Shown here: positions 1 through 64,000 of the stretch, one piece after another
How the letters are laid out: each line of letters opens with the position of its first letter
Numbering within the stretch: position 1 is the first letter of the stretch
DNA from: a virus
DNA: 64,000 nucleotides
Strand: one strand, 5' to 3'
IMG/VR virus record: IMGVR_UViG_3300045988_120893
Span: 1 to 64,000 of that record
The notes under the pieces: model-generated
Told to the model about the DNA's origin: nothing
The model's input: only the letters and a program-made list of their open reading frames with translations
The model's database searches: none
Translations under genes and position numbers: made by a program

Positions 1-100
1 CGGAACCGTCACCGTAACCGTAACCGTAACCAGAACCGGAACCGTAACCGGAACCGTCACCGTAACCGTAACCGTAACCGTAACCAGAACCGGAACCAAC
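1..100. repeat. Tandem hexamer array (NNNACC)n, about 16 units
   Basis: Read directly: GGAACC GTCACC GTAACC x3 AGAACC GGAACC GTAACC GGAACC GTCACC GTAACC x4 AGAACC GGAACC. The reverse complement gives GGT-NNN codon pairs. Confidence 0.9.
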
Positions 101-115
101 TATTTCATTCTCCAT
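1..115 (-). CDS. Partial CDS (N-terminus only): Gly-Tyr/Gly-Ser/Gly-Asp dipeptide-repeat protein
   Basis: Minus-strand ATG at 113-115, 7 nt downstream of GAGGGGG. Reads MENEIVGSGSGYGYGYGYGDGSGYGSGSGYGYGYGDGS... and runs off the window. Absent from the ORF track because it is truncated. Confidence 0.45.
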   Translation of the reverse strand, partial: MENEIVGSGSGYGYGYGYGDGSGYGSGSGYGYGYGDGS

Positions 116-465
116 TCCTCTACCCCCTCAATAGATGCCTTTGCTTTTGCCGTGCACTCTATAATTTCAATAGCTTCTGTAACTTCGATCCTGTCCACTT
201 CGCAAGCGAATTTACATTTTTCCGGCTTCAGTGTACCGTCCACTGCAAGCTGTGAAAGGCTGTTGGCTCCATCCCAGTACCAGATGCGTCTTACTTTCCT
301 TATTGACACTTCCTTTCCGTTCCTGCTCTCAACATATCCGGCGAATACACCTGCTGAATATGTTCTTACAATGCAATATTTCATACCTTCAAATTCTTCC
401 GCTTTCTGGTTCAAGCTGTCTTTTCTTACATACTCAATACCATCAATCACAATTACATCACTCAT
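100..465 (-). CDS. Hypothetical phage protein (121 aa)
   Basis: Track ORF 100..567. Start moved to Met35 (MSDVIVIDG...) at 465, which has a GAGGA SD and avoids overlap with the upstream gene ending at 485. Confidence 0.6.
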   Translation of the reverse strand: MSDVIVIDGIEYVRKDSLNQKAEEFEGMKYCIVRTYSAGVFAGYVESRNGKEVSIRKVRRIWYWDGANSLSQLAVDGTLKPEKCKFACEVDRIEVTEAIEIIECTAKAKASIEGVEEWRMK

Positions 466-484
466 ACTACTATTCCTCGCTTTC

Positions 485-841
485 TTAATTTTCTTTATAT
501 TTATCTCCACCGCACCACATGTAATCTTCCGCAGGCTCATAATCCATAAGTACAACTTTCTGTTCACCTGCTCCGCACAAGTGATCTCCTTCTCCTAATG
601 CAATGAGATGTTCGCACGTTTCGCACGTTTCACATACTTTTCCAACAATTTCTTTCAGGTTTCCTTTGTAATTCTCTACTTCTGAAACAGGAACATTTAT
701 CTCTGTTATGATTCCTTTTTTTCCTGTTCCTTTATCAATAACAACGTTATCACCAACTTCTGCTTCATAATTACTTATGTAGGTATACTCTTTTCCTACT
801 GGTTTTCCGTTTTTTAAAAATTTCAGCTTAACTAAGTCCAT
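485..841 (-). CDS. Hypothetical phage protein with Cys cluster (CETCETCEH...C...C)
   Basis: 118-aa ORF directly abutting the upstream ATPase gene (stop 842). Same-strand operon context. Confidence 0.6.
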   Translation of the reverse strand: MDLVKLKFLKNGKPVGKEYTYISNYEAEVGDNVVIDKGTGKKGIITEINVPVSEVENYKGNLKEIVGKVCETCETCEHLIALGEGDHLCGAGEQKVVLMDYEPAEDYMWCGGDKYKEN

Positions 842-2785
842 TTACTCCACCTCTACTTTCAATTCATCATCATTAGATACGCATAACTTAATGATCTGGC
901 AATCCATTTCCGGAATATTATAGTCATTGTAAAGATCTGCATCATCCAGGAAGATAGGTGCCTTGATTTCATTCAGTTCCTGCAACGTATTGATAATGTC
1001 CATTCCGGCCATCATCCGTTCCGTTGTTGATGTTGTATTATCTCCATAGTCTGAGCCGTTGATCTGGCAGACACAGCACTCTTCCCATCCTCCATTTTTC
1101 AGCTGGTCGAAAAGCTTCCACTTAATGACTTTGAACATGGAGTTGATTTTCTCAGAAAGCATATCCATCTTCGCACGGATACATTTTTCTATTTCCATGT
1201 CCAGATTTTCCGCTTCCATAAGTCTGTGAGTTACTTCAACCAGTTCCCCAGCAAGATTTTCTACCGCCTGCCGTTTCTTCTCCATGACGGTTTTCAGTGC
1301 AAGTCTTTCTTTTACACCATCAATCTCTGACTGTATTCCGTTTTTCTTCTCTTTAAGTTCAGCCCTCATTCTGTCTGCATCTGATACGTCAATCTTCTGC
1401 AGTTCTTCGTTAAGCCTGTTGTATTCATTCCTGAGTTCCGTCCATCCTTCGATATTCTCAGGAACAACATCTTTTATTTCTTCCAGCTCCTGCATGAGCT
1501 TTGTTTTTTCTCCGTTGTAAGAAACCATTCTTTCCTTCAACGTCTTTATTTCTACAGCGGTCGCATCAATAGCCGCTCTCATTTCTTCTGTAATTTTTTT
1601 ATACTCGTTTCCATCCTCAATGAACCCTTTTAATGTTTTTCTCTGGCTCTCAGAGAAAGACTGTCTTAGTTCTTCCTGTTTTTCTTCCGGATAACTCTGA
1701 CCGCATGCAGGACAGATCAGTTCGTTTTCATCGAACTTCTGTTTTGCCGCCATGTTATATTTCTCTCTGATTTCATCAATATATTTTTCGGAAGCATCTA
1801 TTTTTCTCTGCCGTTCCTCGTTATCTCTCTCAATGTCTTTCAGCTTGTTTCTCACATCATTGAAAGAATATCCGGCGGTATAGATACGGCTCTGTATGTC
1901 TGCACGGGCCTTTCCGATTCTGTCTTTTTCTTCTGCTTCCAGTGAAATCATATTTCCTTTGATATCAGCTATTTCCGTGGAAATACGGTTCTTTTCCTCA
2001 TACATGGAAGCTGTGTTTTCAATAGCTGTTTCCGTATCTGAAATCTCTTTCTCCAATTCAGCAAGTCGAATTTCCTCTTTAGAAAAGTCTACTTCCTGAA
2101 TGGAACTCTGCTCCTGGTCGATTCTGATAGGGATTTCAGCCTGTTTCTTCTTGTATCCCTTGATCGCTTCTTTCGTTACCTTTCGGAACTCTTCCAGCGA
2201 TTTCTTTCCGACTTTTTCTTTCAGTGCAGCATATTCCGGAAGGTTCAGAACATCCGAATCTGTTATATTAGCAATATGCTCTGTGAGGTATTCCCTCTGT
2301 TTCTTCCACGGCATTGCCGGAAATGTGGCCGGATTGATAAGCATGTAGAACACGCTTTCATCCATGATTCCAGCGACTTTTTTCTTGTGCTCCGTTGCCG
2401 TTGTCGGGACACCATCCCAGAAGAACTCCGTCTTGTCTCCCTCATATGTCTTTTCGGAATCTCCTGTATGTCTGACCCATTTCTGCTTCTGGACTTTTCG
2501 GATGGTTGTCTCTTCTCCGTCAATTGAAAGCACGATTTCAGCTACAACATCCACATGGTCGATATTGACACCGTTCTTGTCATATCTTCGTGGGTGGAAG
2601 TGCTTTCCCTCAACATTACCGGTGCTGCTCTTCCCGAAAAGAACCCATGACACCATATCGGCTATGCTGCTCTTTCCGGTGTAGTTCTTCGCATATACAC
2701 TGGATTCTTTACCAAAGGACAGCGTGATGTCCTTAAATACTTTGAAATTTTCCGCATGTGCGGATTTTAAAATTATATGTTTCAT
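842..2785 (-). CDS. Rad50/SbcC-like SMC-family ATPase
   Basis: 647 aa. N-terminal P-loop region (AKNYTGKSSIADMVSWVLFGKSS), a long Glu/Lys-rich coiled coil with a central CPACG (zinc-hook-like CxxC), a C-terminal signature-like STTERMMAGMD and Walker B IFLDDAD. Confidence 0.8.
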   Translation of the reverse strand: MKHIILKSAHAENFKVFKDITLSFGKESSVYAKNYTGKSSIADMVSWVLFGKSSTGNVEGKHFHPRRYDKNGVNIDHVDVVAEIVLSIDGEETTIRKVQKQKWVRHTGDSEKTYEGDKTEFFWDGVPTTATEHKKKVAGIMDESVFYMLINPATFPAMPWKKQREYLTEHIANITDSDVLNLPEYAALKEKVGKKSLEEFRKVTKEAIKGYKKKQAEIPIRIDQEQSSIQEVDFSKEEIRLAELEKEISDTETAIENTASMYEEKNRISTEIADIKGNMISLEAEEKDRIGKARADIQSRIYTAGYSFNDVRNKLKDIERDNEERQRKIDASEKYIDEIREKYNMAAKQKFDENELICPACGQSYPEEKQEELRQSFSESQRKTLKGFIEDGNEYKKITEEMRAAIDATAVEIKTLKERMVSYNGEKTKLMQELEEIKDVVPENIEGWTELRNEYNRLNEELQKIDVSDADRMRAELKEKKNGIQSEIDGVKERLALKTVMEKKRQAVENLAGELVEVTHRLMEAENLDMEIEKCIRAKMDMLSEKINSMFKVIKWKLFDQLKNGGWEECCVCQINGSDYGDNTTSTTERMMAGMDIINTLQELNEIKAPIFLDDADLYNDYNIPEMDCQIIKLCVSNDDELKVEVE

Positions 2786-2805
2786 CCTTTTTCCCCTTTC
2801 TATTA

Positions 2806-3129
2806 TTATTTGAAAGCGTTTACATTTGTGCTAACAACAAGATATATAAACGCTTTGTTTGTTGGCGGAGTGTTCAAATTGTAGTTCCTCCGGAAATATT
2901 TCTTTTTCATATCTTCCGGTGCCGTGCTCCACCATTTTTGTATTGCATAACGGATTCCTGAAAGTATGTTATCCGTTGTAGTTAAAAATCTGGATGCTAA
3001 TTCTATGTATAAGTCCTTCATCCAGATTCTATTGTTTCCTTCCCCAATGATTTCAAGTGCAGCATCCATATATCTTGCACCACGTATGGATTCATCAAAA
3101 CCAAGGAGAAGGAGTTTTTCACTCTTCAA
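2806..3129 (-). CDS. Spo0A C-terminal (DNA-binding effector) domain-like protein, no receiver domain
   Basis: Aligns by eye to the B. subtilis Spo0A effector domain: [16 protein letters not shown] ~ [44 protein letters not shown] ~ [36 protein letters not shown] ~ KPTNSEFI. Start set to TTG 3127-3129 (AGGAG 8 nt upstream), because the longer track ORF overlaps a conserved leader. Confidence 0.7.
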   Translation of the reverse strand: [107 protein letters not shown]

Positions 3130-3151
3130 TAGTCTCACTCCTTTCCGTTTT

Positions 3152-3223
3152 GGAATTTCACCCCGCAAATTTTCAGCCGTCGGCGGTCGCTGTTGCCAGA
3201 CTATACCCCATGGCAACCTGGGG
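3152..3223 (-). promoter_or_regulatory. Conserved structured 5' leader, copy A (partner at 11822..11893)
   Basis: 72 nt. The first 56 nt are identical to the plus-strand copy and the next 16 have 3 substitutions. It is sense to the downstream Spo0A_C-like gene and contains competing helices CCCCA/UGGGG and GUUGCCA/UGGCAAC. Confidence 0.5.
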
Positions 3224-3229
3224 AAATTA

Positions 3230-3287
3230 GTTTCTGTGTTCTTCTGTGTTTCAAATATATAATAATACAGAATTTTGGAAACGTCAA
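3230..3287 (-). promoter_or_regulatory. Promoter P1 with tandem ACACAGAA box
   Basis: Minus strand: TTGACG (3287-3282), 17 nt, TATTAT (3264-3259), then GAAACACAGAAGAACACAGAAAC (3252-3230). Confidence 0.5.
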
Positions 3288-3333
3288 TATAAAAATGATA
3301 AAATTATACAAAAATATATAAAGAGGTTTTCAC

Positions 3334-4731
3334 ATGAAAAGAGTAGGGATATATTGCAGGGTATCTACAGACGGACAGAAAGAGAATACATCTATACCTG
3401 AGCAGAAGGACAGGTTGCTTGCGTTCTGCAAGGCTAAGGGGTGGGTTTGTGTCGATATGTTCATTGACCCTGGGTACAGCGGCGCTTCTCTGGAACGTCC
3501 AGCCATGGAAAGGATGATAAAATCAGTTGTGAATAAAAAGATTGATGTAGTATTAGTAACCAAACTAGACAGGCTTTCAAGATCACAGAAAGATACACTA
3601 TATCTTATAGAAGAATTGTTCCTTCCGAACAATGTAGACTTTGTGTCTGTAGCTGAGTCATTCGATACGACTTCAAGCTATGGCAGGGCCATGATTGGTA
3701 TATTGTCAGCGTTCGCACAGCTGGAGCGGGAATTGATTTCGGAGAGGACTTTCAGCGGACGTGTCGGAAGAGCAAAGGAAGGGAAATGGCATGGTGGCGG
3801 CACCCATCCGATCGGATACGACTATATTGACGGAGAGCTGGTTGTGAATGATTCAGAAGCAGACCAGGTAAGGAAGGTCTATGATCTGTATGCTTCCGGT
3901 GTTCCGATAACTTCGATCTGTGAGAGGATGGAAGGAGAAAAAACGAAACACGGTGACTGGCACCATCCGGAGACTGTTGCGAACGTATTAGACAACCCTC
4001 TGTATTCCGGAGCGATACATTTTGATGATGCAACGAATCCTGGTATTCATACCGCCATCATTCCGAAAGACCTATGGGAAACTGTCAGGGACATAAGAAG
4101 CCGTATAGGAAGATATCCAATGAGGGAAAGCCGGTACATTCTTACCGGTCTTGTTTACTGCAATAACTGCGGTGCCAGATACTTTGTTAAAAAGAACCCG
4201 AACGGCAATAAGTTCTACTGCTGCCATTCAAGAGCAAAGGTAAATAAAAAAATGATAAAAGACCCATCATGCAAGAATAAGAACTGGAGCATACATGAGC
4301 TTGAAGAGAAGGTATATAAGGAGATTAAGAGACTTGCGAAAAATCCGAACTTAATCCGGAACATGAAAAAAGAGCTGCCAAGTGGCAACTCTTTTCATAA
4401 AGCCCATGAGGAGATAGACGGTATCAATATAGAAATTGGTCGTCTTATGGACTTGTACCAGCGAAACGACCAGATTATACAGGTCGGGGAAATTGCAGAA
4501 AGAATCGACGAATTATATCAGAGAAAAGTGGCACTTATGAAGGCATCTCCTGATGAGGGTGTGGTGCGAGGTTTTAGTAAGGAGCGTGCGGTCATGGTGG
4601 TCTCTGATCTTCAGGCGGCCATGCGTGAAAATAATAATATTGATTTCGTCAGGTATTCTTTGCTTCAACTGATTGACCGTATTGAGGTGGATGGGGAGAA
4701 TGTTCATTTCTTGTGGTCATTTGCTGATTGA
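3334..4731 (+). CDS. Large serine recombinase (integrase/resolvase family)
   Basis: N-terminal resolvase catalytic domain (IYCRVSTDGQ, VTKLDRLSRS), recombinase domain (GGGTHPIGYDY), Cys-rich zinc ribbon (CNNCGARY...CCH) and a C-terminal coiled coil. 465 aa. Confidence 0.95.
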   Translation: MKRVGIYCRVSTDGQKENTSIPEQKDRLLAFCKAKGWVCVDMFIDPGYSGASLERPAMERMIKSVVNKKIDVVLVTKLDRLSRSQKDTLYLIEELFLPNNVDFVSVAESFDTTSSYGRAMIGILSAFAQLERELISERTFSGRVGRAKEGKWHGGGTHPIGYDYIDGELVVNDSEADQVRKVYDLYASGVPITSICERMEGEKTKHGDWHHPETVANVLDNPLYSGAIHFDDATNPGIHTAIIPKDLWETVRDIRSRIGRYPMRESRYILTGLVYCNNCGARYFVKKNPNGNKFYCCHSRAKVNKKMIKDPSCKNKNWSIHELEEKVYKEIKRLAKNPNLIRNMKKELPSGNSFHKAHEEIDGINIEIGRLMDLYQRNDQIIQVGEIAERIDELYQRKVALMKASPDEGVVRGFSKERAVMVVSDLQAAMRENNNIDFVRYSLLQLIDRIEVDGENVHFLWSFAD

Positions 4732-4840
4732 TAGGGGAATGTTTGTTCTTACCATTAAGAATTATATAACATATGTAAGTTATCTGTCTTTATCCAAAAT
4801 TAAAATTTTAATGGAATTTCGACCTTTTTCTTACAATTAA

Positions 4841-4875
4841 AAAAGGGCAGAAAATTTATTTTCCGCCCTTTTCTT
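4841..4875. terminator. Bidirectional rho-independent terminator between convergent genes
   Basis: AAAAGGGCAGAAAA-TTT-ATTTTCCGCCCTTTT hairpin with U-runs on both strands. It overlaps the last codons of the 4856..5224 CDS. Confidence 0.6.
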
Positions 4876-5224
4876 CCCTTTTGATTTCCTCATGTTTTTT
4901 TACAACGAAATCCCTGAAAGCCTGGTTCGCATAACGCTTTTTATCTCCGTATTCCAGGCATAATGCGTTAAATGCTTCATAAAGGTCTTTTTCAATGTAT
5001 ATGGTATCCTTTACATAGTTTTCCTTAAATCCTCCGTCTTTTGGAAGAGGATCATATTCTTCTTTCCGCTTTTTCAGTTCTTCCGCAATCTCTTTCAATT
5101 TGCTGTCTTCTGATTCTCCGTCAACAATGCTTTTCACGACATCCGGACGTGATTTGTTCGTTTCCTTCTTCTGCTTCCCTATTTCAGCTAATCTCTTCTT
5201 AATCAGATCATTCGACACGCTCAA
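4856..5224 (-). CDS. Ribbon-helix-helix protein, candidate centromere-binding partner of ParA (ParG-like)
   Basis: 122 aa, overlaps the parA stop. The C-terminal TIYIEKDLYEAFNALCLEYGDKKRYANQAFRDFVVKK fits a beta-strand/helix/helix RHH pattern. The N-terminal half is charged. Confidence 0.5.
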   Translation of the reverse strand: MSVSNDLIKKRLAEIGKQKKETNKSRPDVVKSIVDGESEDSKLKEIAEELKKRKEEYDPLPKDGGFKENYVKDTIYIEKDLYEAFNALCLEYGDKKRYANQAFRDFVVKKHEEIKREEKGGK

Positions 5225-5981
5225 CCATCTCCTTAACTAACTCAATGTAATCCTCTAATGCTTCTGCTTCTTTTTTGTATCTCATGCTTGTGCCGGTAAG
5301 TGCAAATTCTTTCAGTTTCGCCCTTCTCCTTATAACAGTGTCAAACACCATGGAACCGTAACGGCTTCTTATGTTTTCTTCCACTGACCGTTCCAGTGCA
5401 TTACGCATATCTCTACACGTCAGTATGATACCTGCTATCTCTGCCCTTGTATGTCCATTTCCCTTTGCTTCCTTGATGTTATCAACGAATCGGTCTAACG
5501 CATCCATTCCGAACGCATCAGGCATTACAGGAATCATAATGTGGTCTGAACACACGATTGCATTCAGCACCAGGTCGCCAAGGTTCGGCGGGCAATCCAT
5601 CAGAATATAATCATATTCACTTTCAACAAGTCTCAGTGTGTTGTCCAGCTCCCGGATAGGGTTCTGAACCTTCTCCGTGTAGATATACCGACTGAATGTT
5701 ACAAGCATATCGTCAGCTGGCAGCAGGTCAAGATTCTCCTTTGCACGGATGATATATCTGTCTGGCCGCTTCTCCTTGATGGCTTCAAGAACGGTATTGC
5801 CGCTGTTCTCATATATGCTTTTCTGCGTCACCATCTGCGTTGCGTTCCCCTGGCTGTCAAGATCGACAAGGAGAACCTTATACCCTGCGCCTGCCAATAT
5901 GTCCGCCATAATAACTGTAGACGTTGTTTTCCCTACTCCGCCCTTCTGAATTGCTACCATAATCCGTGTAGCCACTGGCAT
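5208..5981 (-). CDS. parA: ParA/Soj-family partition ATPase
   Basis: Deviant Walker A (VAIQKGGVGKTTST), VDLDSQGN, and a typical 257-aa length. Confidence 0.9.
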   Translation of the reverse strand: MPVATRIMVAIQKGGVGKTTSTVIMADILAGAGYKVLLVDLDSQGNATQMVTQKSIYENSGNTVLEAIKEKRPDRYIIRAKENLDLLPADDMLVTFSRYIYTEKVQNPIRELDNTLRLVESEYDYILMDCPPNLGDLVLNAIVCSDHIMIPVMPDAFGMDALDRFVDNIKEAKGNGHTRAEIAGIILTCRDMRNALERSVEENIRSRYGSMVFDTVIRRRAKLKEFALTGTSMRYKKEAEALEDYIELVKEMVERVE

Positions 5982-6000
5982 CCTGCTCCCTTATTCATTT

Positions 6001-6052
6001 TTCTGTATCATACCATCATTCGTTATGTGTTATCAACTGTTGTTTTCTGTAC
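6001..6052 (-). promoter_or_regulatory. Candidate parA promoter with ACAGAA boxes
   Basis: Minus strand: GTACAGAAAACAACAG (6052-6037), TTGATA (6036-6031), 18 nt, TGG-TATGAT (6012-6007), ACAGAA (6006-6001). Confidence 0.4.
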
Positions 6053-6079
6053 TTTCAATATTCATGTTACGCACAATTC

Positions 6080-6727
6080 TTATCCTGCTGCCTTGATGAT
6101 CGCCTTTTTTATTTCTTCTCCTTTTTTGGCTCCGATTCCTTTGATTTTCAAAATCTCTTCCACCATCAGGTCTGCAAATTTTTCTACTTCTTTCTTTTTT
6201 GCTTTCCTGTTTGCTATAGCTCCGAAGATCTGTTTGTTTAATTTTGCGATTTCGTGAAGGTTATTTGTGCTTTTTTCGAAACTTTTTTGTGAAAGTTTCT
6301 TTTTTATCATTTCTTTCTCAACTTCCTCCTTAGCCATAGGAAGTTCAATATCAATACCTGCTTCTTCTTTAATTATTCCTTCGTATGTGGACCAGTTCAC
6401 AAGTTCATCCGTCATAAGACATTCCGTTTTCAGTACATATCTGTCAATGAAACGTTCAAGATCTTCTTTTTTGAACTCAAATTCATCCATAAGTACCAAC
6501 AGGCTCATTGCTTCTATGTTTTTAATCGTGTTCTTTTGAAATTCGTCAATGGTAACTTCGGCAGCTTTCAGCATTTCATTTTTTGACAATGGCAAACTGA
6601 ACTTATGTACGTTCCTGAATTTTATTTCTTCCTCTATCGCTTCTGCTCCGCCTTTTTTGCAAAGTAAAAGTGCTGCATTTAATCCTCTGCAGTATGCCTG
6701 GTTCATTTCTTCTGCGTTCATTCTCAT
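6080..6727 (-). CDS. Hypothetical protein (215 aa)
   Basis: Long ORF in an operon with its neighbours. Lys/Glu-rich C-terminus. No motif recognised. Confidence 0.6.
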   Translation of the reverse strand: MRMNAEEMNQAYCRGLNAALLLCKKGGAEAIEEEIKFRNVHKFSLPLSKNEMLKAAEVTIDEFQKNTIKNIEAMSLLVLMDEFEFKKEDLERFIDRYVLKTECLMTDELVNWSTYEGIIKEEAGIDIELPMAKEEVEKEMIKKKLSQKSFEKSTNNLHEIAKLNKQIFGAIANRKAKKKEVEKFADLMVEEILKIKGIGAKKGEEIKKAIIKAAG

Positions 6728-6996
6728 TTTCTTCCCACCTCCATCATTAAATCATTCCTGGGTGCTGTTCTTCTGATTCTTACCGGCTTCTTCGACATTT
6801 CATCCACTATGCTAAGCGGCATGATCGAAACCTGGTAGCCTTGTGCTTTGTTCGCAAGTGCCAATCCACCACTTAGAAGATATGCACAAAAGGCATGGTA
6901 AATCTTGTTTTCTTTCTTTATTTTTTCCATCTCTTTCTCATTTGAAGAAATCTTTTTAAATTTTTTTCTGTTCTTTGCTTTTTCCCACCTATCCAT
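6724..6996 (-). CDS. Hypothetical protein (90 aa)
   Basis: ORF with a 4-nt stop/start overlap to the downstream gene. Confidence 0.5.
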   Translation of the reverse strand: MDRWEKAKNRKKFKKISSNEKEMEKIKKENKIYHAFCAYLLSGGLALANKAQGYQVSIMPLSIVDEMSKKPVRIRRTAPRNDLMMEVGRK

Positions 6997-7029
6997 CTTC
7001 TTCCCATCCTTTCTTTCAATTACTTTCTT

Positions 7030-7527
7030 TTAGCTTTTTTTCTTGTTTTTGCATATCGTTACGGCAATCGTTTCTTTTGTTGTTCCCATCTCTTCCGCTA
7101 TCTGTTGATGTGTCCATCCGGCATCTCTTAATGCTAATATTTTCCCGATATCAAGTTTGTTTCGTTTCTTCTTTTTTTCTTCTGGCTCCTGCGGATCCTG
7201 TGTCCCTTCTGATTCATCTGATTCTGTCTCTTCCTTCACTTCTTCCTGTGCTTTCTCCAGAAAGTCGCCCATCATTGATGTTGGCACAACTAATTCCGGT
7301 TCTGTACTCACTTCTTCCGGTTCTGTGACAACTTCATGGTTGTTCGCATAATCCAGAATCTTATTCACGCAATCGGGATGGTAATCACGTTCCCACTGCT
7401 CACGTAAGAAGTCAGATACAATATCTCCGGTTTCCGTATCAACCCTGTTCGCTATGAGCCTTATATTTTCTCCTTTAATTTCTTTCTTGCAAAAATCACA
7501 CATAATAATTTTTTTAACCATTTTCAT
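7030..7527 (-). CDS. Hypothetical protein with N-terminal CxxC and C-terminal HTH
   Basis: CDFCKKE near the N-terminus, an acidic linker, and a C-terminal ILALRDAGWTHQQIAEEMGTTKETI (HTH-like). Confidence 0.6.
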   Translation of the reverse strand: MKMVKKIIMCDFCKKEIKGENIRLIANRVDTETGDIVSDFLREQWERDYHPDCVNKILDYANNHEVVTEPEEVSTEPELVVPTSMMGDFLEKAQEEVKEETESDESEGTQDPQEPEEKKKKRNKLDIGKILALRDAGWTHQQIAEEMGTTKETIAVTICKNKKKS

Positions 7528-7540
7528 ATACTCCTTCCTA

Positions 7541-7861
7541 TCATTCTCTCACATAAGAACGATATGCTGCTTCTTTCCGTTTCCTTATCTCCGCAACCCT
7601 CTGACTGCTTGCAAGTTCCGGATTGTCATGCTGCAGTTTCTGCCTTGCCCTTCTGACACTTTCAAATGGCGGAAATCCATAGTCCTTCATGTGGAGAAGG
7701 AACCTTGGAATTGACATACTATCAATATCAACTCCGTTCTTCTGTCCATAACGCTTCAGCACCATGTAATAAAGGTAATTATCATCATCCCTTGATTTTC
7801 GGTCAGATTCCAATATTTCCTTCACTGTTTCCGTTGTTCCTTGTAATCTTTCTTTCGACAC
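7541..7861 (-). CDS. Hypothetical phage protein (106 aa)
   Basis: ORF in operon context. No motif recognised. Confidence 0.6.
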   Translation of the reverse strand: MSKERLQGTTETVKEILESDRKSRDDDNYLYYMVLKRYGQKNGVDIDSMSIPRFLLHMKDYGFPPFESVRRARQKLQHDNPELASSQRVAEIRKRKEAAYRSYVRE

Positions 7862-7906
7862 ACATTTTTCTCCTTTCCGGACTTTAATCTAATTCAATGG
7901 ATTGTG

Positions 7907-10006
7907 TTACTTGTGAGGTTTTGTTTCGTTGTTTTCATTTGAGGTTTTTTCGAGGACTTCTTTTATTCCCTCTATGACATAAAGGAAGCATGGTAGGGCA
8001 ATTCCGTTCCCCCAGAGCTTATAAGCTGCGCCATCGGAATACGGATTTTGCAGCCATTTTATGATCTGTTTGTCCGTCTTTGGTTTCTTTGCTCCTGTTA
8101 CTATCTTTCTATGTGTTTCAAAAACTTCTCGCCAAAAGGCTATATCATGACCTGTCGGTTCTTCTGTTTCCAGACCATCAAGCCACCAGTCCGGGAAGCC
8201 TTGCAATCTTGCACATTCAATCGGTGTCAGCCGTCTTACTATGTAGGATGGTTCAACAATCAGATCAGTAGCATCTTTGTAATCTCTGCTTTTTAGGCAG
8301 CTTGCTTTTCCTGATTCATCATATTTACCGAACGCTTTCATTTCAAATCCACATTGCTGTGCTACCGGATTGATATAATTCAATGATTGACCGCCGTTTG
8401 ACTTTGCTTGTAATGTACCGCTCTTTTCTTCTATTGGAACATTATTTCTGCAATCGTAGGCTACTGCGTGTTGCTCTGTCGCATTCAGCGTGTACATAGT
8501 TTCTGATTCCTTATATCCATCTCCACGGTGTGATGGTCGAGAGCCGTTACCTTCCACAACGCATATACCGCCTTGATTGCAAGCAGGATTACCACCATTG
8601 AGGTCTAATGTTCTTGCCGTGTCAGCTTCGTATATTCCGCTATGTGGATTATCGGATTTCATTGAATTTGAGCCATAAGAGCATATTCCATAAACTTTCT
8701 TTTGTGGCTCAAATAGCGTCTGTGGAACACCACAGCTCAATGTTGCTGATTTGTTTATCTGAAGCAATGCACCTTTACCGCCGCCCTCACATCCACTGCG
8801 TATCTGCATAGTGACTGGTGGATTGTCATTTTGAGGTTCAAATATACATTGTGTTCCTTTGTAATCTGTCCCAGTTAGAGTATTTGCAATCTCTTTTCCT
8901 ACTGTGCAAGCATATTGTCTTTCATTCATACAATATGTTTCTTTCGGCAGACAATACAACCCTGTCTTTGCTCCTGATCCACCGCCTAATCCTTGTAATG
9001 TTACCGACTTTGTTGCGTTCATCTGTATTCTGTCAGCAACTCTTCCAAAATCAACGGCATATTGTTCTTCTTTCGCCACGCAAAACTGGTTATCGCCCAT
9101 GTTCGCTCTTAATGATCCAGTTTGGTTATCGTATGTATGTCCACCGGTTCGTGTTGCTGCCCCAGGTTCAAAACCTATGCAATGTTCGCTTGATGCATCA
9201 GTGCCTTTCGCAATATCTCCGGAAGTTGCTTGCCACGATTTTCGGCTCTCCGTAAAATTCCTTGACAAGCCTTTGCGCTTAAATAGTATTTCTCCGGCAC
9301 ATTGTCCTGCAAAATCTGCGACAAGAGCGATTCGTCTACGTCTTTGGGGGACTCCCCAAAATTGAGCATCGAGAACTCTCCAGGCAATGGACCACCCATC
9401 ACCCACGATGCATCCCTCTGTATTCCATTTTCCTTTCGGAGGTCTAGGAATAGTGGCGGTCTTGTCAACGACTTTCGCTGTTTCTTCAAGTACGGCTCGA
9501 AAATCTTCTCCTTTGTTGCTGCTGAATGCTCCTGTGACGTTCTCCCAGAGCATGAATCTAGGTCGAATATGCTCATCTGTCCTTCCACTTCGTAATCTTG
9601 CCAATTCATCAGCTTGTCTCATCTCCTTTACTATTCTGATCTGCTCCATGAATAAACCGGAGCGTGTGTATTGCATTTCAGAACCACACTCCGGGCAAGT
9701 GTCCGTATCTTCATTGGCTACCGATTTGTAACCACATTTTGGACACTCTTTGCTCATTCCTTTTCGTTTTCCTGCAACGGACATATCTTGACATGGGCTT
9801 CCGCCTGTTATGAGGTCTACCGGCTCAAGGTCAGAGCCGGATATTGAGGATATATCTCCGTAATGTTTCATGTGGGGAAATCGTTTCGTGGTAACTCTTA
9901 TTGGAAACGGTTCGATTTCAGAAGCCCATATCGGCTCCATTCCGCAAAGTGTGGCGGCTAATTCAAAGCCACCTGATCCTGAAAATAAACTTCCTATTCG
10001 AAACAA
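7907..10006 (-). CDS. DNA (cytosine-5)-methyltransferase with very long, modular target-recognition region
   Basis: Motif I FSGSGGFELA, IV GGSPCQDMS, VI LWENVTGA, VIII QRRRRIALVADF, IX RRLTPIECARLQGFP, X GNGIALP. About 360 aa lie between VIII and IX, with repeated (S/T)L-type modules. Confidence 0.95.
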   Translation of the reverse strand: MFRIGSLFSGSGGFELAATLCGMEPIWASEIEPFPIRVTTKRFPHMKHYGDISSISGSDLEPVDLITGGSPCQDMSVAGKRKGMSKECPKCGYKSVANEDTDTCPECGSEMQYTRSGLFMEQIRIVKEMRQADELARLRSGRTDEHIRPRFMLWENVTGAFSSNKGEDFRAVLEETAKVVDKTATIPRPPKGKWNTEGCIVGDGWSIAWRVLDAQFWGVPQRRRRIALVADFAGQCAGEILFKRKGLSRNFTESRKSWQATSGDIAKGTDASSEHCIGFEPGAATRTGGHTYDNQTGSLRANMGDNQFCVAKEEQYAVDFGRVADRIQMNATKSVTLQGLGGGSGAKTGLYCLPKETYCMNERQYACTVGKEIANTLTGTDYKGTQCIFEPQNDNPPVTMQIRSGCEGGGKGALLQINKSATLSCGVPQTLFEPQKKVYGICSYGSNSMKSDNPHSGIYEADTARTLDLNGGNPACNQGGICVVEGNGSRPSHRGDGYKESETMYTLNATEQHAVAYDCRNNVPIEEKSGTLQAKSNGGQSLNYINPVAQQCGFEMKAFGKYDESGKASCLKSRDYKDATDLIVEPSYIVRRLTPIECARLQGFPDWWLDGLETEEPTGHDIAFWREVFETHRKIVTGAKKPKTDKQIIKWLQNPYSDGAAYKLWGNGIALPCFLYVIEGIKEVLEKTSNENNETKPHK

Positions 10007-10542
10007 AATACCAACCCTCCTGCTTTTTTTCTATTACCATTAGCACATTCAGATGCCTTTGAGTAATTCGTATTATTTTGCCTAGCCGCTTCCAATAATG
10101 TTTCATACTTTCCTATGAGTACACCATCTTTATATACGGCTGTTTTTTTTCTTCCAAAATTCCGTTTTGCTCCCATGCTCCTATAATCTGTTTTTTCGTG
10201 AACCTTTTTTGCACGTTCTTTTGTAACTTCATTTTCTTGCTGCTCTTTATAAGTTGCCCATTCAAGATTTTCAACCCTGTTATCATCTCGTATTCCGTTT
10301 TTATGATTTACAGTAGGCTTGTTGTACGGATTCGGAATAAATGCTTGTGCAACAAGCCTATGTGCTTTTAGTGTTTTTCTTACTCCATCAATACTTATCA
10401 CATAATATAGATATCCGTATTTATCTGTCGATGGACGCAAAAACTTATTTCTTCTATTGCTATATAAACGTCCGTCATTTGTAATTGAATACAACCCGTC
10501 AAAGAGCGAACCCATCTTAAACTGTTTTCGTGTTTCTTCCAT
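9994..10542 (-). CDS. HNH homing endonuclease (NUMOD4-like N-terminus + HNH)
   Basis: YSITNDGRLYS..., VNHKNGIRDDNRVENLEWATYKEQQ. AT-rich. Overlaps the methyltransferase start by 13 nt. Confidence 0.85.
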   Translation of the reverse strand: MEETRKQFKMGSLFDGLYSITNDGRLYSNRRNKFLRPSTDKYGYLYYVISIDGVRKTLKAHRLVAQAFIPNPYNKPTVNHKNGIRDDNRVENLEWATYKEQQENEVTKERAKKVHEKTDYRSMGAKRNFGRKKTAVYKDGVLIGKYETLLEAARQNNTNYSKASECANGNRKKAGGLVFCFE

Positions 10543-10793
10543 TGACTTCTACCTTTCTATGATTTCAAAGTAATCTTCTTTTGTTCCGATCCAGCTCTCA
10601 TTGATGAACATGGACCGGTTATCTTTTTCTGACATGAAGTATGCACCGTGAACCGGATAAACATCTCCATCTTTTTTAATATCCCTTAGCGACTTTAGCA
10701 CTTATCCACAGCAAAATAATCACTGTCATTGAAGTAGGATTGAGGGTTTAGTTACTTTTCGTTTGATTCTTGTTGGTTAATCACCATTCCTTT

Positions 10794-11051
10794 CTAGTAG
10801 TATTCAGTCGGCAGAAGTACTGTTATGAAGTCCTGCCCGGAGAACAGATCATAGTTTATGATCCATATGGTTCCGAACGGAAGCTCATAGGCTCCGAACT
10901 CAACTATAAGGTCATTGTCTGGCTTCCCATCATCCGAATCATAGTCACTGTTCCGGAACCTATCCAGAGCATCCTTGATATCTTCCGAATATCTCAGAAG
11001 GTATCTTTTTGCTCCTGCCGTGAAGTAAACAGTATTGCAACTACTTTTCAC
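10794..11051 (-). CDS. Small protein of the ...TVL(L/F)P(T/D)EY family (paralog of 44934..45221)
   Basis: Start set to GTG 11049-11051 (GGAAAGGG SD), which gives MKSSCNTVYFTAGAKRY..., colinear with MSKVNIGEVFVTSGINEKMY... of the paralog. Shared ...IWI...TVLLPTEYY C-terminus. Confidence 0.6.
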   Translation of the reverse strand: MKSSCNTVYFTAGAKRYLLRYSEDIKDALDRFRNSDYDSDDGKPDNDLIVEFGAYELPFGTIWIINYDLFSGQDFITVLLPTEYY

Positions 11052-11072
11052 TGTGAACACCCTTTCCAGTAT

Positions 11073-11129
11073 ATTTCTGTATTCTATTGTGTTCAAACAC
11101 AGAATACAGAATATTTTCTTTTTTGTCAA
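11073..11129 (-). promoter_or_regulatory. Promoter P2 with ACAGAA boxes forming an imperfect 40-bp palindrome
   Basis: Minus strand: TTGACA (11129-11124), 17 nt, TATTCT (11106-11101), GAACACAATAGAATACAGAAAT (11094-11073). There is a mirrored plus-strand box AAACACAGAATACAGAATAT at 11095-11114. Confidence 0.45.
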
Positions 11130-11197
11130 TAACTAATATTCAGATAGTTTGTTTTTAGTCCATGTTAGTTCAAGTTGTAGTCTAGGTTTCCACTTCC

Positions 11198-11403
11198 CCA
11201 TTTTTCCATATATTAGGTGTCCCATCTTGTTTCCGCTTAAATTAAGGGTACGTAGTACCTGGTATGTAATACCGGAGTATTTGGACTTCATAGGAAGATA
11301 GATTTCAGATCTGTCCCACATCCATTTTCCATTTCTTAGGTGTCCCACCATGTTTCCACTTAAATTAATGGTACGTAGTACCTGCATAGGAATATGCGGT
11401 ACC
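11198..11403. repeat. Two ~63-bp direct repeats (period 123 bp) carrying GGTAC-GTA-GTACC dyads
   Basis: 11198-11260 and 11322-11383 are about 85% identical. GGTACGTAGTACC occurs at 11247-11259 and 11370-11382, with further dyads GGTATGTAATACC (11261-11273), GCATAGGAATATGC (11384-11397) and GGTACC (11398-11403). They lie between divergent promoters P2 and P3. Confidence 0.75.
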
Positions 11404-11466
11404 TGGAAAGATGAAATTCATTGATTGTATAGAATAAAAAAACTTACAAAAATTTACAATTTTATA

Positions 11467-11523
11467 TTGACATTACTCTTTGTGTGTGGTAATATATATA
11501 CAACAACAGAACAACACAGAAAT
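11467..11523 (+). promoter_or_regulatory. Promoter P3 with tandem ACAGAA box
   Basis: TTGACA (11467-11472), 17 nt, TAATAT (11490-11495), then CAACAACAGAACAACACAGAAAT (11501-11523). Confidence 0.55.
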
Positions 11524-11526
11524 CAA

Positions 11527-11557
11527 AACCCGCCCCGGAGGTAACGAGGGCAGAAAG
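11527..11557 (+). promoter_or_regulatory. Conserved leader hairpin, copy 1 (partner at 44726..44756)
   Basis: AACCCGCCCCGGAGGTAACGAGGGCAGAAAG, 30/31 identical to copy 2. GCCCCG/CGAGGGC stem with a GGAGG-containing loop, just upstream of a start codon. Confidence 0.35.
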
Positions 11558-11567
11558 AGAGGAAATT

Positions 11568-11810
11568 ATGATTATTAAATATGATTGTTTTGAAGAAACA
11601 ATGTTCGCTGGTTCAGCCAGCGAAATAAAGGCCCTTTACAACAGCATGTATAGAGCTTGGGAAAAATGCAGTACAAATTTAATGCCTATATTTTCGGATA
11701 AGGCAAAATTTAATATGAAGAAAAGACTCTACGGAGTCATTGTGAATTACACAGAAAAGACCTTCTGTGTAATCAACGGAGAATCTGTACTCCGTTATAT
11801 AGAAGAATAA
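11568..11810 (+). CDS. Hypothetical protein (80 aa)
   Basis: ATG preceded by an AGAGAGGAAATT SD. First gene after P3. Confidence 0.65.
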   Translation: MIIKYDCFEETMFAGSASEIKALYNSMYRAWEKCSTNLMPIFSDKAKFNMKKRLYGVIVNYTEKTFCVINGESVLRYIEE

Positions 11811-11821
11811 TAGTATCTCGA

Positions 11822-11893
11822 CCCCAGGTTGCCATGGGGTATAGTCTGGCAACAGCGACCGCCGACGGCTGAAAATTAGCGTGGTGCAATTCC
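11822..11893 (+). promoter_or_regulatory. Conserved structured 5' leader, copy B (partner at 3152..3223)
   Basis: Reverse-complement match to 3152..3223. Sense to the downstream 313-aa gene, whose ATG is 70 nt downstream. Confidence 0.5.
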
Positions 11894-11962
11894 GATAAGT
11901 AATAAAAGAAATGAAAACAGCTGGCCTATCGGCTATACGGGGAGAAAGAATGAGGTAGAAAT

Positions 11963-12904
11963 ATGAAATATGAAGAATTTAAAACAAAGGTAGAAGAAAA
12001 ATTCATGGAGTATATTCCAGACAGATATCAGCATCTGAAACTGGAAATTATACCAGTAAACAAAATAAATAAAGAAATAGACGGAATCCGTCTTGTAGGT
12101 AAGGGAGTGACGGTTGTACCTATTATTTATGTCAACCAGATCTACGAATACTACAAAAGATGTGGTTCGTTTGATATGTCTGTAGAATATGCAGCTAAAA
12201 TAATGGCAGAGCATATGGATGAGAAATTTCCTAAGCTGGCTGAACTGTCATTTGAAAAGGAATATGCGAAAGATAAAATAGTATTCCAGCTGATAAATAC
12301 AGAGCAGAACCGGAAGATGCTGGATGACATTCCACACAGACAGTTCCTTGACCTCTCTGTTATATACAGGTTAGTTGTATCTGTAGACGACGGAAAAATA
12401 GGAAGTACCGTCATAAATAACGATTCAGTAAAATTGTTAAATATGACGGAAGAGGAACTGTTCAATAATGCGGCAAGGAATACAATAGAGATGTTTCCTG
12501 CAGATGTAAAGACTTTAGAAGAGGTTCTTAAAGATATTGCAATAAAAGATGGTATGCCGGAAGAAATTGCAGGAAATATGTTTTCAGATAGTTTACCATT
12601 CTATCTCATATCAAATGATATAGGAATAAATGGTGCGTCTGTAATGCTATATGAGAGAGTACTTTTTGACATTGCGTCAAGATTAAAAGAAAGTACATTA
12701 TACATACTTCCTTCCAGCATACATGAAGTTATTGCTGTTTCTGCATCAATCGACATGGAACTGGATGAAATAGCATCCATGGTAGCAGAGGTAAACAGTG
12801 ATGCTGTTTTGTTGGAAGAAAGGCTCTCTAATAATATATACATTTACGATAAGGAAAAGAGAAAAATTTCTCTTGCGACAGACACAAATAAGAAATTAGA
12901 CTAG
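11963..12904 (+). CDS. Hypothetical protein (313 aa), of a type common in Firmicute ICE/phage accessory regions
   Basis: Long ORF with an SD (GGGGAGAAAGAATGAGG). Contains a YILPSSIHEVIAV motif. I recall a DUF5688-like family but cannot verify this. Confidence 0.75.
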   Translation: MKYEEFKTKVEEKFMEYIPDRYQHLKLEIIPVNKINKEIDGIRLVGKGVTVVPIIYVNQIYEYYKRCGSFDMSVEYAAKIMAEHMDEKFPKLAELSFEKEYAKDKIVFQLINTEQNRKMLDDIPHRQFLDLSVIYRLVVSVDDGKIGSTVINNDSVKLLNMTEEELFNNAARNTIEMFPADVKTLEEVLKDIAIKDGMPEEIAGNMFSDSLPFYLISNDIGINGASVMLYERVLFDIASRLKESTLYILPSSIHEVIAVSASIDMELDEIASMVAEVNSDAVLLEERLSNNIYIYDKEKRKISLATDTNKKLD

Positions 12905-12998
12905 TTCATACTAGTTCAGTATATCATAAGGTGGCATCTTCATGGATGTGGGGATTCCATCTTATGTATTATTATGTATAAAGACAGGAGATGTTATT

Positions 12999-13412
12999 AT
13001 GAATAATTTAAGAAATATAAGAAGAAAAAAGGGATTATCCCTTGCGGAAATAGCAAAACAGACGGAAATTCCGTTAAGAACACTGGAAATGTGGGACAGC
13101 AACAAGCGGATCCCACAGTCTTACCACCGGATTAAGGAACTGGCCGTACTGCTGGAATGTACCATGGACGATATTATGACTTATAAGGAAGATTGCGTTT
13201 ATGAAGGAAAAGAAGTACATGTGGACCTTTCGACAGCAGAAAGAGACACGTTTTTTGTTGTATATGATGATGCTTATAACGATATTATTTCTGAATATAT
13301 CACAAGGGACAGTGCCATGGATCTTCTGGAACAGATGAAAAAGGATAAGGATATAACGGACTTCGTCAATAACCGCATCCAGTTCTACCAGGGACAGGGG
13401 GATGGTGTATGA
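12999..13412 (+). CDS. XRE-family helix-turn-helix regulator (137 aa)
   Basis: Start at Met20 of the track ORF (AGGAG SD). MNNLRNIRRKKGLSLAEIAKQTEIPLRTLEMWDSNKRIP is a classic HTH_3 pattern. Confidence 0.8.
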   Translation: MNNLRNIRRKKGLSLAEIAKQTEIPLRTLEMWDSNKRIPQSYHRIKELAVLLECTMDDIMTYKEDCVYEGKEVHVDLSTAERDTFFVVYDDAYNDIISEYITRDSAMDLLEQMKKDKDITDFVNNRIQFYQGQGDGV

Positions 13413-13840
13413 CGGTTAAGGAGTTAGTTGAGCTTGATAATTTCATTGGAGATATCACCATAACGACCAGGGATACCGGAAAAGACGGAAAAAACCTGTT
13501 CAGAGTGAACACATTCCATATTGGGCATAGTGAGGGAATCGTTCCACATTATCATGACGATAAGGACGTATATAAGAGCGTAAATATCAATACATTCGAT
13601 TCTGGTAAAGATTACTACAAGATAGTAACAGGGAAAATACCGAAGGAATGGCTGAATCTACAGGTTCAGTCTTTTCGTGTATGGAGATCACACCGGAGTT
13701 CAGAAGATTATCACTATAGCCATCATTCACTGGAACACATTCTGATAGATTGCTATTGTGATGGATACGTGCATCAGGAAAAGGAAAAGAATGTTGACGA
13801 ACAGTTACCAGGGCAGATGAACATTGAGGATTTTTTATAG
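13409..13840 (+). CDS. Hypothetical protein (143 aa)
   Basis: ATGA stop/start overlap with the XRE gene. His-rich. No motif recognised. Confidence 0.65.
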   Translation: MTVKELVELDNFIGDITITTRDTGKDGKNLFRVNTFHIGHSEGIVPHYHDDKDVYKSVNINTFDSGKDYYKIVTGKIPKEWLNLQVQSFRVWRSHRSSEDYHYSHHSLEHILIDCYCDGYVHQEKEKNVDEQLPGQMNIEDFL

Positions 13841-13855
13841 AAAGGTGAAAAAAGT

Positions 13856-14155
13856 ATGGATAGAGAGGAAATTATGAGAAAATTGGAAGAGGTTAAATTA
13901 AACAATGGAAACATCATTACAATGAAATGTAAGGAAACGGATGGAATTAAATTATATTTCTATCCAGGTCTTGGCTGGGTAAGCCGTGAGAGACTTTCCC
14001 AGCCGGACGTAACCGTTGCTGAGGAAGTTAAGGACTTCCTCCACAATAAGGATAACATCTGCAACTGTGCAGAGTGTCCTTACAACGGTTCTGCCGACGG
14101 CGGCAAGTACCCTTGCGGCCAGCAGACCTGTTGGGTGGAAGTCCACTGCTGCTAA
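13856..14155 (+). CDS. Hypothetical Cys-rich protein (99 aa)
   Basis: ORF with an AAAGGTGAAAAAAG SD. C-terminal CNCAECPYN...CGQQTCWVEVHCC. Confidence 0.65.
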   Translation: MDREEIMRKLEEVKLNNGNIITMKCKETDGIKLYFYPGLGWVSRERLSQPDVTVAEEVKDFLHNKDNICNCAECPYNGSADGGKYPCGQQTCWVEVHCC

Positions 14156-14165
14156 TCTAGCATAT

Positions 14166-14206
14166 AAAAAATCCCCTGAGTATTTACACCCAGGGGATTT
14201 TTTTAT
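14166..14206. terminator. Bidirectional rho-independent terminator
   Basis: AAAAAATCCCCTG-loop-CAGGGGATTTTTTT between convergent genes. Confidence 0.8.
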
Positions 14207-14233
14207 TTCAGGTGGAAAATCCACATGACCGCC

Positions 14234-14998
14234 TTATTTAATCAGCTTTTTCATTTGAGCGTATGATTTTGGGCCATAGATGCCGTCCACTTCCAGCTTG
14301 TATTTCTTCTGGAATTTTCTTAGTGATTCTCCGGTTCTCCGACCGAACTCACCATCAGTAACAAGTTTCTTTCCTTCTGAATCTTTGAATTTTAATTTAT
14401 TGAGGTTTTTTTGCAGTTTTTTGGTCTCTGCTCCTTCACTTCCGAATCTAAGTGTAGGATTCGCAACCGGAGATTTCTTTGCTGGAGTGGTAGGTCGTGG
14501 GTTTCCGCTGACTACGGCAACAGTGTGTCCTTTCGTTTTCGTGACAAGAATGTCACCATTGAACAATTCCGTTGAGCTTGTGACAGCAAATGCAGGCTCG
14601 AATTTCCCTGTCCTTCCAAGGACATATGCTTCATTCGCCGTGCTGAAGTCTCCTGGATCAGTTCCGAACGCTTCTATGCAGCAGGCTCTGATGGTAGAAC
14701 TGCAGTCTGCTTCTGTCGGTACACTGATCTTCTTGATTGCACCACATTCTTTGACTTTGTTGACGATTCCATAACGTCCGTTCTGGTCGTATCCAATGTT
14801 GTTATTGTCACATGCATCATTCATGGCGGATGCTATCTTATTTGCGTCCTGCACTGATTTTGGACGAATACAAATCCATCCTTTGCTGTGCATGTAATAC
14901 GGCTGTTTGCTGACTTCAATACCGGTCTGGTCGCCTGCTGCTCCGCCGGTTATTCGTCCGTTTTCATCAATCCTCGCTGATCCTACTATAAGTCCCAT
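14234..14998 (-). CDS. Endolysin: N-terminal cell-wall hydrolase domain + C-terminal PG_binding_1-like domain
   Basis: The C-terminal TLRFGSEG..TKKLQKNLNKL...DGEFGRRTGESLRKFQKKYKLEVDGIYGPKSY is a peptidoglycan-binding repeat. Located immediately after the holin. Start set to ATG 14998. Confidence 0.8.
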   Translation of the reverse strand: MGLIVGSARIDENGRITGGAAGDQTGIEVSKQPYYMHSKGWICIRPKSVQDANKIASAMNDACDNNNIGYDQNGRYGIVNKVKECGAIKKISVPTEADCSSTIRACCIEAFGTDPGDFSTANEAYVLGRTGKFEPAFAVTSSTELFNGDILVTKTKGHTVAVVSGNPRPTTPAKKSPVANPTLRFGSEGAETKKLQKNLNKLKFKDSEGKKLVTDGEFGRRTGESLRKFQKKYKLEVDGIYGPKSYAQMKKLIK

Positions 14999-15000
14999 AA

Positions 15001-15195
15001 TCAATCATCCTTTCGTATAATGTTTTTGAACACCTGGTGTAACCCGGTGCTCGCAAGACCGCTGAACAGCCCGCCAAGGAGAACCTCCGGTGTAAATTCT
15101 CTGTTAATCCATGTGTTAAGAACTACACCAAGGACGGCCATGATTAGCGGAATGAACGCATTAATCTTATCTGTTGTGACTACGTTCTTCATCAC
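15001..15195 (-). CDS. Holin (minimum extent; the N-terminus may extend to about 15260)
   Basis: Hydrophobic segments AFIPLIMAVLGVVLNTWI and LLGGLFSGLASTGL, a charged C-terminus, and position next to the endolysin. Confidence 0.7.
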   Translation of the reverse strand: MMKNVVTTDKINAFIPLIMAVLGVVLNTWINREFTPEVLLGGLFSGLASTGLHQVFKNIIRKDD

Positions 15196-15281
15196 ATAAC
15201 CGATGCAAAGGCAGATTCCTACAATGATAGGTACTGCATACTGAGTAATGAATGAAATGTCGATGGCTCATGCACCTCCTT

Positions 15282-15557
15282 TCAAATCTGGTCGTGTGCT
15301 TTCCGGTTCAAATGTTTCTCGATCTTTTCAACAGCTTCCGTGACAGGACCATTGCATCCCTGTTCTTTCAATCCTTTCAGGCAAGCAAGGATTCCGTAAG
15401 TCAGAATGCATTGCTCTTCCTTCAGGATGTCAATGTCAATGTCCTGCTGTTTCTGCTTTTGGAGCCATTGGAATAGTACAAAAACAATTCCTATGATGGT
15501 CCCTAATGCAGTAATGACAGCCGCTGCTTGTATGATTGTCTCTGTTGTAATATACAT
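15282..15557 (-). CDS. Small membrane protein of the lysis cassette
   Basis: Start at MYITTETI (GAGAGGTG SD). One TM segment, AAAVITALGTIIGIVFVLF, then a charged coiled region. Confidence 0.6.
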   Translation of the reverse strand: MYITTETIIQAAAVITALGTIIGIVFVLFQWLQKQKQQDIDIDILKEEQCILTYGILACLKGLKEQGCNGPVTEAVEKIEKHLNRKAHDQI

Positions 15558-15571
15558 ATTTTCCACACCTC

Positions 15572-16771
15572 TCACATACCTGATACTGCGTCAGCGATAG
15601 GAACGTATTCAACACAGTCATCAATGTATATATTCTTATCGTTGTCAATAACAACAAGTTTCCCACCTACAGGATGTATAACAGATGCATAGCCATCATC
15701 AGGAATTGGTGCATAGTGCCATTTCATACCGTCAGGGCTGTTATAGATGTAATATCTGTCGGCGGCAAAGAAAGCACCTTCTCCAAATTTCATGCTGTGT
15801 GTGTGTCCTCCAAGTGTTTGTGCTCCTGAATATCTCCACTGACCATGAATCGTCATGACTGTAAATTCTCCAGGATATGCACCTACGAATAATCCTTTGC
15901 CGTAAGCGGCTGAATTTGGAACCTTTTCGTTAGAATTTAACTTCGCTTCTTTAACCTGGCTGTAAAAATTTGTTGAAGGAATAGCATAGAAAAGATAATC
16001 AATTGTTGAACTGCTTGAAATATAATAAGTAAGTCCTACGAACATCTTTTCAATATAGTCATAGCATAATGTATGAACATATTTGTTAAACTTTTGAACG
16101 ATTGTCGCTCCGTTATCTTCCGTGATATAGAAAGCTCCCGCATCCTGACTGGTACCTGATGTTTCGTTAGAAGCACCGATTGCAAATATACCGTCACCAT
16201 ATGCGATTGAACGTACTACATAATTTACAGGGAGTGCCGCCCCAACAGTCCAGTTAATACCGTCAGTCGATCTTGCAATTTTCTGGTCTCCGTCTACTGT
16301 TACTTCACATATGAACACACCGTTTCCAAAGCAAAGATTATAACCTGCGCTGAACGTCTGATTTCTTAAAGTCCAGTTCAACAAATCTGTTGAAGTATAA
16401 ATATTTCCGGAACTATCAATAACTACATGAACACCGTTACCGGATGCCATTGCATCCGCATAAAATCCAAGAGTTCCAACTTTCGTTAGTGCTGTGACAG
16501 GTTTTGGACGTTTTACTGTCTTAATAGATTCAATAATTTCAGACAGCCACTCTTCTCCATGGTTGATTTGTTCCGTTGATAATTCAGCAAGGACAGAAGG
16601 TGTCGGGTCTACAAATTCTCCTGTAGAAGAATCATAATACTTCCCAATCAAATCTCCTGAATTGAACTGTTCCTCTGAAATAGGAATCATTGTTGGTGCT
16701 GTGATAGTAGAAGCAGATGATATCGTATTCGTTACAATATTTGAGCTGTCAATCATAGCATAATAATACAT
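15572..16771 (-). CDS. Tail-fibre-associated / receptor-binding candidate with beta-propeller-like repeats
   Basis: Start at MYYYAMIDSS (AAAGAGG SD). Recurrent G-x-G-x-F...S-x-D-G-x-x-W blades (GNGVHVVIDSSGNIYTSTDLLNWT, GNGVFICE..STDGINWT, GDGIFAIG, GKGLFVGA, GEGAFFAA..SPDGMKWH). Confidence 0.6.
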   Translation of the reverse strand: MYYYAMIDSSNIVTNTISSASTITAPTMIPISEEQFNSGDLIGKYYDSSTGEFVDPTPSVLAELSTEQINHGEEWLSEIIESIKTVKRPKPVTALTKVGTLGFYADAMASGNGVHVVIDSSGNIYTSTDLLNWTLRNQTFSAGYNLCFGNGVFICEVTVDGDQKIARSTDGINWTVGAALPVNYVVRSIAYGDGIFAIGASNETSGTSQDAGAFYITEDNGATIVQKFNKYVHTLCYDYIEKMFVGLTYYISSSSTIDYLFYAIPSTNFYSQVKEAKLNSNEKVPNSAAYGKGLFVGAYPGEFTVMTIHGQWRYSGAQTLGGHTHSMKFGEGAFFAADRYYIYNSPDGMKWHYAPIPDDGYASVIHPVGGKLVVIDNDKNIYIDDCVEYVPIADAVSGM

Positions 16772-16840
16772 AATTACCTCTTTCTGCGTGCCATGGCTAT
16801 GCACGGCACGACTTTAAAACACGTTTACGGTTACATTAGG

Positions 16841-17584
16841 TTATCCGAGTGCAATCCATTTCAGGTCAGTTGCAGCTCCAGTGTTAATCATGGAGAATCC
16901 TGTGTCTGTAATGGTAAAAGCGTTTGCACGTCTGGAAAGTGTGTTTCCGATTCCGTTCGCACTGTCGGAGATCTGATGTGTGGTTACACCTGTAATATCC
17001 GGGGAAACATACACACCCATGTTGAAGTTACTCAATCCTGTGCCAAAATTGTAGACTATTACAATCTTAGGCCTGAAAGTTGTTGTTCCTTCTATCGTTG
17101 ATTGAATTGTGTATTCGTTCATGCTTCCGGTAGCCACCTGTAACCCTGTGGAAATCTGACCGATTGCAGAAGCAAGTTCTGAAAATGTCGGGTTTGACGG
17201 AATTGTAATGCTGTCATCTACGCCAGTGATAGCATTAGCAATAGCCGTTTTACCATCACTGGCAGACTGAAAAACCTGATTGATTGCTGCCACAAGGTTA
17301 TTCGGTGTATTATCTCCTATGGAAAGACCTGTTTCATCTCCTATGAATAGGTCAAGCCTTCTGTTCCCTATCGACACCTTTTCTGCAAGCATTGTACAGT
17401 TTGCCGTTTCACTTGCGTCCTCAAACTGCTGCGTTTCAAAGTTGTATACCTTTCCGACAACGCTAGTGTCATATGAAGAAAGTGGGATATACTCATTTAC
17501 ATTGTAATCCGTTAATTCTTCTTCAAGCTGAATCACCTCTTCGCAAACGTGTGTTGCGGCATTAAGTATTGCGTAATAATACAT
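16841..17584 (-). CDS. Tail-fibre-associated protein sharing the MYYYA N-terminal module
   Basis: MYYYAILNAATHV... parallels the N-terminus of 15572..16771. GAGGTAG SD. Confidence 0.6.
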   Translation of the reverse strand: MYYYAILNAATHVCEEVIQLEEELTDYNVNEYIPLSSYDTSVVGKVYNFETQQFEDASETANCTMLAEKVSIGNRRLDLFIGDETGLSIGDNTPNNLVAAINQVFQSASDGKTAIANAITGVDDSITIPSNPTFSELASAIGQISTGLQVATGSMNEYTIQSTIEGTTTFRPKIVIVYNFGTGLSNFNMGVYVSPDITGVTTHQISDSANGIGNTLSRRANAFTITDTGFSMINTGAATDLKWIALG

Positions 17585-17620
17585 AAATCTACCTCATATC
17601 TTTCTTTCATGGTGTATTCG

Positions 17621-18526
17621 TTAAAATACGATTTTAATAAGGTTACTATTAATTCTTTCAATTACTCTGTAAGTATTTTTTGTGTGTTCTTTTGCTTTTG
17701 TAGATATTCCACCAGAAACAGGTCTGCAGTACCCATTAACTTCACAGGTCCCATCATCACGAACAACAAGCACTCCATTCATCCCAATAGCATCCCACTC
17801 TTTCCTATCTGATCTTGGAATATATTTTTGAGTTGGATCATAGTCTGGATTTTGTACGAATGAGCCATTATCAACGATTAAGGAACCGTATTCATCCTTT
17901 AACCATCTTCCCTGCCAATCTTCATCTGCGTTTCCTATAACACCTGGAAACGAACTTACAGCTCCCAAAACAAAATCAGATTCTGTAATATCTTTGTCAA
18001 TCAGCTTTATTTTTTCGCCATCCAGTGTTACAAAGTACCCTCTTCTGTCCTCTCCTGTTGGATTCCCATCTAACCATTCGAAATACTCCGCATAATCCGC
18101 ACCGGATGTAGAGTATTCTCCCATAATAAATAGATTTCCGTTTGTTCTAAGTCGGAGTGCGTTTGACCTACTTGTTTCGGATGTTCCATTTCCTACTGCG
18201 AACAAATCACCTACAGAGGTGCTGTCTTCTACAGAACCAGTAATATTGCTGTCATTCGCCCATTTCCCAAAGATCGTGTTGAAATGCTTCGCAAGGTTTC
18301 CTTTCCCATAGGCAGCAGAATAATTTCCGTTTGCTTCAGATTCGGAATCCACAGCCTGAACAGAGCCTGTTCCGGCACCTTTCACAGAACCTACTTTTGC
18401 AAGATCGTTTTCTACTGTCGATTCGTTGCTATCTCCTGTGAATACGGCAGCCGCATGTGTTATTGGGAAAAACCTTTCTTTTGTTTCTGTTGATTTGTTA
18501 AGAAGTTTCAGCCATTTCAAAGACAT
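17621..18526 (-). CDS. Tail fibre/spike protein with Peptidase_G2-like intramolecular chaperone domain
   Basis: GADYAEYFEWLDGNP..RRGYFVTLDGEKI...GVIGNADEDWQGRWLKDEYG resembles the phi29 gp12-type IMC autoproteolytic domain (from memory). Confidence 0.7.
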   Translation of the reverse strand: MSLKWLKLLNKSTETKERFFPITHAAAVFTGDSNESTVENDLAKVGSVKGAGTGSVQAVDSESEANGNYSAAYGKGNLAKHFNTIFGKWANDSNITGSVEDSTSVGDLFAVGNGTSETSRSNALRLRTNGNLFIMGEYSTSGADYAEYFEWLDGNPTGEDRRGYFVTLDGEKIKLIDKDITESDFVLGAVSSFPGVIGNADEDWQGRWLKDEYGSLIVDNGSFVQNPDYDPTQKYIPRSDRKEWDAIGMNGVLVVRDDGTCEVNGYCRPVSGGISTKAKEHTKNTYRVIERINSNLIKIVF

Positions 18527-18627
18527 GTCTTATCTCCTTTCTTTGTTCACTATTGAGCAATCACCTCCCAATAGTATTATATTACAATATCAGGTAATTG
18601 TATTCCCTTTTTGAAAATTTTTCCACT

Positions 18628-19239
18628 TTACAATATCCTAAACTCTACATAGGTTCCACTTGGCAGTTTTGAATCAAATGTAACTACTATTGCAGATGCG
18701 GAATACTGTACGATTGATTCTATGTTGATGGAACTATTGCCGCAACATTTAATAAACCTGAAACTGTTTCCACCCATGTACGAACAGACAAACTTATCTG
18801 CATAAATATCCGTATGGTCAAAAGAAACTACAGTGATTTCAAACGGGTCTGTAGTTCCTCCTTCGAATGATATTCCTACAGAAATTGTGTCTACGTCTGT
18901 ATGTAATAATGTCGGGTCTTTCTTCTGTAATTCTGATAGCAGGTTATTTACCTCTGATTTTGTGTAAACATCTGTGGATTCCGCTTTATTTGTGTTTAGA
19001 AGGTTGTAATTTGCTGTTTCCTGCTCAGAAACGGCATTGATTTTTGCGAGGATAACAGGGGAAATTTCAGCTTCCGTGCTTGCCGACTGGTCGTAATCTT
19101 CCGTATCCAAAAGCACTTCATCAAGCGTTGTTCCGTTCTGGTAATCTGTATACACCGTCTTTGCATGAGCAAAGGCAAAGACCTTAGTGTATACGTCATT
19201 GATTTTTTTCTTTACCCATCCGGTTTTATAAGATGCCAT
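18628..19239 (-). CDS. Tail fibre protein (set 2) sharing a shaft module with 21432..22286
   Basis: Contains DTEDYDQSASTEAEISPVILAKINAVSEQ..NYNLLNTNKAESTDVYTKSEVNNL, duplicated at DNA level. Confidence 0.7.
   Translation of the reverse strand: MASYKTGWVKKKINDVYTKVFAFAHAKTVYTDYQNGTTLDEVLLDTEDYDQSASTEAEISPVILAKINAVSEQETANYNLLNTNKAESTDVYTKSEVNNLLSELQKKDPTLLHTDVDTISVGISFEGGTTDPFEITVVSFDHTDIYADKFVCSYMGGNSFRFIKCCGNSSINIESIVQYSASAIVVTFDSKLPSGTYVEFRIL
18940..19107. repeat. 168-bp direct repeat, copy 1 (copy 2 at 22002..22169)
   Basis: Offset of exactly 3062 bp with only a handful of mismatches. Lies inside two tail-fibre genes. Confidence 0.9.
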
Positions 19240-19271
19240 GGTACCTCCTGTTCTGTGATGTCATGTCACGT

Positions 19272-19403
19272 TTACTTATAATCTTTTCCTGTGATTTCCT
19301 TGTATTGCTCTTTTGTAATAAGGCCTTTTTTAACCGCAATCTTAACAAGAACAATATTCCAGAGTCCTTTTTCATAATTCGACTTAATTGTTTCAAAATC
19401 CAT
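19272..19403 (-). CDS. XkdX-like small tail-region protein (43 aa)
   Basis: Not in the ORF track (<60 aa). MDFETIKSNYEKGLWNIVLVKIAVKKGLITKEQYKEITGKDYK matches my recollection of the XkdX pattern (W...VK..V.KG.IT..EY..ITG). Confidence 0.65.
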   Translation of the reverse strand: MDFETIKSNYEKGLWNIVLVKIAVKKGLITKEQYKEITGKDYK

Positions 19404-19404
19404 A

Positions 19405-19785
19405 TTAGATCACCTCGCTTTCTTCATCAGGAAGTGCCATCATTACCTGTGCTTCCAGCGCAGCCGCAATCCGTTCTTCGGCTGTCACAGATTCCTCTTC
19501 CTTCGGTTTGTTCATTTCATCTTCGAATGCCTCGATTGCGTCAAGGTGCTCCTGCTGTGTTGTGCATCCTGTGAAGTCACATCCCATCTTTTCATACATG
19601 TCAATGAATGATGTGTACTCCGTGCAGAATGAGCCGTTGATTTTACCTCCGCCGATTACAAGGTTAAGTCCATCCAGCTTCGCCATCGGGTACTTGTCTG
19701 CCCATTCTTCGGCTGTATAGACTTTCCCTGTCGGTACGATAACCGGACTTACTTCGTCCCATATTTGATATTTTTTGTATAGCAT
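19405..19785 (-). CDS. Hypothetical tail-region protein (XkdW position)
   Basis: 126-aa ORF immediately upstream of the XkdX-like gene. Confidence 0.6.
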   Translation of the reverse strand: MLYKKYQIWDEVSPVIVPTGKVYTAEEWADKYPMAKLDGLNLVIGGGKINGSFCTEYTSFIDMYEKMGCDFTGCTTQQEHLDAIEAFEDEMNKPKEEESVTAEERIAAALEAQVMMALPDEESEVI

Positions 19786-19803
19786 TTAAAAAAAACTCCT
19801 TTC

Positions 19804-21420
19804 TTATTTTACTTCAACTACAAGGGTTGGAAATGTGTATCCACTTACATTAGAAATTAATGGAAAAATCAAATAACTATCATCTACAATTCCTATACCA
19901 CTATCTGGAAAATATCCGTATTCTGATTTCCATTCTAAATTCATTGTTCCAGAGTATGTGATTCCATCTTCTAATATTGACATTAAATAATCTGTCGTTT
20001 CATCTTCATTTTTCACACCATATGTACATAACGCAAGATTTTTAATCGGTCTATGTGTGCAACCTCCTTTTGCGATAATTCGTCCGAAAGACGTTTGGGT
20101 TAAATCAATATCGTACGAAACAGTTTCATCCGTTGCATATACAACCGTGTATTCTCCAAATTCACATGAATTACTATCATTAGTGTTCGAACCTATAATT
20201 AGGTTTCCGGCTGAAATTTTGGTTAAATCTGAACTGTATGCCTCTACTTGATAAGTTTCTTTCCCCTCATAAGACTGACCCCCAACATATACAGCATATT
20301 CTCCAACACAGAATGCATTAATATTCATTTTTGCAACGGAAAGTGATGCAAGTGTTGTCTTTGTAAATGTATCATTAGAAAATCCTTCTACGCTAGTTGT
20401 ACATATTCCTGTTGTACTCCATCCTATTAATCCACCTGCACATATTGAATGCGTTGGCGATGATGTTGAAGATCCATGCGATCTTTTTTTCGACAAAGAT
20501 GTCAGAGACGATTTTGTTAAGTCATTATTGTATTTTTCTACAGTAGTTATTTGATCACTACATTTGCTTCCTCCAATAAATATTGTAGCTGTACCATCAT
20601 GCAGCGATGCGGCAGAATTAATTCTTTGTCTTACGTCGGATAAATTAGGTGCAGAAGCCCTTGTCAAATCCTTATCTATTGCATCAACTATATTAGTTAC
20701 ATCAGACTGAATGTTTGTATATAAACCTCCGCCTGCGAAAAGAACGTAATCTTGTACATAACCCCTGCTACCCCATGCATGATTCGCAGACGACAAGCCT
20801 GTTAGATATCCATTTAATTTCACTTCCGCCCTGGAACTGTAAGCAAGTTTCGCTTTTTCTCCTACTCCTACATATGCTCTCCATATTTTTTTCGCAAGTT
20901 CTTTTTCTTCATACCCAACAAGAACTTCCTGAAATGTATCATGCACAAGATTGCTGAATGTACATATGTCACTGTTGGAATTAACCGAACTGTCTTTAGC
21001 ATATTTGAACGTTATAGAATCCCCAGCACTCATGTCATAACTGAGAGAACCGCTTGTTACGCCACTTACCGCATTAACCCTTGTAGTTGTCGTACCGCCT
21101 ATTGTCGTTGTAATCGTCAGTTTGTCATAGTTTGACTCACTGCTGCACGTATAATTGAAGGATACCTTCCCATCAGATTTCAGTGTGAGAACCGTCTGGG
21201 CTGTAGACGAATTTACTGCCTTGTTGTTAGATGTCCAAGTGCCGGAACTTCCAGCAAAGTAATATGTGCTGTTCGTAACATTGAAGTATTCTCCAATATT
21301 GTCTACCGTGATGGTTACTTTTTCTCCTGTTGTCTCGTATATTGGAACTCTTGTTGGAACTCCGACATATCCTTTCAATATCTTCTTAGCTTTTCCATTT
21401 ACACCTATATATGCTCCCAT
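19804..21420 (-). CDS. Tail fibre / receptor-binding protein with Kelch-like repeats
   Basis: 538 aa. Repeated ...GG....V..Y...L.K.. blades (FAGGGLYT, FIGGSKCSD..VEKYNNDLTK, CAGGLIGW, YVGGQSYEG..VEAYSSDLTK). Confidence 0.65.
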   Translation of the reverse strand: MGAYIGVNGKAKKILKGYVGVPTRVPIYETTGEKVTITVDNIGEYFNVTNSTYYFAGSSGTWTSNNKAVNSSTAQTVLTLKSDGKVSFNYTCSSESNYDKLTITTTIGGTTTTRVNAVSGVTSGSLSYDMSAGDSITFKYAKDSSVNSNSDICTFSNLVHDTFQEVLVGYEEKELAKKIWRAYVGVGEKAKLAYSSRAEVKLNGYLTGLSSANHAWGSRGYVQDYVLFAGGGLYTNIQSDVTNIVDAIDKDLTRASAPNLSDVRQRINSAASLHDGTATIFIGGSKCSDQITTVEKYNNDLTKSSLTSLSKKRSHGSSTSSPTHSICAGGLIGWSTTGICTTSVEGFSNDTFTKTTLASLSVAKMNINAFCVGEYAVYVGGQSYEGKETYQVEAYSSDLTKISAGNLIIGSNTNDSNSCEFGEYTVVYATDETVSYDIDLTQTSFGRIIAKGGCTHRPIKNLALCTYGVKNEDETTDYLMSILEDGITYSGTMNLEWKSEYGYFPDSGIGIVDDSYLIFPLISNVSGYTFPTLVVEVK

Positions 21421-21431
21421 GCTTCCACCGC

Positions 21432-22286
21432 CTATTCCACATAAACGAAGTACAGGGCACCATCAGCAAGCTCCGATTCTCCGGCAACAAGGTCATCCGT
21501 TCCATAGGATATATTTGCTGTGCTTCCTGCTCCTGATGAATCACGAAGGTAACATTCTTCGAATCCATTCACGGGCTCATAATCCGTTAGTGTGTCAACA
21601 TCAACGGTTGTGATGTTGAATGTCCCTCCTCCTGATGAACCGCTTCCTTTTAGGTATTTAGCTCCCGTATCCGTCATTCCAATCACATACATTGTGTTAT
21701 TGTCATTTTCATCAATTTCTAATTTAATAAATACATTTGATGTTATTCCTGACACGTTGAAATCAATGGAGATACTGACATTATCTATTGTTAAATAATA
21801 AAAAAGTGAACCCTCACTAATATGTACAGGGAAGTAATACGTCCCCTTTGTGTATGCATTATATCCTTTGTTTGATAACCTTATCATCATATCGTTTTGA
21901 AGAATATATCCGCTCCCACCGCCTTGATAATTGTAGTCAACACTTCCGCAAAAAATATAGTTATCATTGATCGGCAATACAGAACTTCCACCAGAAGCCA
22001 CCAGGTTATTTACCTCTGATTTTGTGTAAACATCTGTGGATTCCGCTTTATTCGTGTTTAGAAGGTTGTAGTTTGATGTCACCTGTTCAGAAACGGCATT
22101 GATTTTTGCGAGGATAACAGGGGAAATTTCAGCTTCCGTGCTTGCTGTCTGGTCGTAATCTTCCGTATCTACCATAGATTCAAACTCTTCATCTATCAGG
22201 TCCATATTATTATTGATAACGGATATGTCTGGTGCGTCAGAATCGGAAGGCTTAGTAAGTCCAAGATTTGTTGTCTGTGTTGCCAC
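21432..22286 (-). CDS. Tail fibre protein (set 1)
   Basis: GTG start. MATQTTNLGLTKPSDSD... is a typical fibre N-terminus. Shares the duplicated shaft module. Confidence 0.75.
   Translation of the reverse strand: MATQTTNLGLTKPSDSDAPDISVINNNMDLIDEEFESMVDTEDYDQTASTEAEISPVILAKINAVSEQVTSNYNLLNTNKAESTDVYTKSEVNNLVASGGSSVLPINDNYIFCGSVDYNYQGGGSGYILQNDMMIRLSNKGYNAYTKGTYYFPVHISEGSLFYYLTIDNVSISIDFNVSGITSNVFIKLEIDENDNNTMYVIGMTDTGAKYLKGSGSSGGGTFNITTVDVDTLTDYEPVNGFEECYLRDSSGAGSTANISYGTDDLVAGESELADGALYFVYVE
22002..22169. repeat. 168-bp direct repeat, copy 2
   Basis: See 18940..19107. Confidence 0.9.
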
Positions 22287-22290
22287 TTAA

Positions 22291-22464
22291 TCAACTCCTT
22301 TCTACCAAAGAGCCCCATGTTTTTTCTGTTTTTAACGTGTTCCACGTATAGTTTTTCTTCAAGTAGTCCCACGTTACCAGGGAAACAGTCAATTTGAACT
22401 GTTCCCCTGTATTCACTGGGTTTTTACTTAATTTAATTTCTTCGATCTTGTGTATCGCAGCCAT
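22291..22464 (-). CDS. Small hypothetical protein (57 aa)
   Basis: Not in the track. MAAIHKIEEIKLSKNPVNTGEQFKLTVSL... echoes the C-terminal Ig-like segment of the upstream gene (IQIVPNPVDTGKTFTISVTV). Confidence 0.45.
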   Translation of the reverse strand: MAAIHKIEEIKLSKNPVNTGEQFKLTVSLVTWDYLKKNYTWNTLKTEKTWGSLVERS

Positions 22465-22477
22465 GATTCATACCTCA

Positions 22478-23374
22478 TCAATCGTCATCTGTTACAGTTA
22501 CGGAGATAGTGAAGGTCTTACCTGTATCAACAGGATTAGGAACGATCTGAATGTATGTGATGACAGGGGCTGATGTGCTCATTCGTACCGTTCTTGTTAC
22601 TGTTGATGATTTCCCTGCTGAATCCGTTGAAACAATCGTGATTGTATTAATTCCGGAAGTAAGATTAACAACCTTAGAGAAGGAACCGTCAGAATTTACG
22701 GTTGTTGTCTCTCCGTTGATGGTAAGTGTTACCGGGGAAGATGTGACATCATTCGTTGTACCTGTCACAGTAACCGTTGACTTATTCGTGACAAGTCCTT
22801 CTGTCGGGTTTGTAACCGTAAGAACCGGTGGAACGGTATCTACAGTGAATGTTGTCGCACTTGTTTCTTTTTCGTTCCCATCGTTGTCAGATGCGTGTAT
22901 CGTCAAGCTGTGTTCTCCATCCGTAAGATAGCTTGACGGAGTGAATGAGCAGCTATAACCGTTAGTGATTGCTGTTTTCGTGATTCCTGATGTATAGGTG
23001 GTATCATCAATTTTCACAGAGATAGAATCCGGATCCACTCCTGAATGGCTGTCTAAAACAGTGAATTTGATTTCCGGTGTGTTATTTGTGATGGTAGATC
23101 CAGATGTCGGGCTTGTCAGATTGATTGTCGGGGCTACTGTTTCTTTTACTACCAATTTCAGTTTTTCCCCGAATGTGCTGTCTGTCGTTGTTATTGTTGT
23201 TGTGTTTCCGGCATCATCCTCAGCTGTAATCGTTACTGGGTAATAATGCCCCGATTGTGTGTAAGATGTTTCTGAAGGTGCCGTTATGGTAGCTTCATAC
23301 TTACCTGTATCGCTGTTAAGCACAAGTGTATGAGTTTGTCCGTTTATGATTGCACTTACTGTTTTTACTGCCAT
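22478..23374 (-). CDS. Baseplate/tail protein with tandem Ig-like domains
   Basis: Thr/Ser-rich beta-repeat pattern (TITAEDDAGNTTT, LTIHASDNDGNEKE, TIVSTDSAGKSST). Confidence 0.7.
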   Translation of the reverse strand: MAVKTVSAIINGQTHTLVLNSDTGKYEATITAPSETSYTQSGHYYPVTITAEDDAGNTTTITTTDSTFGEKLKLVVKETVAPTINLTSPTSGSTITNNTPEIKFTVLDSHSGVDPDSISVKIDDTTYTSGITKTAITNGYSCSFTPSSYLTDGEHSLTIHASDNDGNEKETSATTFTVDTVPPVLTVTNPTEGLVTNKSTVTVTGTTNDVTSSPVTLTINGETTTVNSDGSFSKVVNLTSGINTITIVSTDSAGKSSTVTRTVRMSTSAPVITYIQIVPNPVDTGKTFTISVTVTDDD

Positions 23375-23390
23375 ACAATTTTTCTCCTTT

Positions 23391-23894
23391 CTATTCCGTT
23401 ATGTCTGTACCTAATTCAACTGTATCGTCTATCATGTCCAGAACCGCTCCAATGGTAACGAATCCGCTTGTGTTCAGATTGATTTCAATTTCTGCATCCG
23501 TTGAATTTTCGAATGTTGATGTAAATTCCACAAGATACCCAGGAGAATCTGTATTTGACGGTATAGGCTTTGACACATCCGACTGTGCAATCGCAAATAA
23601 TATTTCTCCTTCCTGTGGATCTGTCGCATAGAACCCAAGCTGATACAGATTATATCCGTCTGAAAGAGAAGTATTATCCAGCAAAGATTTAATGCTGAAT
23701 CTATTTTCACTTACTTTTACCTCTTCCATGGACAGTGTTTGTTCGATACTGGTTACATAAGTCTGGTCTTTCAAATTTACGACCGGTACAGTTCCGGAAC
23801 CGGAAACGCATTTCGTAAATGATATTGTTGCACCAGATACGGTTTTTGCTTCAAGCGCAAGGCCTTTGTTTGTTTTTGTGCAGGACCAAGCCAT
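23391..23894 (-). CDS. Tail-collar fibre-like protein
   Basis: The N-terminal TNKGLALEAK...ISFTKCVSGSG pattern is as in P2 gpH/DUF3751-type proteins (from memory). Confidence 0.6.
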   Translation of the reverse strand: MAWSCTKTNKGLALEAKTVSGATISFTKCVSGSGTVPVVNLKDQTYVTSIEQTLSMEEVKVSENRFSIKSLLDNTSLSDGYNLYQLGFYATDPQEGEILFAIAQSDVSKPIPSNTDSPGYLVEFTSTFENSTDAEIEINLNTSGFVTIGAVLDMIDDTVELGTDITE

Positions 23895-24685
23895 TAGTTC
23901 ATCACCTCCAGGTTGATTTTTTCATATTCATGCAGCCCAAAGCCTGAATATGATTGAGATGCAATGCTTTCCGTCTCAGCCGTCCTTATAACGTAATTCA
24001 GGTGTGCGGGAAGTTTCCTGTCCAGTTCTTCTTTCAAAACTGACAGATTCGATATATAACCATGAATATTGATTGTAATTGTATTCGTGGAAGCATTTTC
24101 CTGAATGTCGCTTTCTTTCCCGGTATAAGCATAAACTATCTGTCTTATCCTGTAAGGGGTTATCGGCTTATTCTTATACATGATTGACATTAAGGATTGT
24201 CTTCTCTGCTGTATCGTCTTTCTTTCATCAGGTGTGATTCCGTATTCATCTTCCCAGAGCCTTATTCCCCATGTGACTGTCTGTGGGAACATCTGTGATA
24301 TGAAATCACCATCAGCAAATCCAAGATCATAAGATAGTGTCTTTCCGATTGCTTCAAATACATAAAGTGACAGCTTCGACCTGTCGTAAACCGGTGCAAC
24401 CGTATCAAGCATCCTGTTTCCAAGCTCATTTGTCAAAATTTTCTGTCTTACATCTTCGGTATTTCCATCAGATACACGAACTTTCAGCATAAGTGTGTCC
24501 TTAAAACGAATATCTGAGGAATCAACGACAACTGTGTTTCCTGAATCGTCTGTAGCAGTAATGGACACATTATAGTTTGCTGAATTATTAGGTGCAGGTA
24601 TAGACCTGCTGAATTTAGTCTCACTTTCTTTTTCAAGATTATACTGTTTGCCATTTACTTTTGCATTAACTTCCGTGACCGACAT
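23894..24685 (-). CDS. Baseplate wedge protein, XkdU/YmfQ (DUF2313)-like
   Basis: Position after the baseplate J gene. ...WGIRLWEDEYGI...RRQSLMS... pattern. Confidence 0.7.
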   Translation of the reverse strand: MSVTEVNAKVNGKQYNLEKESETKFSRSIPAPNNSANYNVSITATDDSGNTVVVDSSDIRFKDTLMLKVRVSDGNTEDVRQKILTNELGNRMLDTVAPVYDRSKLSLYVFEAIGKTLSYDLGFADGDFISQMFPQTVTWGIRLWEDEYGITPDERKTIQQRRQSLMSIMYKNKPITPYRIRQIVYAYTGKESDIQENASTNTITINIHGYISNLSVLKEELDRKLPAHLNYVIRTAETESIASQSYSGFGLHEYEKINLEVMN

Positions 24686-24695
24686 GATACACCCC

Positions 24696-25841
24696 CTAAT
24701 CTGCTTCTGTGAGAGTCACCATCTCAATGTCTGTGACAGGATAAACACCGCTATTGAGTTTTATATTTGCCTGGCCTCCGTTCATGTACAGAAGGTTAAA
24801 ATCATAGACTCCTTCGATATCTCCAAGTATGTTAGTGACCTTCTGGTACCTGATTTCTCCGTCGCTGATGCATGACGAAAAGTATTCTTTCAGTTTTGAT
24901 GTAAAGGCGGAAGTAACGGAAGTGATTGTTCCGGAAGTCAGAACAACGGTTGCACTTATCGTTACAGAAAGGGTTGTAGGTGGAACAACAGAAAGTTTTG
25001 CTCCGCATGGTGCAATCCTTAGGCTGTCGTCATTCGGGGACATTATGTGGTTGTAAACATCCGTGCATAATTGCTGGCTTGCTGGTTCTCCGTTACCGTC
25101 AAGTAACACAATGGTAACGATTCCAGATGTATCCTTTGATCGTATGACGCTTGCTTCTCCGGTTCCTGGTACTTCCTCCGCCCATCTCTTATAATCTGAT
25201 GGGTTTCCAATATTAGAATCCCCCTGTGTCTTGTCATAGTCACTGATCCTCTCAATCAGGCTTTCGTCAGATTCTTCATCAATGCCGCCAGTGAAAGGAT
25301 TTGCGTTGGTTATTCCTGTTACATCATCATAAGCTGTAGAGTTAATCACAATGGTATTTGCGGCGGTATTGCCTGTCGAACCTGCAACAGAAGCATGTGC
25401 AGACACTGTGACAGTTCCGCTTTCCCCTATCTCACATTCTTCTGATGTCACATAATCCTGTGATGCGATATCGTTCTTCGATTCGGTAGAGCACATATAC
25501 CCGGCTGGTATTGTTGTACCTGGTGTCCCTGTGAATGTGATTTCACCTGTGGCATACAGTGCTTCTTTCCTTGTGAGCCCCCTAAGCTGTGCGTGCAAGT
25601 CCACATATTCCCCTGTAGAGAACCTAGGCCAGATCAGGTTGATCGCTTCCGGAAGGTTGTATCCCCTGAGCTGTGAGACGATATATGCGGTTGGCCTTGT
25701 GAAATTCCAGAGATGCTGCCCTTCGCTCTTGTCGTATTCGTCCGGAATCAGGGACATCATTGCTTCGTGGATATCGTCCTCATCATTCACAGACAGGAAA
25801 TCAGGTATCTCTAATTCGTCTAATTCGTCTATTGCCGCCAT
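24696..25841 (-). CDS. Baseplate J-like protein (XkdT-like)
   Basis: 381 aa, with order conserved relative to the PBSX xkdS-T-U genes. Confidence 0.8.
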   Translation of the reverse strand: MAAIDELDELEIPDFLSVNDEDDIHEAMMSLIPDEYDKSEGQHLWNFTRPTAYIVSQLRGYNLPEAINLIWPRFSTGEYVDLHAQLRGLTRKEALYATGEITFTGTPGTTIPAGYMCSTESKNDIASQDYVTSEECEIGESGTVTVSAHASVAGSTGNTAANTIVINSTAYDDVTGITNANPFTGGIDEESDESLIERISDYDKTQGDSNIGNPSDYKRWAEEVPGTGEASVIRSKDTSGIVTIVLLDGNGEPASQQLCTDVYNHIMSPNDDSLRIAPCGAKLSVVPPTTLSVTISATVVLTSGTITSVTSAFTSKLKEYFSSCISDGEIRYQKVTNILGDIEGVYDFNLLYMNGGQANIKLNSGVYPVTDIEMVTLTEAD

Positions 25842-25854
25842 GATGCACCTCCTT

Positions 25855-26325
25855 CTATGCTGCTATCGTTGCTTCTATGCTTATCAATTCGCTTTCCATA
25901 CCGACAACATCAATCCTTACGATTACTTCTGATGTGCTTATCCACTCAAAGTCAATATTCTGCACATACTGAGTTCGCCCGTATGGGTCACATTCTAATG
26001 CTTCTGATATTTCTGCTTCCAGCATACTTTCAATTTCTTCCTGGTCCTCTAAATTGAATATCTCGTCATAATCAATTCCGATATCGTCTGTATAGGAATC
26101 ATGCTTGTACCTTTCGGTCGCAATGACATTTTCACACCACTGCTGCCAGGCTGTTATGCCATCAGCATCTATGATTTGACCGGAGCCGTTGAAAATAAAT
26201 TCCCCTGATTCATAATCAAAAAGTGCGGATGTCTTATAACCTATGGTTTCTTCCTCTTCTTCCTCAGAAAAATCTTCATAATCCAGGTCGTCGATATCGT
26301 CAGGGAAAAGGTTATCTTCATCCAT
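25855..26325 (-). CDS. XkdS-like baseplate protein
   Basis: Acidic N-terminus. Size and position match PBSX xkdS. Confidence 0.65.
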   Translation of the reverse strand: MDEDNLFPDDIDDLDYEDFSEEEEEETIGYKTSALFDYESGEFIFNGSGQIIDADGITAWQQWCENVIATERYKHDSYTDDIGIDYDEIFNLEDQEEIESMLEAEISEALECDPYGRTQYVQNIDFEWISTSEVIVRIDVVGMESELISIEATIAA

Positions 26326-26341
26326 GTGTCACACCCCCAAT

Positions 26342-26623
26342 CTATGACATGTCAGCACGAACGATCTTATCTACAACAACCGGCTCTCCGTCAAAGGTCC
26401 ATACAACAAGAACACGGTCTCCACTTGATACATTGATTGAACTGCATATGGAGTAATCGTCCGGATAGAATACATTATCAGGAAGTGAATAGAGTTTCAG
26501 TTTTTTTCCATGAATGATAGTTCCAATCTCCGCATTGATGTTCGTATTCCTCTCAGAAATGGAGTTCATGCGATCCTGGATAACCACAGCAAGCCTGTGG
26601 GCTCCTTTACTGCTGTTGCTCAT
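26342..26623 (-). CDS. XkdR-like small baseplate protein
   Basis: 93 aa, 4-nt overlap with the upstream gene, PBSX order. Confidence 0.6.
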   Translation of the reverse strand: MSNSSKGAHRLAVVIQDRMNSISERNTNINAEIGTIIHGKKLKLYSLPDNVFYPDDYSICSSINVSSGDRVLVVWTFDGEPVVVDKIVRADMS

Positions 26624-27645
26624 GCTTTTGCCACCTCCATTGTCATTACATGATTGGTTGCATCATGCTCTATTCCATTTACAATGTAATAGTTATTGAG
26701 GAAACCTGTGTTGATTCGTACTTTATGCCCTTTCTTAATCCATGGGTTGTCCACGACTTCAACAGTTACTTCACGTTTTGGATGTCCGTTGCTTTTTATC
26801 GTGTTCTTTGCTTCTTTTTTTATGGTTTCTAATTTTTCGTCTTTTGAAATTACTATGATGCTTTGCAGTGTACCGTATTTTTTAGTGTCTCCGTCTACAT
26901 GAGTGACAGCTAAATAGTTTCCGGTCTCTTCTTCTGAGTCTCCGTTCTTTTTTGTCTCTTCTTTCACGATTCGAACCCTTGTAATCATATCATCCATAGT
27001 TTCGAGATAAGATTCATAGAGTGCGTTATCCCCTTTCTCTATCTTGTATATGGTTTTATTAGAGCCTTTCGTTTCAATCACCATCACGCCTTTTTCGCAC
27101 CGGATGACATAACCTACACCGGTCTTTTTTTTGGCTTTATTAAGTATGGAAATGAAAATATCTGATATGTATTCATCACGGTACACCAGCTTTTCGTGTG
27201 TGATGCTTTTATAGTTGTATCGTATTTTGATTCCCCATTTTTTCGCCAGGTCAGTTATGACATTCTTTGTTGCGGAACCTTTAGGGCGGTATAAGTTGTC
27301 CTTGCTGTTCTGCAGGTATATCAGCTTGTCATAGCACAATAGAGTTATATCCCTGGTATCGTTGGATGTTTCGAATTTCCGCTCCCAGACGAATCCACGG
27401 AATACCTCTTTATATCCTCCACCGGTATTGGCATACACATATACTTTTTGCCTGAGTTTTATGATGCTGCTCAGTTTTTTCTTCCCTACTTTTACATTCG
27501 CTATGGTAATAGATACCTTTTCAGCAATGTTTTCCTTTTCATTCGATACCACAAGGTCTGTGGTAATGTCTTTGAACATGTACTTTGTCCCGTCGGAAGT
27601 ATACAGGTTCATTTTATACTCCGGCTTTGCCATAGATGCCGCCAT
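26620..27645 (-). CDS. XkdQ-like tail/baseplate hub protein
   Basis: 341 aa, located between the LysM protein and the baseplate genes. Confidence 0.7.
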   Translation of the reverse strand: MAASMAKPEYKMNLYTSDGTKYMFKDITTDLVVSNEKENIAEKVSITIANVKVGKKKLSSIIKLRQKVYVYANTGGGYKEVFRGFVWERKFETSNDTRDITLLCYDKLIYLQNSKDNLYRPKGSATKNVITDLAKKWGIKIRYNYKSITHEKLVYRDEYISDIFISILNKAKKKTGVGYVIRCEKGVMVIETKGSNKTIYKIEKGDNALYESYLETMDDMITRVRIVKEETKKNGDSEEETGNYLAVTHVDGDTKKYGTLQSIIVISKDEKLETIKKEAKNTIKSNGHPKREVTVEVVDNPWIKKGHKVRINTGFLNNYYIVNGIEHDATNHVMTMEVAKA

Positions 27646-27662
27646 GATACCACCTCAATTCA

Positions 27663-28418
27663 TCATGGAATCTTCAACTTTGTCCCTGGATAGATCCAGT
27701 GGCCGTTACTGGATGATTTTTTTCCGTGTTTTTTTGCTGCTTTTTCAATCGTTGATTTATTCGCATTGTATATCTTTCTCCACTGGGAGCCTTTTTTGTA
27801 ATACTTTTTGGAGATGTTCCAAAGGCAGTCCCCTTTTTTTACAACGTATGATTTACTTGAACTTCTTTTTGATGTCCTTTTTGTCCCGCTGGTTTTGTTT
27901 TTCTTCTTTTTAACCCGGTCTACTTCAATGTCAACAGCCTGAACTAATTCAATAGAATAATAGATATTACCATTCGAACCCTCATACGTCTCAGCATAGG
28001 AATTGATGTATGCGTACATATTGATAGGTGTAGTGGTAATTGAAACTTTTATTTTTTTGCCGTTCCTTCTCCAGTATTCGATCTGTTTTCTTATGCTGCT
28101 GGGGCTTTTGTACTTAATGACGTATTTCTCGTTTTTCAGGCTTGGTCCTGGAAAGAAACATTCCCATCCGACATAGGATACGTCCTTTCCATTCGGTATT
28201 TTAGACGTTCCTTTGTTTATGATCTGGTACTCCTGGAAATATCCATCTGCATTATACGTGATCTTCTCAGGATTGACAGGAATTGTTATCGTTGTGCTTT
28301 TATTTTTATTATTTTTCCCATACAGCTTTATTTTCAATTTCCTCGTCTTATTTGCAGAGCCGAATTTTTTTTCTATTTTCTTACTTGTGCTGGAAATCTT
28401 AACTTCCAAATATGCCAC
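27663..28418 (-). CDS. LysM-domain tail protein (XkdP-like)
   Basis: C-terminal LysM: YVVKKGDCLWNISKKYY..GSQWRKIYNANK...IYPGTKLKIP. Confidence 0.85.
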   Translation of the reverse strand: MAYLEVKISSTSKKIEKKFGSANKTRKLKIKLYGKNNKNKSTTITIPVNPEKITYNADGYFQEYQIINKGTSKIPNGKDVSYVGWECFFPGPSLKNEKYVIKYKSPSSIRKQIEYWRRNGKKIKVSITTTPINMYAYINSYAETYEGSNGNIYYSIELVQAVDIEVDRVKKKKNKTSGTKRTSKRSSSKSYVVKKGDCLWNISKKYYKKGSQWRKIYNANKSTIEKAAKKHGKKSSSNGHWIYPGTKLKIP

Positions 28419-28424
28419 CCCCCA

Positions 28425-31400
28425 TCATGTTGCCAGAGGAATATTTTGGAATGCTTCTGAGAGAGCTTCCGCAATCGCATTGCTGATTCTGTCTGTGTTG
28501 CTTTCAACGTCTGCTGCCACTCCGTTTCCTCCGCCGATGATCTCGATTGTGATACCTCCTACATTGACCTCAATCTTTCCTCCGGTTCTTCTCTGTGGTT
28601 CGTCAGAAATGGATACAGAATTGTAACTGTTGTTTGCTGTGTTCATCATCTGACGCAACTTAGAACTTCCTCCGACGATACCTCCATTGGCAAATGCCGG
28701 GATTCCCATTGCATCTGCCGCCTGTTTCAGAAGATATTTACCCCTGTTCCTTCTTTTTGCTCCAAGCGGTATAACCATCTCAGGGCCATCCTCTCCGATC
28801 AGTGATAAGGTCGCACCGTTTACATATCCGCCATTCGCAAATTGACGTTTGCTTCCTCCACTGATATCTATACTTCCAATAGAGTTACTGATTTTATCTT
28901 TGATATTCGATACAATATCTCCAATGCCGCTAACACTACTAAGTCCCATAGAGACATTGACAGAACCGGTTACATTAAGTCCTGTTACGGCATCCTTCGT
29001 TTTTGATTTAGATTCCGATTTAGGATTGCTTGTGTCCGTGCTGTTCTCTTTCATGGTAATGTCGGCAGAACCGTTAATGGAAAGTCCAGTTACTGAGTCT
29101 TTTGTCTTTGATTTTGCTTTGGATTTCGTGTCGCTGGTATCCGTGCTTTTCTCTTTCATGGTAACGTTAGCAGACCCGGTTACTTTCTGGCCTTTTACAG
29201 CCTTTTTTGTTTTGCTTTTAGACTTTTCTTCAACGTCTGTTGTATCTACTTTTTTCGCTTTTACGGTAACGTTTCCTTTTTTGTCAATTTTAAGAACTCC
29301 TGCTTTTTCAAGTGATTTGACAGCTTTCTTTGTTTGCTTGTCAAGATTTTTTGTGTTGATGCCGCCTTTTTTTGTGATGGTTACTTTTCCTTTTTTATTG
29401 ATCTTGATAAGACCCTGCTTTTCAAGGTTCTTTGCCGCTTTCTTAGCCGACTTATCTAACTTCGTGGTATCAACTTTTTTCGGTTTGATTGTTATTTTTC
29501 CGTTCTTGTCAATCTTGATGACACCGCTCTTTTCAAGCTCCCTTACGGCTTTTTTGGTGTCCTTGTCCAGCCCGGATGTATCAATCTTTCCATTTTTTGT
29601 TTTGATTTTGACTTTTCCATCTTTTGTGATTGTGATTTTTCCTTTTTCTTTCAATGTCTTAATAACATCTGTTGTCTTCTTGTCCATGTCGGAGAAGTCA
29701 ATATTCTTTTTTGATGCTTTCACTTTAAGGTTTGTGTCTACATCTATAGTTGCGTTTTTTAGTCCTTTTTCCCTGGTGCTCTTGACTTCTTCAAGCCCTT
29801 CCTCGATACCTTTTTTCAGAGCAGCAGGAAGCAGCTTCCCTTTTTTATTTAACAGCTTTTCTGCGTGTGAGCTGTCAGTCTTAGCCATTTCCTTACCGAT
29901 CATCTCATAGTACGAATTTTTGTCGCCTGACATGATTTTTATATTCTGGATGTCACTTAACGAGTCCTCAATCCACTGTGGAACCTTTTCTCCCGCATCC
30001 TGGCAAGATTTTTTCAGTGACTTTAAATCCTGTTCCTGTGGTTTCAGGGAATCATAGAATCCCTTCATTTGTTTCTGCACTTCTTTTGTGACACCAGCAT
30101 CTTCAAGGAACTTCGCATGTGATTCATCCAATGCTTTCTGCGAATCATCCGTCCATTTGATCGACTGCCTGTTACGGTACATGAACTTCGTGCTGCTGTT
30201 CATTCCAACGGCTTCTCTTTTTAAGTTGCTGTCGTCACTGATATAGTTTTCAAGACCTTCTATTTCAGTTCCGTAATTATCTTTCAGGATGTCTAAGGAA
30301 ACAGTTACACTTGATTTTATGGTTGCAGCCTTCCCGCTTCTCCATTTATCTTCAATTTCTTTCAGCTTTTTCTTGTAATTTGCTTCGCTGATTTCGCCCT
30401 CTTCAAACTCAACGTCAATCTCTCCCCTTGCTTTGACATATGCATCGTCATACGCTTGCAGATTTGTTTCATTTTGGCTGTTCAGTTCATCTATAAGGGA
30501 AGAGTATGATTCGGCAGTGAGGTCCTTGAACTGGTATTTCTGCTTGATTAGGTCGTAAGAAGCGTCTGCTTCAGCTTTTGAAACCTTTTCAATTCTTTCC
30601 TGAACCTTGTCCTGGATGGCTTCTATCTGTCCGACAATTTCATCAATCTTCTTTTGTTCATCAAGGTCGATCTTTCCATCGTCAAATGCATCCGCTATAA
30701 CCTTGTTGAGTTTTTTCGTCTTTTTGGCAAGGTCTTTTTCAAGTCCGGAGTACGTTTTTTCCATATTCTTCGTCATTTTCGCCATGCCCTTTGTGTCATC
30801 TCCGTATAGAAGCTGGAAAGCGGATCTTGTGCTTTTCTTGTTGGTTACAAGAAGCTCCTTTGTTGCTGATGCGTAATCTTTCAGTGCTGTTTTGTACTCA
30901 CTTATGTCTGATTTCGACAGCTTTCCACCGCCTTTTATCATTGCTGAGGAATAATCAATCGTGTACTTGTTGTCTTGAAGTGTCTGCTGTATCGTGTCAA
31001 GTTCATCAAGGCTGTTATTGAATTTTTCAACATTGTTAATTACATCTTTCCCTATGATTTTCTTAACACTTCGTGATAATTCGTCTGCTGACAACGACCA
31101 CTTTCCGAAACGTTTGTTCATGTCTTTCCTTGCGAGTTCGTCAAGCTCTTCATTTAATTCCGCATATGATTTTTTACATCCAGAAATGGAGTCCGCAACC
31201 TTATTTCCTCCAAATATCGCACCTAACCCACCGATACCGGCTCCTATCAGTGCTCCAGGAACTGCGCCGGCTCCGCCGAAAAATGCACCTATGGCGGCTC
31301 CTGCGGCGGCTCCTGCTGCTGCACCACCACCTACCATCGCCACTTTCGTTCCAGCTCTGTATTTGTTCCTTTTCTTGTCCCATTCGTTGTCTGCGGTCTT

Positions 31401-33239
31401 TGATGCAATGTAATCATTGCCTGCACTTATCAATCCTGCCGCACCGGCAATACCTCCAGCTGTCGCTCCAAGTCCGATAGCGGATAATGCCCCGGCACCC
31501 ATGGAAGCACCACCAGCAAGGTTTCCAACTCCCATTCTGATTGCCTGATTCGCACCGAAACCGAGTAACCCTGTACCTGCAGATGCGGAACCGATAACGC
31601 CCCTAAGTCCTATTCCGTTAAGTATTCCGCCGCCTGTCAGTACACTTCCTGTTGCTCCTCCTGTTCCGTTCCAAAGTCCTCTAAGACCGGAAATAGCAGA
31701 TAAAATTCCTGATGTAAGTTTCAATGCCAGCCCTGTTTTGATGATGTTCCCAAGGACTCCTCCCCTTCCGTTGAATAGGGATTTGAAACCTTCAATGAAT
31801 ACATCTTTGATGGTTTTCATTATTTTTTTTCCGTCAAAGCCTTCAGCGAATCCTTTTCCAAAGTTGCTTCCAACGTCAGATGCTTCCTTGAACACTTCCA
31901 TCCCTGTTGTGTCCACTCCAAGAAGTGATAAGATGCCTTTTCCAAGTGCCAATGTTGCATTTGTCAGGCCTTCTCCAAGAAGTTTTCCGAAACTCTTGAA
32001 TTTTCCTTCTATGTATGGTTTTCCGGATGAATCCCACCATCTGCCGAACGGTTTTGATATCAATTCATCCCAGGCAATTTTCATTTTTCCGAATAACGAA
32101 GCATTTTTAAATTCTTTCGTTTCCGTCAGCTTCATCAATTTATCTATGGTACTCTCCAGCTTTCCTGCTGCCCAGTTGGAGAGGGTTTTTCCAATTTCTT
32201 TTAATGTGTCACCGAATTTTGAAAGTCTTTCTTCATTTGCGTCCAAGAATTTAACGATAGATCCGAAACCTTTCTTCGCCCCATCCTGCAATCCTTGTCC
32301 CCATTTTCTTAAAACGTTGATTTCAAATGTATCCTCAATCTGTGATTTAAGTCCTTCTACCGTTTCATTGGCAGTCTTGTTCATCATACCTTCGTATTCT
32401 TTCATACCTTCCATGAGTGCTTTAATTGCCGCTTCTGAGCCGATAGCACCTTTTTGAAGGTCGTCAGAAAGTTTCTTGATACCTGCATCACCAGAACCAT
32501 AGCCTAGACCTTCTGCTAGATATCTCTTTGCTGATATTCCAGCTTCTGCCAGCTGATTCAATTCTTCTGTCGATAATTTACCTTTTGACTTGATCTGTGC
32601 CAATGCCAGTACAATACGGTTAAGGCCTTCATCACCTTTTCCAGTTGCTGCTGCGGCATCACCGATTGTAGTCATGTCTTTTACAATGTTTTTTGCATCC
32701 CAACCCATAGCAATCATCTTCTGTGCCTGTGAGATGGTATTGGATGTTTTGAACGGAGTTTCTTTTGCGAATTTGTCCAAATCATCCATCATCTTCTGCC
32801 CCTTCTTATCCCCAAGAAGAGTGGAGAAACCAATCTTAGCGGAGGAATACTGGTCGGCCAGATTGATAGGTTCCATGATTCCTTTTTTGAAAGCCAAAGC
32901 ACCGCCGACTGCTACAGCAAGTGTTTTAATTGAGAACAGCATGTTTTTGATTGCTCTTAACGGTCTGGTCGCATAGTCTACGATCCTAACACCGGCTCTC
33001 CATGTCCTTCCTGCGAAACTACGTAATCCTGACGTGACGCTTCTCAGTGTAGAAGATGCATGGTCTACAAGGCTTAACGTTGGATGTGCTGTAGAACCGC
33101 TAAGGCTTTGTATCTGCTGTCTTAATCGTGCTATTTCCTGCAGTGCCCTATCAAGGTCTGCTTGCATGGCACTCATTCCAGGGCCTGTGTTGTTCTGGAA
33201 CTGAGCGACAATATCAATGACGATTGATTCATCTGCCAT
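28425..33239 (-). CDS. Tape measure protein (1604 aa)
   Basis: Size, position after the chaperone genes, Gly/Ala-rich TM-like segment (GGAAAGAAAGAAIGAFFGGAG...) and internal tandem repeats. Confidence 0.95.
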   Translation of the reverse strand: MADESIVIDIVAQFQNNTGPGMSAMQADLDRALQEIARLRQQIQSLSGSTAHPTLSLVDHASSTLRSVTSGLRSFAGRTWRAGVRIVDYATRPLRAIKNMLFSIKTLAVAVGGALAFKKGIMEPINLADQYSSAKIGFSTLLGDKKGQKMMDDLDKFAKETPFKTSNTISQAQKMIAMGWDAKNIVKDMTTIGDAAAATGKGDEGLNRIVLALAQIKSKGKLSTEELNQLAEAGISAKRYLAEGLGYGSGDAGIKKLSDDLQKGAIGSEAAIKALMEGMKEYEGMMNKTANETVEGLKSQIEDTFEINVLRKWGQGLQDGAKKGFGSIVKFLDANEERLSKFGDTLKEIGKTLSNWAAGKLESTIDKLMKLTETKEFKNASLFGKMKIAWDELISKPFGRWWDSSGKPYIEGKFKSFGKLLGEGLTNATLALGKGILSLLGVDTTGMEVFKEASDVGSNFGKGFAEGFDGKKIMKTIKDVFIEGFKSLFNGRGGVLGNIIKTGLALKLTSGILSAISGLRGLWNGTGGATGSVLTGGGILNGIGLRGVIGSASAGTGLLGFGANQAIRMGVGNLAGGASMGAGALSAIGLGATAGGIAGAAGLISAGNDYIASKTADNEWDKKRNKYRAGTKVAMVGGGAAAGAAAGAAIGAFFGGAGAVPGALIGAGIGGLGAIFGGNKVADSISGCKKSYAELNEELDELARKDMNKRFGKWSLSADELSRSVKKIIGKDVINNVEKFNNSLDELDTIQQTLQDNKYTIDYSSAMIKGGGKLSKSDISEYKTALKDYASATKELLVTNKKSTRSAFQLLYGDDTKGMAKMTKNMEKTYSGLEKDLAKKTKKLNKVIADAFDDGKIDLDEQKKIDEIVGQIEAIQDKVQERIEKVSKAEADASYDLIKQKYQFKDLTAESYSSLIDELNSQNETNLQAYDDAYVKARGEIDVEFEEGEISEANYKKKLKEIEDKWRSGKAATIKSSVTVSLDILKDNYGTEIEGLENYISDDSNLKREAVGMNSSTKFMYRNRQSIKWTDDSQKALDESHAKFLEDAGVTKEVQKQMKGFYDSLKPQEQDLKSLKKSCQDAGEKVPQWIEDSLSDIQNIKIMSGDKNSYYEMIGKEMAKTDSSHAEKLLNKKGKLLPAALKKGIEEGLEEVKSTREKGLKNATIDVDTNLKVKASKKNIDFSDMDKKTTDVIKTLKEKGKITITKDGKVKIKTKNGKIDTSGLDKDTKKAVRELEKSGVIKIDKNGKITIKPKKVDTTKLDKSAKKAAKNLEKQGLIKINKKGKVTITKKGGINTKNLDKQTKKAVKSLEKAGVLKIDKKGNVTVKAKKVDTTDVEEKSKSKTKKAVKGQKVTGSANVTMKEKSTDTSDTKSKAKSKTKDSVTGLSINGSADITMKENSTDTSNPKSESKSKTKDAVTGLNVTGSVNVSMGLSSVSGIGDIVSNIKDKISNSIGSIDISGGSKRQFANGGYVNGATLSLIGEDGPEMVIPLGAKRRNRGKYLLKQAADAMGIPAFANGGIVGGSSKLRQMMNTANNSYNSVSISDEPQRRTGGKIEVNVGGITIEIIGGGNGVAADVESNTDRISNAIAEALSEAFQNIPLAT
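29240..29690. repeat. Tandem ~111-bp (about 37-aa) repeats inside the tape measure gene
   Basis: About five units of the form DK.TKKAV..LEK.G.IKI.K.GK.T.K.KKVDT. Boundaries are approximate. Confidence 0.6.
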
Positions 33240-33257
33240 TCCTATTCCCCCTTTCCG

Positions 33258-33461
33258 CTATGATTGTAATAGTGGGCAGTGTATCTTCCCTATTTGTTTT
33301 TTTGCATGGAAGGTATCTCCCTGAATATCACGGATGGCACATGCGAACATGAACGCTTTTGCACCATCCGTCTTTTTCATTACCTCATCCGGCATTACTC
33401 CGAACTCACAGAATATGTGTTCAAGAAGCTGTGCCATGGATGAGGCTTCTATCAGTTTTTT
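33258..33461 (-). CDS. -1 frameshift extension of the tail assembly chaperone (GT-like product)
   Basis: The -1 frame is open from the slippery site through ...LIEASSMAQLLEHIF... to TAG at 33258-33260. Confidence 0.7.
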   Translation of the reverse strand, partial: KKLIEASSMAQLLEHIFCEFGVMPDEVMKKTDGAKAFMFACAIRDIQGDTFHAKKQIGKIHCPLLQS

Positions 33462-33973
33462 GCATATTCAGTTAAGTCCATGTCGTAACCGCTCAGCTCG
33501 TCAATAGCATCATTCAGGACGTTCTTTTCTCCTGCCATAAGGACAGCATCAATGATTTCCCAGTTCTCCATGATGTCAATTCCTTTTGCTTTCAGACCAC
33601 GTTTTAATGATGGGTTATCCCACATTTTTTCCCTGTCTGCTTCCACTGTAGCCTGATAGATCTTACGGCTCTTGAACTCTCCGTAACGGATATCTCCCTC
33701 GATCTTAGGCAGTCTCTTACCTTCCGGATTGTTATACATAGGTGTGGACAGCTTGCGGATCCTTTGAAGCTCAGGCTCCCCAAGAGGGCGGATGTGGAAT
33801 GAGAAAAGCGGCTTTCCTCCACGTTTGATTTCTACCAGTTTCTGTGTCTGTTCATCATCCTTGTAATCTGCGGCTGAAAGAAGGCTGTTAATTAAGTCTT
33901 CCTCTGTGCGGTCAATAACTTCCTGTGAAGGAAGTCCTGTTGCTTTCGTTTCTTCATTGTTGTTTGCGGCCAT
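33452..33973 (-). CDS. Tail assembly chaperone (XkdN-like, G product)
   Basis: 173 aa, located between the tube gene and the tape measure gene. Confidence 0.8.
   Translation of the reverse strand: MAANNNEETKATGLPSQEVIDRTEEDLINSLLSAADYKDDEQTQKLVEIKRGGKPLFSFHIRPLGEPELQRIRKLSTPMYNNPEGKRLPKIEGDIRYGEFKSRKIYQATVEADREKMWDNPSLKRGLKAKGIDIMENWEIIDAVLMAGEKNVLNDAIDELSGYDMDLTEYAKN
33455..33461 (-). promoter_or_regulatory. Slippery heptamer A_AAA_AAC for -1 programmed ribosomal frameshift
   Basis: The zero frame reads GCA AAA AAC TGA. The heptamer sits immediately before the stop of the chaperone gene. Confidence 0.75.
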
Positions 33974-34005
33974 AATGAATCCTCCTATTATTTTTAAAAT
34001 TAAAA

Positions 34006-34479
34006 TTAAACGGTTGCTACTCCTGTGAGCTGTTTCAGTCTCTTAGGGATTGAGTTCACACGGAAGTTCAATGCACGTTTCAGAACATCTCCAGGTGTAA
34101 GGTTCTGGATATCCCAGGAGCCATCAGGTACACAGTTGGCGTATGTGATATCCTGCTGCTGTGAATCATATTCACGGTCTAATGTTCCACGGAAATCCCA
34201 GCTTGGTTTCTTACCTGATGCGATAGCATCAAGTACAGGTCCGATAGTGATATCATCCGTTACAACAGCTTCCGTGAGTGTAAGACTTACGGAAATATTA
34301 CCAGGGATTGCATAAGTCAGCCTGTCTCCTACAGGGTTGAAGTCAATGTTTCCAAAGTTCATCTGTGCCTGGAATGTGTCTACGTTCGCCATAAGTACGG
34401 ATTTACCGTCTACTGTCACATATAACCTTCCATCATGTCCGGTCATTACTTTTCTAGGGTCAAGTGTTCCTGTTGCCAT
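34006..34479 (-). CDS. Tail tube protein (XkdM-like)
   Basis: 157 aa, directly after the sheath gene. Confidence 0.85.
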   Translation of the reverse strand: MATGTLDPRKVMTGHDGRLYVTVDGKSVLMANVDTFQAQMNFGNIDFNPVGDRLTYAIPGNISVSLTLTEAVVTDDITIGPVLDAIASGKKPSWDFRGTLDREYDSQQQDITYANCVPDGSWDIQNLTPGDVLKRALNFRVNSIPKRLKQLTGVATV

Positions 34480-34498
34480 TATTTATTCACTCCTTCCG

Positions 34499-35902
34499 TT
34501 ATTCTGCTGTGAATCTGAACTGATATGTGAGGTAGATCTTCTCTAAGCTGTCTTTGTCGTTTGCTTCAATAACAAAGTAGGCATAATCAGAACCTCTTGT
34601 TTTTGTTGTGTCTTCTGAGAATACAGCACCGTCCATCAGTTTACTTTCCTTAATCATTGCGTCAAGTACATCCTGACCTCTTAACACGCAATCTCCGACA
34701 CCGATATCATCACAGTCAACTTTGCCTATAAGCGGTGCAAGCGCTCTGTCAATTCTATCGAACATCTCGAAACGTGTGGAAGTCCTTCTGATCTTCTTCC
34801 ATCCGTCGTCCTGATTCTCACCAGGAATGACAAGTGTATTGACAGCCGAATCAAACCACACCTGCCCCTCATCATTCGGAGAAAGAAGAACCATTCCACT
34901 GCTGATTGCCTGCTCATACTGAGAATTTTTCAGGACTTCAAGAGTGTTCACCGCTCCCGGAATGACTGTATGTGTTGCCGACTGGTTGCTTTCCATAGAT
35001 CCAATGATTCCGGCCTGTACTGCGATTGCTTTGTATCCATCAACCTTATTGCTGTCAGCATCCTCATATCCGCTTCCGAAGTAGATAATCTTTTCGTCAT
35101 TGAAAGAAGATGCATGTGATTTTCTCGTGTCAAAATCTACGGTTGTAGGCTCTCCCAATGCACATACACCCAATGCACATTCAAGGAAGATACGATTGAT
35201 GTACGACTTAACCAGTGCGTGAACGGCGGTGTCTACCGTATCAATCACAAGCATATTCCACTTGAACGGCTCGAAAGCTGTAAATGCTTCTGAGTAAGAC
35301 TCCGTGTTGACGGTCGGGTCTGTTCCTTCTGAAAGCTGTGTCCCTGAAACGTTAGGAACCGTTCCGTCAGCAGATTTTGTCGCTGTAAGGTAAATGGAAT
35401 TAGAATTGATAGCTTCTACAAGGTTTGCACTGTCTGATGCACCAGACGCAAATTCAATCGTTTCCACTAATTCTGCTCCGTTGTATAAGAGCAGCTGTTT
35501 AACTCCTGTTTCCCCTAACTTTTCTTTCACTGTGATGCTGAACGGAATGGATGTAGGGTACTTTGTCTTGATATTCACAAGTGTAGTTTCAGATTCAGAA
35601 ATGGCAACCTCTCCATTTGTTCCGCCTGATCCAAGACGGTACACATGTACTTTTGTAGCACCGCCATCAAAAAGTGCAAGAACTGCGTCCGCTGTTCCTT
35701 CTGTTCCGTATGTATTTTTGAAGTCTTCAATATCATCTCTGGAATAGGATGATACTGTTGCAAGTGGACCATTCATTGCATGAATTGCGATAGCGAACAC
35801 ACCATAGACTGCGCCAGGTGTATCACTGGAACCTACATTCTCATATCTTCTGTAAACTCCTGGACGTATTTTTTTCTCTCCTAAGTTATAAAAAGATCCC
35901 AT
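34499..35902 (-). CDS. Contractile tail sheath protein (XkdK-like)
   Basis: 467 aa. MGSFYNLGEKKIRPGVY... is a typical sheath N-terminus. Gene order sheath-tube-chaperone-TMP. Confidence 0.9.
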   Translation of the reverse strand: MGSFYNLGEKKIRPGVYRRYENVGSSDTPGAVYGVFAIAIHAMNGPLATVSSYSRDDIEDFKNTYGTEGTADAVLALFDGGATKVHVYRLGSGGTNGEVAISESETTLVNIKTKYPTSIPFSITVKEKLGETGVKQLLLYNGAELVETIEFASGASDSANLVEAINSNSIYLTATKSADGTVPNVSGTQLSEGTDPTVNTESYSEAFTAFEPFKWNMLVIDTVDTAVHALVKSYINRIFLECALGVCALGEPTTVDFDTRKSHASSFNDEKIIYFGSGYEDADSNKVDGYKAIAVQAGIIGSMESNQSATHTVIPGAVNTLEVLKNSQYEQAISSGMVLLSPNDEGQVWFDSAVNTLVIPGENQDDGWKKIRRTSTRFEMFDRIDRALAPLIGKVDCDDIGVGDCVLRGQDVLDAMIKESKLMDGAVFSEDTTKTRGSDYAYFVIEANDKDSLEKIYLTYQFRFTAE

Positions 35903-35904
35903 GT

Positions 35905-36129
35905 TTATTTAACCTCCTTTTTTTTGAATTTGTTTACGATTTCTTTTGCTTCGTTGACGGTAAATTTGTCCTTGCCTGACGAAGCAAGAGCAGCTTCCAC
36001 AATATCCGCATTTGCCCCTACGGATTCAGGGGCGGATGCAAACTCTTCTATTGTGTAAGTAGGCTCATTTTTAACAGGCGTTTTCATTTCTGACTGTTTT
36101 GTCTGCGTTTTGACATTGTTATTCGCCAT
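35905..36129 (-). CDS. Small hypothetical protein (74 aa)
   Basis: Start moved to MANNNVKT (AGAGAGG SD). Confidence 0.5.
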   Translation of the reverse strand: MANNNVKTQTKQSEMKTPVKNEPTYTIEEFASAPESVGANADIVEAALASSGKDKFTVNEAKEIVNKFKKKEVK

Positions 36130-37015
36130 ATTTAACCTCTCTTTCTGCATTGATTCCTTCTATGCGTATGTTATTTAATTTTTGATGTATCTTTTCCGTA
36201 AGTACACCATAAGTTGTTCCTACAACAACCTGTCCAACCCTCATAGGGTCTGCTGAAAGGTTCACGTTTGACTTATCAATCAGCATAGGTGAACCATCAT
36301 CAAGCATTATTCTCGTTGCATGTACCAGAAGCTGTATGATCTGCTTTGCGAAAGATGCCCTCACATTATCGCTTGGTGCCATGATGTGTATGTGGATTTC
36401 CGCTCCAATCCAGTCAACGGAATATGTGCTTTTCATCCTCTTGCTTTCACTTAAATTTGAGACTCTGCAATAAATAGCTGGGGATGTATCTAAAGGTTTC
36501 CATGTTTCCGGTAGTTTGTCATTCCCGATAACATGAGCATAAGGGTATAAAGTTTTTATCCAGAGGTTTGTAGAGGAAATCGGGTCTGGGGATTCCGTTG
36601 TATATTTTGGATATGCAATGACATCAAACACCAGAGTCGTTCCGATTATTTCATCATCATTGCCCTGCATGAATGGGTTGCAGTTCCTCCACTGGGAAGA
36701 TATTGTGATTTCTTCATTGCTGAAGAAACAGCCATCAACCGCCGTTTTCACTGCGTTTTCCAAGTCTTCAAGCTGTACCGAATCGGAATTGTTTTCACAC
36801 ATGACATCAATCATAAGCTGTCCGGAAACTTTCCTCTCCGGGTCTGCCTGCATATCAAGGTCAAATATAATACGTGGATATTGCGATTCTCCCCAGTCCA
36901 CGTCCGTATCGTCCGGTGCTTTTGTCTGGAATATTGCCGGTATACCCGACCATGAGGTCAGATTTCCTGTCAATTCTTCGCAATCACAAAGATATTTGTA
37001 AATAATTCCTTCCAT
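36119..37015 (-). CDS. Hypothetical neck/tail-terminator-region protein (298 aa)
   Basis: Position between the HK97-gp10-like gene and the sheath gene. The two halves look like a tandem duplication. Confidence 0.55.
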   Translation of the reverse strand: MEGIIYKYLCDCEELTGNLTSWSGIPAIFQTKAPDDTDVDWGESQYPRIIFDLDMQADPERKVSGQLMIDVMCENNSDSVQLEDLENAVKTAVDGCFFSNEEITISSQWRNCNPFMQGNDDEIIGTTLVFDVIAYPKYTTESPDPISSTNLWIKTLYPYAHVIGNDKLPETWKPLDTSPAIYCRVSNLSESKRMKSTYSVDWIGAEIHIHIMAPSDNVRASFAKQIIQLLVHATRIMLDDGSPMLIDKSNVNLSADPMRVGQVVVGTTYGVLTEKIHQKLNNIRIEGINAEREVKYGE

Positions 37016-37031
37016 TCCGTACCTCCAAAAT

Positions 37032-37484
37032 CTACATGTAAGGCTCCCTGTATATTTGCCTTATCCTTTCCATTGCCTGTTCCTGAATCTTTTCCTTGTA
37101 TGGCCTTGGTGCTATTCTTCCACCGCCATATTCGAGTATTGCACCCAGAAGATGTCCGTTGTCTGTCCTTGTCCTGTTCTCAATGTAAGATCGAACAGAA
37201 ACTTCCGAACCGGCTCCTGACGTTATCTCCTGTCTAGGTTGCCATCCATTCCGGAAAGTTCCGGTTCTTACTGCTGGTGGTTCTCCAGGAGCGGATGCAG
37301 TATAGTATTGTGATGTTCCTGGTACACGGTATCTACTACCGCTTCTCTGCCCTCTAAGGACAATCTGGGAAGCATTTCTCAATTCATTAGCCGCCCTCAT
37401 TCCCCTTGACCGTACACCTAATGAAATATTCTGTGCTATCTCTTCGAAAGTGGATTCTATCTGTGCATTATAGTTTTCAGCCAT
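37032..37484 (-). CDS. HK97 gp10-family tail-completion protein
   Basis: ...NELRNASQIVLRGQRSGSRYRVPGT..YTASAPGEPPAVRTGTFRNGW is characteristic of the family. Confidence 0.8.
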   Translation of the reverse strand: MAENYNAQIESTFEEIAQNISLGVRSRGMRAANELRNASQIVLRGQRSGSRYRVPGTSQYYTASAPGEPPAVRTGTFRNGWQPRQEITSGAGSEVSVRSYIENRTRTDNGHLLGAILEYGGGRIAPRPYKEKIQEQAMERIRQIYREPYM

Positions 37485-37845
37485 CTTTCAGGTCTTTCCT
37501 TTCCTCAACAAAGTACCGCATCATATGATTCAGTTCTCCGGGGTTTCCGGTTCCCTGCACATAGAAATATCGGTCTTTCTTTCCTGGTTCTGATAGCACA
37601 AGATAATTCGTTGCTATTGCTGAGTTTGCAATTCCCTGTTGTACGATTTTGTGTGTGATCGGGTGTGATTTCTGCTTCCACTGTTCGATTTCTTTCTGGC
37701 TTGCTGTCGCAAGTATGCCTGTGATCGTCCCTGTGGCTTCATATGCGGTTTTTTGAACTCTTCCCTTACTGTTTACTGCCTTTCCAAGTTCCATCACTGA
37801 GAACCGCTTAAAACCCTGTCCTGGTCTCATGTTAGGCATAAGCAC
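37477..37845 (-). CDS. Head closure / head-tail adaptor protein
   Basis: 122 aa. Position, and the ...YFYVQGTGNPGELNHMMRYFVEE pattern. Confidence 0.65.
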   Translation of the reverse strand: MLMPNMRPGQGFKRFSVMELGKAVNSKGRVQKTAYEATGTITGILATASQKEIEQWKQKSHPITHKIVQQGIANSAIATNYLVLSEPGKKDRYFYVQGTGNPGELNHMMRYFVEERKDLKDG

Positions 37846-37850
37846 ACCCC

Positions 37851-38345
37851 CTATCTGAATTTGTTCGGATTGGACAGCATGTCGTAATGAAAATACATGT
37901 CATCTCCGTTCCTTCCGCCTAAAGCGTTCGGATTGCAGATAGGGACTGCTGCCTGTGCATCTTTCTTCAAGTCATCATACATGGCCTTCCAACGTTCGTA
38001 CCTTTCACTCAGTGAGTAGGATAATCCGTCTGTGCTTGTGTTGACCTCATAGGCCATCTTCATGACGATTGCTTTCAGACACTTCACTTTCGCCTTTTTC
38101 CAGGAAGAGGTACTGCCAATCATGGCAGCATACTCTTCATCACATAGAGGACAGGTAACATCCCCAAGGTCAACGATTGTGTCGCCAAGCTCAAAACGCA
38201 TCTGGTCTACACCTTTATCGCATATCTTAGACGGGTCATATGAATATGTTCTTTTTGCTGTGGTTGGTTCTGTGGGTGTTTCAGTGGGTGTTTCAGTGGG
38301 TGTATCGGTGGTTGTATCGGTGGTTACTTCTGTTGCATCATCCAT
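37851..38345 (-). CDS. Head-tail connector (gp6-like) with Thr/Pro/Glu-rich N-terminus
   Basis: TDTTTDTPTETPTETPTEPTT, then a conserved-looking body. Called by position. Confidence 0.55.
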   Translation of the reverse strand: MDDATEVTTDTTTDTPTETPTETPTEPTTAKRTYSYDPSKICDKGVDQMRFELGDTIVDLGDVTCPLCDEEYAAMIGSTSSWKKAKVKCLKAIVMKMAYEVNTSTDGLSYSLSERYERWKAMYDDLKKDAQAAVPICNPNALGGRNGDDMYFHYDMLSNPNKFR

Positions 38346-38361
38346 GACTTACACCCCCTGT

Positions 38362-38784
38362 TTATTCTTCCGGAGGTTCGACAAGTTCGTTTACTAAGGA
38401 ATCTACACGTTCTTTCACGGCATCCTTCACTACCTTTCTTCCGTCTACTGCATCCATCAGGATAAGAAGGTCGTTTGATTCAACAGAAGATATGATTTCA
38501 GCAATTTTTGCTTTTTCTTCTGTTGTTTTCACACCGATCTGCAGAACGTCAGTGAATACCGTAAGTTCAGATTCCGTTACAGTTACATAATAGTCTTCGC
38601 TTTCGAGATGGATAGGAATTGTGAATTTCACTTCTTCCGCCTGTACCTCTCCATCATTCATGATAGCGATTGTTCCACGTTTCGCCTGCGCTTCTGGATT
38701 CTCTACGACATCCGCCGGTACTTCTTCTCCGATAAGATATCTTTTTCCAGAAAATGTGCAAGGAATCTGTGCAATAAGTCTCAT
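38362..38784 (-). CDS. Hypothetical head-module protein
   Basis: 140-aa ORF after the capsid gene. Confidence 0.6.
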   Translation of the reverse strand: MRLIAQIPCTFSGKRYLIGEEVPADVVENPEAQAKRGTIAIMNDGEVQAEEVKFTIPIHLESEDYYVTVTESELTVFTDVLQIGVKTTEEKAKIAEIISSVESNDLLILMDAVDGRKVVKDAVKERVDSLVNELVEPPEE

Positions 38785-38805
38785 AATGCACCATCCTTTC
38801 CGTGA

Positions 38806-39834
38806 TTAGACAGCTTCCTTACCGAACACCGCAAGGTCATCACAAGTTTTCTTCATGTCGAATGACATTAATCCCTCAATGAACTCTGAATGGGTTCCCC
38901 ACTCTCCTTCATGCTGGAGAACAGGCATGTAGTTTCCATCTCCAAGCATATCCCATGTGAAGATGTATCCAGCACTAGGTTCTTCAATAGATGGAGCAGA
39001 AGGTGCATAAGTAAGAAGAAATGCATCAGGATCACAGATAAACTCCATGTTCTCTGACTGTCCAAGTTTCGCATTGTTCCAGATAGAACCGAATACAACG
39101 ATCTTCTCTACTCCGAACAGCTGTGAAAGTACGTTCTCTGTGACTGCTGCCGGATTCGCTGTAGTTCCGCCGTATTTGATTCGTTCAAGAATCGCCGGAT
39201 GCTCTTTCAGTGCGTTAAACACATTGATTCCTAATCCTAATTTGTTAGGTGTCCGTCCGGTTTTCTCTTTCATCTCAGTTTTACGAGAATCAAAGAACTT
39301 GATAGGCTCTGAGTTGTCATCAGAGAATTTGATGAACTGATTTCCTGATGCGCTTGCGGAAACACCGCTCCACTCATTTGTCCATGCACCGGATTTGAAA
39401 TAAGCATTTGCGAAAAGTCTGTCCTGATGGATGTTAGCCTGCTGTGCCATTGTCTTTGTCTTCATGATACGTGGGTCTTTCAATCCGTTTGGTCCCTGTC
39501 TTCTCACGTCGTCTGTTCTCTTAATCAGGTCAATACCCATAATCATCTGATCCACCTGACAGTTATAGGTATCTGAGCTTTCTCCTACGATTGCAGGGTC
39601 AACCTTTCCGTATGCCGGTTTTCTCTCCCATGAATCACGGAGTAAATCCTCTCTGGAAAATTTGTAGTAGTTGTCGCTTGATAACTGAACCTGGCAGATT
39701 GGGAAAAGTTCTTTCGCCTTTCCTGCTCCTGTCTGGAAGAATGACATAGCCATGTTCGTAAGCATTGTATGTGGTCTGAATGTTCCTTTTGCGATTCCTA
39801 CATGAATCGCACCTGTAGAATTGAATCCTGCCAT
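38806..39834 (-). CDS. Major capsid protein
   Basis: 342 aa, preceded by decoration and scaffold genes. Strong SD (AAAGGAGATAAAAGACAATG). Confidence 0.85.
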   Translation of the reverse strand: MAGFNSTGAIHVGIAKGTFRPHTMLTNMAMSFFQTGAGKAKELFPICQVQLSSDNYYKFSREDLLRDSWERKPAYGKVDPAIVGESSDTYNCQVDQMIMGIDLIKRTDDVRRQGPNGLKDPRIMKTKTMAQQANIHQDRLFANAYFKSGAWTNEWSGVSASASGNQFIKFSDDNSEPIKFFDSRKTEMKEKTGRTPNKLGLGINVFNALKEHPAILERIKYGGTTANPAAVTENVLSQLFGVEKIVVFGSIWNNAKLGQSENMEFICDPDAFLLTYAPSAPSIEEPSAGYIFTWDMLGDGNYMPVLQHEGEWGTHSEFIEGLMSFDMKKTCDDLAVFGKEAV

Positions 39835-39852
39835 TGTCTTTTATCTCCTTTC

Positions 39853-40272
39853 TTATGATGCTGGTTTCTGGTATTTGTTGATGATGATGTGGCAATATTC
39901 TCCGGATTTTGCCGCTGTCTTAGCAATGCCAATGACAAAATTACCGGCTGTTGCCACTACTGCACATCCGTTAGCGTCAGATGCAAGCTCTGCTCCCTTA
40001 GTGATTTCACCGCCAGCCTTCACAAATCCAATGTCCTTAATCTGTACGGTTACATCTTCGCCTTTTGCAACTTTTCCTGATTCTTTACCTGTGATATCAT
40101 TCGCCCCATCTTCTATGATAGTGATACCGACTGCAACCTCTCCGGCTTTAGCAAGCACTACATCACCATTTGAATCATACTTCGCAATCTTGCAACGTGC
40201 ATCTTCAATTTCCGCTCCTGCTTTCTCTACGATAGTAGGGGACTGGTTGATCTGTGTTCCGATATAATTCAT
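39853..40272 (-). CDS. Head decoration protein (DUF2190-like)
   Basis: 139 aa, Gly/Ala/Val-rich beta protein directly upstream of the capsid gene. Confidence 0.65.
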   Translation of the reverse strand: MNYIGTQINQSPTIVEKAGAEIEDARCKIAKYDSNGDVVLAKAGEVAVGITIIEDGANDITGKESGKVAKGEDVTVQIKDIGFVKAGGEITKGAELASDANGCAVVATAGNFVIGIAKTAAKSGEYCHIIINKYQKPAS

Positions 40273-40291
40273 AATCTGTAACTCTCCTTTC

Positions 40292-41383
40292 TTAGTTCAT
40301 GTAAGATTCGTCATAAGCCGCAATAAGTTCCGGGTTCTGCTCCCATGCCTTGGCGATTGACTCATGGTAGCTCATTGTTACGTCAGACTTTCTGATTTCA
40401 GCCGCAAGTGCTTCAATCTTTCCCTCTGCTTCGCTCTTACCTACGGAAACATAGGAAACACCATTGCTTCCGCTCTTGCCGATTTCAGCGAACATACCGC
40501 TTTTCTCTACGATTGCTACCTGTTCATCAAGTGCGTTCACATAGGATTTATAAACTTCCTCTCCTGCTGCTTTCATGTCGCATAATGTCTTAGCAAGTTC
40601 CTCTGGCTTCTTGCCAATGATTTCATACTTCTTAGCAACATCTGTGAACTCTTTCATCTCCATGCTCTTTCTCAGCTGTCTTACAGCTTCAAGTTCTGCT
40701 TCAAGAGATTTTTTAACATCTGGTTTCATTTCCGGATCGTCCTCTCCTTCCGTTGGCATCATTCCATCTGTTTTCTTCTTACATGATGGCTTGCCACAGC
40801 TTGCCTGTACCGGCTCAGGGTCATTCATGTCATCTTCTGCTTTCTCCGTCTTACAAGCCTTTGCAATCAAAGCATCTAACTGTGACGCTTCCTCAGAGGT
40901 TAAAAGGCTCTTATCGACATTTTCTAAACTGATTCCCATATCATCACATCCTCCTTTACTGTTATTTTTAGTTAATGGGTAATCTATTGCGTCATGTGTT
41001 GATTTCTCAACCTGACCACTAATAGAAGATAGGTAATCTTCCATTGTGTCCGTAAATTCATTTGTGCTTTTTTCAAGCATCTCAATTCTTTCCTGGTCGG
41101 AAAGTGTTGTGTCGGCCATGATAGAGTCATAGGACTTAGCAAGACATTCCGTGAAATAATTGAAATCGTCTGATGACTTCTGTATGTCAAACAACGGTTC
41201 GTCATCTCCTAAAATAGCCTTTTTCAGTGCTGATACGATTGATTTAAATATTGGCTGTTTCTCAATATCTTCCTCATAGTCGGCACTCTTGCATAGTTTG
41301 ATATATGCGTCAGGATTTGCACCTCTACGCACAAAATCAACACTATTCAGGTTCATTTTCTTTAACTTGGTTGGTTGTTTCAT
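40292..41383 (-). CDS. Capsid scaffolding protein candidate
   Basis: 363 aa, acidic and helical, with an N-terminal SVDFVRRGANPDA motif. Called by position. Confidence 0.55.
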   Translation of the reverse strand: MKQPTKLKKMNLNSVDFVRRGANPDAYIKLCKSADYEEDIEKQPIFKSIVSALKKAILGDDEPLFDIQKSSDDFNYFTECLAKSYDSIMADTTLSDQERIEMLEKSTNEFTDTMEDYLSSISGQVEKSTHDAIDYPLTKNNSKGGCDDMGISLENVDKSLLTSEEASQLDALIAKACKTEKAEDDMNDPEPVQASCGKPSCKKKTDGMMPTEGEDDPEMKPDVKKSLEAELEAVRQLRKSMEMKEFTDVAKKYEIIGKKPEELAKTLCDMKAAGEEVYKSYVNALDEQVAIVEKSGMFAEIGKSGSNGVSYVSVGKSEAEGKIEALAAEIRKSDVTMSYHESIAKAWEQNPELIAAYDESYMN

Positions 41384-41398
41384 TGGTTACTCCTTTCT

Positions 41399-41584
41399 TT
41401 ACAAGTCAATGGTTCCATTTTCTGATTCCAATTCTTCATCTTCTGCTTTGTTCATTTCCTCAATAGCTTTGATAACTTTGAATGATGCACCTTTTACAGG
41501 TACCATCTTTCCGTCATCGTCATACTCCCATGAATCCATATTGTCTCTTAATACTTGTGGTAATGTTGCTGACATCGTAATCAC
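41399..41584 (-). CDS. Small hypothetical protein (61 aa)
   Basis: ORF in the head operon. Confidence 0.5.
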   Translation of the reverse strand: MITMSATLPQVLRDNMDSWEYDDDGKMVPVKGASFKVIKAIEEMNKAEDEELESENGTIDL

Positions 41585-41588
41585 TCCT

Positions 41589-44327
41589 TTACTTTAATAT
41601 TCCAGCCGCTTTCATGAGTGCTAAACACTCCGGACTAGGATTAGATGATCCATTAAATTCTGCAAATGCTTCTGCGAATAGTTCTTTTGCATTTTTCGTA
41701 GCATATTTGCTGATTTTAGATGCAAAATCCTTTGTATTTGGGTGGTTCCCACCATATATTTTTCCTGTTGCTTTCTTAAAAACTTCCTTTTCCCATTTGC
41801 CGGATCTCTTATTCATGATAAAATCAATTTTTTTACTACCATCAAAATTTGATATTGTCTCATTTGCTGCAACTCCAACTGATTTTTTTGCTTGTATTCC
41901 ACCGATAACATGACCATATTCATGCCATACAATATCTTTTGCTGTCGTTCCCTTTGGATGGAAACCAATATCACAATCCGCTTTGTATTGCTGTTCTAAT
42001 GCTTCCAGTCCGTTTCCGTACAGCTTGGAAGATAACTTTAATGTCATTCGTCCTGTACCATCTGTTTCAATGCAAGCGTACATTCTACCGGATGATGACA
42101 TCTTGATTTCTTGTACAGCTCCTTTTGTTTCAGGATATTTAGACTGAATATCTGCCACTTGCTTATTGATGTGATTGATTGTATCAATATCAAGTTTGGT
42201 TCCGTAACTTGCTTTTTCAAATCCAAGTTCTTTTACTGCATATTCGGTTGCCGCTTTCTTAGTTTTTGCAGGTGTGAAATTGCTTTCTTGTGGTTTTTCT
42301 TCCTTTGGCTTCTCTGCCTTAGGTTTTTGAGGTTTCGGTTTTTGAGGTTTCGGCTGTTTATTGCCCGGCGCTGGCTTTGTACCGCCAAGACCGTATGCCC
42401 TGCCGATTGTTTCGTGGGATAGAGCGGATTCTCTTGCTATTGCCATTGCTCCGGCTCTTGTGTTTGGGTTAGCGGAAAAGGTTCTCGCTTGCTTGTCTGG
42501 GTGTCCGATCCATGAGCTATTCATGAAACCTCCGCCTGTTGCAAATCTACCAAGGCGGTCATGATAAGGGTTGAATTTTAATATTTCATCAAAACTCTTT
42601 GATACTTTACCGCTTTTGTAATATACCCAGTAATTATCTCCTAGATGCTGTTCATATCTTATCCCTTTTTTCTTGAAGTCTGACAAGATAGTGTTTTGTT
42701 TGTCTTTAGGTATCTGTGTATATAAAATATCTCTCTTACGATTAAAACTATCGTTTTTATCGTTGTTTAATCTGATATTGTGCTGATGTTCTACATAATC
42801 AACAAAATCATTTTTATTCTTTACATCTGAATAACTTTCAACTTTCTTTTTAGGTTTCTTTTCAGTTGTTTTCTTTTTATTGTTAGCGGATGCCATTTGT
42901 GAAGCACGTTCTTTCGCTCTTTCTTTCTCCCTAGCTATTGCGTTATCGTGGGCTTTACTCTTTCCTGGGGCATATGTGAAAGAAGCATAATTTCCACCGC
43001 TCCCAGATGTGAACCGTCCAAGCCTATCGTGATATGGATTGAACTTCAAAACTTCCGAAAAGGTCTTAGCAACTGTTTCAAATGGTTCATTTTCTGACTT
43101 CGTAACCGGCTCATTTACCGGCTCACGGACTGCCTTGCCCTCGATAGAGAACATATTGTATGTACCATTCTTGATTTTCTCCCATGTATCATCATCATCC
43201 ACATGAAATCCTATCCACCATCCAACCGGAACTGTTCCTTCTGGAATACCTATTGCTTTCATCTTCTCCGGAGTGAAAACACAGGACTCAACCATCTTGG
43301 CTTTCTTTCGGAGCGTTCCGATATGTTCCTCTCCCGCATCCCTGAATCTAAGTACATAATCATATGCACCTTTCTCCAGCTCGTCCGGTTCCACGATATC
43401 TCCTTGGTGGTCTACAATCGTTTCTCCGTCCGTCCGTTCTGATACCAACGCCCAGCCGAATACAAGACGCTGATCTTCGTCTGCTTTGGCAATATTGAAT
43501 GTTGGCTTTTTCATACTATCCTCCTCCGACTTTGTTATATCCTCATCACTCGAAGGTTTTTTATTTGTTACCGATTTGATTTGATGAGATTCAAATACTG
43601 CGTACACATCAGAAGGTTTCTCTTTGGAACTTCCATCTCTAACATTCTTGTACACAACACCATCATATCCGTTAGATTTTGCGTACTTTGCTATCTGATC
43701 TGTTGATGCATTAGAAGAATCCACCTTCTTACGCTGTAAAAAATCGTAAAATTTGTTTATTCCTTTTCCTTGTAGTTCCGGTGGAAGTTCTATTGCGTTC
43801 CATGCATTGCTATGACAGTCAATAACCAATGGGTTCTTAGCGTTCAGATAGCAAGTGTAAACCTGCTTTTCTCCGCCCATGCTATTATCAACGCTGTAAT
43901 ATTTATCAATCATTTCTTTATTTGTGGAAAAGAAATGTGCTGCACCACTTACATTGTTAGAATAAGATTGACTTGAATCAAATACAGTAAATCCACCATC
44001 CGGTGTTCCATGATAGACTTCCAGAAGATTCCCGTTATCATCTCTCATTTTAGAGTCTTTAAAAAAGTTCTTCTGTTCTTCTGACAGCTTATTTCCTGTA
44101 CTGCTTACTTCTGCCTCTCCAGCCTGTCCACTGCTTTCTGAAGAAGTCGCCGCCGCCGCTCTTTCCTTTTCCCTGGCGATAGCGTTATCGTGTGCCTTGC
44201 TCTTTCCGGGTGCATAGGTAAATGATGCATAGTTTCCGCCACTACCGGAGGTGAACCGTCCTTTACTGTCGTGGTAGGGGTTGAACTTTTCTATTGTTGA
44301 AAATGTCTGTGCTTTCAGTGGCATCAT
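41589..44327 (-). CDS. Polyvalent head protein: ART-like + XkdF protease-like + HExxH metallopeptidase-like domains
   Basis: KFNPYHD(S/R)xGRF motif at aa 14, 428 and 584. VYHGT...HFFST...VFESHQ (aa 104-249). XkdF-like FGWALVS..DHQGDIV..MFSIEG (aa 275-400). Pro/Lys linker (aa 650-680). WHEYGHVIGG (aa 801-810). Confidence 0.8.
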   Translation of the reverse strand: MMPLKAQTFSTIEKFNPYHDSKGRFTSGSGGNYASFTYAPGKSKAHDNAIAREKERAAAATSSESSGQAGEAEVSSTGNKLSEEQKNFFKDSKMRDDNGNLLEVYHGTPDGGFTVFDSSQSYSNNVSGAAHFFSTNKEMIDKYYSVDNSMGGEKQVYTCYLNAKNPLVIDCHSNAWNAIELPPELQGKGINKFYDFLQRKKVDSSNASTDQIAKYAKSNGYDGVVYKNVRDGSSKEKPSDVYAVFESHQIKSVTNKKPSSDEDITKSEEDSMKKPTFNIAKADEDQRLVFGWALVSERTDGETIVDHQGDIVEPDELEKGAYDYVLRFRDAGEEHIGTLRKKAKMVESCVFTPEKMKAIGIPEGTVPVGWWIGFHVDDDDTWEKIKNGTYNMFSIEGKAVREPVNEPVTKSENEPFETVAKTFSEVLKFNPYHDRLGRFTSGSGGNYASFTYAPGKSKAHDNAIAREKERAKERASQMASANNKKKTTEKKPKKKVESYSDVKNKNDFVDYVEHQHNIRLNNDKNDSFNRKRDILYTQIPKDKQNTILSDFKKKGIRYEQHLGDNYWVYYKSGKVSKSFDEILKFNPYHDRLGRFATGGGFMNSSWIGHPDKQARTFSANPNTRAGAMAIARESALSHETIGRAYGLGGTKPAPGNKQPKPQKPKPQKPKAEKPKEEKPQESNFTPAKTKKAATEYAVKELGFEKASYGTKLDIDTINHINKQVADIQSKYPETKGAVQEIKMSSSGRMYACIETDGTGRMTLKLSSKLYGNGLEALEQQYKADCDIGFHPKGTTAKDIVWHEYGHVIGGIQAKKSVGVAANETISNFDGSKKIDFIMNKRSGKWEKEVFKKATGKIYGGNHPNTKDFASKISKYATKNAKELFAEAFAEFNGSSNPSPECLALMKAAGILK

Positions 44328-44481
44328 ACACCGCCTTTCGTTCGTGGGTGTTTCCGTGGGTTACTGTGAGGTTTAATGTTATCGTAATATATCTCTTATC
44401 AGAATAATACATTATTTCTTTTTTCGCAATTCTTTCATTAGAAATTTTTTGAAAATTCTGTAAGAAATTTCGTTATAGGTA

Positions 44482-44542
44482 TTGTAAATACTCTTTGTGT
44501 GGTATAATGTATTTGTAATGAACACAGAACAATACAGAATAA
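44482..44542 (+). promoter_or_regulatory. Promoter P4 with tandem ACAGAA box
   Basis: TTGTAA (44482-44487), 15 nt, extended -10 TGG-TATAAT (44500-44508), then TGAACACAGAACAATACAGAATAA (44519-44542). The spacer is homologous to P3. Confidence 0.55.
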
Positions 44543-44564
44543 AGAAAGGAAATAGGTGGTAGAT

Positions 44565-44717
44565 ATGATTGATTCTAAAAGTCAAGATAATGTTAATGAT
44601 GTAGAGAATGAGGAATATGAATGTGATAACTTCTATATTCCGTCATGTACGAATGGAGATTATTCTCCTTCATGTCCTTGGAACGCACCAGGGATGAGCA
44701 TTTCAGATTTTATTTAA
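44565..44717 (+). CDS. Small hypothetical protein (50 aa)
   Basis: Not in the track. GGAAATAGGTGG SD. MIDSKSQDNVNDVENEEYECDNFYIPSCTNGDYSPSCPWNAPGMSISDFI. Confidence 0.5.
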   Translation: MIDSKSQDNVNDVENEEYECDNFYIPSCTNGDYSPSCPWNAPGMSISDFI

Positions 44718-44725
44718 CAAACAGC

Positions 44726-44756
44726 AACCCGCCCCGGAGGTTACGAGGGCAGAAAG
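44726..44756 (+). promoter_or_regulatory. Conserved leader hairpin, copy 2
   Basis: AACCCGCCCCGGAGGTTACGAGGGCAGAAAG. See 11527..11557. Confidence 0.35.
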
Positions 44757-44766
44757 TGATGATATT

Positions 44767-44928
44767 ATGAGAGAATCAGATTATGCCATATGGAAACATG
44801 AAACACTGGATCAGATCAAAAAAGAACATCCGTACTGGACAGAGGAACAGGTACAGGAGTTCTTTGAAAAAATCGAATCAAAGTTACGGAAAAGAGGTTT
44901 CTTTGATATCGTGGATGAGTGGGTGTGA
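44767..44928 (+). CDS. Small hypothetical protein (53 aa)
   Basis: Not in the track. MRESDYAIWKHETLDQIKKEHPYWTEEQVQEFFEKIESKLRKRGFFDIVDEWV. Confidence 0.55.
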   Translation: MRESDYAIWKHETLDQIKKEHPYWTEEQVQEFFEKIESKLRKRGFFDIVDEWV

Positions 44929-44933
44929 TGAAT

Positions 44934-45221
44934 ATGAGCAAAGTGAATATTGGTGAAGTATTTGTAACGTCCGGAATCAATGAAAAGATGTATAAGTCAG
45001 AGACGTTTTCCAGGGATGTTGTGTTGAGCCTTCACAAGTTCGAAAGTGCAGACTGGGGAGATACATCAGAGGATGACGCACTTTTGAATGACAGAAACGT
45101 TCAGGATGGCACTGGTGACATTATGGGAGCATATGAAACATCAGAGGGAAGAATCTGGATCAAGACAGACCATATGCCGGACAGAACAATCACAACAGTT
45201 CTGTTCCCGGATGAATACTAA
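44934..45221 (+). CDS. Small protein of the ...TVLFPDEY family (paralog of 10794..11051)
   Basis: MSKVNIGEVFVTSGINEKMY...ADWGDTSEDD...RIWIKTD...TTVLFPDEY. I recall similar proteins in leading/anti-restriction regions of conjugative elements (unverified). Confidence 0.7.
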   Translation: MSKVNIGEVFVTSGINEKMYKSETFSRDVVLSLHKFESADWGDTSEDDALLNDRNVQDGTGDIMGAYETSEGRIWIKTDHMPDRTITTVLFPDEY

Positions 45222-45234
45222 GGAGTGATACAGA

Positions 45235-45483
45235 ATGAAAATTGAAGTGTTCTATACTGGTGGCGGAATCTGGTTAGCAGAAACCGTCATCAATGACAAA
45301 GGCGATTATGCCGTTGTAAATAACGAATGTCCTGAGATTCTTAGTATTTACCACAAGGCAGAAGAGAAGTATATGGAAGATGATATGTACTTAAGCAAGC
45401 CGTGGGATGAATTGAGTGATGAAATGGCATTGACACACGCAATGATGTTCCAGGCATTGAGGAAGAAAGGTGCGTTAAGATAG
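45235..45483 (+). CDS. Hypothetical protein (82 aa)
   Basis: AAGGAG SD 8 nt upstream. Last gene of the cassette. Confidence 0.7.
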   Translation: MKIEVFYTGGGIWLAETVINDKGDYAVVNNECPEILSIYHKAEEKYMEDDMYLSKPWDELSDEMALTHAMMFQALRKKGALR

Positions 45484-45509
45484 GGGCGGATAACCGCTCC
45501 TGTTTTTTT
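45483..45509 (+). terminator. Rho-independent terminator of the plus-strand cassette
   Basis: GGGGCGG-ATAA-CCGCTCC followed by TGTTTTTTT. Confidence 0.8.
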
Positions 45510-45512
45510 ATG

Positions 45513-45549
45513 CAAAAAGTCCCACAGCAGAATGAACCGCCGTGGGACT
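45513..45549 (-). terminator. Rho-independent terminator after the MuF gene
   Basis: Minus strand: AGTCCCAC-loop-GTGGGACT followed by TTTTT. Confidence 0.7.
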
Positions 45550-45637
45550 TGTCAGAAAGGAAAAAAGTAGGATGATAAATGAAAAAAACATTCATTTCAC
45601 TTGTACTTTAACATATTCTGGTAAATTATTCAATACT

Positions 45638-46591
45638 TTAATCTCTTATGACCGGCGGTGTAATCTCCTCATAGATGATACTGCATCTGCAATGTGGGTG
45701 TGCCGGTGGTGTCCTCTTGATTCCTATGTCTGTAAGTTTCGTCTTGAAGTCAAAGTCATCCATCAATCCATATCCTTCCCCATTTTCATATGCTTCCCTT
45801 GACTGCCTTTCAAGCTCATTACAGGTATCACAGTCCCTTTTATCATCTGCCGTACACCAGATCTTCACGACTTCCCCCATAAGCCCCTGTGCCTGTGCCT
45901 GTTCGATTCCGAACAACGAACCTTGGTTATAAGCAAATGCAAGCTCTGTCCGTGCTATCATGTAACCTCTGTACCGGCTCTGCCTTGCTGAATACCGTAT
46001 AGACTTATCCAGTGCCTTCTTGTGGCTCAGACCGCTTTCTATCATCTTCTCATAATATCTCATATTCGCCATGGACTGCTGCCAGTTCAGACCTACCATT
46101 GGACGTATTGCCCTGCTTAGGTTGTCCACGTTCATTCCGGTCTGTGATGCCATCTTAATCACTTCACGCAATCCACGCACCTGTTCCCTGGTTACGTTCG
46201 TCACAAACTCCGCCGCCCTGTTTTCGTTCCATGAGATCACACCCGCCTGCATTGGGTCAAAGACAAATGGCGGCTTTTTAAATTCAAGAAGTTCATTCGC
46301 CGTTACCATTGCTTTACTCCATAGAGGGGCAAGATGCATCTGCACAAATCGGTTATAGTCCTGCATCCAGTCATTATACACACTGATGTCAAGGTCGCCA
46401 TTAAGAATTGCTTCCCTTAGTTCCTTGTATGTGATAGCTTTCCCCTGTGCGTTCCAGGTGTTCTGCAGAAGGTAAACAAGTTCCGGTTCGTTCGCATCCA
46501 GGAACGATTTCAGCTTGTCCAATACCTCAGATGCACCCGGTGTATATGCCTTATATATCGAGCGTAAGAACGCCTTAGAGTATTTTCCCAT
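45638..46591 (-). CDS. Head morphogenesis protein, Mu F / SPP1 gp7 family
   Basis: ...ARTELAFAYNQG...WCTADDKRDCDTCNELE...PPAHPHCRCS signature. Confidence 0.9.
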   Translation of the reverse strand: MGKYSKAFLRSIYKAYTPGASEVLDKLKSFLDANEPELVYLLQNTWNAQGKAITYKELREAILNGDLDISVYNDWMQDYNRFVQMHLAPLWSKAMVTANELLEFKKPPFVFDPMQAGVISWNENRAAEFVTNVTREQVRGLREVIKMASQTGMNVDNLSRAIRPMVGLNWQQSMANMRYYEKMIESGLSHKKALDKSIRYSARQSRYRGYMIARTELAFAYNQGSLFGIEQAQAQGLMGEVVKIWCTADDKRDCDTCNELERQSREAYENGEGYGLMDDFDFKTKLTDIGIKRTPPAHPHCRCSIIYEEITPPVIRD

Positions 46592-46609
46592 ACCATCATC
46601 CTTTCTTCG

Positions 46610-47419
46610 TTATATGTCCGTTAGCTGTTGCTCCATGTGTGTCATGTCTTCATCTGACATTTCCCTATGCTCAAAGTTGTTGAATCTGTTCGATCTTTTA
46701 TTGTTCGTGTTGTTGCCATGATTATTGTTAGAAATAGCACCAAAAACCCATTTTTTCATACACAAATAATGCGATTTTGCTTTATAACCTTTCATTTCTA
46801 TGTATTCATCAAGAAAAACAATCGCTTTTTTCATTTTTTCTTCTCCATATTCCATACACAGTTTTCCGTATTCATCATCTGTAAGGAGTACATGTTTATA
46901 TTCACCATATTTATGTTTAGGTGGCTTTTTAGCCTTTGTTTTTTGCTCCTGATTTTCTGAATGCGGTATATATGTATTTAGAATATCAGTAGTAATATCA
47001 TCTAGTATATTATGGGAACTTTGTTCCCTACCCCGGTGAACTTTGTTCCCTACCCCCGGTGAACTTTGTTCCCTACCCCGGTGAACTTTGTTCCCTACCA
47101 GTGAACTTTGTTCCCCACATGGGTTCAATGCCAGGTATTCACAATATCTTATGTTGTTTACTGTCTTTTCTCTTTTTGCAAGAAGTCCCCTGTCCGTAAG
47201 GGAATTAAGGCATTTTTGCACACTTCTTGTTGTGGAGTTCGTCCAATTAGCAAGATATTGTCTGCTTCCTGTGAACCATTGATTTTCTGTCTGGGAGAAA
47301 CCGTAAATAATAGCATATATAAGAAGTTCATTTCCTTTTAGGCACAAATCAGAAACCATGAACCCCTGAATCACTATGTAATTGTCACTTTTTATATTAT
47401 TCTGCATGGCATCACCCAC
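46610..47419 (-). CDS. Replication initiator/organizer-like protein (N-terminal wHTH, DnaD/lambda-O-like) with internal iterons
   Basis: LKGNELLIYAIIYGFSQ...GSRQYLANWTNSTTRSVQKCLNSLTDRGLL (HTH). C-terminal YGEYKHVLLTDDEYGKL...YKAKSHYLCMKKW (DnaD-type tail, from memory). Central repeats GNKVHRGREQSS. Confidence 0.7.
   Translation of the reverse strand: MGDAMQNNIKSDNYIVIQGFMVSDLCLKGNELLIYAIIYGFSQTENQWFTGSRQYLANWTNSTTRSVQKCLNSLTDRGLLAKREKTVNNIRYCEYLALNPCGEQSSLVGNKVHRGREQSSPGVGNKVHRGREQSSHNILDDITTDILNTYIPHSENQEQKTKAKKPPKHKYGEYKHVLLTDDEYGKLCMEYGEEKMKKAIVFLDEYIEMKGYKAKSHYLCMKKWVFGAISNNNHGNNTNNKRSNRFNNFEHREMSDEDMTHMEQQLTDI
47016..47118. repeat. Five tandem 20-23-bp iterons, each with a GAAC-TTT-GTTC dyad
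   Basis: GAACTTTGTTCCCTACCCC(C)GGT x3, GAACTTTGTTCCCTACCAGT and GAACTTTGTTCCCCAC, read directly. Confidence 0.9.
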
Positions 47420-47428
47420 CTAACACCA

Positions 47429-47722
47429 TCATATTTTCGTCAGCATAATAGACAATATTTTACTAGCCATTTCCCCTAATTCCGGGAAATACCCAACAAT
47501 ATCAATGGCATATGCCGGTGGATATCCTAATTCATTTTCATAGATTTTCTTTGCAGCTTCAAGATTGTACTTCTCCCCGATCTTTGACAAGATCAAGTGA
47601 TACAGGTATCTGTGTTCAATTTCAAATTTTGCACATACTGCATTTATCGTATCTTTGTTTTCGGAATACCATTTTGTCCTTAAAGTAACTTTTGTTTTAC
47701 TCTGGATATATTCTTTCTCCAT
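47429..47722 (-). CDS. Hypothetical protein (97 aa)
   Basis: ORF with a GAGGTAGAAAC SD. First gene after the leader/terminator. Confidence 0.65.
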   Translation of the reverse strand: MEKEYIQSKTKVTLRTKWYSENKDTINAVCAKFEIEHRYLYHLILSKIGEKYNLEAAKKIYENELGYPPAYAIDIVGYFPELGEMASKILSIMLTKI

Positions 47723-47746
47723 GTTTCTACCTCATAGTCTTTCCAT

Positions 47747-47800
47747 AAAAAACAAATCCCCCTTCTAACAGTGTTGACGGCACCGTAAAAAGAGGGATTT
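47747..47800 (-). terminator. Leader terminator/attenuator upstream of 47429..47722
   Basis: Minus strand: AAATCCCTCTT-loop-AAGGGGGATTT followed by GTTTTTT. Lies between a promoter and its first gene. Confidence 0.55.
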
Positions 47801-47860
47801 ATTTGTGGCAAGTATTTAGTTTTCTTGTAACAAGCACCGTCAATACTTGCCACTGGTACT

Positions 47861-47889
47861 ATATTACCATATTTTCAGAATATTTACAA
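47861..47889 (-). promoter_or_regulatory. Internal promoter
   Basis: Minus strand: TTGTAA (47889-47884), 17 nt, extended -10 TGG-TAATAT (47869-47861). Confidence 0.5.
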
Positions 47890-47956
47890 TACAATGTTCA
47901 TAATGTGAATAACTTTGTTGATAACTTATGTATTGTACTATCCAACAACTACCCAG

Positions 47957-48460
47957 TCATCCGACAACATAGTAATCATCTGCGAGCATATCTTCTTGTG
48001 ACGCGAGCCATCCTATCACAAGTGAACCGTCTGCTGCTTTCATGTCGATATGAGGGCATACATGCACCGAACCATAGGGATCTACATATGGGCCTGTCAG
48101 CTTTTCCTGAACGTCCTTTTTCAGCTGGTGGAAGTACGGATAGGAACCATCCTGCATATAGATGAACATTCCTTTTCCGTTCCATCCTTTCCTTGCGACC
48201 TTGAATCCCATCTTCATCATTTCCAGAGCACCGCCAAAGGTCATTCCACCATTACATGAGCGGTATGCCCTTTCAAATACATCCTTCGGCGACCATGACA
48301 CGTAATCATCTGAATCTACATAGACAACCATATAACCTTCATCCTCCGGATTCTCATTCTCCGGCATCTTCCACCCACGGAACGCATTGTAATCACCCCT
48401 TGTCATTGGCTTTGCCTTAATCAGTTTTGTCCCTATGTATTTCGCAAATTCTATTTCCAT
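47957..48460 (-). CDS. DUF2829-domain protein (Tad2-like) with N-terminal extra domain
   Basis: Start at MEIEFAKY (AAAGGAG SD). MTFGGALEMMKMGFKVARKGWNGKGMFIYMQ...IDMKAADGSLVIGWLASQEDMLADDYYVV matches my recollection of the DUF2829 consensus. Confidence 0.75.
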   Translation of the reverse strand: MEIEFAKYIGTKLIKAKPMTRGDYNAFRGWKMPENENPEDEGYMVVYVDSDDYVSWSPKDVFERAYRSCNGGMTFGGALEMMKMGFKVARKGWNGKGMFIYMQDGSYPYFHQLKKDVQEKLTGPYVDPYGSVHVCPHIDMKAADGSLVIGWLASQEDMLADDYYVVG

Positions 48461-48462
48461 GG

Positions 48463-48729
48463 CTATTCTCCTTTCGCAACAAAATTCTGCCACTTCTTGT
48501 AGGCATCAAAATATGTTTCGTTCCTGTCTCCGTTATGAGTGATCTCATAGTACATGCCATCTGGTACATTCGTGCTTGCAAGTGCCTTGTGGTTATGTAA
48601 TGTCTTGCAGTACCAGACGATATACACATCATCCGGTGTGATTTCTGCCTTGTCCGTCTTTTCGCAATGGTTATTGAAATAATTTGCCACTTCATTTTTG
48701 CATAAGAACATAAATTCTTCACTTGTCAT
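48463..48729 (-). CDS. Hypothetical phage protein (88 aa)
   Basis: ORF. ...IVWYCKTLHNHKALASTNVPDGMYYEITHNGDRNETY... resembles small proteins seen in streptococcal and clostridial phages (from memory). Confidence 0.65.
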   Translation of the reverse strand: MTSEEFMFLCKNEVANYFNNHCEKTDKAEITPDDVYIVWYCKTLHNHKALASTNVPDGMYYEITHNGDRNETYFDAYKKWQNFVAKGE

Positions 48730-48843
48730 TGTATCGCTCCTTTCAAAATACTCCTGTAGCTTTCATATTCGCCCATATTTCAATTTTTATTGTTCATGTA
48801 TATATTTCTTAGGCAAATGACAAAAAACGTCTTAAATCAAAAA

Positions 48844-50271
48844 TCAGAGCCTGCCTAAACTCTTCTTTGCTTCCTCAGCTTCCTTTTCGTCTGCCAGTTC
48901 GTCAGGGTCTTTCTCTTTATTCTCTTCCTTCGTCTGCTCCCTTTTATGCTCTTCTGACGGCTGTACCTTCACGCCATCAGACTGTCCCTGTGTTTCCCCT
49001 TTCCGTTCTTCTGTCGGTACACTGGTTTTCCGCTCCGGAAGGTTCCCAATCTGGCGAACATAGTCTTCCATTTCATCATCCGGTGTAAGCAGACCGCTCC
49101 CTGCCATCTGCTGTAAGAAGGCTCCAATCTTTTCTAAGTTCGCATCCTCAATATCCCCATGACGCATCTCCGGGTAGTCCGTTATGCCTTTGAAATGGTC
49201 TCCGTTAATGTCAATCAGCCTTGGGATTGCCTGATTGTTAAATACTTCACATATGACATCAAGATAGGTTCCTACTGCGAGTGCGAACATCTTCGTCTTG
49301 TTATCCACCAGGGCAAAGGAACCGACATTCTCATGCCCGATCTGCAAGAAGTCAGCAAGAACGCTCATGGCGATCTTCGTGTCATATCGGTTGATGATGG
49401 CATTTGTGTCAAACTGTCTCCTGCTTCCGCTGGATAATAGCTGCAGTTCCCATCCATCAGGAAGAACTAACCCCTCTCTGCTGTCCCTTCTTACACCGGT
49501 AATGATGGCTTCTGCATTCGCAAGGGCCTGTTTCATATCGTCATCATCTTTGTCCCATATGTCCATGCCTTCCGGCGCTTTCAGTACCGGGAAACCTGCA
49601 AGGTCTCTTTCGATCCCGATACCCTCGATTTCCTGTATTCTCTTCTTGAAATACCAGTCCTTGTATGCGGTTCTTAGGATGGACCTTCCTTCCGGATTGT
49701 TCTTTCTGCTCCTGGTAACGAAATGTAGTGCCTTGTCTTTAGGTATGAATAACATTCCATAATCCGGCGGCGGCATCTGCACCATCCCTTCCAGGTCATC
49801 CGTACCCTCTTTGTACCTCCATTCATACAATGTTTCCTGTGAACGTATAGGAAGACGTTTCCACCCGATAAGACCATCATCATATTTTGATGACAGGTCT
49901 TCGTCTTTTGTCTTTCCCATTCTCCGTTTGTATACAATCTCATGGTAGCTCCATCCGTAAGTGATGAATGAAAGGATCTCTGACAGTGTGTCTGTCCATG
50001 TGCTTGTCATGTCATACATGCACTGTTCCACGAACTCAGCGGCTTCCTTGTCCTTCGCACTGTTCCCTGCCGGGTCAATGGTAAACTCACACTGCCGCAT
50101 GAGATTTTCAACAGCAAAAAGAATCCCTCCGATGGTGGAATCGTTGTCTGCCATTTCCTTGTAGACTTCCACACCACGTATTCCCCTAAGCTCCGGAAGA
50201 AATTCTTCGTACATGATACCGTTAAGGCTTCGTCGGGAACCGATTCTACCTATTTCTCCTTTTTTTATCAC
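48844..50271 (-). CDS. Portal protein (Mu gp29/DUF935-like)
   Basis: 475 aa, between terL and the MuF gene, with an acidic C-terminus. Confidence 0.8.
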   Translation of the reverse strand: MIKKGEIGRIGSRRSLNGIMYEEFLPELRGIRGVEVYKEMADNDSTIGGILFAVENLMRQCEFTIDPAGNSAKDKEAAEFVEQCMYDMTSTWTDTLSEILSFITYGWSYHEIVYKRRMGKTKDEDLSSKYDDGLIGWKRLPIRSQETLYEWRYKEGTDDLEGMVQMPPPDYGMLFIPKDKALHFVTRSRKNNPEGRSILRTAYKDWYFKKRIQEIEGIGIERDLAGFPVLKAPEGMDIWDKDDDDMKQALANAEAIITGVRRDSREGLVLPDGWELQLLSSGSRRQFDTNAIINRYDTKIAMSVLADFLQIGHENVGSFALVDNKTKMFALAVGTYLDVICEVFNNQAIPRLIDINGDHFKGITDYPEMRHGDIEDANLEKIGAFLQQMAGSGLLTPDDEMEDYVRQIGNLPERKTSVPTEERKGETQGQSDGVKVQPSEEHKREQTKEENKEKDPDELADEKEAEEAKKSLGRL

Positions 50272-50276
50272 TGGTT

Positions 50277-51146
50277 TTACAACTCCTTTCTTAAACGTGA
50301 AGAAATATAATCTTCAATATCGCCTTGTTTTGTATGTCTACTGATTGTACTTCTTCCAACTCCTATCATTTTTGCCCAATCAGTAGCATTTTTAGTTACT
50401 CCATTTACAGTAATATGCATTGTGGTTCTTCTATTATTCGCTTGTTCCTTTGATGTGGTCCATCTGCAATTACTAGGTTCGTAATTACCATCATTATTTA
50501 TGCGGTCAATCGTTAGATCATCAGCATATCCATGAGCCATTGCCCAGTCATAGAATGCTTGAAAGTCATGTATCCATTCATCACAGACAGTTATTCCACG
50601 TCCACCATAATTAGCGTAGTGTTCATCTTTTGTGTTATAGCATCTTTTTTTCATGGTTGCCCAAATGTTATAAAGTCTAGTTTTATGCAATCCATGTTTA
50701 TAACTAGCACTATCTTTTCCATATGGATAATTTATTTTCTCACGATTTGATATTGTTCCTTGTAAACAACCACAACTTTTAGTTCTACCTTTCGTTATTA
50801 CCGAACTTCTTAAGCTAGTTGTTTTACCGCAATCACAAATACATTCCCAAATTGTTTCCCCTTTTTTACTTTTCCCACATGGCTTTATAACAGTCAGCAT
50901 ATTAAATTTTTTACCAGATATATCTTTTGTTCTATTTTTGCCATGTGATTTTTCTATTCTTGTACACCCACAACTTTTAGTAAGATTTCTCTTTAAACTA
51001 TTCGCAAATACTTCTGTATAATTGCCACAATCACACTTACAAAGCCATTTTGCGTGTCCATTTTTTGAAGATTCGCATTCAGACACAACAACAAGCCTAC
51101 CATACCTTTTACCTATCAAATTTTCTTTCTTCATAATATAACCCAT
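50277..51146 (-). CDS. Homing-endonuclease-like protein with triplicated zinc-ribbon modules and a degenerate HNH-like domain
   Basis: Three units of type GKRYGRLVVV...W.CKCDCG....V....L......SCGC, then YGGRGITVCDEW...IDRINNDGNYEPSNCRWTTSKEQANN. AT-rich. Confidence 0.65.
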   Translation of the reverse strand: MGYIMKKENLIGKRYGRLVVVSECESSKNGHAKWLCKCDCGNYTEVFANSLKRNLTKSCGCTRIEKSHGKNRTKDISGKKFNMLTVIKPCGKSKKGETIWECICDCGKTTSLRSSVITKGRTKSCGCLQGTISNREKINYPYGKDSASYKHGLHKTRLYNIWATMKKRCYNTKDEHYANYGGRGITVCDEWIHDFQAFYDWAMAHGYADDLTIDRINNDGNYEPSNCRWTTSKEQANNRRTTMHITVNGVTKNATDWAKMIGVGRSTISRHTKQGDIEDYISSRLRKEL

Positions 51147-51191
51147 TCCTTTCTAAATGGATTATATTACAATAATTTCCATTTCTCAAGT

Positions 51192-53747
51192 TTAATGATT
51201 CCAATATGATTTTTTCTTATTTCCTACTTCCGTTGGTGGAGCGGAATGTGTATTCATTTTTTCAAGCTCGTCATATCCGTTTGCACTGGCATCTGCCATA
51301 TCTTTAAACTTCCTGTCTGGAAACCCGTCCATTTGAGCTAAATATGCTTGCGTCCACGGTGCATTAAGAACATCTACATTTCCTTTTTCTGAACCCTTTA
51401 TTCCAATCCATTGAGCGGACAAAGGCTCTGCTCTTGTCTCTTTGCTGCCGCTCTCCCTTACCATACTTACACTAAATCCAGATAGCATTTTTATATATTG
51501 TTCACTTTGGTCTTTACCACTTTGCCCAGGATCTTGCGACATTCTTATTTTAATTTTTCTCCCAAATGAAGCTTTGTCTGCTTTTGCAGTATTAAGGACA
51601 GTCTGGCGCACATCACTTGAGTTCATTCTGCGATTAATTACATCACCAATAACAATTCTTCCGTTCTTGCGTTTACCGATAAGAACACCAGCTGTATAGG
51701 CTGGACCATCCTCAGGATTATTGTTCTTTTTGTCCTCAGTACCGGCCAAATCCCATGCACGTACCCATCGAATAACATCATCTGGCAATTCATCAATGAT
51801 TGTAGCCTTATTTCTAGGGAAGTACATACCGGCAGCAGGCCTAATCTTCCAGTTCCCGCCTAAAAGCCGTTCCTGCTCTACAAGAGGAAGTGATTTCAAG
51901 TTGGCAAGGTAAGACGGGTCATTCCTCATGAGTATAGCGTTGTCGGAGAGCATGGACAGTATGAATGTGGCACTCTTCGGCGTGATAAGGTCAACATATT
52001 CTGTTCCGTTCCATCTGTAAAACTGTTTTGTTTCTGTGCATACATACAGAACACCGCTTTCACCATGTTCATGTATATACAGATTTCCTGTCTCACTGTC
52101 CTTTATGAAAAGTTCGTCCGGGTGCCTGTGCTTCTTATTTACTTCTCTTATCTCGCCATCAAACTGACGCTTCAAGAGCTCCATCCGGTTATCTCCCCAG
52201 ATTACTTCTCCATTTATGCGGATAAACCATCGTATCTTCCCAGACCGCTCCGGTATCGCATAACCCGTGTCCTGGTTAATCCACCATGAGATAAATTCTG
52301 CAACCCAGCTGTCAGGGTCAGGGTTGGTTGTGGCTCTGATATATCCGGGTACACCGGAATCAGAACGGTTTCGGGAGAACATATACCAGAAAACATCCTC
52401 ATTGAAATGTGTCAGCTCGTCAAAACAATTTTTATTGACTAACCCACTTTCAGTGATATAATGATTAGTGGTAGAAACTGTTAAATCAATAACCCATCTT
52501 TTACCTAAAGGAGTGATTTTACATGAATGATATTCAATATCAACCCCTTCCGCAATCTGTTCTTCTCCCGTATACGGGTGGACATACCGTAATTTATGGT
52601 GGATATGTTTATGAACTTTGCCCTGACCATCCAAAAGCGAATCCTTTCGGTTTTGTACCACAACACCGTCTAGTATTAGAACGTCACCTTGGACGTTATC
52701 TCCTTTCAAGTGAACAGGTACATCACATTGATATGGACCCCCTGAACAATGACCTCTCAAACCTTCAAATTCTTTCACGTTCTGAACATCTTGCGATACA
52801 TCGTAAATTTGAACGTGAGCAGCGTTATCCTCCTTTAACTCATGATATTGTTTCTGATGCTCTTGCAGATGGTGGTCTAAAAGCCGCTGCAAAGGCTCTC
52901 GGTTGTTCGACTGAAACGATTCGCAATAACTTCCCTTATCTTGTTGCGCCTTACAAAAGGAAATCTCCTGCAAACCTTGATCTTGATAGTTGGGTTGACA
53001 AAATAAAACCTCTTGCTGCTGATAAAAATATTGGTTATCGTGAGGCTGTTGCTGTTCTTGGCATATCTGCAAGGAGCATTCAACGTGTTTGTGAACGTCA
53101 TAACATTGAGTGGGTGAAGAAATCAAAGGTTGGTGAGATTCATACAAAGTACACATATCGGAATAGGAAACCCAGCCACAAGAAGTAAGGATTTTATGCG
53201 TTGTTGAATGAATCTGCTTTTCTCCATATTCATTTTCAATTTCAACACAATCTTCTAATCTTCTATTACCTATTGCTGTAACAGGCATAGGTCCTTGTAA
53301 AGTTTCTACCATATCCCCTATCTGTATATCTGATAGGGGTTTTTTAGTGCCATCTGCCATCCGTATTAAAGTAGATTCTTCACAACATATTAGTGGAATC
53401 TGTGAGCCTTGCCAGCCCAAACAATCCTCGTACCGCTCCAAGTGTCCGAAAGATACCTTTGCACCGCTCGGAAAAACAAATTGAGGGTTCGGGGTCTTTT
53501 TCGGTGTGGCTTGAAACTGTGGAAGAAAACCCATGGCAGAATCCCAAAGTCCACCGTTGGTAAATATCTGCGTGTTATTCCTACGGAAGATAACAGAATT
53601 GAATCGGGGGTTTCCGCTATGCCGTAACTGTTCCATGAGCAGAGCATAAGTTTTCCCTCCACCGGCGGCTCCACCGAATATTACAATATCTGCGATTGAC
53701 GATAAGAATTGTTCTTGTCTCGGCTGTGGCTTGATTACAGTTGACAT
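51192..53747 (-). CDS. terL: Terminase large subunit, interrupted by a 320-aa intein
   Basis: Walker A FGGAAGGGKTYAL. Walker B CFDELTHF follows the insert. The C-terminal nuclease half has typical length. Exteins are 120 + 411 aa. Confidence 0.95.
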   Translation of the reverse strand: MSTVIKPQPRQEQFLSSIADIVIFGGAAGGGKTYALLMEQLRHSGNPRFNSVIFRRNNTQIFTNGGLWDSAMGFLPQFQATPKKTPNPQFVFPSGAKVSFGHLERYEDCLGWQGSQIPLICCEESTLIRMADGTKKPLSDIQIGDMVETLQGPMPVTAIGNRRLEDCVEIENEYGEKQIHSTTHKILTSCGWVSYSDMCTLYESHQPLISSPTQCYDVHKHVECSLQICQEQQQPHDNQYFYQQQEVLFCQPNYQDQGLQEISFCKAQQDKGSYCESFQSNNREPLQRLLDHHLQEHQKQYHELKEDNAAHVQIYDVSQDVQNVKEFEGLRGHCSGGPYQCDVPVHLKGDNVQGDVLILDGVVVQNRKDSLLDGQGKVHKHIHHKLRYVHPYTGEEQIAEGVDIEYHSCKITPLGKRWVIDLTVSTTNHYITESGLVNKNCFDELTHFNEDVFWYMFSRNRSDSGVPGYIRATTNPDPDSWVAEFISWWINQDTGYAIPERSGKIRWFIRINGEVIWGDNRMELLKRQFDGEIREVNKKHRHPDELFIKDSETGNLYIHEHGESGVLYVCTETKQFYRWNGTEYVDLITPKSATFILSMLSDNAILMRNDPSYLANLKSLPLVEQERLLGGNWKIRPAAGMYFPRNKATIIDELPDDVIRWVRAWDLAGTEDKKNNNPEDGPAYTAGVLIGKRKNGRIVIGDVINRRMNSSDVRQTVLNTAKADKASFGRKIKIRMSQDPGQSGKDQSEQYIKMLSGFSVSMVRESGSKETRAEPLSAQWIGIKGSEKGNVDVLNAPWTQAYLAQMDGFPDRKFKDMADASANGYDELEKMNTHSAPPTEVGNKKKSYWNH
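52435..52462 (+). promoter_or_regulatory. Near-consensus promoter for the antisense HNH gene
   Basis: TTGACT (52435-52440), 16 nt, TATAAT (52457-52462). Embedded in terL coding sequence. Confidence 0.55.
52523..53188 (+). CDS. HNH homing endonuclease encoded antisense inside the terL intein
   Basis: AAAGGAG SD 9 nt before the ATG. HNH motif QVHHIDMDPLNNDLSNLQILSRSEHLAIH. Two HTH-like segments (LKAAAKALGCSTETIRNNF, YREAVAVLGISARSIQRVCERH). Confidence 0.85.
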   Translation: MNDIQYQPLPQSVLLPYTGGHTVIYGGYVYELCPDHPKANPFGFVPQHRLVLERHLGRYLLSSEQVHHIDMDPLNNDLSNLQILSRSEHLAIHRKFEREQRYPPLTHDIVSDALADGGLKAAAKALGCSTETIRNNFPYLVAPYKRKSPANLDLDSWVDKIKPLAADKNIGYREAVAVLGISARSIQRVCERHNIEWVKKSKVGEIHTKYTYRNRKPSHKK

Positions 53748-53784
53748 GGCATCACCCCCTTTTACATCCTGTTTTTATCATGGT

Positions 53785-54318
53785 CTAAACTTCCAAATCG
53801 TCAAAATCATCTTCATCCTGCCTGTGGTTCTCCGGAAGATAAATCTGGACAGCGTTCATTGCCTGTCCGCCATCCCGGTTCTCAATAACCTCTCCGACAT
53901 CTCCACGGCTGATACGTTCCAGCTTGCTTGCAACATCAACCATCTTCGAAACGTCAGATGCCTTGATATCTTCCACCGGAATCTTATTCAATGCCTGTGC
54001 AGCCTTCACTATCATTGCGGATGCCACTGTTGCATGGTTCTTCCGCATTTTTTTTATGTCTTTGATCTGCTGCAATCTGTTCAGCCTGTCCACCTCTGCA
54101 TCCCAGGCTGTCACACGTTCTACCCAGTGGTTCTTTTTGCTCCAGATTCCAAGATTAGGCTTTGTCTTACCAAGAGCATCCGCTACCTTCTGGATGGATC
54201 TCTCTGCACCCATATCCCTGTATAAAGCAAATGCTTCCCATTGCTTAGGTGTTTCCCCCGGCTGCCGCTCCCATGGTTTCAAATCTTCTGGTGCTTCCTG
54301 TGTTTTTTTTCTTGCCAT
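53785..54318 (-). CDS. terS: Terminase small subunit
   Basis: Position directly upstream of terL. N-terminal ...PKQWEAFALYRDMGAERSIQKVADALGKT...IWSKKNHWVERVTAWD (HTH). Confidence 0.75.
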   Translation of the reverse strand: MARKKTQEAPEDLKPWERQPGETPKQWEAFALYRDMGAERSIQKVADALGKTKPNLGIWSKKNHWVERVTAWDAEVDRLNRLQQIKDIKKMRKNHATVASAMIVKAAQALNKIPVEDIKASDVSKMVDVASKLERISRGDVGEVIENRDGGQAMNAVQIYLPENHRQDEDDFDDLEV

Positions 54319-54322
54319 GCTA

Positions 54323-54952
54323 TCACTCCTTTCCTATCCTGATAAGTTCGTTTCTTTTTAATCGTGTGACGGTAAATGATGGTTCCCATGTGGCAAACCG
54401 TTCATCCTGTGGTATTCTGTCCGCTTCTCCACGGTCTATAAGGTCCACTGAATCACAAAGCATCTGTACCCCCATCGGGAATATCTCTTTCCATAAATCG
54501 CTATAACTCCATGACCGATCTATGAATACCGGTTTCTGCATGAGAATGTCTCCACCATCAACTTTGTTATTAAGCCAGTATACGGATGCCCCGGTGATAG
54601 CGTCACCCATTGCAACCGCCCACCTTACTGCATCCTGCCCCCGGTGTCGGGGAAGCAAGGAAGGATGGAAACCTATCCCACCATACCTTGCCTTTTCAAT
54701 TACTTTTTCGGATATAAACCAGTGAGAATGTGCGGCAACGATTAAGTCTGTGTTATCCGGTATATCATTTGACGTTAGCTTATCCATATCGGATATAACC
54801 GGGATACCTAATTTCATTGCTGGACCTATGACTTTATCAAAATATTTTTCTTGTGGAGGTGGGGCAACACCTACGATGGTATGCCCACGATCATATAATT
54901 CTTTCAAAACGACTTTCCCAAAACTACGCTGGCCGCATAGGAATATATTCAA
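54323..54952 (-). CDS. Formyltransferase catalytic-domain protein (Fmt/PurN-like, 209 aa)
   Basis: NIFLCGQRSFG...GHTIVGV..., GIGFHPSLLPRHRG, VDGGDIL. No Fmt C-terminal domain. Gly replaces the catalytic Asn two residues before His. Confidence 0.8.
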   Translation of the reverse strand: MNIFLCGQRSFGKVVLKELYDRGHTIVGVAPPPQEKYFDKVIGPAMKLGIPVISDMDKLTSNDIPDNTDLIVAAHSHWFISEKVIEKARYGGIGFHPSLLPRHRGQDAVRWAVAMGDAITGASVYWLNNKVDGGDILMQKPVFIDRSWSYSDLWKEIFPMGVQMLCDSVDLIDRGEADRIPQDERFATWEPSFTVTRLKRNELIRIGKE

Positions 54953-56106
54953 CTAATATCACCATACTTTCCGATATATTTGAATCCTTGTACAGCTCGG
55001 AAGTGACCTCCATAACCAACACCATTCATCTTTGAGCCTTTTTTACGGCGGCTTTTCTGAATGCTCATTGCACTTTTCTTTTTGTTGTCACCATAAAGCA
55101 TTGCACTTGTTTGTATCCAATTCTTGCTACGTCTTAAAGCCATGCATAGCTGCGGATGTGAAGTATGGAAGAATGTCGCATATTTCCGGTTGCAACGTCC
55201 ATTTCCGTCCATGTGATAGCTGCATACCCATTCAAGGAAACGGAATCCTACACCTGCACCCTGCCACTCAGGCATGGTTACAAGCCTTGTGGCACGATAC
55301 GCATTAGCTGTGAACATAGGTGCAACGGCAACATGGCAAGCAAGCTCACCATCAACAGTACCTACAAAATATTCTGCTGCTGGCGGCATAGGTAAATCTA
55401 AATAGTAATGCGGTTTAAAAAACTTCCAGTAACTTGAGTCCGTCTTGAAAATTTCAAGCCGTATTTTCGGTCTTTGCCTGGGATTCCCCCTTTCAAAACG
55501 CTTTGAAGCGGTGTCAAATACCCAATCCGGCTGTACCCAATCTAATATGTCATAGTGAGGTGTCAGCAATACCACTTTTCCATTTGGATTCGTTCTTCTC
55601 CATGCCTTTTGAAATGCCTGCGAACCGATTTTCGCAATCTGGCGGTCTACAACGGAAGTGAACTCGTCAACAACCGCTTTTTCCGGCTTTTCGCAAATCA
55701 GCCTTGCAAGTCCCGCCCGGAACTGCTCACCATTAGAAAGTACTCTGAACGTCCTTAGCCATGCTGGAACATCACCAAGACCTACATTAGCCAATGCCCC
55801 CGTTACCTCGTTAAAATCACCATCAGGAGCGATTTCGTCAATGATTGGTTTGTTTGGATGCCATCCCTTTGTGTAGTCGTGTATAAGGTTCTCACCATCA
55901 AATATTGTTTTCCCTATGGAAGTCTTTCCGCTCCCAGATGGCCCGACTACAACACCAATCTGCCAATCACCGGATAAGTCCATGGTGGCTTCAAGGTCAA
56001 AGTTACATCCGTTTTCGGCATTGAAAAGGCTTTTTACCCTTGCCGCCCTGTAACTGTTAAAATCATCAACACGGTTATGTACTTCAATCTTTGTCAGTTT
56101 ATTCAT
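54949..56106 (-). CDS. ABC-type ATPase fused to a GNAT-like acyltransferase
   Basis: Walker A GPSGSGKT, signature LSNGEQFR, Walker B AVVDEFTS, GNAT loop TMPEWQGAGVGFRFLEW. Confidence 0.8.
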   Translation of the reverse strand: MNKLTKIEVHNRVDDFNSYRAARVKSLFNAENGCNFDLEATMDLSGDWQIGVVVGPSGSGKTSIGKTIFDGENLIHDYTKGWHPNKPIIDEIAPDGDFNEVTGALANVGLGDVPAWLRTFRVLSNGEQFRAGLARLICEKPEKAVVDEFTSVVDRQIAKIGSQAFQKAWRRTNPNGKVVLLTPHYDILDWVQPDWVFDTASKRFERGNPRQRPKIRLEIFKTDSSYWKFFKPHYYLDLPMPPAAEYFVGTVDGELACHVAVAPMFTANAYRATRLVTMPEWQGAGVGFRFLEWVCSYHMDGNGRCNRKYATFFHTSHPQLCMALRRSKNWIQTSAMLYGDNKKKSAMSIQKSRRKKGSKMNGVGYGGHFRAVQGFKYIGKYGDIS

Positions 56107-56852
56107 GTAGTCACAACCTTACATTCGTAACCATCTGAATAGAGACGTTCATATACTTCTTTCTGTTCCGCTTCGTCCTTGCATATTACAATAACTCCAT
56201 ACTGCTCTTTATAGTTGAAATTTGTTGTGGTTGTTATCTGAGGATCGTCTGTAGATGGAAATGTAGACGGTTCTGTGGTTATTTCTGTGGGTTGTTCTGT
56301 TTGTGTTTCTGTGGTATCTTCTGTGCCTGTGCTTTCCGGCTCTGTGTGTTTCTTCCCATGGTCAGTATCGCTTGAAAAACTTTCAATGACCCTGAGTGCT
56401 TCATCATCATTGATTAAATCGTCTATCTCATGGTACTCATATCCTGTCAGCATAACGTCAATGTCTGTGTTGTTGATGTCATTCAGGATATCAATGAGCA
56501 AATCTTCATCAATACTGCTCAGTTCTGAAATGCGGTTATCAGCTACCAGATCCGCCCATTCTTCCGCTTCGTTTGCATAATCCTGATAATCTACAGGCAC
56601 ATGAGTTTCTTTCAGAAGTATTGCGGCTTGCAACCGCCCATGTCCGGACACGACAAAACCGCTCCTCTTACTTACGGTAATCGGTTTTCTCCATCCCTGA
56701 GCCTTAATGACCTGTGCCAGTATCTCAATCTGACGTTCCGGATGCATATTCGGGTTACGTGGGTTTGGTATTACTTTCATAATTTCTACGATTTCGTCAT
56801 GTGAGCAGTAGACCGGAATATCTCCAATCATTGCTTTGCATTGAATACTCAA
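56103..56852 (-). CDS. ParB N-terminal (ParB/Srx) domain protein, copy 2
   Basis: ...NPRNPNMHPERQIEILAQVIKAQGWRKPITVSKRSGFVVSGHGRLQAA..., a Thr/Glu/Pro linker, and a small C-terminal domain YGVIVICKDEAEQKEVYERL. Confidence 0.85.
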   Translation of the reverse strand: MSIQCKAMIGDIPVYCSHDEIVEIMKVIPNPRNPNMHPERQIEILAQVIKAQGWRKPITVSKRSGFVVSGHGRLQAAILLKETHVPVDYQDYANEAEEWADLVADNRISELSSIDEDLLIDILNDINNTDIDVMLTGYEYHEIDDLINDDEALRVIESFSSDTDHGKKHTEPESTGTEDTTETQTEQPTEITTEPSTFPSTDDPQITTTTNFNYKEQYGVIVICKDEAEQKEVYERLYSDGYECKVVTT

Positions 56853-56864
56853 TATTCATCCGTC

Positions 56865-57083
56865 CTATTCTTCACTAGTACCATCACTAGGTTGTTGTTC
56901 TACGATTCCATATATCCTGATTTCATCTTTTCCGGATTCCGTTTTTTCTGCAGGGACAAGCTCTATCTTTCCTACATTCTGAACGCTTTCTGACAGCTGT
57001 ATTTTTTCTATAAGCTGGTATCCTGTATAACCAGTAGCCTTATTCGTGTAATTCCTTGCCGCTGCAAGTGTAAGAAGGTCCAT
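56865..57083 (-). CDS. Small hypothetical protein (72 aa)
   Basis: ORF between the two ParB-like genes. Confidence 0.55.
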   Translation of the reverse strand: MDLLTLAAARNYTNKATGYTGYQLIEKIQLSESVQNVGKIELVPAEKTESGKDEIRIYGIVEQQPSDGTSEE

Positions 57084-57097
57084 GGTTCCTCACATCC

Positions 57098-57304
57098 TTA
57101 CTGTTCATACCAGATTTCGTCATCCTCGCTGTAACAGAAGATTTTCCTTGTGTCCATCTCATAAAACTCAGATGCGTTTCCTATTTTTCTTCCATCAAAT
57201 TCACGTATAGGCTTTTCATCCGTGCTCTTTCCGTAAAGTTCAAGGCATTTCCTGTTCACGTATCTTCCGTATCTTCTCAATGTCACCATGGCATCAAGGG
57301 TCAC
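57098..57304 (-). CDS. Small hypothetical protein (68 aa)
   Basis: ORF between the two ParB-like genes. Confidence 0.55.
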   Translation of the reverse strand: MTLDAMVTLRRYGRYVNRKCLELYGKSTDEKPIREFDGRKIGNASEFYEMDTRKIFCYSEDDEIWYEQ

Positions 57305-57308
57305 ATCC

Positions 57309-58085
57309 TTATTTTTTTATGGGTCTCGGCTTTCTTAGTTTGAATATATCGCTTTCCATGTCATTTTCCCTCGCCCATGCAGTAATCAGTTCCATGTATC
57401 CGTATTCTTTTTGTTCCCTTACACACGTACATCCCATATTCCCAGTCTCATAGACATAATGGCTTATGATGCTGTCACAAATAGGGTCTTCTTCACCAAC
57501 AATAAATCTATGCTCTCCAAGGTTCCAGATATCTCCGGCTTTAGAAAACATGGATGGTACTTTTATTTCTTCCGGAGTTTCCTCTTCTTCCTCTCCTTCA
57601 AGATCAGAAAGTATATTGTCTATATCTTCTGAATCATATCCGGTAAGTGCAAGCATATCTTCATTCTCGAATGAATCTATCATCTCTGATAGAATCTGAT
57701 TATCAATTTCAGAAAGTTCCGCAAGCCGGTTGTCAGCAATAAGGTCAGCGTATTCTTCGTCCTGGCTGGAATATTCCTGATAGTCCACCGGAACATTCGA
57801 CCATCCGGCAAGTTTGGCCGCCTGCAATCTTCCATGTCCTTTGACGATACATCCGCTCCTGTTCGAAACAGTGATAGGCTGTCTCCATCCTGTTTTCTCT
57901 ATGATGCTTTTGAGAAGTTCGATCTGTTCTTGTGGGTGTTGGTTTGGGTTGAGTGGGTTCGGTTTGAGGTTCTTTGTAGGCACGATGTCGTCGTGCGAAC
58001 AGAAGATAGGGATACCATCATTTGATACTGCTTTTGGCTCTGCTGAGGTTCTGTAATCAATATCTTCTATTTTTTTACCATCCAT
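57309..58085 (-). CDS. ParB N-terminal (ParB/Srx) domain protein, copy 1, with a vestigial methyltransferase junction motif
   Basis: ...NPLNPNQHPQEQIELLKSIIEKTGWRQPITVSNRSGCIVKGHGRLQAA.... GGAGG SD. C-terminal GDIWNLGEHRFIVGEED. Confidence 0.85.
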   Translation of the reverse strand: MDGKKIEDIDYRTSAEPKAVSNDGIPIFCSHDDIVPTKNLKPNPLNPNQHPQEQIELLKSIIEKTGWRQPITVSNRSGCIVKGHGRLQAAKLAGWSNVPVDYQEYSSQDEEYADLIADNRLAELSEIDNQILSEMIDSFENEDMLALTGYDSEDIDNILSDLEGEEEEETPEEIKVPSMFSKAGDIWNLGEHRFIVGEEDPICDSIISHYVYETGNMGCTCVREQKEYGYMELITAWARENDMESDIFKLRKPRPIKK

Positions 58086-58250
58086 AATTCCTCCAATCTA
58101 ATCAAATTAAAAGTTACATAAAACGCATAAAACGCATTTTTTCAAGTAAATTATAACATTATTTCAGAATAATTCTACTATTAGTATTGAATTTTGCAAA
58201 AAAAGAGACGTACTTAACAAAATGTCAGCACACCCCTTTCTTATTCATAA

Positions 58251-58646
58251 CTAGTCCTCACTTTCTTTGTATGGTTCTGGTAGCGCTTTCCATGCGACAA
58301 CTTCATCATAATCCTCATAATCTTCAAAATAGTTACCATCGTCTTTATAAAATGTTGTTTTATCAACATTTCCATACTTTGAAGTAATCAATACTTCTTG
58401 TCCATCATCAGGCAAAGGACATTCATATATAAAAAAATATTCTGAATAGTATTCTTCCTCTTCTTCTGTCATTGGCCTTGTTTTCACAGGAATCCAACCA
58501 CTGCTCCCGACATTTGTGTCTGGAGCAAATTCTTCTGCTACTTCCTGAACGATTTTCTTTATATCATAAAGTTCAATTACCACTTCATCACTTATGCCAA
58601 ATTCTTTTTCCAACCTCTCTAAAATCTTCTCAAATGCTTTGTTCAT
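58251..58646 (-). CDS. DUF551-like protein
   Basis: ...SGWIPVKTRPMTEEE...VLITSKYG...VVAWKALPEPYKE pattern (from memory). Confidence 0.6.
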   Translation of the reverse strand: MNKAFEKILERLEKEFGISDEVVIELYDIKKIVQEVAEEFAPDTNVGSSGWIPVKTRPMTEEEEEYYSEYFFIYECPLPDDGQEVLITSKYGNVDKTTFYKDDGNYFEDYEDYDEVVAWKALPEPYKESED

Positions 58647-58918
58647 TCTGATTCTCCTATCATCTCAAATCTCATTTGCTGTTTCACATCAGGATATTTT
58701 TCACGATCTACCTCTGATAGAAACATACTTAATGGCCTGCACCATACTAAATTAGGTTTATAGAAACTCTTGTAAATCACCATCGGTTCTTCTGTTTCGC
58801 TGTGTACTGCAATACCAGTAACGACATATATTCCACCTTTAAAATGTCTATACCGAAAACCGACAATTTCATCTTTAATGTAATCAACTTGATCTTGCAC
58901 TTTCATTCGTTTGTTCAT
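58643..58918 (-). CDS. DUF1653-like protein
   Basis: YRHFKGGIYVVTGIAVHSETEEPMVIYKS...VWCRPLSMF pattern (from memory). Confidence 0.65.
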   Translation of the reverse strand: MNKRMKVQDQVDYIKDEIVGFRYRHFKGGIYVVTGIAVHSETEEPMVIYKSFYKPNLVWCRPLSMFLSEVDREKYPDVKQQMRFEMIGESE

Positions 58919-58934
58919 TATTCTTCACTCTCCT

Positions 58935-59252
58935 TTACATCTCATTTGTTCGTCTCTCGTAACTTGCATAGTCATCTAAACTACGGAAATTCATTCTCAT
59001 ATGACTATTTTCCCAATGTGGATGTTTCCAAAATTTCTTCTCGCATGATGCTGAGCAAAATCTTGTACGCATATCTCCACTACCATCCTCTGTTACTACT
59101 GTCCTTCCGCATTGTGAACAATTAAAAGTTATTGACGGATATAATAATGTGACTTTATGTGTTTTCCTGAATATATCTCCGCACTTTCTGCAACAGTACT
59201 TTTGTGTTACTGAAAGTTGAGTAAATTCTTTACCACAATTTAAACATTGCAT
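58935..59252 (-). CDS. Zinc-ribbon protein (105 aa)
   Basis: CLNCG...CCRKCG...CSQCG...CSASC. Confidence 0.65.
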   Translation of the reverse strand: MQCLNCGKEFTQLSVTQKYCCRKCGDIFRKTHKVTLLYPSITFNCSQCGRTVVTEDGSGDMRTRFCSASCEKKFWKHPHWENSHMRMNFRSLDDYASYERRTNEM

Positions 59253-60127
59253 TCATTCATCTCCTTATATACTTCTCTTATTACATCATCAAAAAACATA
59301 GGAAATCCCTTTTTATTCATTATTGCTGTAACTTCCGTCTGTTCTAACGACCATATCATCATCACTTCTTTGCATTGTTCGATACTTCTTTTTAAATTAT
59401 TTTGTGTTAGCATTATTGAGCATATATAATGTAATCCGTCCATATATATTTGCCACTGTTCATCGTCCGACAGTGGCTTTTTTGCCTTACTAGAATAATC
59501 ATTTATCAGACTTTCCCAAAATCGATCAAAGTTACTATCCACTAACTCATTTTTTCGCATATATGTGGCATGATAATCTTCTTGCAACGATATTATTAAA
59601 TTTTTTAATTTTATTTGATGCATATTGTCACATGCAAAAACAAAGTTAGCTATCTTAATCCACGCTTTACGCTGTAATAAAATATCTCCCCACGCATCTT
59701 CATATATAAATTTTTTACTCCTGCTCTTACCAATATATTTGTTGCATAGAGTATTTAAGTCCGCACAAAAGTCCGTATCATTATTTGTCATGGATGGCGA
59801 AAAATAATCCATATGTTTTATATAACAATCATTATCAAGTATAAAATACTGACATTTTATTTTTTTTTCTCCAAACGCAACACTCCCAAAAGGTTTTATT
59901 CCTTTTAGAATTTTTAGTTTTTGTAATTTAACACCACTTTCTGCGACTTTTAAAACTTCATATTTTGTCCCAAAGTCTCCTATCTTATTTGGAAGATTAT
60001 CTAGGATTTTGAAGTTTTCAACAAGTAGTCTCTTGACTGTGTTCATATCCAAACCCAATGCTTTTAATTTCTCTGTTTTTTCAACAATTTCGTCAATTAG
60101 TTTTTCTTCGTCACTCATTATCTCCAC
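59240..60127 (-). CDS. Orphan hypothetical protein (295 aa), AT-rich
   Basis: Long ORF. Visibly lower GC than its neighbours. No motif recognised. Confidence 0.65.
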   Translation of the reverse strand: MEIMSDEEKLIDEIVEKTEKLKALGLDMNTVKRLLVENFKILDNLPNKIGDFGTKYEVLKVAESGVKLQKLKILKGIKPFGSVAFGEKKIKCQYFILDNDCYIKHMDYFSPSMTNNDTDFCADLNTLCNKYIGKSRSKKFIYEDAWGDILLQRKAWIKIANFVFACDNMHQIKLKNLIISLQEDYHATYMRKNELVDSNFDRFWESLINDYSSKAKKPLSDDEQWQIYMDGLHYICSIMLTQNNLKRSIEQCKEVMMIWSLEQTEVTAIMNKKGFPMFFDDVIREVYKEMNECNV

Positions 60128-60497
60128 CTGCCTTTAACTGTTCTTCCAGACAGTGTTTCAGTGCATACATAACCGTGTAATCAAGTACGTTGATTTCATC
60201 TGGTTTATTCTTTTTTCTATAATCGTACTTAAAAATTTCACTTCTCAAAGCACTTGCCAGTTTCAACGGCTCTAACGGATTGTTAATATCATCAAGATAC
60301 TGCATCTCCATTTTCTGTTTGTACTCTCTAAGCTCTTTCAGCTCTTCCAGACACTCTGCAAACTGTTCATGTTCTTCCACGCATTTATTAATCTTTTCAA
60401 TGCTATCACATGTTAATCTCCCAAAATACTTATCTAGTAGAGATCTCTGTCTTTCAACTATTTCTCTTTCATGTTTAATTAATTCATCAATCGTCAT
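60111..60497 (-). CDS. Hypothetical coiled-coil protein (128 aa)
   Basis: ORF overlapping the start of the downstream gene. Confidence 0.6.
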   Translation of the reverse strand: MTIDELIKHEREIVERQRSLLDKYFGRLTCDSIEKINKCVEEHEQFAECLEELKELREYKQKMEMQYLDDINNPLEPLKLASALRSEIFKYDYRKKNKPDEINVLDYTVMYALKHCLEEQLKAGGDNE

Positions 60498-60617
60498 ATA
60501 CCCAATCCCTTTCCCTCTTGTAAGTGGACATTCTCTACAATGAACTTTTCCTGATTCATCTTGCGCACTGTACTTATCGCATATTTCCTGTTCTCTCTTA
60601 TTGGTTATCAGTTATGC

Positions 60618-61202
60618 TCACTCCTTCACATAATTATTCATGTATGTATCTATCTTGCTTAGGTATGCAAGTCCATACTTGTTGTTTATTTTTATTTCCC
60701 ATTCTGGCATCAGTTCATCCGCTGATACGGATGCTTTCCCAGGTGTTGTCCATGACATTCCATGCCAGATAACGGATGCTTTTTTTCTTTTGTCCCTGAT
60801 CCACATATTTCTTGCGGCAGACCAGAACGCCCATGGCACAAGGAAGAACCGCTCCAGATTAAACGATACAAGCACTGCTCCGAATCCTGCACCAGACTCT
60901 CCGACAAAATCATTAAGGAACTTTGCCTGGTGGTCTTTCACCTCATTAAAGCTGATTCTACTGCTTTTCGTGTGTTTCGCTTCGATTGCTACCGGTATAC
61001 CCCGATATCTACCCATGAAGTCAACAGGTGCTTTCCTGTCAACCTTGCAGCTTATTACCTTGCCCTGTCTGTTTCTCAAAGGGATAAACTCTGTTGGTAC
61101 TTTCTCAACTACCGCTATCCCTGCCGACCTGTACCTGGCATTGGAATACTCCACAAATTCTTCAAAAGCCATGCCACGTCCAGCGTAACTAATGTTTTTC
61201 AT
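60618..61202 (-). CDS. recU: Holliday junction resolvase RecU
   Basis: [31 protein letters not shown] ~ B. subtilis [52 protein letters not shown]..F....DHQAKFL ~ [21 protein letters not shown]..F....DHQIEHM. Confidence 0.85.
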   Translation of the reverse strand: [194 protein letters not shown]

Positions 61203-61492
61203 TTTTTTACCTCCAATGCTTTTTCTATATCCCAACCTCTTTTTATTCTCCCATACAGTGTATGGTAGTTAATTCCAACTATATCTGACAACTGTTTAAG
61301 AGTTTTACTTTCTCCGTTATATTCATAAACCAGATTGTAACTCACATTATTTGCTTGCTCCTTCATCGTTGCCCATCGGCAGTTTCCACAATCACATTTA
61401 CACAGAAACCTCATTCTGCCATCATATGGCCTATCGCATTCTATGATAACAACGAGTTTTCCAAATCGTTCTCCTATCAAATCTTTTTCCAT
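61199..61492 (-). CDS. Truncated paralog of the 50277..51146 endonuclease-like gene
   Basis: Start at MEKDLIGERFGKLVVI. One FLCKCDCGN zinc-ribbon start is joined directly to CRWATMKEQANN and a C-terminal HTH-like tail. Confidence 0.55.
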   Translation of the reverse strand: MEKDLIGERFGKLVVIIECDRPYDGRMRFLCKCDCGNCRWATMKEQANNVSYNLVYEYNGESKTLKQLSDIVGINYHTLYGRIKRGWDIEKALEVKK

Positions 61493-61496
61493 TCTT

Positions 61497-62177
61497 TCAC
61501 ATCTCTCTTTCTGATTTTTTAGAAAATTTTTCATATCTTTCAAGCACTCCCTGGCTGTAAGAAGTGGAATAAACTTCATCTCTCCATAGCCTTTTCGCAC
61601 AAGGCTCTCCCATGTTGTATGCCATGAGTGCAAGGTTTTTGTATTCATATTTTTCAAGATATTCTCTGATTATTTCAATTCCGCAATAGGTGTTGTCGTA
61701 TGGGTTCGTGAAGTCCTTTTCTCCATACTTTTCTTCAAAATAACCATGGACGCTTTCATTGATCTGCATGAGTCCATAATCTTCTGTGACACTTACGGCC
61801 ATTGGGTCATAATTGCTTTCCTGCTCTATGATTGCGATAACCAGGCAATAGAAATCATCATCATATCCGCATTCTTTATAAATGAATTTTTGAAGTTCGT
61901 CGCTTAATGGAATATCAAGATTCTGTGGTAATATTTCCGGTGGTGGCCCAGTGTGGATTTCTTCTTGTGGTTTTATTTCTTTTTCCGTGGATTGTTCTGT
62001 GGGTGTTTCCTTTGGTTCTTCTGCTTGTGTTTTTTCCTGATGTTCTTCTACCTGTTCCTCTTGATAGGTATTTTTCTCTTTCGCACAATACCTGTCTTCC
62101 ATGACAAGGAACAAAGTGAACATGGGTATAAGTATAACCATTCCAACACATATCATGTAATTTTTAAATTTTCTCAT
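61497..62177 (-). CDS. Membrane-anchored lytic transglycosylase (SLT domain)
   Basis: N-terminal TM segment. IAIIEQESNYDP...GLMQINE...AYNMG. Confidence 0.85.
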   Translation of the reverse strand: MRKFKNYMICVGMVILIPMFTLFLVMEDRYCAKEKNTYQEEQVEEHQEKTQAEEPKETPTEQSTEKEIKPQEEIHTGPPPEILPQNLDIPLSDELQKFIYKECGYDDDFYCLVIAIIEQESNYDPMAVSVTEDYGLMQINESVHGYFEEKYGEKDFTNPYDNTYCGIEIIREYLEKYEYKNLALMAYNMGEPCAKRLWRDEVYSTSYSQGVLERYEKFSKKSEREM

Positions 62178-62232
62178 AGGCTGCTCCTTCCATCTTCTTT
62201 GGTGGGACTCATGTGTCCCACCATGTTTCTTC

Positions 62233-63528
62233 TTATATTAGTTTTTTTAGCCTTTGGATTGTTGATTTCGGTATCCCTGTCACTTCTACCAGCTTCCGTA
62301 CAGACAGTTCAGGATTTTCATTCATTGCTTTTCTTATGATCTCAACCTTTTCAATAACTGCTGCCTTGTCGTCCGCTATCTTCTGTTCCATGGTACGCAT
62401 ACCGGCTTCTCTTCGTTGTTCTTCTTTCCTTTTCAGCTCTCTTCTTCTTTTCTCCGCCGGATTTATGATAGTCTCTAAATGAACCATTTCATCCTGCGTG
62501 ATATCCAGCCAGCTTATAAGTTTTGCATTGCTTATGTTATATCCCGCTCCCGGATATCCTCTTTTTATTGCCTGTTCATTTGCTTCCTTGTTGCTCCTTG
62601 CTTCATATGCTTTTTCTGCACTTTTCGTTGCCGTTTTAAGTTCTTTTTCTTGTAATGGGGAAGTAAAAGTTTCATTCAGTTCTTTTGTCTGCCTGTAGGC
62701 TTCTTCCTTATCATCACAAAAGCAGCACATCCAGTACCGGTACAGGAAGCATATTGTTTCCCTGTATCCTGTAACATTGTACTCCCTCAATTCCACCAGT
62801 TTTGTTATGTCAAGCAATCTGGCATGGTTCAGTGAGTACACGTTGAATAGCTGTATAATCTTTCTTTTCCTGCCGGGTTTCTTTTCCTTCTTAGGTGTCA
62901 GATCTGGTAGATAATCATACTGTATATCCCTGATATTATACCTATAGTCATGCCTGTAATCGACATGTACTATGGCATTGTTTTTTGAATTTATGCTTCC
63001 GGCTATCCTGAAAACCCTTGACGCATCAACTGCTCTCGGATCTCCTCCAACGTCCTTTAGCTGTTCAAGAAGATATCTCTGTATGCTGTTCCATAACGGA
63101 AGTGCCTTGTATGGAACCGGTTCTATCAGCCATATCAGAACCAATCCCCTTCCGCTGTGTATTATGAGGTTCGGTTCTGGTATGCTCTGTCGGAAACATT
63201 CCAGTTCCAGCTTTCCAATAACCCACTTCGGGTCATAGTTCATGTTATAACAGTCGATATCCACATACAGATTCCGTAACTGCCTTATATTTTCGATTCT
63301 TCGTTGTGGACGGTAGAAGGTATTTTGGCTGCAATATACATCCTCTTCGCCAATGCAATTAGACAGTTCTTCAATCAGTTGCTCTTTCTTGTAATGCCGC
63401 TGAACAAATTTTCCATCTACTTTTTTGGCTATGGTTATGTAGCCGTCAGCACTGTCATGCTGGAACAGTATTTGATTCCTAGCTTCTTCTATCTGAGAAT
63501 CATATTTCAATGCACTTGTGCTATTCAA
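62233..63528 (-). CDS. Replication initiator candidate with primase-polymerase (AEP)-like motifs and C-terminal HTH
   Basis: TTG start with a GGAAAGGAAG SD. LYVDIDCY (DxD), IIHSGRGLVLIW, C-terminal VRKLVEVTGIPKSTIQRLKKL. Confidence 0.6.
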   Translation of the reverse strand: MNSTSALKYDSQIEEARNQILFQHDSADGYITIAKKVDGKFVQRHYKKEQLIEELSNCIGEEDVYCSQNTFYRPQRRIENIRQLRNLYVDIDCYNMNYDPKWVIGKLELECFRQSIPEPNLIIHSGRGLVLIWLIEPVPYKALPLWNSIQRYLLEQLKDVGGDPRAVDASRVFRIAGSINSKNNAIVHVDYRHDYRYNIRDIQYDYLPDLTPKKEKKPGRKRKIIQLFNVYSLNHARLLDITKLVELREYNVTGYRETICFLYRYWMCCFCDDKEEAYRQTKELNETFTSPLQEKELKTATKSAEKAYEARSNKEANEQAIKRGYPGAGYNISNAKLISWLDITQDEMVHLETIINPAEKRRRELKRKEEQRREAGMRTMEQKIADDKAAVIEKVEIIRKAMNENPELSVRKLVEVTGIPKSTIQRLKKLI

Positions 63529-63609
63529 TTTTTTTCTTCCTTTCCACTAGAAAGGAATGTATAACTGTGGTATACTTAGACAAAATAAATAAGGGTTATA
63601 CAAACCTTT

Positions 63610-63658
63610 CGAAAAAATCTTCCTACAGGCGGCCAAACCAACAGGAGGATTTTTTTTG
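63610..63658 (-). terminator. Rho-independent terminator candidate upstream of rep
   Basis: Minus strand: AAAAAAATCCTCCTGTTGG-loop-CCTGTAGGAAGATTTTTT (imperfect stem). Confidence 0.5.
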
Positions 63659-63780
63659 CCCTTTTTTTCTCATATTCTATCATATTAGTGCAATTTTTGA
63701 TAGATTATAGTTGTTTTGATAGAAAAATCGTTAATATTGTTACATTTTTGTGTGATATATAATTAGGTAACATACATGCG

Positions 63781-63999
63781 TTAAAAAGGTGCTTTATTTA
63801 CTGTTATTACTGTTCCTTTCTCTGCCGCATATGCCTTGTAACATATGCTTTCTTTGTTTACTTCCTGCATCTCTTCCAGAAAAGCCGTTCTGTCTGAATT
63901 GTGACCACTTAAATGTAACATGCATACATTGTATAGGCTCATGCTTTTATTCGCTTCCACAAACCTTTTTGCGGTGTCAAATGACATGTGGCTTTTCAT
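63781..63999 (-). CDS. Hypothetical protein (72 aa or longer; may be truncated by the window edge)
   Basis: The ORF starts at ATG 63997-63999, 1 nt from the window end. Confidence 0.45.
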   Translation of the reverse strand: MKSHMSFDTAKRFVEANKSMSLYNVCMLHLSGHNSDRTAFLEEMQEVNKESICYKAYAAEKGTVITVNKAPF

Positions 64000-64000
64000 T

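What the first reader, a model, noticed from the sequence alone, without database searches (positions are those of the whole stretch)
52428..53387. terL mini-intein whose homing endonuclease is a free-standing antisense gene embedded in the intein coding sequence
terL (51192..53747, minus) is one 851-codon ORF. A 320-codon insert sits between the strand preceding Walker B (...WQGSQIPLI) and Walker B itself (CFDELTHF).

The insert has Hint/intein blocks:
- A: CCEESTLIRMADG (Cys1 at 53385-53387)
- B: IHSTTHKILTSCGW
- F: WVIDLTVSTTNHYIT
- G: SGLVNKN, followed by the +1 Cys (52425-52427)

Inteins normally carry an in-frame endonuclease domain at this position. Here the central ~222 codons are the exact reverse complement of a 221-codon plus-strand ORF (52523..53188). 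That ORF has:
- a canonical HNH motif (QVHHIDMDPLNNDLSNLQILSRSEHLAIH)
- two HTH-like segments
- an AAAGGAG SD 9 nt before its ATG
- a near-consensus TTGACT-16 nt-TATAAT promoter (52435-52462)

All of these lie inside terL coding sequence. The terL-sense translation of that stretch is Q/H/C-rich and linker-like, yet it stays stop-free for 666 nt (roughly 2e-5 under a simple 3/64 stop model). Both ends of the HNH gene overlap functional Hint blocks: its last ~13 codons are antisense to block B, and its promoter and SD are antisense to blocks F-G.

I am not aware of a described intein with an antisense free-standing endonuclease gene. That statement is from memory and needs a literature check.
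Basis: partly seen in the sequence, partly recalled or inferred. Interest (0 to 1): 0.8.

Follow-up and report, generated by a model that had tools for sequence, protein, structure and literature searches.

The report
Terminase intein with antisense HNH gene
A phage DNA-packaging gene carries a self-splicing protein insert (intein) whose mobility nuclease is a separate gene on the opposite DNA strand of the same bases; this layout is kept in about 40 related environmental sequences, and it was already known for other nuclease types but not, as far as I could find, for HNH.

Summary
terL (51192..53747, minus) is one 851-codon ORF. A 320-codon insert sits exactly where intein-less homologues read ...QIPLI|CFDELTHF.

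- **Intein:** the insert ends model as a Hint (intein splicing) fold and match only solved inteins. The central ~150 residues are predicted disordered.
- **Nuclease gene:** the plus-strand ORF 52523..53188 is an HNH_3 endonuclease with helix-turn-helix (HTH) repeats.
- **Conservation:** 37 distinct loci have the terL frame stop-free across the insert, an intact antisense ORF (36 of 37 score as HNH_3) and the same relative codon phase. Three more loci, found through the HNH protein, are also open.
- **Stop avoidance:** synonymous-codon shuffles predict about 7 stops per gene (10.4 here). Free-standing HNH_3 genes show 6 per 100 codons.
- **Which frame is selected:** substitution patterns show protein-level selection on the HNH frame. 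The terL frame only avoids stops.
- **Expression signals:** the promoter-like site and ribosome-binding (Shine-Dalgarno, SD) site lie antisense to codons near the intein C-terminus. They are kept at synonymous sites.
- **Mobility:** nucleotide identity jumps sharply at the intein borders.

Antisense endonuclease genes in inteins were reported in 1998, 2002 and 2025, including in terminases, but only LAGLIDADG and VSR-like types. An antisense HNH was not found in the literature searched. Verdict: new variant of a known kind. Splicing, transcription and cleavage are untested.

The parts
51192..53747 (-). terL precursor ORF, 851 codons: N-extein, intein, C-extein
   Evidence: Single ORF. Pfam Terminase_6N and Terminase_6C; PHROG 979 terminase large subunit at E=3e-138.
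53388..53747 (-). N-extein (TerL residues 1-120; Walker A motif and the strand before Walker B, ending ...QIPLI)
   Evidence: Aligns without gaps to intein-less homologues.
52428..53387 (-). Intein, 320 codons, from Cys1 (53385-53387) to Asn320 (52428-52430)
   Evidence: Absent from intein-less homologues at exactly these borders. Nucleotide identity to L001 jumps from 50-60% to 81-93% at these borders.
53142..53387 (-). Hint N-lobe (intein residues 1-82; Cys1 and block B S61-x-x-H64)
   Evidence: AlphaFold2 (AF2) pLDDT 86-95. Foldseek matches gp41-1, Prp8, DnaB and RecA inteins. 89% identical to P0004, whose exteins are about 60% identical.
52689..53141 (-). Stop-free linker in the terL frame (intein residues 83-233); antisense of the HNH gene core; Q/H/C-rich
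   Evidence: pLDDT below 50. 34% identity to P0004 while the HNH frame is 85% identical to L001, which encodes P0004. Most variable at terL codon position 2. Composition: Q 17.9%, H 7.3%, C 5.3%.
52602..52688 (-). Intein residues 234-262: status unclear. Moderately confident strand in the model, but its conservation may simply mirror the highly conserved HNH residues 27-52 on the other strand.
   Evidence: pLDDT 58-76. HNH codons here differ mainly at HNH position 3 (0.18/0.17/0.52).
52428..52601 (-). Hint C-lobe (intein residues 263-320: LRYVHPYT, TPLG, block F VIDLTVSTTNHYIT, block G GLVNKN)
   Evidence: pLDDT 85-92. 97% identical to P0004 over residues 290-320. The same motifs occur in the HNH-less mini-intein L091.
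51192..52427 (-). C-extein, starting with the +1 Cys (52425-52427) and Walker B FDELTHF
   Evidence: The +1 codon is Cys in 28 of 37 loci, and Thr or Ser in the rest.
52523..53188 (+). Antisense gene for a 221-aa HNH_3 endonuclease with C-terminal HTH repeats
   Evidence: Pfam HNH_3 E=2.3e-10. 36 of 37 family members hit HNH_3. The profile hits I-HmuI (PDB 1u3e) at E=1.4e-3. AF2 mean pLDDT 86.4. Codon-position pattern 3>1>2.
52435..52462 (+). Sigma-70-type promoter-like site TTGACT-16 nt-TATAAT with TG upstream; antisense to the L-V-N (block G) and H-Y-I (block F) codons
   Evidence: The same position scores at least 9 of 12 in most relatives, across GC 0.39-0.66. The Tyr codon is TAT in 32 of 36 loci against 40% in the exteins, binomial P about 1e-9.
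52507..52513 (+). Shine-Dalgarno AAAGGAG, 9 nt before the HNH ATG; antisense to the Thr-Pro codons of TPLG
   Evidence: In the 11 loci with T-P-x-G, Thr is ACT in 10, against 15% expected, P about 5e-8.
52568..52577 (.). Palindrome CCGTATACGG that encodes P-Y-T on both strands (intein HPYT, HNH PYTG)

Best explanation
This is a mobile intein in the terminase large-subunit gene. [quoted passage not shown]

**Shown by computation**
- The insert is a Hint-fold intein at the Walker B site.
- The antisense ORF is a conserved HNH_3-HTH protein under purifying selection.
- The terL frame across it is kept free of stops but is otherwise unconstrained.
- A promoter-like site and the SD for the HNH gene lie in codons near the intein C-terminus (blocks F/G and TPLG). 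They are kept at synonymous sites.
- The intein and HNH gene move together between divergent terL genes.

**Inferred**
1. The terL mRNA is translated straight through into an 851-aa precursor.
2. The two Hint lobes (residues 1-82 and about 263-320) dock while the linker of roughly 150-180 residues loops out disordered.
3. Class 1 splicing (Cys1, block B His, terminal Asn320, +1 Cys) releases a 531-aa TerL with Walker B restored.
4. The HNH gene is transcribed from its own promoter on the plus strand.
5. Its product nicks or cuts intein-less terL alleles of co-infecting relatives near the Walker B coding site.
6. Recombinational repair copies the whole cassette into the cut allele.
For: - **Boundaries and fold:**. 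In 18 of 37 family TerLs, Pfam Hom_end_hint matches at E<=1e-3, best 6.5e-8.
- **Catalytic residues:** Cys1 in 37 of 37 loci; terminal Asn in 36 of 37; +1 Cys, Ser or Thr in 37 of 37.
- **HNH gene:**
- **Both frames open:** 37 of 37 distinct loci, always in the same phase. Three further loci found through the HNH protein are also open.
- **Stop avoidance:** 2-15 stops expected per gene under synonymous shuffles, 0 observed. Free-standing HNH_3 genes have 6.0 stops per 100 codons in that phase, and none of 34 is open.
- **Selection on the HNH frame:** central-region differences at HNH codon positions 1/2/3 are 0.43/0.31/0.66. Linker identity is 34% where the HNH is 85%.
- **Expression signals:**
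- **Mobility:** identity to L001 is 50-60% in the N-extein, 81-93% at the intein ends and 57-70% just after it. The closest extein relative, L152, has an empty site and no HNH homologue within 10 kb.
- **No intron signature:**
Against: - No experiment supports splicing, plus-strand transcription or cleavage.
- The window's own Hint match is below Pfam's cutoff (16.9 bits against 32.1).
- The penultimate intein residue is Lys, not the usual His.
- The fold search with the HNH model gave only weak matches: Tc3 HTH at E=0.05, I-HmuI at E=0.16.
- The synonymous-site statistics treat loci as independent although they are related.
- The promoter consensus is the sigma-70 type, and the hosts are unknown.
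Confidence: 0.85

Rival explanations
1. The insert is a self-splicing intron (group I or II) that carries an antisense endonuclease gene. Its open terL frame is incidental.
For: Antisense endonuclease genes are known in some group I introns (my own knowledge, not checked here). terL genes are frequent intron targets.
Against: Rfam finds nothing at E<=1 in 51000-54000. The terL frame is stop-free in 37 of 37 distinct loci, where 2-15 stops are expected. The insert ends fold as a Hint domain with Cys1, terminal Asn and +1 Cys.
Confidence: 0.02
2. The insert no longer splices. It is tolerated as a surface loop in TerL, like the ShiLan insertion with a hidden HNH in phage methylases.
For: PMC11855218 describes an in-frame, stop-free insertion with a hidden HNH and no splicing domain. 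The penultimate His is missing here.
Against: The Hint lobes are conserved more strongly than the exteins: 89-97% against about 60%. The catalytic Cys1, terminal Asn and +1 nucleophile are near-invariant. The insert splits the ATPase core directly before the Walker B Asp-Glu.
Confidence: 0.04
3. The HNH protein is not a homing enzyme. It is the HNH cofactor that many terminases need for cos cleavage and packaging.
For: HNH genes next to terminase genes are a widespread packaging component (abstract of PMC3592412).
Against: The protein is HNH_3 with HTH repeats, and its nearest solved relative by sequence is the homing nickase I-HmuI. It occurs only together with the intein. The closest intein-less phage, L152, has no homologue within 10 kb of terL. 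It travels with the intein between divergent terL genes.
Confidence: 0.06
4. The antisense ORF is a decaying relic, or not expressed, and the element is now inherited only vertically.
For: L121 has lost the HNH catalytic core. No expression data exist.
Against: 36 of 37 ORFs still score as HNH_3, with conserved catalytic His and Asn residues. The codon-position pattern shows purifying selection. The promoter-like site and the SD are kept at synonymous sites. Identity breaks sharply at the intein borders.
Confidence: 0.03

Closest known systems
Non-canonical inteins with an antisense homing endonuclease: Synechocystis dnaX and Chloroflexus SpoVR-like inteins (Gorbalenya 1998; Gogarten 2002), and actinobacteriophage inteins with antisense LAGLIDADG or VSR-like enzymes (Gosselin, Arsenault and Gogarten, bioRxiv 10.1101/2025.01.02.630785)
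   Same: The splicing domain is contiguous and in frame. The endonuclease is encoded on the other strand between the splicing blocks. The in-frame translation of that stretch has no recognisable structure. Terminase large subunit is among the host proteins. There is evidence of continued transfer.
   Different: The endonuclease here is HNH_3 with HTH repeats. That survey reports HNH only in frame. The family here comes from uncultured phages with GC 0.39-0.66, not from actinophages. A term search of the preprint found no mention of a promoter or Shine-Dalgarno site, and no stop-avoidance test among its stop-codon passages.
Cyanobacterial dnaX intein with an out-of-frame LAGLIDADG gene (bioRxiv 10.64898/2026.09.14.751524)
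   Same: The overlapping frame is under purifying selection while the intein frame is relaxed. The intein linker is predicted disordered. An SD is proposed for the second ORF.
   Different: That paper describes the endonuclease ORF as a +2 frame and never uses the term antisense, whereas the Gosselin preprint lists the dnaX case among antisense LAGLIDADG inteins. The enzyme is LAGLIDADG, and the host is a cellular replication gene.
Fractured genes: split inteins with a free-standing endonuclease gene between the halves (Dassa et al. 2009, PMC2677866)
   Same: A free-standing endonuclease gene sits between the N and C parts of an intein. Relatives of this Hint type show exactly that layout: L093, L095, L097 and L107.
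   Different: Here the host gene is not broken. One polypeptide runs through the antisense of the endonuclease gene.
ShiLan insertion: hidden out-of-frame HNH in phage DNA methylases (PMC11855218)
   Same: An HNH of a similar type is hidden in a stop-free in-frame insertion, and gene callers miss it. Mycobacteriophage methylase genes (Mantra, Totinger) appear among tblastn hits of a family member's HNH.
   Different: ShiLan has no splicing domain, and its HNH is on the same strand.
I-HmuI, the intron-encoded HNH homing nickase of Bacillus phage SPO1 (PDB 1u3e)
   Same: HNH core followed by helical DNA-binding modules. It is the best solved relative by sequence profile, E=1.4e-3, and ranks second in the fold search.
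   Different: I-HmuI is encoded in a group I intron on the sense strand (my own knowledge, not checked here). The structural match is weak, E=0.16.

Membership tests
Intein (Hint domain, class 1 splicing) | In-frame insertion at a conserved site, absent from close homologues | tested here: met
   Five intein-less TerLs have no residues across exactly residues 121-440. The empty site in L152 reads ...CCATTACTA|TGCTTTGACGAG.
Intein (Hint domain, class 1 splicing) | Cys or Ser at position 1; C-terminal Asn followed by Cys, Ser or Thr | tested here: met
   Cys1 in 37 of 37 loci. Terminal Asn in 36 of 37 (L143 has Gln). The +1 residue is Cys, Thr or Ser in all 37.
Intein (Hint domain, class 1 splicing) | Block B T-x-x-H | tested here: met
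   S61-T-T-H64. H64 is invariant and S61 nearly so across the family.
Intein (Hint domain, class 1 splicing) | Penultimate His in block G | tested here: not met
   The residue is Lys here, and Lys, Arg, Gln, Ser, Thr, Ala or Cys in relatives. To my knowledge this residue is not obligatory in all inteins; that is not checked here.
Intein (Hint domain, class 1 splicing) | Hint fold | tested here: met
   In the AF2 model, residues 1-82 and 263-320 have pLDDT 85-95. The top 12 Foldseek PDB hits (E<=1e-3) are inteins or the related BIL domain. TM-score on the target is 0.70-0.74 to the RecA mini-intein.
Intein (Hint domain, class 1 splicing) | Pfam Hint-type model above its curated cutoff | tested here: inconclusive
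   The window scores 16.9 bits on Hom_end_hint against a cutoff of 32.1. 18 of 37 family members match at E<=1e-3, best 6.5e-8.
Intein (Hint domain, class 1 splicing) | Protein splicing activity | not testable with these tools
   Requires expression and mass spectrometry or a Western blot.
HNH_3 homing endonuclease | HNH_3 profile above the curated cutoff, with conserved catalytic His and Asn | tested here: met
   40.4 bits against a cutoff of 24.8. 36 of 37 members hit. H48 is invariant; H67, H68, N76, N80, H89 and H93 are nearly invariant.
HNH_3 homing endonuclease | Sequence-specific DNA-binding modules | tested here: inconclusive
   HTH matches in the window's protein are below Pfam's cutoffs. 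19 of 37 members hit HTH_23 at E<=1e-3. The AF2 model has two helical modules, and its best fold match is the Tc3 bipartite HTH at E=0.05.
HNH_3 homing endonuclease | Cleaves the empty allele; evidence of mobility | tested here: inconclusive
   Cleavage is not testable here. Mobility is supported by the sharp identity break at the intein borders and by patchy presence among close terL genes.
Non-canonical intein with antisense endonuclease | Endonuclease ORF on the opposite strand between the splicing blocks, with a contiguous stop-free intein frame | tested here: met
Non-canonical intein with antisense endonuclease | Endonuclease of the LAGLIDADG or VSR-like type, as in all described cases | tested here: not met
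   The enzyme is HNH_3. The described cases are LAGLIDADG or VSR-like.
Group I or II intron with endonuclease gene | Ribozyme core detectable | tested here: not met
   No Rfam match at E<=1.
Fractured gene / split intein | Host gene broken into two ORFs | tested here: not met
   The ORF is single in the window and in 36 relatives.

The most novel reading that the evidence does not exclude
Antisense-HNH inteins are an old, widespread and so far unannotated class of terminase inteins in which the two selfish functions are physically interlocked. The -35 and -10 hexamers and the ribosome-binding site of the endonuclease gene are spelled by the codons of splicing blocks F/G and of the TPxG motif. 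The endonuclease gene in turn must choose codons, and avoid Phe before Ile, Met, Thr, Asn or Lys, so that the intein frame stays open. Neither part can change freely without the other. Gene callers hide one of the two genes every time.
Probability: 0.6. Interest if true: 0.65.

Novelty: new variant of a known kind. Interest (0 to 1): 0.55.

Why it matters
- **Natural dual-coding test case.** Selection keeps about 660 bases readable on both strands. One strand is kept for protein function. The other is kept only so that a ribosome can pass and two intein halves can meet.
- **Origin of inteins.** It supports the view that inteins gain mobility when free-standing endonuclease genes invade mini-inteins. 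The same Hint type occurs here as a mini-intein, as a split intein with a same-strand nuclease gene, and as a contiguous intein with an antisense nuclease gene.
- **Missing annotation.** A whole family of nuclease genes is missed by standard annotation.
- **Practical use.** The family offers natural inteins that splice despite a long disordered insert.

Tried and rejected
- **Cultured-phage records (INPHARED collection).**
  - Megablast of terL found nothing.
  - tblastn with the window's intein and with a high-GC family member's intein found nothing.
  - The HNH hits there are free-standing or methylase-embedded genes, not intein-embedded ones.
- **Species-representative genomes.** The scan gave one unrelated HNH.
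- **Rfam.** No hit.
- **Fold search with the HNH model.** Only weak matches.
- **Gorbalenya 1998.** The paper is not held, so it is cited only through later papers.
- **First shuffle script.** It timed out and was rewritten.
- **Other long antisense ORFs in the window.** Those in the tape-measure, endolysin, portal and RecU genes have no Pfam match and were dropped as chance.
- **Rejected readings.**
  - An intron.
  - A tolerated non-splicing loop.
  - A packaging HNH cofactor.
  - A decayed endonuclease gene.
  - The reasons are given under the rival explanations.
- **Not run.** The representative-library search was skipped. Gene callers rarely call the HNH ORF, so counts from a protein library would mislead.
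Full report
**1. Observation**

terL (51192..53747, minus) is one 851-aa ORF. A 221-aa ORF (52523..53188, plus) lies wholly inside it. The whole protein matches terminase large-subunit families: Pfam Terminase_6N and Terminase_6C, and PHROG 979 at E=3e-138. The plus ORF matches Pfam HNH_3 at E=2.3e-10, above the curated cutoff, and several PHROG HNH families.

The SD is AAAGGAG at 52507-52513, 9 nt before the ATG. The promoter-like site TTGACT-16 nt-TATAAT is at 52435-52462, scores 11 of 12 and has TG upstream.

**2. The insert is an intein**

A protein search returned many TerLs of about 525-532 aa and a smaller set of 770-850 aa. In the alignment, five short homologues (63-79% identical) have no residues across exactly residues 121-440, between ...QIPLI and CFDELTHF. 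Twelve long homologues, with extein identity down to 44%, carry an insert at the same point. These share CCEE..., HS.THK.LT, HPYTG.EQIAE and NHYIT..G.VNKN|C.

- **Model.** An AlphaFold2 model of the 320 residues has pLDDT 86-95 for residues 1-82 and 85-92 for residues 263-320. Residues 83-233 are below 50.
- **Fold search.** Foldseek against the PDB returns inteins and related Hint-superfamily domains (BIL, Hedgehog, Vint) throughout the top 50: gp41-1, Prp8, DnaB, and the RecA mini-intein at TM-score 0.70-0.74 on the target.
- **Pfam.** The window's own Hint match is sub-threshold. Across the wider family, 18 of 37 TerLs match Hom_end_hint at E<=1e-3.
- **No RNA family.** Rfam finds nothing.

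**3. The layout is conserved**

I pooled loci from look-ups of three homologues and from pattern scans of viral, genome and metagenome collections. The scans used the HNH alignment and the intein alignment as queries. They do not select for open frames.

tblastn with the window's Hint N part, Hint C part and HNH found 37 distinct sequences with Hint-N(+), HNH(-), Hint-C(+). In all 37:
- the intein frame has no stop over 252-398 codons;
- the antisense ORF is intact, at 177-304 aa;
- the two frames stand in the same phase, with intein codon position 1 on HNH position 1 and intein position 2 on HNH position 3.

Thirty-six of the 37 antisense ORFs hit HNH_3. The host genes are TerLs of several families, with GC from 0.39 to 0.66. 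Nearly all insertions lie just before the Walker B Asp-Glu; L066 and L072 differ.

A search with the HNH protein then found about 59 called full-length homologues, mostly singletons on short contigs. I opened four on long contigs. Three again have a continuous terL frame through the insert. The fourth, L156, is a prophage remnant in which terL is truncated and the sense frame is closed.

**4. Both frames are selected, but differently**

- **Shuffle test.** Shuffling synonymous codons within each HNH ORF keeps its protein and codon usage. It predicts 2-15 stops in the intein phase (mean 7.1; 10.4 for the window). None is observed. None of 3000 shuffles of the window's gene is open.
- **Other phases.** The other two antisense phases carry 2-23 stops.
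- **Control.** Thirty-four free-standing HNH_3 genes have 6.0 stops per 100 codons in the same phase, and none is open.
- **How stops arise.** In this phase a stop needs an HNH codon ending in TT, CT or TC followed by a codon starting with A. Synonymous choice avoids this except after Phe. The 37 proteins accordingly contain no Phe followed by Ile, Met, Thr, Asn or Lys among 168 Phe residues.
- **Substitution pattern.** In the central region, differences fall at HNH codon positions 1/2/3 as 0.43/0.31/0.66. That is the pattern of a gene selected in the HNH frame, and the reverse of what selection on the terL-frame protein would give.
- **Identity to P0004 and its locus L001.** HNH 85%, Hint lobes 89-97%, exteins about 60%, linker 34%.
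- **Structure.** The same DNA gives a model with mean pLDDT 86 in the HNH frame and below 50 in the terL frame.
- **True double coding.** Where the HNH 5' end overlaps the Hint C-lobe (HNH codons 1-26), all three positions are similarly constrained, at 0.33/0.31/0.44. A palindrome, CCGTATACGG, spells P-Y-T on both strands there.

**5. Expression signals inside the splicing blocks**

The -10 hexamer is the antisense of the His-Tyr-Ile codons of block F. The -35 hexamer is the antisense of the Leu-Val-Asn codons of block G. A site of at least 9 of 12 matches sits at this position in most relatives, including high-GC ones. Two of them score 12 of 12.

The Tyr codon supplies the A at -10 position 2. 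It is TAT in 32 of 36 loci, against 40% TAT in the same genes' exteins. In loci with GC of at least 0.55 it is TAT in 18 of 21, against 26%.

The GGAG of the SD is the antisense of Thr-Pro in TPxG. Thr is ACT in 10 of 11 such loci, against 15% expected. These binomial values (about 1e-9 and 5e-8) ignore relatedness and are upper bounds on significance.

**6. Mobility**

Nucleotide identity between the window and L001 is 50-60% across the N-extein. It rises to 81-88% at intein codon 1, reaches 93% at the intein's end, and falls to 70% and then 57% in the C-extein. The closest extein relative, L152 (87% and 81% identity over the N- and C-extein query segments), has an empty site and no HNH homologue within 10 kb. 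More distant terL genes (L153, L154, L001) carry an HNH that is 83-87% identical. The cassette therefore moves as a unit.

**7. Mechanism**

Shown by computation: the Hint fold, the HNH gene, stop avoidance, the signals kept at synonymous sites, and joint transfer.

Inferred:
1. Read-through translation gives an 851-aa precursor.
2. The two Hint lobes dock, with the linker looped out.
3. Class 1 splicing restores Walker B.
4. The HNH gene is transcribed separately from its own promoter.
5. The HNH protein cuts or nicks empty terL alleles, and recombinational repair copies the cassette in.

**8. What is known**

[quoted passage not shown] Terminase large subunit is among the host proteins. The preprint cites Gorbalenya 1998 and Gogarten 2002 for antisense LAGLIDADG cases in Synechocystis dnaX and a Chloroflexus protein.

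- A 2026 preprint analyses the dnaX case.
- Hidden same-strand HNH genes occur in phage methylases.
- Split inteins with a free-standing endonuclease between the halves are the 'fractured genes' of Dassa et al. 2009.
- In the 2025 survey, HNH appears only in frame.
- Seven searches of the held library found no antisense HNH in an intein.
- A term search of that preprint found no mention of a promoter or Shine-Dalgarno site, and no stop-avoidance test among its stop-codon passages.

**9. Verdict**

It is a new variant of a known but rare kind: an antisense endonuclease of a new family (HNH_3-HTH), in a broad and so far unannotated family of terminase inteins from uncultured phages. Its expression signals are written into the splicing-block codons. 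No cultured-phage record in the collection searched holds it.

Interest is moderate to good for specialists in inteins, homing endonucleases and overlapping genes. It is not a new category.

Noticed in passing
window 50277..51146 (-): A second, free-standing HNH endonuclease gene (289 aa; PHROG 374, E=6e-97) lies between terL and the Mu-type portal gene (48844..50271). The packaging module therefore carries two nuclease genes of different families.
   Followed up: partly
L093, L095, L097, L107 (about 3001-4146); L101 and L105 (3001-3420); L109: A related Hint type occurs in three forms. One is a split intein: the N part ends in a stop, a same-strand +1-frame ORF of about 233 aa with HNH-like motifs follows, and then Met plus the C part. 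The second is a contiguous 140-aa mini-intein (L101, L105). The third is a remnant with three stops (L109). This is the fractured-gene layout of Dassa et al. 2009.
   Followed up: partly
L091 2984-3436: A 151-aa mini-intein of the window's own Hint type (AHPYT, NHFIT..FINKN) without any HNH gene. It is either the ancestral state or a deletion product.
   Followed up: no
L155 about 5040-5090 (minus strand); L153 about 9915-9985: The P-loop (Walker A) coding region of terL in two relatives holds short inserts that contain stops. L155 has a 42-nt in-frame insert with TAA and a GC-rich hairpin between GGAAGGG and KT. L153 has a 6-nt and an 8-nt insert, each with TAG. The gene calls P0001 and P0003 start only at Met38. 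Possible causes are assembly error, a tiny mobile insert or translational bypass. Unexplained.
   Followed up: partly
L156 2695-4265: A prophage remnant next to integrase and ABC-transporter genes. The terL N part and the Hint N lobe are gone, and the terL frame is closed inside the HNH region. The 254-aa HNH ORF is still intact.
   Followed up: partly
L121 1645-2400: A family member whose HNH catalytic core is deleted (intein only 252 aa), yet both frames remain open.
   Followed up: no
L001-L003 and L154-L157 gene calls: Gene callers never report both genes. They call either the whole terL, or the HNH plus a truncated terL. Only about 59 full-length HNH homologues are in the 5.8-billion-protein collection, mostly singletons on contigs under 2 kb.
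   Followed up: yes
window 28849..29910 (+) and 31738..32457 (+), inside the tape-measure gene 28425..33239 (-): Long antisense ORFs (353 and 239 aa) with no Pfam match. They are probably chance products of biased composition, unlike the HNH case.
   Followed up: partly
window 52568-52577: The palindrome CCGTATACGG encodes Pro-Tyr-Thr on both strands. Both the intein motif HPYT and the HNH motif PYTG are conserved in relatives.
   Followed up: partly

Follow-up and report, generated by a model that had tools for sequence, protein, structure and literature searches.

The window, by which we mean the whole 64,000-nucleotide stretch analysed here (positions 1 to 64,000 of IMG/VR record IMGVR_UViG_3300045988_120893), carries a run of minus-strand genes for ParB-like, ABC–GNAT and formyltransferase-like (Fmt-like) proteins next to its terminase genes (Table 1). 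Every open reading frame listed in a preliminary description of this DNA was found at its coordinates on that strand, and the two 4-nt start/stop overlaps noted there can be read directly in the sequence, as ATGA at 56103–56106 and TTGA at 54949–54952. The same description put the terS start 5 nt past the last gene; the actual gap between the Fmt-like stop codon and the terS ATG is 4 nt. The terS Shine–Dalgarno sequence lies within the 3′ end of the Fmt-like gene, and no minus-strand terminator was found between 60.6 kb and terS. As read from the sequence, the module is co-transcribed with the packaging genes in the window. The terL gene is split by an insert of ~310 aa, whereas its homologue in L005, the closest relative, is uninterrupted.

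Table 1. Module and packaging features of the window, with the basis of each assignment
Feature	Position	Strand	Basis or remark
ParB1	57309–58085	minus	Pfam ParB_N; extra, accessory ParB outside the conserved core
Small ORF, 68 aa	57098–57304	minus	window-specific insert between ParB1 and ParB2
Small ORF, 72 aa	56865–57083	minus	window-specific insert between ParB1 and ParB2
ParB2	56103–56852	minus	PHROG ParB families; NCBIfam parB_part
ParB2 N-terminal nucleotide-binding (ParB/Srx) domain, ~residues 20–135	56448–56795	minus	PHROG ParB; Spo0J/ParB structures
ParB2 acidic Thr/Glu-rich linker, ~residues 136–210	56223–56447	minus	composition
ParB2 C-terminal β-α-β domain, ~38 aa	56106–56222	minus	phrog_28816, E 3e-14
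ABC/GNAT fusion, 385 aa	54949–56106	minus	Pfam ABC_tran; AlphaFold and Foldseek for GNAT
ABC-type ATPase domain, residues 1–204	55495–56106	minus	Pfam ABC_tran; AlphaFold/Foldseek
GNAT-fold acyltransferase domain, residues 205–385	54949–55494	minus	AlphaFold/Foldseek; Pfam in homologues
Fmt-like, 209 aa	54323–54952	minus	PF00551
terS	53785–54318	minus	phrog_6299, E 3e-33
terL, T4-like Terminase_6N/6C	51192–53747	minus	Pfam and PHROG

Protein components of the module

The ABC motifs of the fusion protein are intact (Walker A G55–K61, signature L123SNGE, Walker B D147–E148 and H-loop H184), and G55, K61, S124, G126, D147, E148 and H184 are invariant over 65 sequences. In the AlphaFold model the ABC domain has a mean pLDDT of 85.8, and its Foldseek matches are the nucleotide-binding domains (NBDs) of PotA, MalK, FtsE and SufC, so that it resembles transporter-type NBDs and not those of the DNA-associated proteins Rad50, SMC, RecF, UvrA and MutS. 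The GNAT domain of the window protein has no Pfam match; homologues match PF13508/PF00583 over this region, and a Foldseek search with the model (pLDDT 81.7) returned 136 GNAT matches in the PDB at E ≤ 1e-3, bearing out the GNAT-like assignment made earlier. Its structural neighbours in the PDB include NAGS, RimI, PaiA, SpeG and GCN5, and its matches in BFVD are viral GNATs. The acyl-CoA loop (Q282-G-A-G-V-G287) is invariant, and both this loop and the GNAT fold are intact. The domain is basic (pI 10.0) and has a disordered Lys/Arg-rich insert ahead of its last strand.

The ParB/Srx assignment of ParB2 holds (PHROG ParB families, E 2e-32; NCBIfam parB_part, E 3e-5; alignment to the Spo0J/ParB structures 4umk and 1vz0), with no match in Pfam and with GHGR in place of the GERR arginine patch of ParB. 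Its linker is strongly acidic (pI 4.05; 19 D+E versus 3 K+R) and leads to a small β-α-β domain with the pattern F.YK.QYGVIV.C.DE.EQ...Y..L...G...KVV.[VT]-stop. Found either as a stand-alone ORF of 40–55 aa or as a ParB C-terminus, this domain ends the ORF abutting ABC–GNAT in 80 of 80 IMG/VR loci and in all four reference phages examined. It is encoded immediately upstream of ABC–GNAT in 154 of 159 loci overall, and it also occurs in distant clades. ParB_N, in contrast, lies upstream of ABC–GNAT in 58 of 149 loci (~39%). Thus, the constant partner of ABC–GNAT is the β-α-β domain, which the preliminary description overlooked, and the ParB N-domain is an optional part of the module.

ParB1 matches Pfam ParB_N at 28.2 bits, above the cut-off of 26.3, and its alignment to ParB–methyltransferase fusions is restricted to their ParB part (positions 14–207 of 633 in phrog_498; 12–183 of 436 in PADLOC MTase_II). 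On this similarity it is an accessory ParB of the type seen at the N-terminus of such fusions; its C-terminal 60 aa occur elsewhere only in L005. The two small ORFs have no match in Pfam, PHROG, NCBIfam or PADLOC and no tblastn match across 160 loci, and L005 lacks them, with ParB1 and ParB2 separated there by ~30 nt. Of the gene set first proposed, ParB1 and the two small ORFs do not belong to the core.

The Fmt-like protein matches PF00551 at 74.5 bits, and a profile of its family scores 146 bits against the N-domain of 10-formyl-THF dehydrogenase (FDH), 84–107 against Fmt, 73 against ArnA, 54 against PurN and 32 against HypX. Residues H96, S98 and D132 are invariant in the family. Two features noted earlier, the absence of the C-terminal (OB/tRNA-binding) domain of Fmt and a Gly (Gly94) at the position of the catalytic Asn, hold family-wide. 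The missing Asn is not the mark of a crippled Fmt, because the FDH N-domain, the closest relative, likewise lacks it. By sequence, the Fmt-like protein belongs to the FDH-N-domain/Fmt clade and consists of the formyl-transfer catalytic domain alone.

Recurrence and genomic placement

Hundreds of loci carry the gene set, which hence is not a product of chance, and thousands of phages have it beside their DNA-packaging genes; the module is present in genomes of at least 10 bacterial phyla. We surveyed co-occurrence in 160 related loci, of which 140 were testable for Fmt-like, 159 for the small domain and 149 for ParB_N. The Fmt-like gene lies directly downstream of ABC–GNAT in 128 of 140 testable loci, and in the reciprocal test ABC–GNAT lies directly upstream in all 78 testable Fmt-like loci. 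The gene is absent from the other 12 loci and from all distant clades, so that the core reaction cannot depend on formyl transfer. Every pair of module parts is fused somewhere: ABC, GNAT and Fmt form a single ORF in one locus (L116), and ParB, its C-terminal domain, ABC and GNAT form a single chain in four others (P0277, P0289, P0293 and P0367). The genes occur together almost without exception, are translationally coupled and form Rosetta-stone fusions, which supports the functional coupling and the tie to packaging genes proposed at the outset. As was also suspected, we found no paper characterising a system with this ParB/ABC–GNAT/Fmt-like set.

In 35 of 64 loci the module precedes a portal gene or a terL gene, the latter drawn from four unrelated families. 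In Mu-like Burkholderia phiE255, Pseudomonas Komp_PAO1_1 and the Porphyromonas phages it follows the genes for the tail fibres and occupies the end of the prophage, the position of mom in Mu. Gordonia phage Axumite also carries the module. Its placement mirrors that of phage DNA methyltransferases and mom. Streptococcus phage 315.4 has an ASCH-domain gene two genes downstream of the module, and L169 has an Acb2/Tad1-like anti-defence gene close to it.

Candidate reaction and target

Our best explanation, which we advance tentatively, is that the module encodes a late-gene complex of tailed phages that would mark the dsDNA of the phage itself with a small acyl group just before packaging, evading host restriction. 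The β-α-β domain would pair two ABC–GNAT protomers and dock the ParB NBD, giving access to dsDNA; the model for this proposed role is the ParB activator of phage T-dioxygenases, whose C-terminal domain dimerises. The ABC dimer, closing under ATP, would position or flip a base into the basic GNAT domain, which would take the acyl group of a CoA thioester and attach it to an exocyclic amine. Cytosine N4 or guanine N2 would be a likelier acceptor than adenine N6, since N-acyl groups at the latter reportedly lack stability (PMC13219725). In FDH, the N-domain transfers formyl to the 4′-phosphopantetheine thiol, and HypX has been proposed to make formyl-CoA (PMC6802093, PMC8748788); kinship to the former suggests that the Fmt-like protein would supply a formyl-CoA relay into GNAT, charging the CoA thiol with formyl taken from 10-formyl-THF, much as the FDH N-domain does with phosphopantetheine. 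The mark would then possibly be N-formyl, made via formyl-CoA, where Fmt-like is present, and relatives without it would use acetyl-CoA.

DNA acylation is favoured by the intact ABC catalytic motifs, GNAT fold and invariant CoA loop and by the pI of 10, by the match of both ParB1 and ParB2 to the ParB part of ParB–DNA-methyltransferase fusions, and by an Fmt-like family that is nearest to the FDH N-domain and retains its His/Ser/Asp triad. The co-occurrence, fusions, cross-phylum conservation and genomic placement of the module also speak for it, as do the precedents set by FDH and HypX, by the ParB-dependent T-dioxygenases and by Mom. Against it, we found no reported DNA modification for any phage carrying the module; the ABC domain is transporter-type, unlike DNA-associated ABC ATPases; formyl-CoA is a labile donor, and the formyl-CoA step of HypX is itself merely proposed; no module component has a domain that can be recognised as binding DNA sequence-specifically; and the best matches of the modelled GNAT domain are protein and small-molecule acetyltransferases.

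The top structural neighbours (the protein N-acetyltransferases RimI, NatF, HP0935 and GCN5) could instead point to a protein target, with ABC–GNAT acetylating or formylating a protein of the host (in defence or the nucleoid) or of the phage (in packaging or the virion), and ParB merely localising the enzyme on DNA. Transporter-type or mechanotransducing NBDs such as those of FtsE and SufC work on partner proteins, the small acidic β-α-β protein could be a substrate or adaptor, and the anti-defence gene near the module in L169 would fit. We nonetheless consider a protein target improbable: identity is 53–62% among phages of Firmicutes, Actinobacteria, Proteobacteria and Bacteroidetes, whose host proteomes differ greatly, the module is independent of terminase family, and the only conserved candidate for a substrate is the small domain, in which the Lys residues vary. 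The presence of SpeG, PaiA and NAGS among the neighbours, and the database names "ABC transporter" and "phosphoribosylglycinamide formyltransferase", would suit an auxiliary metabolic "moron" that inactivates a small molecule (for example a polyamine, an immune signal of the host or a compound resembling an antibiotic) or rewires folate/one-carbon metabolism. Such a role is very unlikely, as a membrane component is never adjacent to the module, Fmt-like scores far under the purN and fmt equivalog cut-offs, co-transcription with packaging genes differs from independent moron expression, and a ParB fusion would be senseless for a metabolite enzyme.

The Met-tRNA formyltransferases are the nearest relatives of Fmt-like after FDH, which together with the ATPase-plus-GNAT logic of TmcA and the very basic GNAT domain raises the possibility that RNA or the translation apparatus is the target. 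Translation late in infection would be reprogrammed by acetylating, in an ATP-dependent reaction, either tRNA or rRNA (TmcA-like ac4C) or aminoacyl-tRNA (TacT/AtaT-like), and by formylating an aminoacyl-tRNA as well. Cross-phylum conservation would suit a target present in every host, for example tRNA or the ribosome, and the ASCH-domain gene of phage 315.4 is compatible. We view this as unlikely given the family-wide loss of the Fmt tRNA-binding domain, the lack of TmcA-type domains, a genomic position matching those of mom and phage DNA methyltransferases, and an obligate ParB-type partner, known ParB partners acting on DNA (PMC13229309).

The mom position held in Mu-like phages also fits a DNA target with an aminoacyl-tRNA donor, in which GNAT would add glycine or another amino acid to a base and Fmt-like would formylate the free α-amine. 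Mom itself is a GNAT that uses Gly-tRNAGly on dsDNA via an N6-glycyl intermediate (PMC13219725), and in the Fmt/PurN superfamily the formyl acceptors are primary amines on aminoacyl or glycinamide groups, the proposed step being chemically that of PurN on glycinamide ribonucleotide or of Fmt on Met-tRNA. This variant seems distinctly unlikely: QxxGxG, the canonical acyl-CoA pyrophosphate loop, shows no variation, no specific Mom similarity was found (rank 43 in BFVD; outside the PDB top 50), the Asn of all amine-directed formyltransferases is missing in a family nearer to thiol-directed FDH, and the window contains no tRNA gene.

Comparison with known systems

The parallel with TmcA drawn in the preliminary description survives in its logic and fails as membership. 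TmcA/NAT10, which form ac4C in RNA at the expense of ATP, also fuse an ATPase to GNAT, and TmcA acts on a nucleic-acid exocyclic amine with acetyl-CoA; however, its ATPase is a helicase-type P-loop module, unlike the transporter-type NBD here, it has its own N-terminal and tRNA-binding domains, and no TmcA Pfam domain was detected in the window proteins. Deazaguanine-modifying phages encode another PF00551 protein, the predicted dPreQ1 formyltransferase DpdN, for which formylation of an amine on modified DNA has been predicted (PMC10516641). It differs in being accompanied by DpdA and the preQ1 pathway, genes of which are not conserved around the 160 module loci; the same study set aside a group of phage formyltransferases unlinked to deazaguanine genes.

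The closest sequence relatives of Fmt-like are the N-terminal hydrolase domain of ALDH1L1 (FDH) and the HypX N-domain, although the link to HypX itself is weak. All share the His/Ser/Asp triad, the missing Asn and an N-terminal GQxxFG motif, and the FDH/HypX acceptor is a pantetheine thiol, on the carrier domain in FDH and on CoA as proposed for HypX (PMC6802093, PMC8748788). Fmt-like differs in having no carrier, ALDH or enoyl-CoA-hydratase domain and in missing the C-terminal subdomain.

Mu Mom is, like the window protein, a phage-encoded, late-expressed GNAT fold, and in Mu-like phages the two occupy the same site in the genome. In Mu a small overlapping gene, com, lies upstream of mom, as the β-α-β gene does in the module. 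Mom is a GNAT proven to modify dsDNA, through Gly-tRNA-dependent N6-adenine modification (PMC13219725). No specific relationship extends past the GNAT fold, a Mom homologue ranking 43rd in BFVD; the window protein differs from Mom in its retained acyl-CoA loop, its fusion to an ABC ATPase and its folate-dependent partner.

Phage ParB–DNA methyltransferase fusions (phrog_498; PADLOC MTase_II) have the same type of ParB N-domain at the same site just upstream of terS, with a SAM methyltransferase where the module has a separately encoded acyl/formyl transferase. The suggestion that ParB-like proteins partner with DNA-modifying enzymes has experimental precedent in the ParB-dependent phage T-dioxygenases, which need a ParB of NBD–linker–CTD architecture specifically on dsDNA (PMC13229309). 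In the 5mYOX176/ParB176 pair, ParB176 is encoded beside the DNA-modifying enzyme near the terminase, is required for activity on dsDNA and, like ParB2, has an N-terminal NBD, an unstructured linker, a small CTD (alike in layout) and no DNA-binding HTH (PMC13229309). The partner there is an Fe/2OG dioxygenase, whereas here it is an ABC-ATPase/GNAT with a formyl-transfer domain, and in our module the CTD alone is constant, the NBD being dispensable in ~60% of loci.

Gene layout in the window

All of the genes named in the preliminary description lie at the positions it gave, and the sole numerical correction concerns the gap between the formyltransferase-like gene and terS, which is 4 nt rather than 5. 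From ParB1, the first of the two ParB/Srx proteins, to terL, the minus-strand run is unbroken and is placed between an early/replication block, which also contains a DUF1653 gene, and the packaging genes. The second ParB protein (ParB2) and the ABC/GNAT fusion (ABC-GNAT) are joined by an ATGA overlap, ABC-GNAT and the formyltransferase-like protein (Fmt-like) are joined by a TTGA overlap, and the ribosome-binding site of terS lies within the Fmt-like gene. A scan of the window, in which promoter and terminator signals did not rise above shuffled expectation, found no minus-strand terminator-like site from 60.6 kb to terS. The module, by which we mean a small beta-alpha-beta domain, ABC-GNAT, usually Fmt-like and optionally a ParB N-terminal domain, is co-transcribed with the late genes. 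ParB1 and the two small ORFs are not part of it: among the fetched loci ParB1 was found only in L005, the closest relative, where about 30 nt separate it from ParB2, and the small ORFs are missing from L005 and have no homologue in any fetched locus.

Features of the window by position
Feature	Positions	Strand	Remarks
Spo0A C-terminal (DNA-binding) domain protein	2806-3216	-	phage-encoded
Large serine recombinase	3334-4731	+
ParA-like (ParA/MinD-type ATPase) gene	5208-5981	-	50 kb from the ParB genes
C5 cytosine DNA methyltransferase	7907-10006	-	699 aa
HNH_3/NUMOD4 endonuclease	9994-10542	-
Polyvalent protein	41589-44327	-	912 aa
HNH homing-endonuclease gene or fragment	50277-51146	-
terL	51192-53747	-
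terL insert	52400-53372	-	~310 aa, terL residues ~125-445
HNH_3 + HTH endonuclease ORF	52523-53188	+	221 aa
terS	53785-54318	-
Formyltransferase-like protein (Fmt-like)	54323-54952	-	209 aa; PF00551
ABC/GNAT fusion (ABC-GNAT)	54949-56106	-	385 aa
ParB2	56103-56852	-	PHROG, NCBIfam, PDB alignments
Small ORF	56865-57083	-	between ParB1 and ParB2
Small ORF	57098-57304	-	between ParB1 and ParB2
ParB1	57309-58085	-	Pfam ParB_N
HNH homing-endonuclease gene or fragment	58935-59252	-
RecU	60618-61235		early/replication block
HNH homing-endonuclease gene or fragment	61199-61657	-
SLT	61497-62177		early/replication block
Replication protein	62233-63528		early/replication block

Homing elements have spread widely through the phage genome. 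The terL insert, which is missing from the L005 homologue, starts C-C-EESTLIRMADG, finishes ...VNKN/C and looks, from its sequence, like an intein, with a Pfam Hom_end_hint match at only E 0.08. The terL sense frame is open across it (851 codons), and an endonuclease ORF lies wholly within it on the opposite strand; an antisense homing-endonuclease gene within an intein would be unusual. One of the three further HNH genes or fragments sits between terL and the portal gene, and the HNH_3/NUMOD4 gene is immediately upstream of, and overlaps, the C5 cytosine DNA methyltransferase gene. The Pfam match of this methyltransferase falls in two stretches around an insert with Zn-ribbon-like matches, and the gene suggests that the phage also methylates its own DNA. 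Elsewhere, the polyvalent protein joins an ADP-ribosyltransferase (ART-PolyVal) and a serine protease domain of the XkdF type, and the grouping of the Spo0A-domain, recombinase and ParA-like genes suggests sporulation interference, plus integration or plasmid-like maintenance.

Conservation and domain content of the module

The neighbourhood survey that the preliminary description had called for, run here on 160 loci (80 from IMG/VR and 80 from GTDB species genomes, with neighbours clustered from non-overlapping ORFs), found ABC-GNAT and Fmt-like recurring together. Fmt-like is directly 3' of ABC-GNAT in 128 of the 140 loci with enough sequence, and a reverse search placed ABC-GNAT directly 5' of Fmt-like in all 78 testable Fmt-like loci. 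The proposed ParB membership held only in part: ParB1 drops out and a ParB N-domain is present in only 58 of 149 loci, whereas the tail of ParB2 is a constant partner. This tail is a ~38-aa beta-alpha-beta domain (consensus F.YK.QYGVIV.C.DE.EQ...Y..L...G...KVV.[VT]-stop) that ends an ORF abutting or overlapping the ABC-GNAT start (adjacent in 154 of 159 loci). It matches phrog_28816 in the window and corresponds to gp28 in Burkholderia phiE255, to a 42-aa 'acr candidate' in Porphyromonas phages and to the tail of gene 1 in Gordonia phages. The domain has no match in Pfam, and in a profile search of the PDB it matched generic beta-alpha-beta structures alone (de novo designs and Pth2, with E about 2e-3), which point to no particular family.

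Fusions join the parts in two combinations. Four ABC-GNAT homologues (P0277, P0289, P0293 and P0367) carry the ParB NBD, linker, beta-alpha-beta domain and ABC-GNAT as a single chain, and at locus L116 ABC-GNAT and Fmt-like form one 534-aa ORF. In distant clades, represented by Streptococcus phage 315.4 and Leptospira phage LE4, ABC-GNAT identity is 30-38%; the same ParB-linker-beta-alpha-beta gene lies upstream and Fmt is missing. A Fmt-less Firmicutes sub-clade (L023, L025, L028, L047, L106 and L107) instead carries a conserved 60-73-aa protein (at ~7100-7350 of each locus) that overlaps the ABC-GNAT stop and sits before terS, and one distant Fmt-less clade has a 178-aa protein in the Fmt-like position; neither replacement belongs to a detectable family. 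What is directly observed comprises the domain identities, the preserved catalytic motifs, the fusions, and the three- or four-part association, in which Fmt-like and ParB_N are not universal.

The module is real and uncharacterised, and it is both strongly conserved and very widespread. ABC-GNAT identity is 53-62% among phages of Firmicutes, Actinobacteria, Proteobacteria and Bacteroidetes, and the family comprises >6,600 clusters at 90% identity (450 at 50% identity with E<1e-30). The module is often found in phages of Bacteroides, Oscillospiraceae, Akkermansia, Porphyromonas gingivalis, Burkholderia, Pseudomonas, Gordonia and Streptomyces, and occurs in host genomes of Clostridia, Bacteroidales, Akkermansia, Planctomycetota, Chloroflexi, Treponema, Acidobacteria and Rickettsiales. 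The first large gene 3' of it is terL (four Pfam families) or portal in 35 of 64 loci, and the remainder continue into host genes or a recombinase, marking a prophage end. In phiE255 and Komp_PAO1_1 (Mu-like) and in Porphyromonas phages its place is behind the tail-fibre genes, at the end of the genome, where Mu carries com-mom. Late-activator-like genes (ArpU/sigma-like or Mor-like) are often found upstream.

Two neighbours deserve mention. At L169 (contig JBAIHQ010001161.1), an Acb2/Tad1 hairpin-domain gene (8540-8899), of the anti-CBASS/anti-Thoeris sponge family, lies ~1.7 kb 3' of the fused P0289 and is a hint that anti-defence gene clusters can include the module. In Streptococcus phage 315.4 (L085), an ASCH-domain gene (5014-5391) is two genes 3' of the ParB/ABC-GNAT pair. 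The E. coli ASCH protein YqfB hydrolyses N4-acylcytosines, and by analogy this neighbour offers a lead towards N4-acyl-cytosine chemistry.

Across 65 ABC-GNAT homologues, GPSGSGKT, LSNGE, VVDEF and H184 are invariant or nearly so, and the Walker A, signature, Walker B with catalytic Glu and H-loop of an ABC ATPase are all present. The ABC half (AlphaFold pLDDT 85.8) matches the NBDs of PotA, MalK, FtsE and SufC in Foldseek. Because the full-length model matched ABC NBDs exclusively, the C-terminal domain was then modelled alone (residues 205-385; pLDDT 81.7), and all 136 of its Foldseek PDB matches at E<=1e-3 are GNATs (TM up to 0.64). This half has no Pfam match in the window protein, and homologues match PF13508/PF00583; the motif A loop Q282-G-A-G285-V-G287 (Q/R-x-x-G-x-G/A) is invariant in the 65 sequences. 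On the model and alignment, the C-terminal half is a GNAT fold with a predicted acyl-CoA pyrophosphate loop. The whole protein is assigned to phrog_11143 (function unknown). Two distant homologues, P0334 and P0335, have Hint/LAGLIDADG inteins interrupting the ABC domain.

Fmt-like belongs to the formyltransferase superfamily (PF00551, Formyl_trans_N, 74.5 bits against a gathering score of 26.1) and carries the HxSLLPxxRG motif of that superfamily. As the preliminary description had recognised, the protein stops after the catalytic domain, and its replacement of the Asn of amine-directed enzymes by Gly proves to be a feature of the whole family (Gly or Ile), in which H96, S98 and D132 are invariant. 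FDH, the 10-formyl-THF dehydrogenase ALDH1L1, has Ile at this position (IYHPS in 4qpd, aligned with GFHPS in the window), and Fmt-like shares with FDH the His/Ser/Asp triad and a non-Asn residue two positions before His. The family profile likewise ranks the FDH N-terminal hydrolase domain first (146 bits, E 8e-42), ahead of Fmt (84-107), ArnA (73), PurN (54) and HypX (32 bits). Neither a carrier domain with 4'-phosphopantetheine nor an ALDH domain is found in the 209-aa protein or the operon. Methionyl-tRNA formyltransferase was rejected on its score (TIGR00460, 88.5 bits where the equivalog cut-off is 201.5), on the lack of the C-terminal tRNA-binding domain and on the Gly for Asn; PurN, or GAR transformylase, was rejected on its score (TIGR00639, 47.9 bits where the equivalog cut-off is 150.1) and the lack of an Asn106 equivalent.

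Both window ParBs have the N-terminal domain of the ParB/Srx superfamily. ParB1 exceeds the Pfam ParB_N threshold, and ParB2 is assigned by PHROG (E 2e-32), NCBIfam and alignment to Spo0J/ParB structures. Profiles of ParB-methyltransferase fusions align with both in the ParB portion only. A role in chromosome or plasmid partition was rejected: no central HTH centromere-binding domain was detected in either protein, ParB2 has GHGR at the position of the GERR arginine patch, parA is ~50 kb away, and enzyme fusions exist.

Proposed function and competing explanations

Our overall reading, held tentatively and at a little under an even chance, is that the module acylates phage DNA. The beta-alpha-beta domain would dimerise and so tether two ABC-GNAT protomers, plus the ParB NBD where present, and the ParB NBD would license the ABC-GNAT dimer on dsDNA. 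ATP would then shut the ABC dimer so that a base is offered to the GNAT domain, which is basic (pI 10.0, compared with 5.8 in the ABC half and 4.3 in ParB2) and would move an acyl group from a CoA thioester onto the exocyclic amine of the base. Where Fmt-like is present, it would pass the formyl group of 10-formyl-THF to CoA; a formyl-CoA donor made on the spot would explain why a thiol-directed folate enzyme is tied to a transferase that depends on CoA. In relatives that lack Fmt, acetyl-CoA would serve as the donor. The specific proposal that this relay N-formylates or short-N-acylates DNA bases, as the first such enzymatic system, is unlikely.

Precedents exist for the individual steps. A phage ParB built, like ParB2, as NBD-linker-CTD without an HTH activates the thymine dioxygenase with which it is paired, specifically on dsDNA, and this activation requires NBD and CTD alike (PMC13229309); Mom, a GNAT, modifies dsDNA (PMC13219725). 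The FDH N-domain relies on His/Ser/Asp to load a phosphopantetheine thiol with the formyl group of 10-formyl-THF, and formyl-CoA synthesis has been proposed for the homologous HypX N-domain (PMC6802093, PMC8748788).

Several observations count against a DNA target. The ABC domain is of the transporter/mechanotransducer type rather than the Rad50/SMC/UvrA type, no part of the module contains a DNA-binding HTH, and N6-acyl-adenine is unstable (PMC13219725). The nearest structures to the GNAT domain are protein or small-molecule acetyltransferases, and acylation of a protein instead is rather unlikely. An RNA or the translation machinery as target is given the same low probability, with the lack of a tRNA-binding domain in Fmt-like and the ParB partnership speaking against it. 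A Mom-like route, in which an aminoacyl-tRNA is the donor and the amine is then formylated as by PurN, is improbable given the invariant CoA loop of the GNAT and the missing Asn of Fmt-like; no tRNA genes were found in the window. Least probable, and very much so, is a metabolite target in a 'moron', against which stand the lack of a permease, the coupling to the late operon and the fusion to ParB. The modification reading of the preliminary description stands as to a coupled, uncharacterised module by the packaging genes, and its target is only plausible.

If DNA acylation is correct, the module would extend the range of restriction-defeating DNA modifications in phages by a new N-formyl or N-acyl base chemistry and a new kind of enzyme architecture, and would provide a second, independent case of ParB-type licensing of DNA-modifying enzymes. 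Were the formyl-CoA relay correct, thousands of phages of gut, mouth, soil and water, spanning at least ten bacterial phyla, would carry an unseen, chemically labile epigenetic mark. A labile acyl mark would escape standard DNA work-up and could still skew nanopore/SMRT signals and restriction-based assays, and the enzymes could serve as site-selective DNA acylation tools. Present annotations ('ABC transporter', 'PurN', 'tRNA methyltransferase', 'acr candidate') are wrong. Since cultured phages carry the module (Gordonia Axumite, Gordonia NHagos, phiE255 and Komp_PAO1_1), the question is directly testable.

Relation to known systems

The module lies outside the Fmt, PurN, TmcA, Mom, DpdN, partition ParB and ABC-transporter families, because a defining feature of each is missing. 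The TmcA parallel drawn in the preliminary description does not survive: the N-domain folds as an ABC NBD, not the helicase-type ATPase of TmcA/NAT10, and Pfam detects ABC_tran alone in the window protein, with no TmcA-type domains. No membrane-protein cluster that could supply a cognate permease is conserved around the 160 loci, which argues against an ABC transporter. Mom is outside the best 50 PDB matches of the GNAT domain, and in BFVD a homologue of Mom comes 43rd (E 7e-4), a similarity no greater than that of the generic GNAT fold. No DpdA or preQ0/preQ1 synthesis gene occurs in the conserved neighbour clusters or among the scanned window ORFs, which sets aside a DpdN/deazaguanine system. 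PADLOC assigned the module to no known anti-phage defence system, matching only the ParB part of the MTase_II model and 37 residues around the ABC signature, and NCBIfam has no curated family for any module part.

Literature searches on COG2401, on ABC + GNAT + ParB and on phage DNA formylation found no paper recognising or characterising the module. The sole prior mention found is a 2010 paper on phiE255, which called gp28-30 an 'ABC transporter' and a formyl transferase with undefined role (PMC2920897); the DpdN paper put aside phage formyltransferases unlinked to deazaguanine genes (PMC10516641). The nearest counterparts of the module in architecture and position are the 5mYOX systems, which depend on ParB, and the ParB-methyltransferase fusions. 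The module resembles FDH and HypX in its predicted formyl-transfer chemistry, and it shares with Mom a GNAT, for which action on DNA is proposed here, and the same genome slot.
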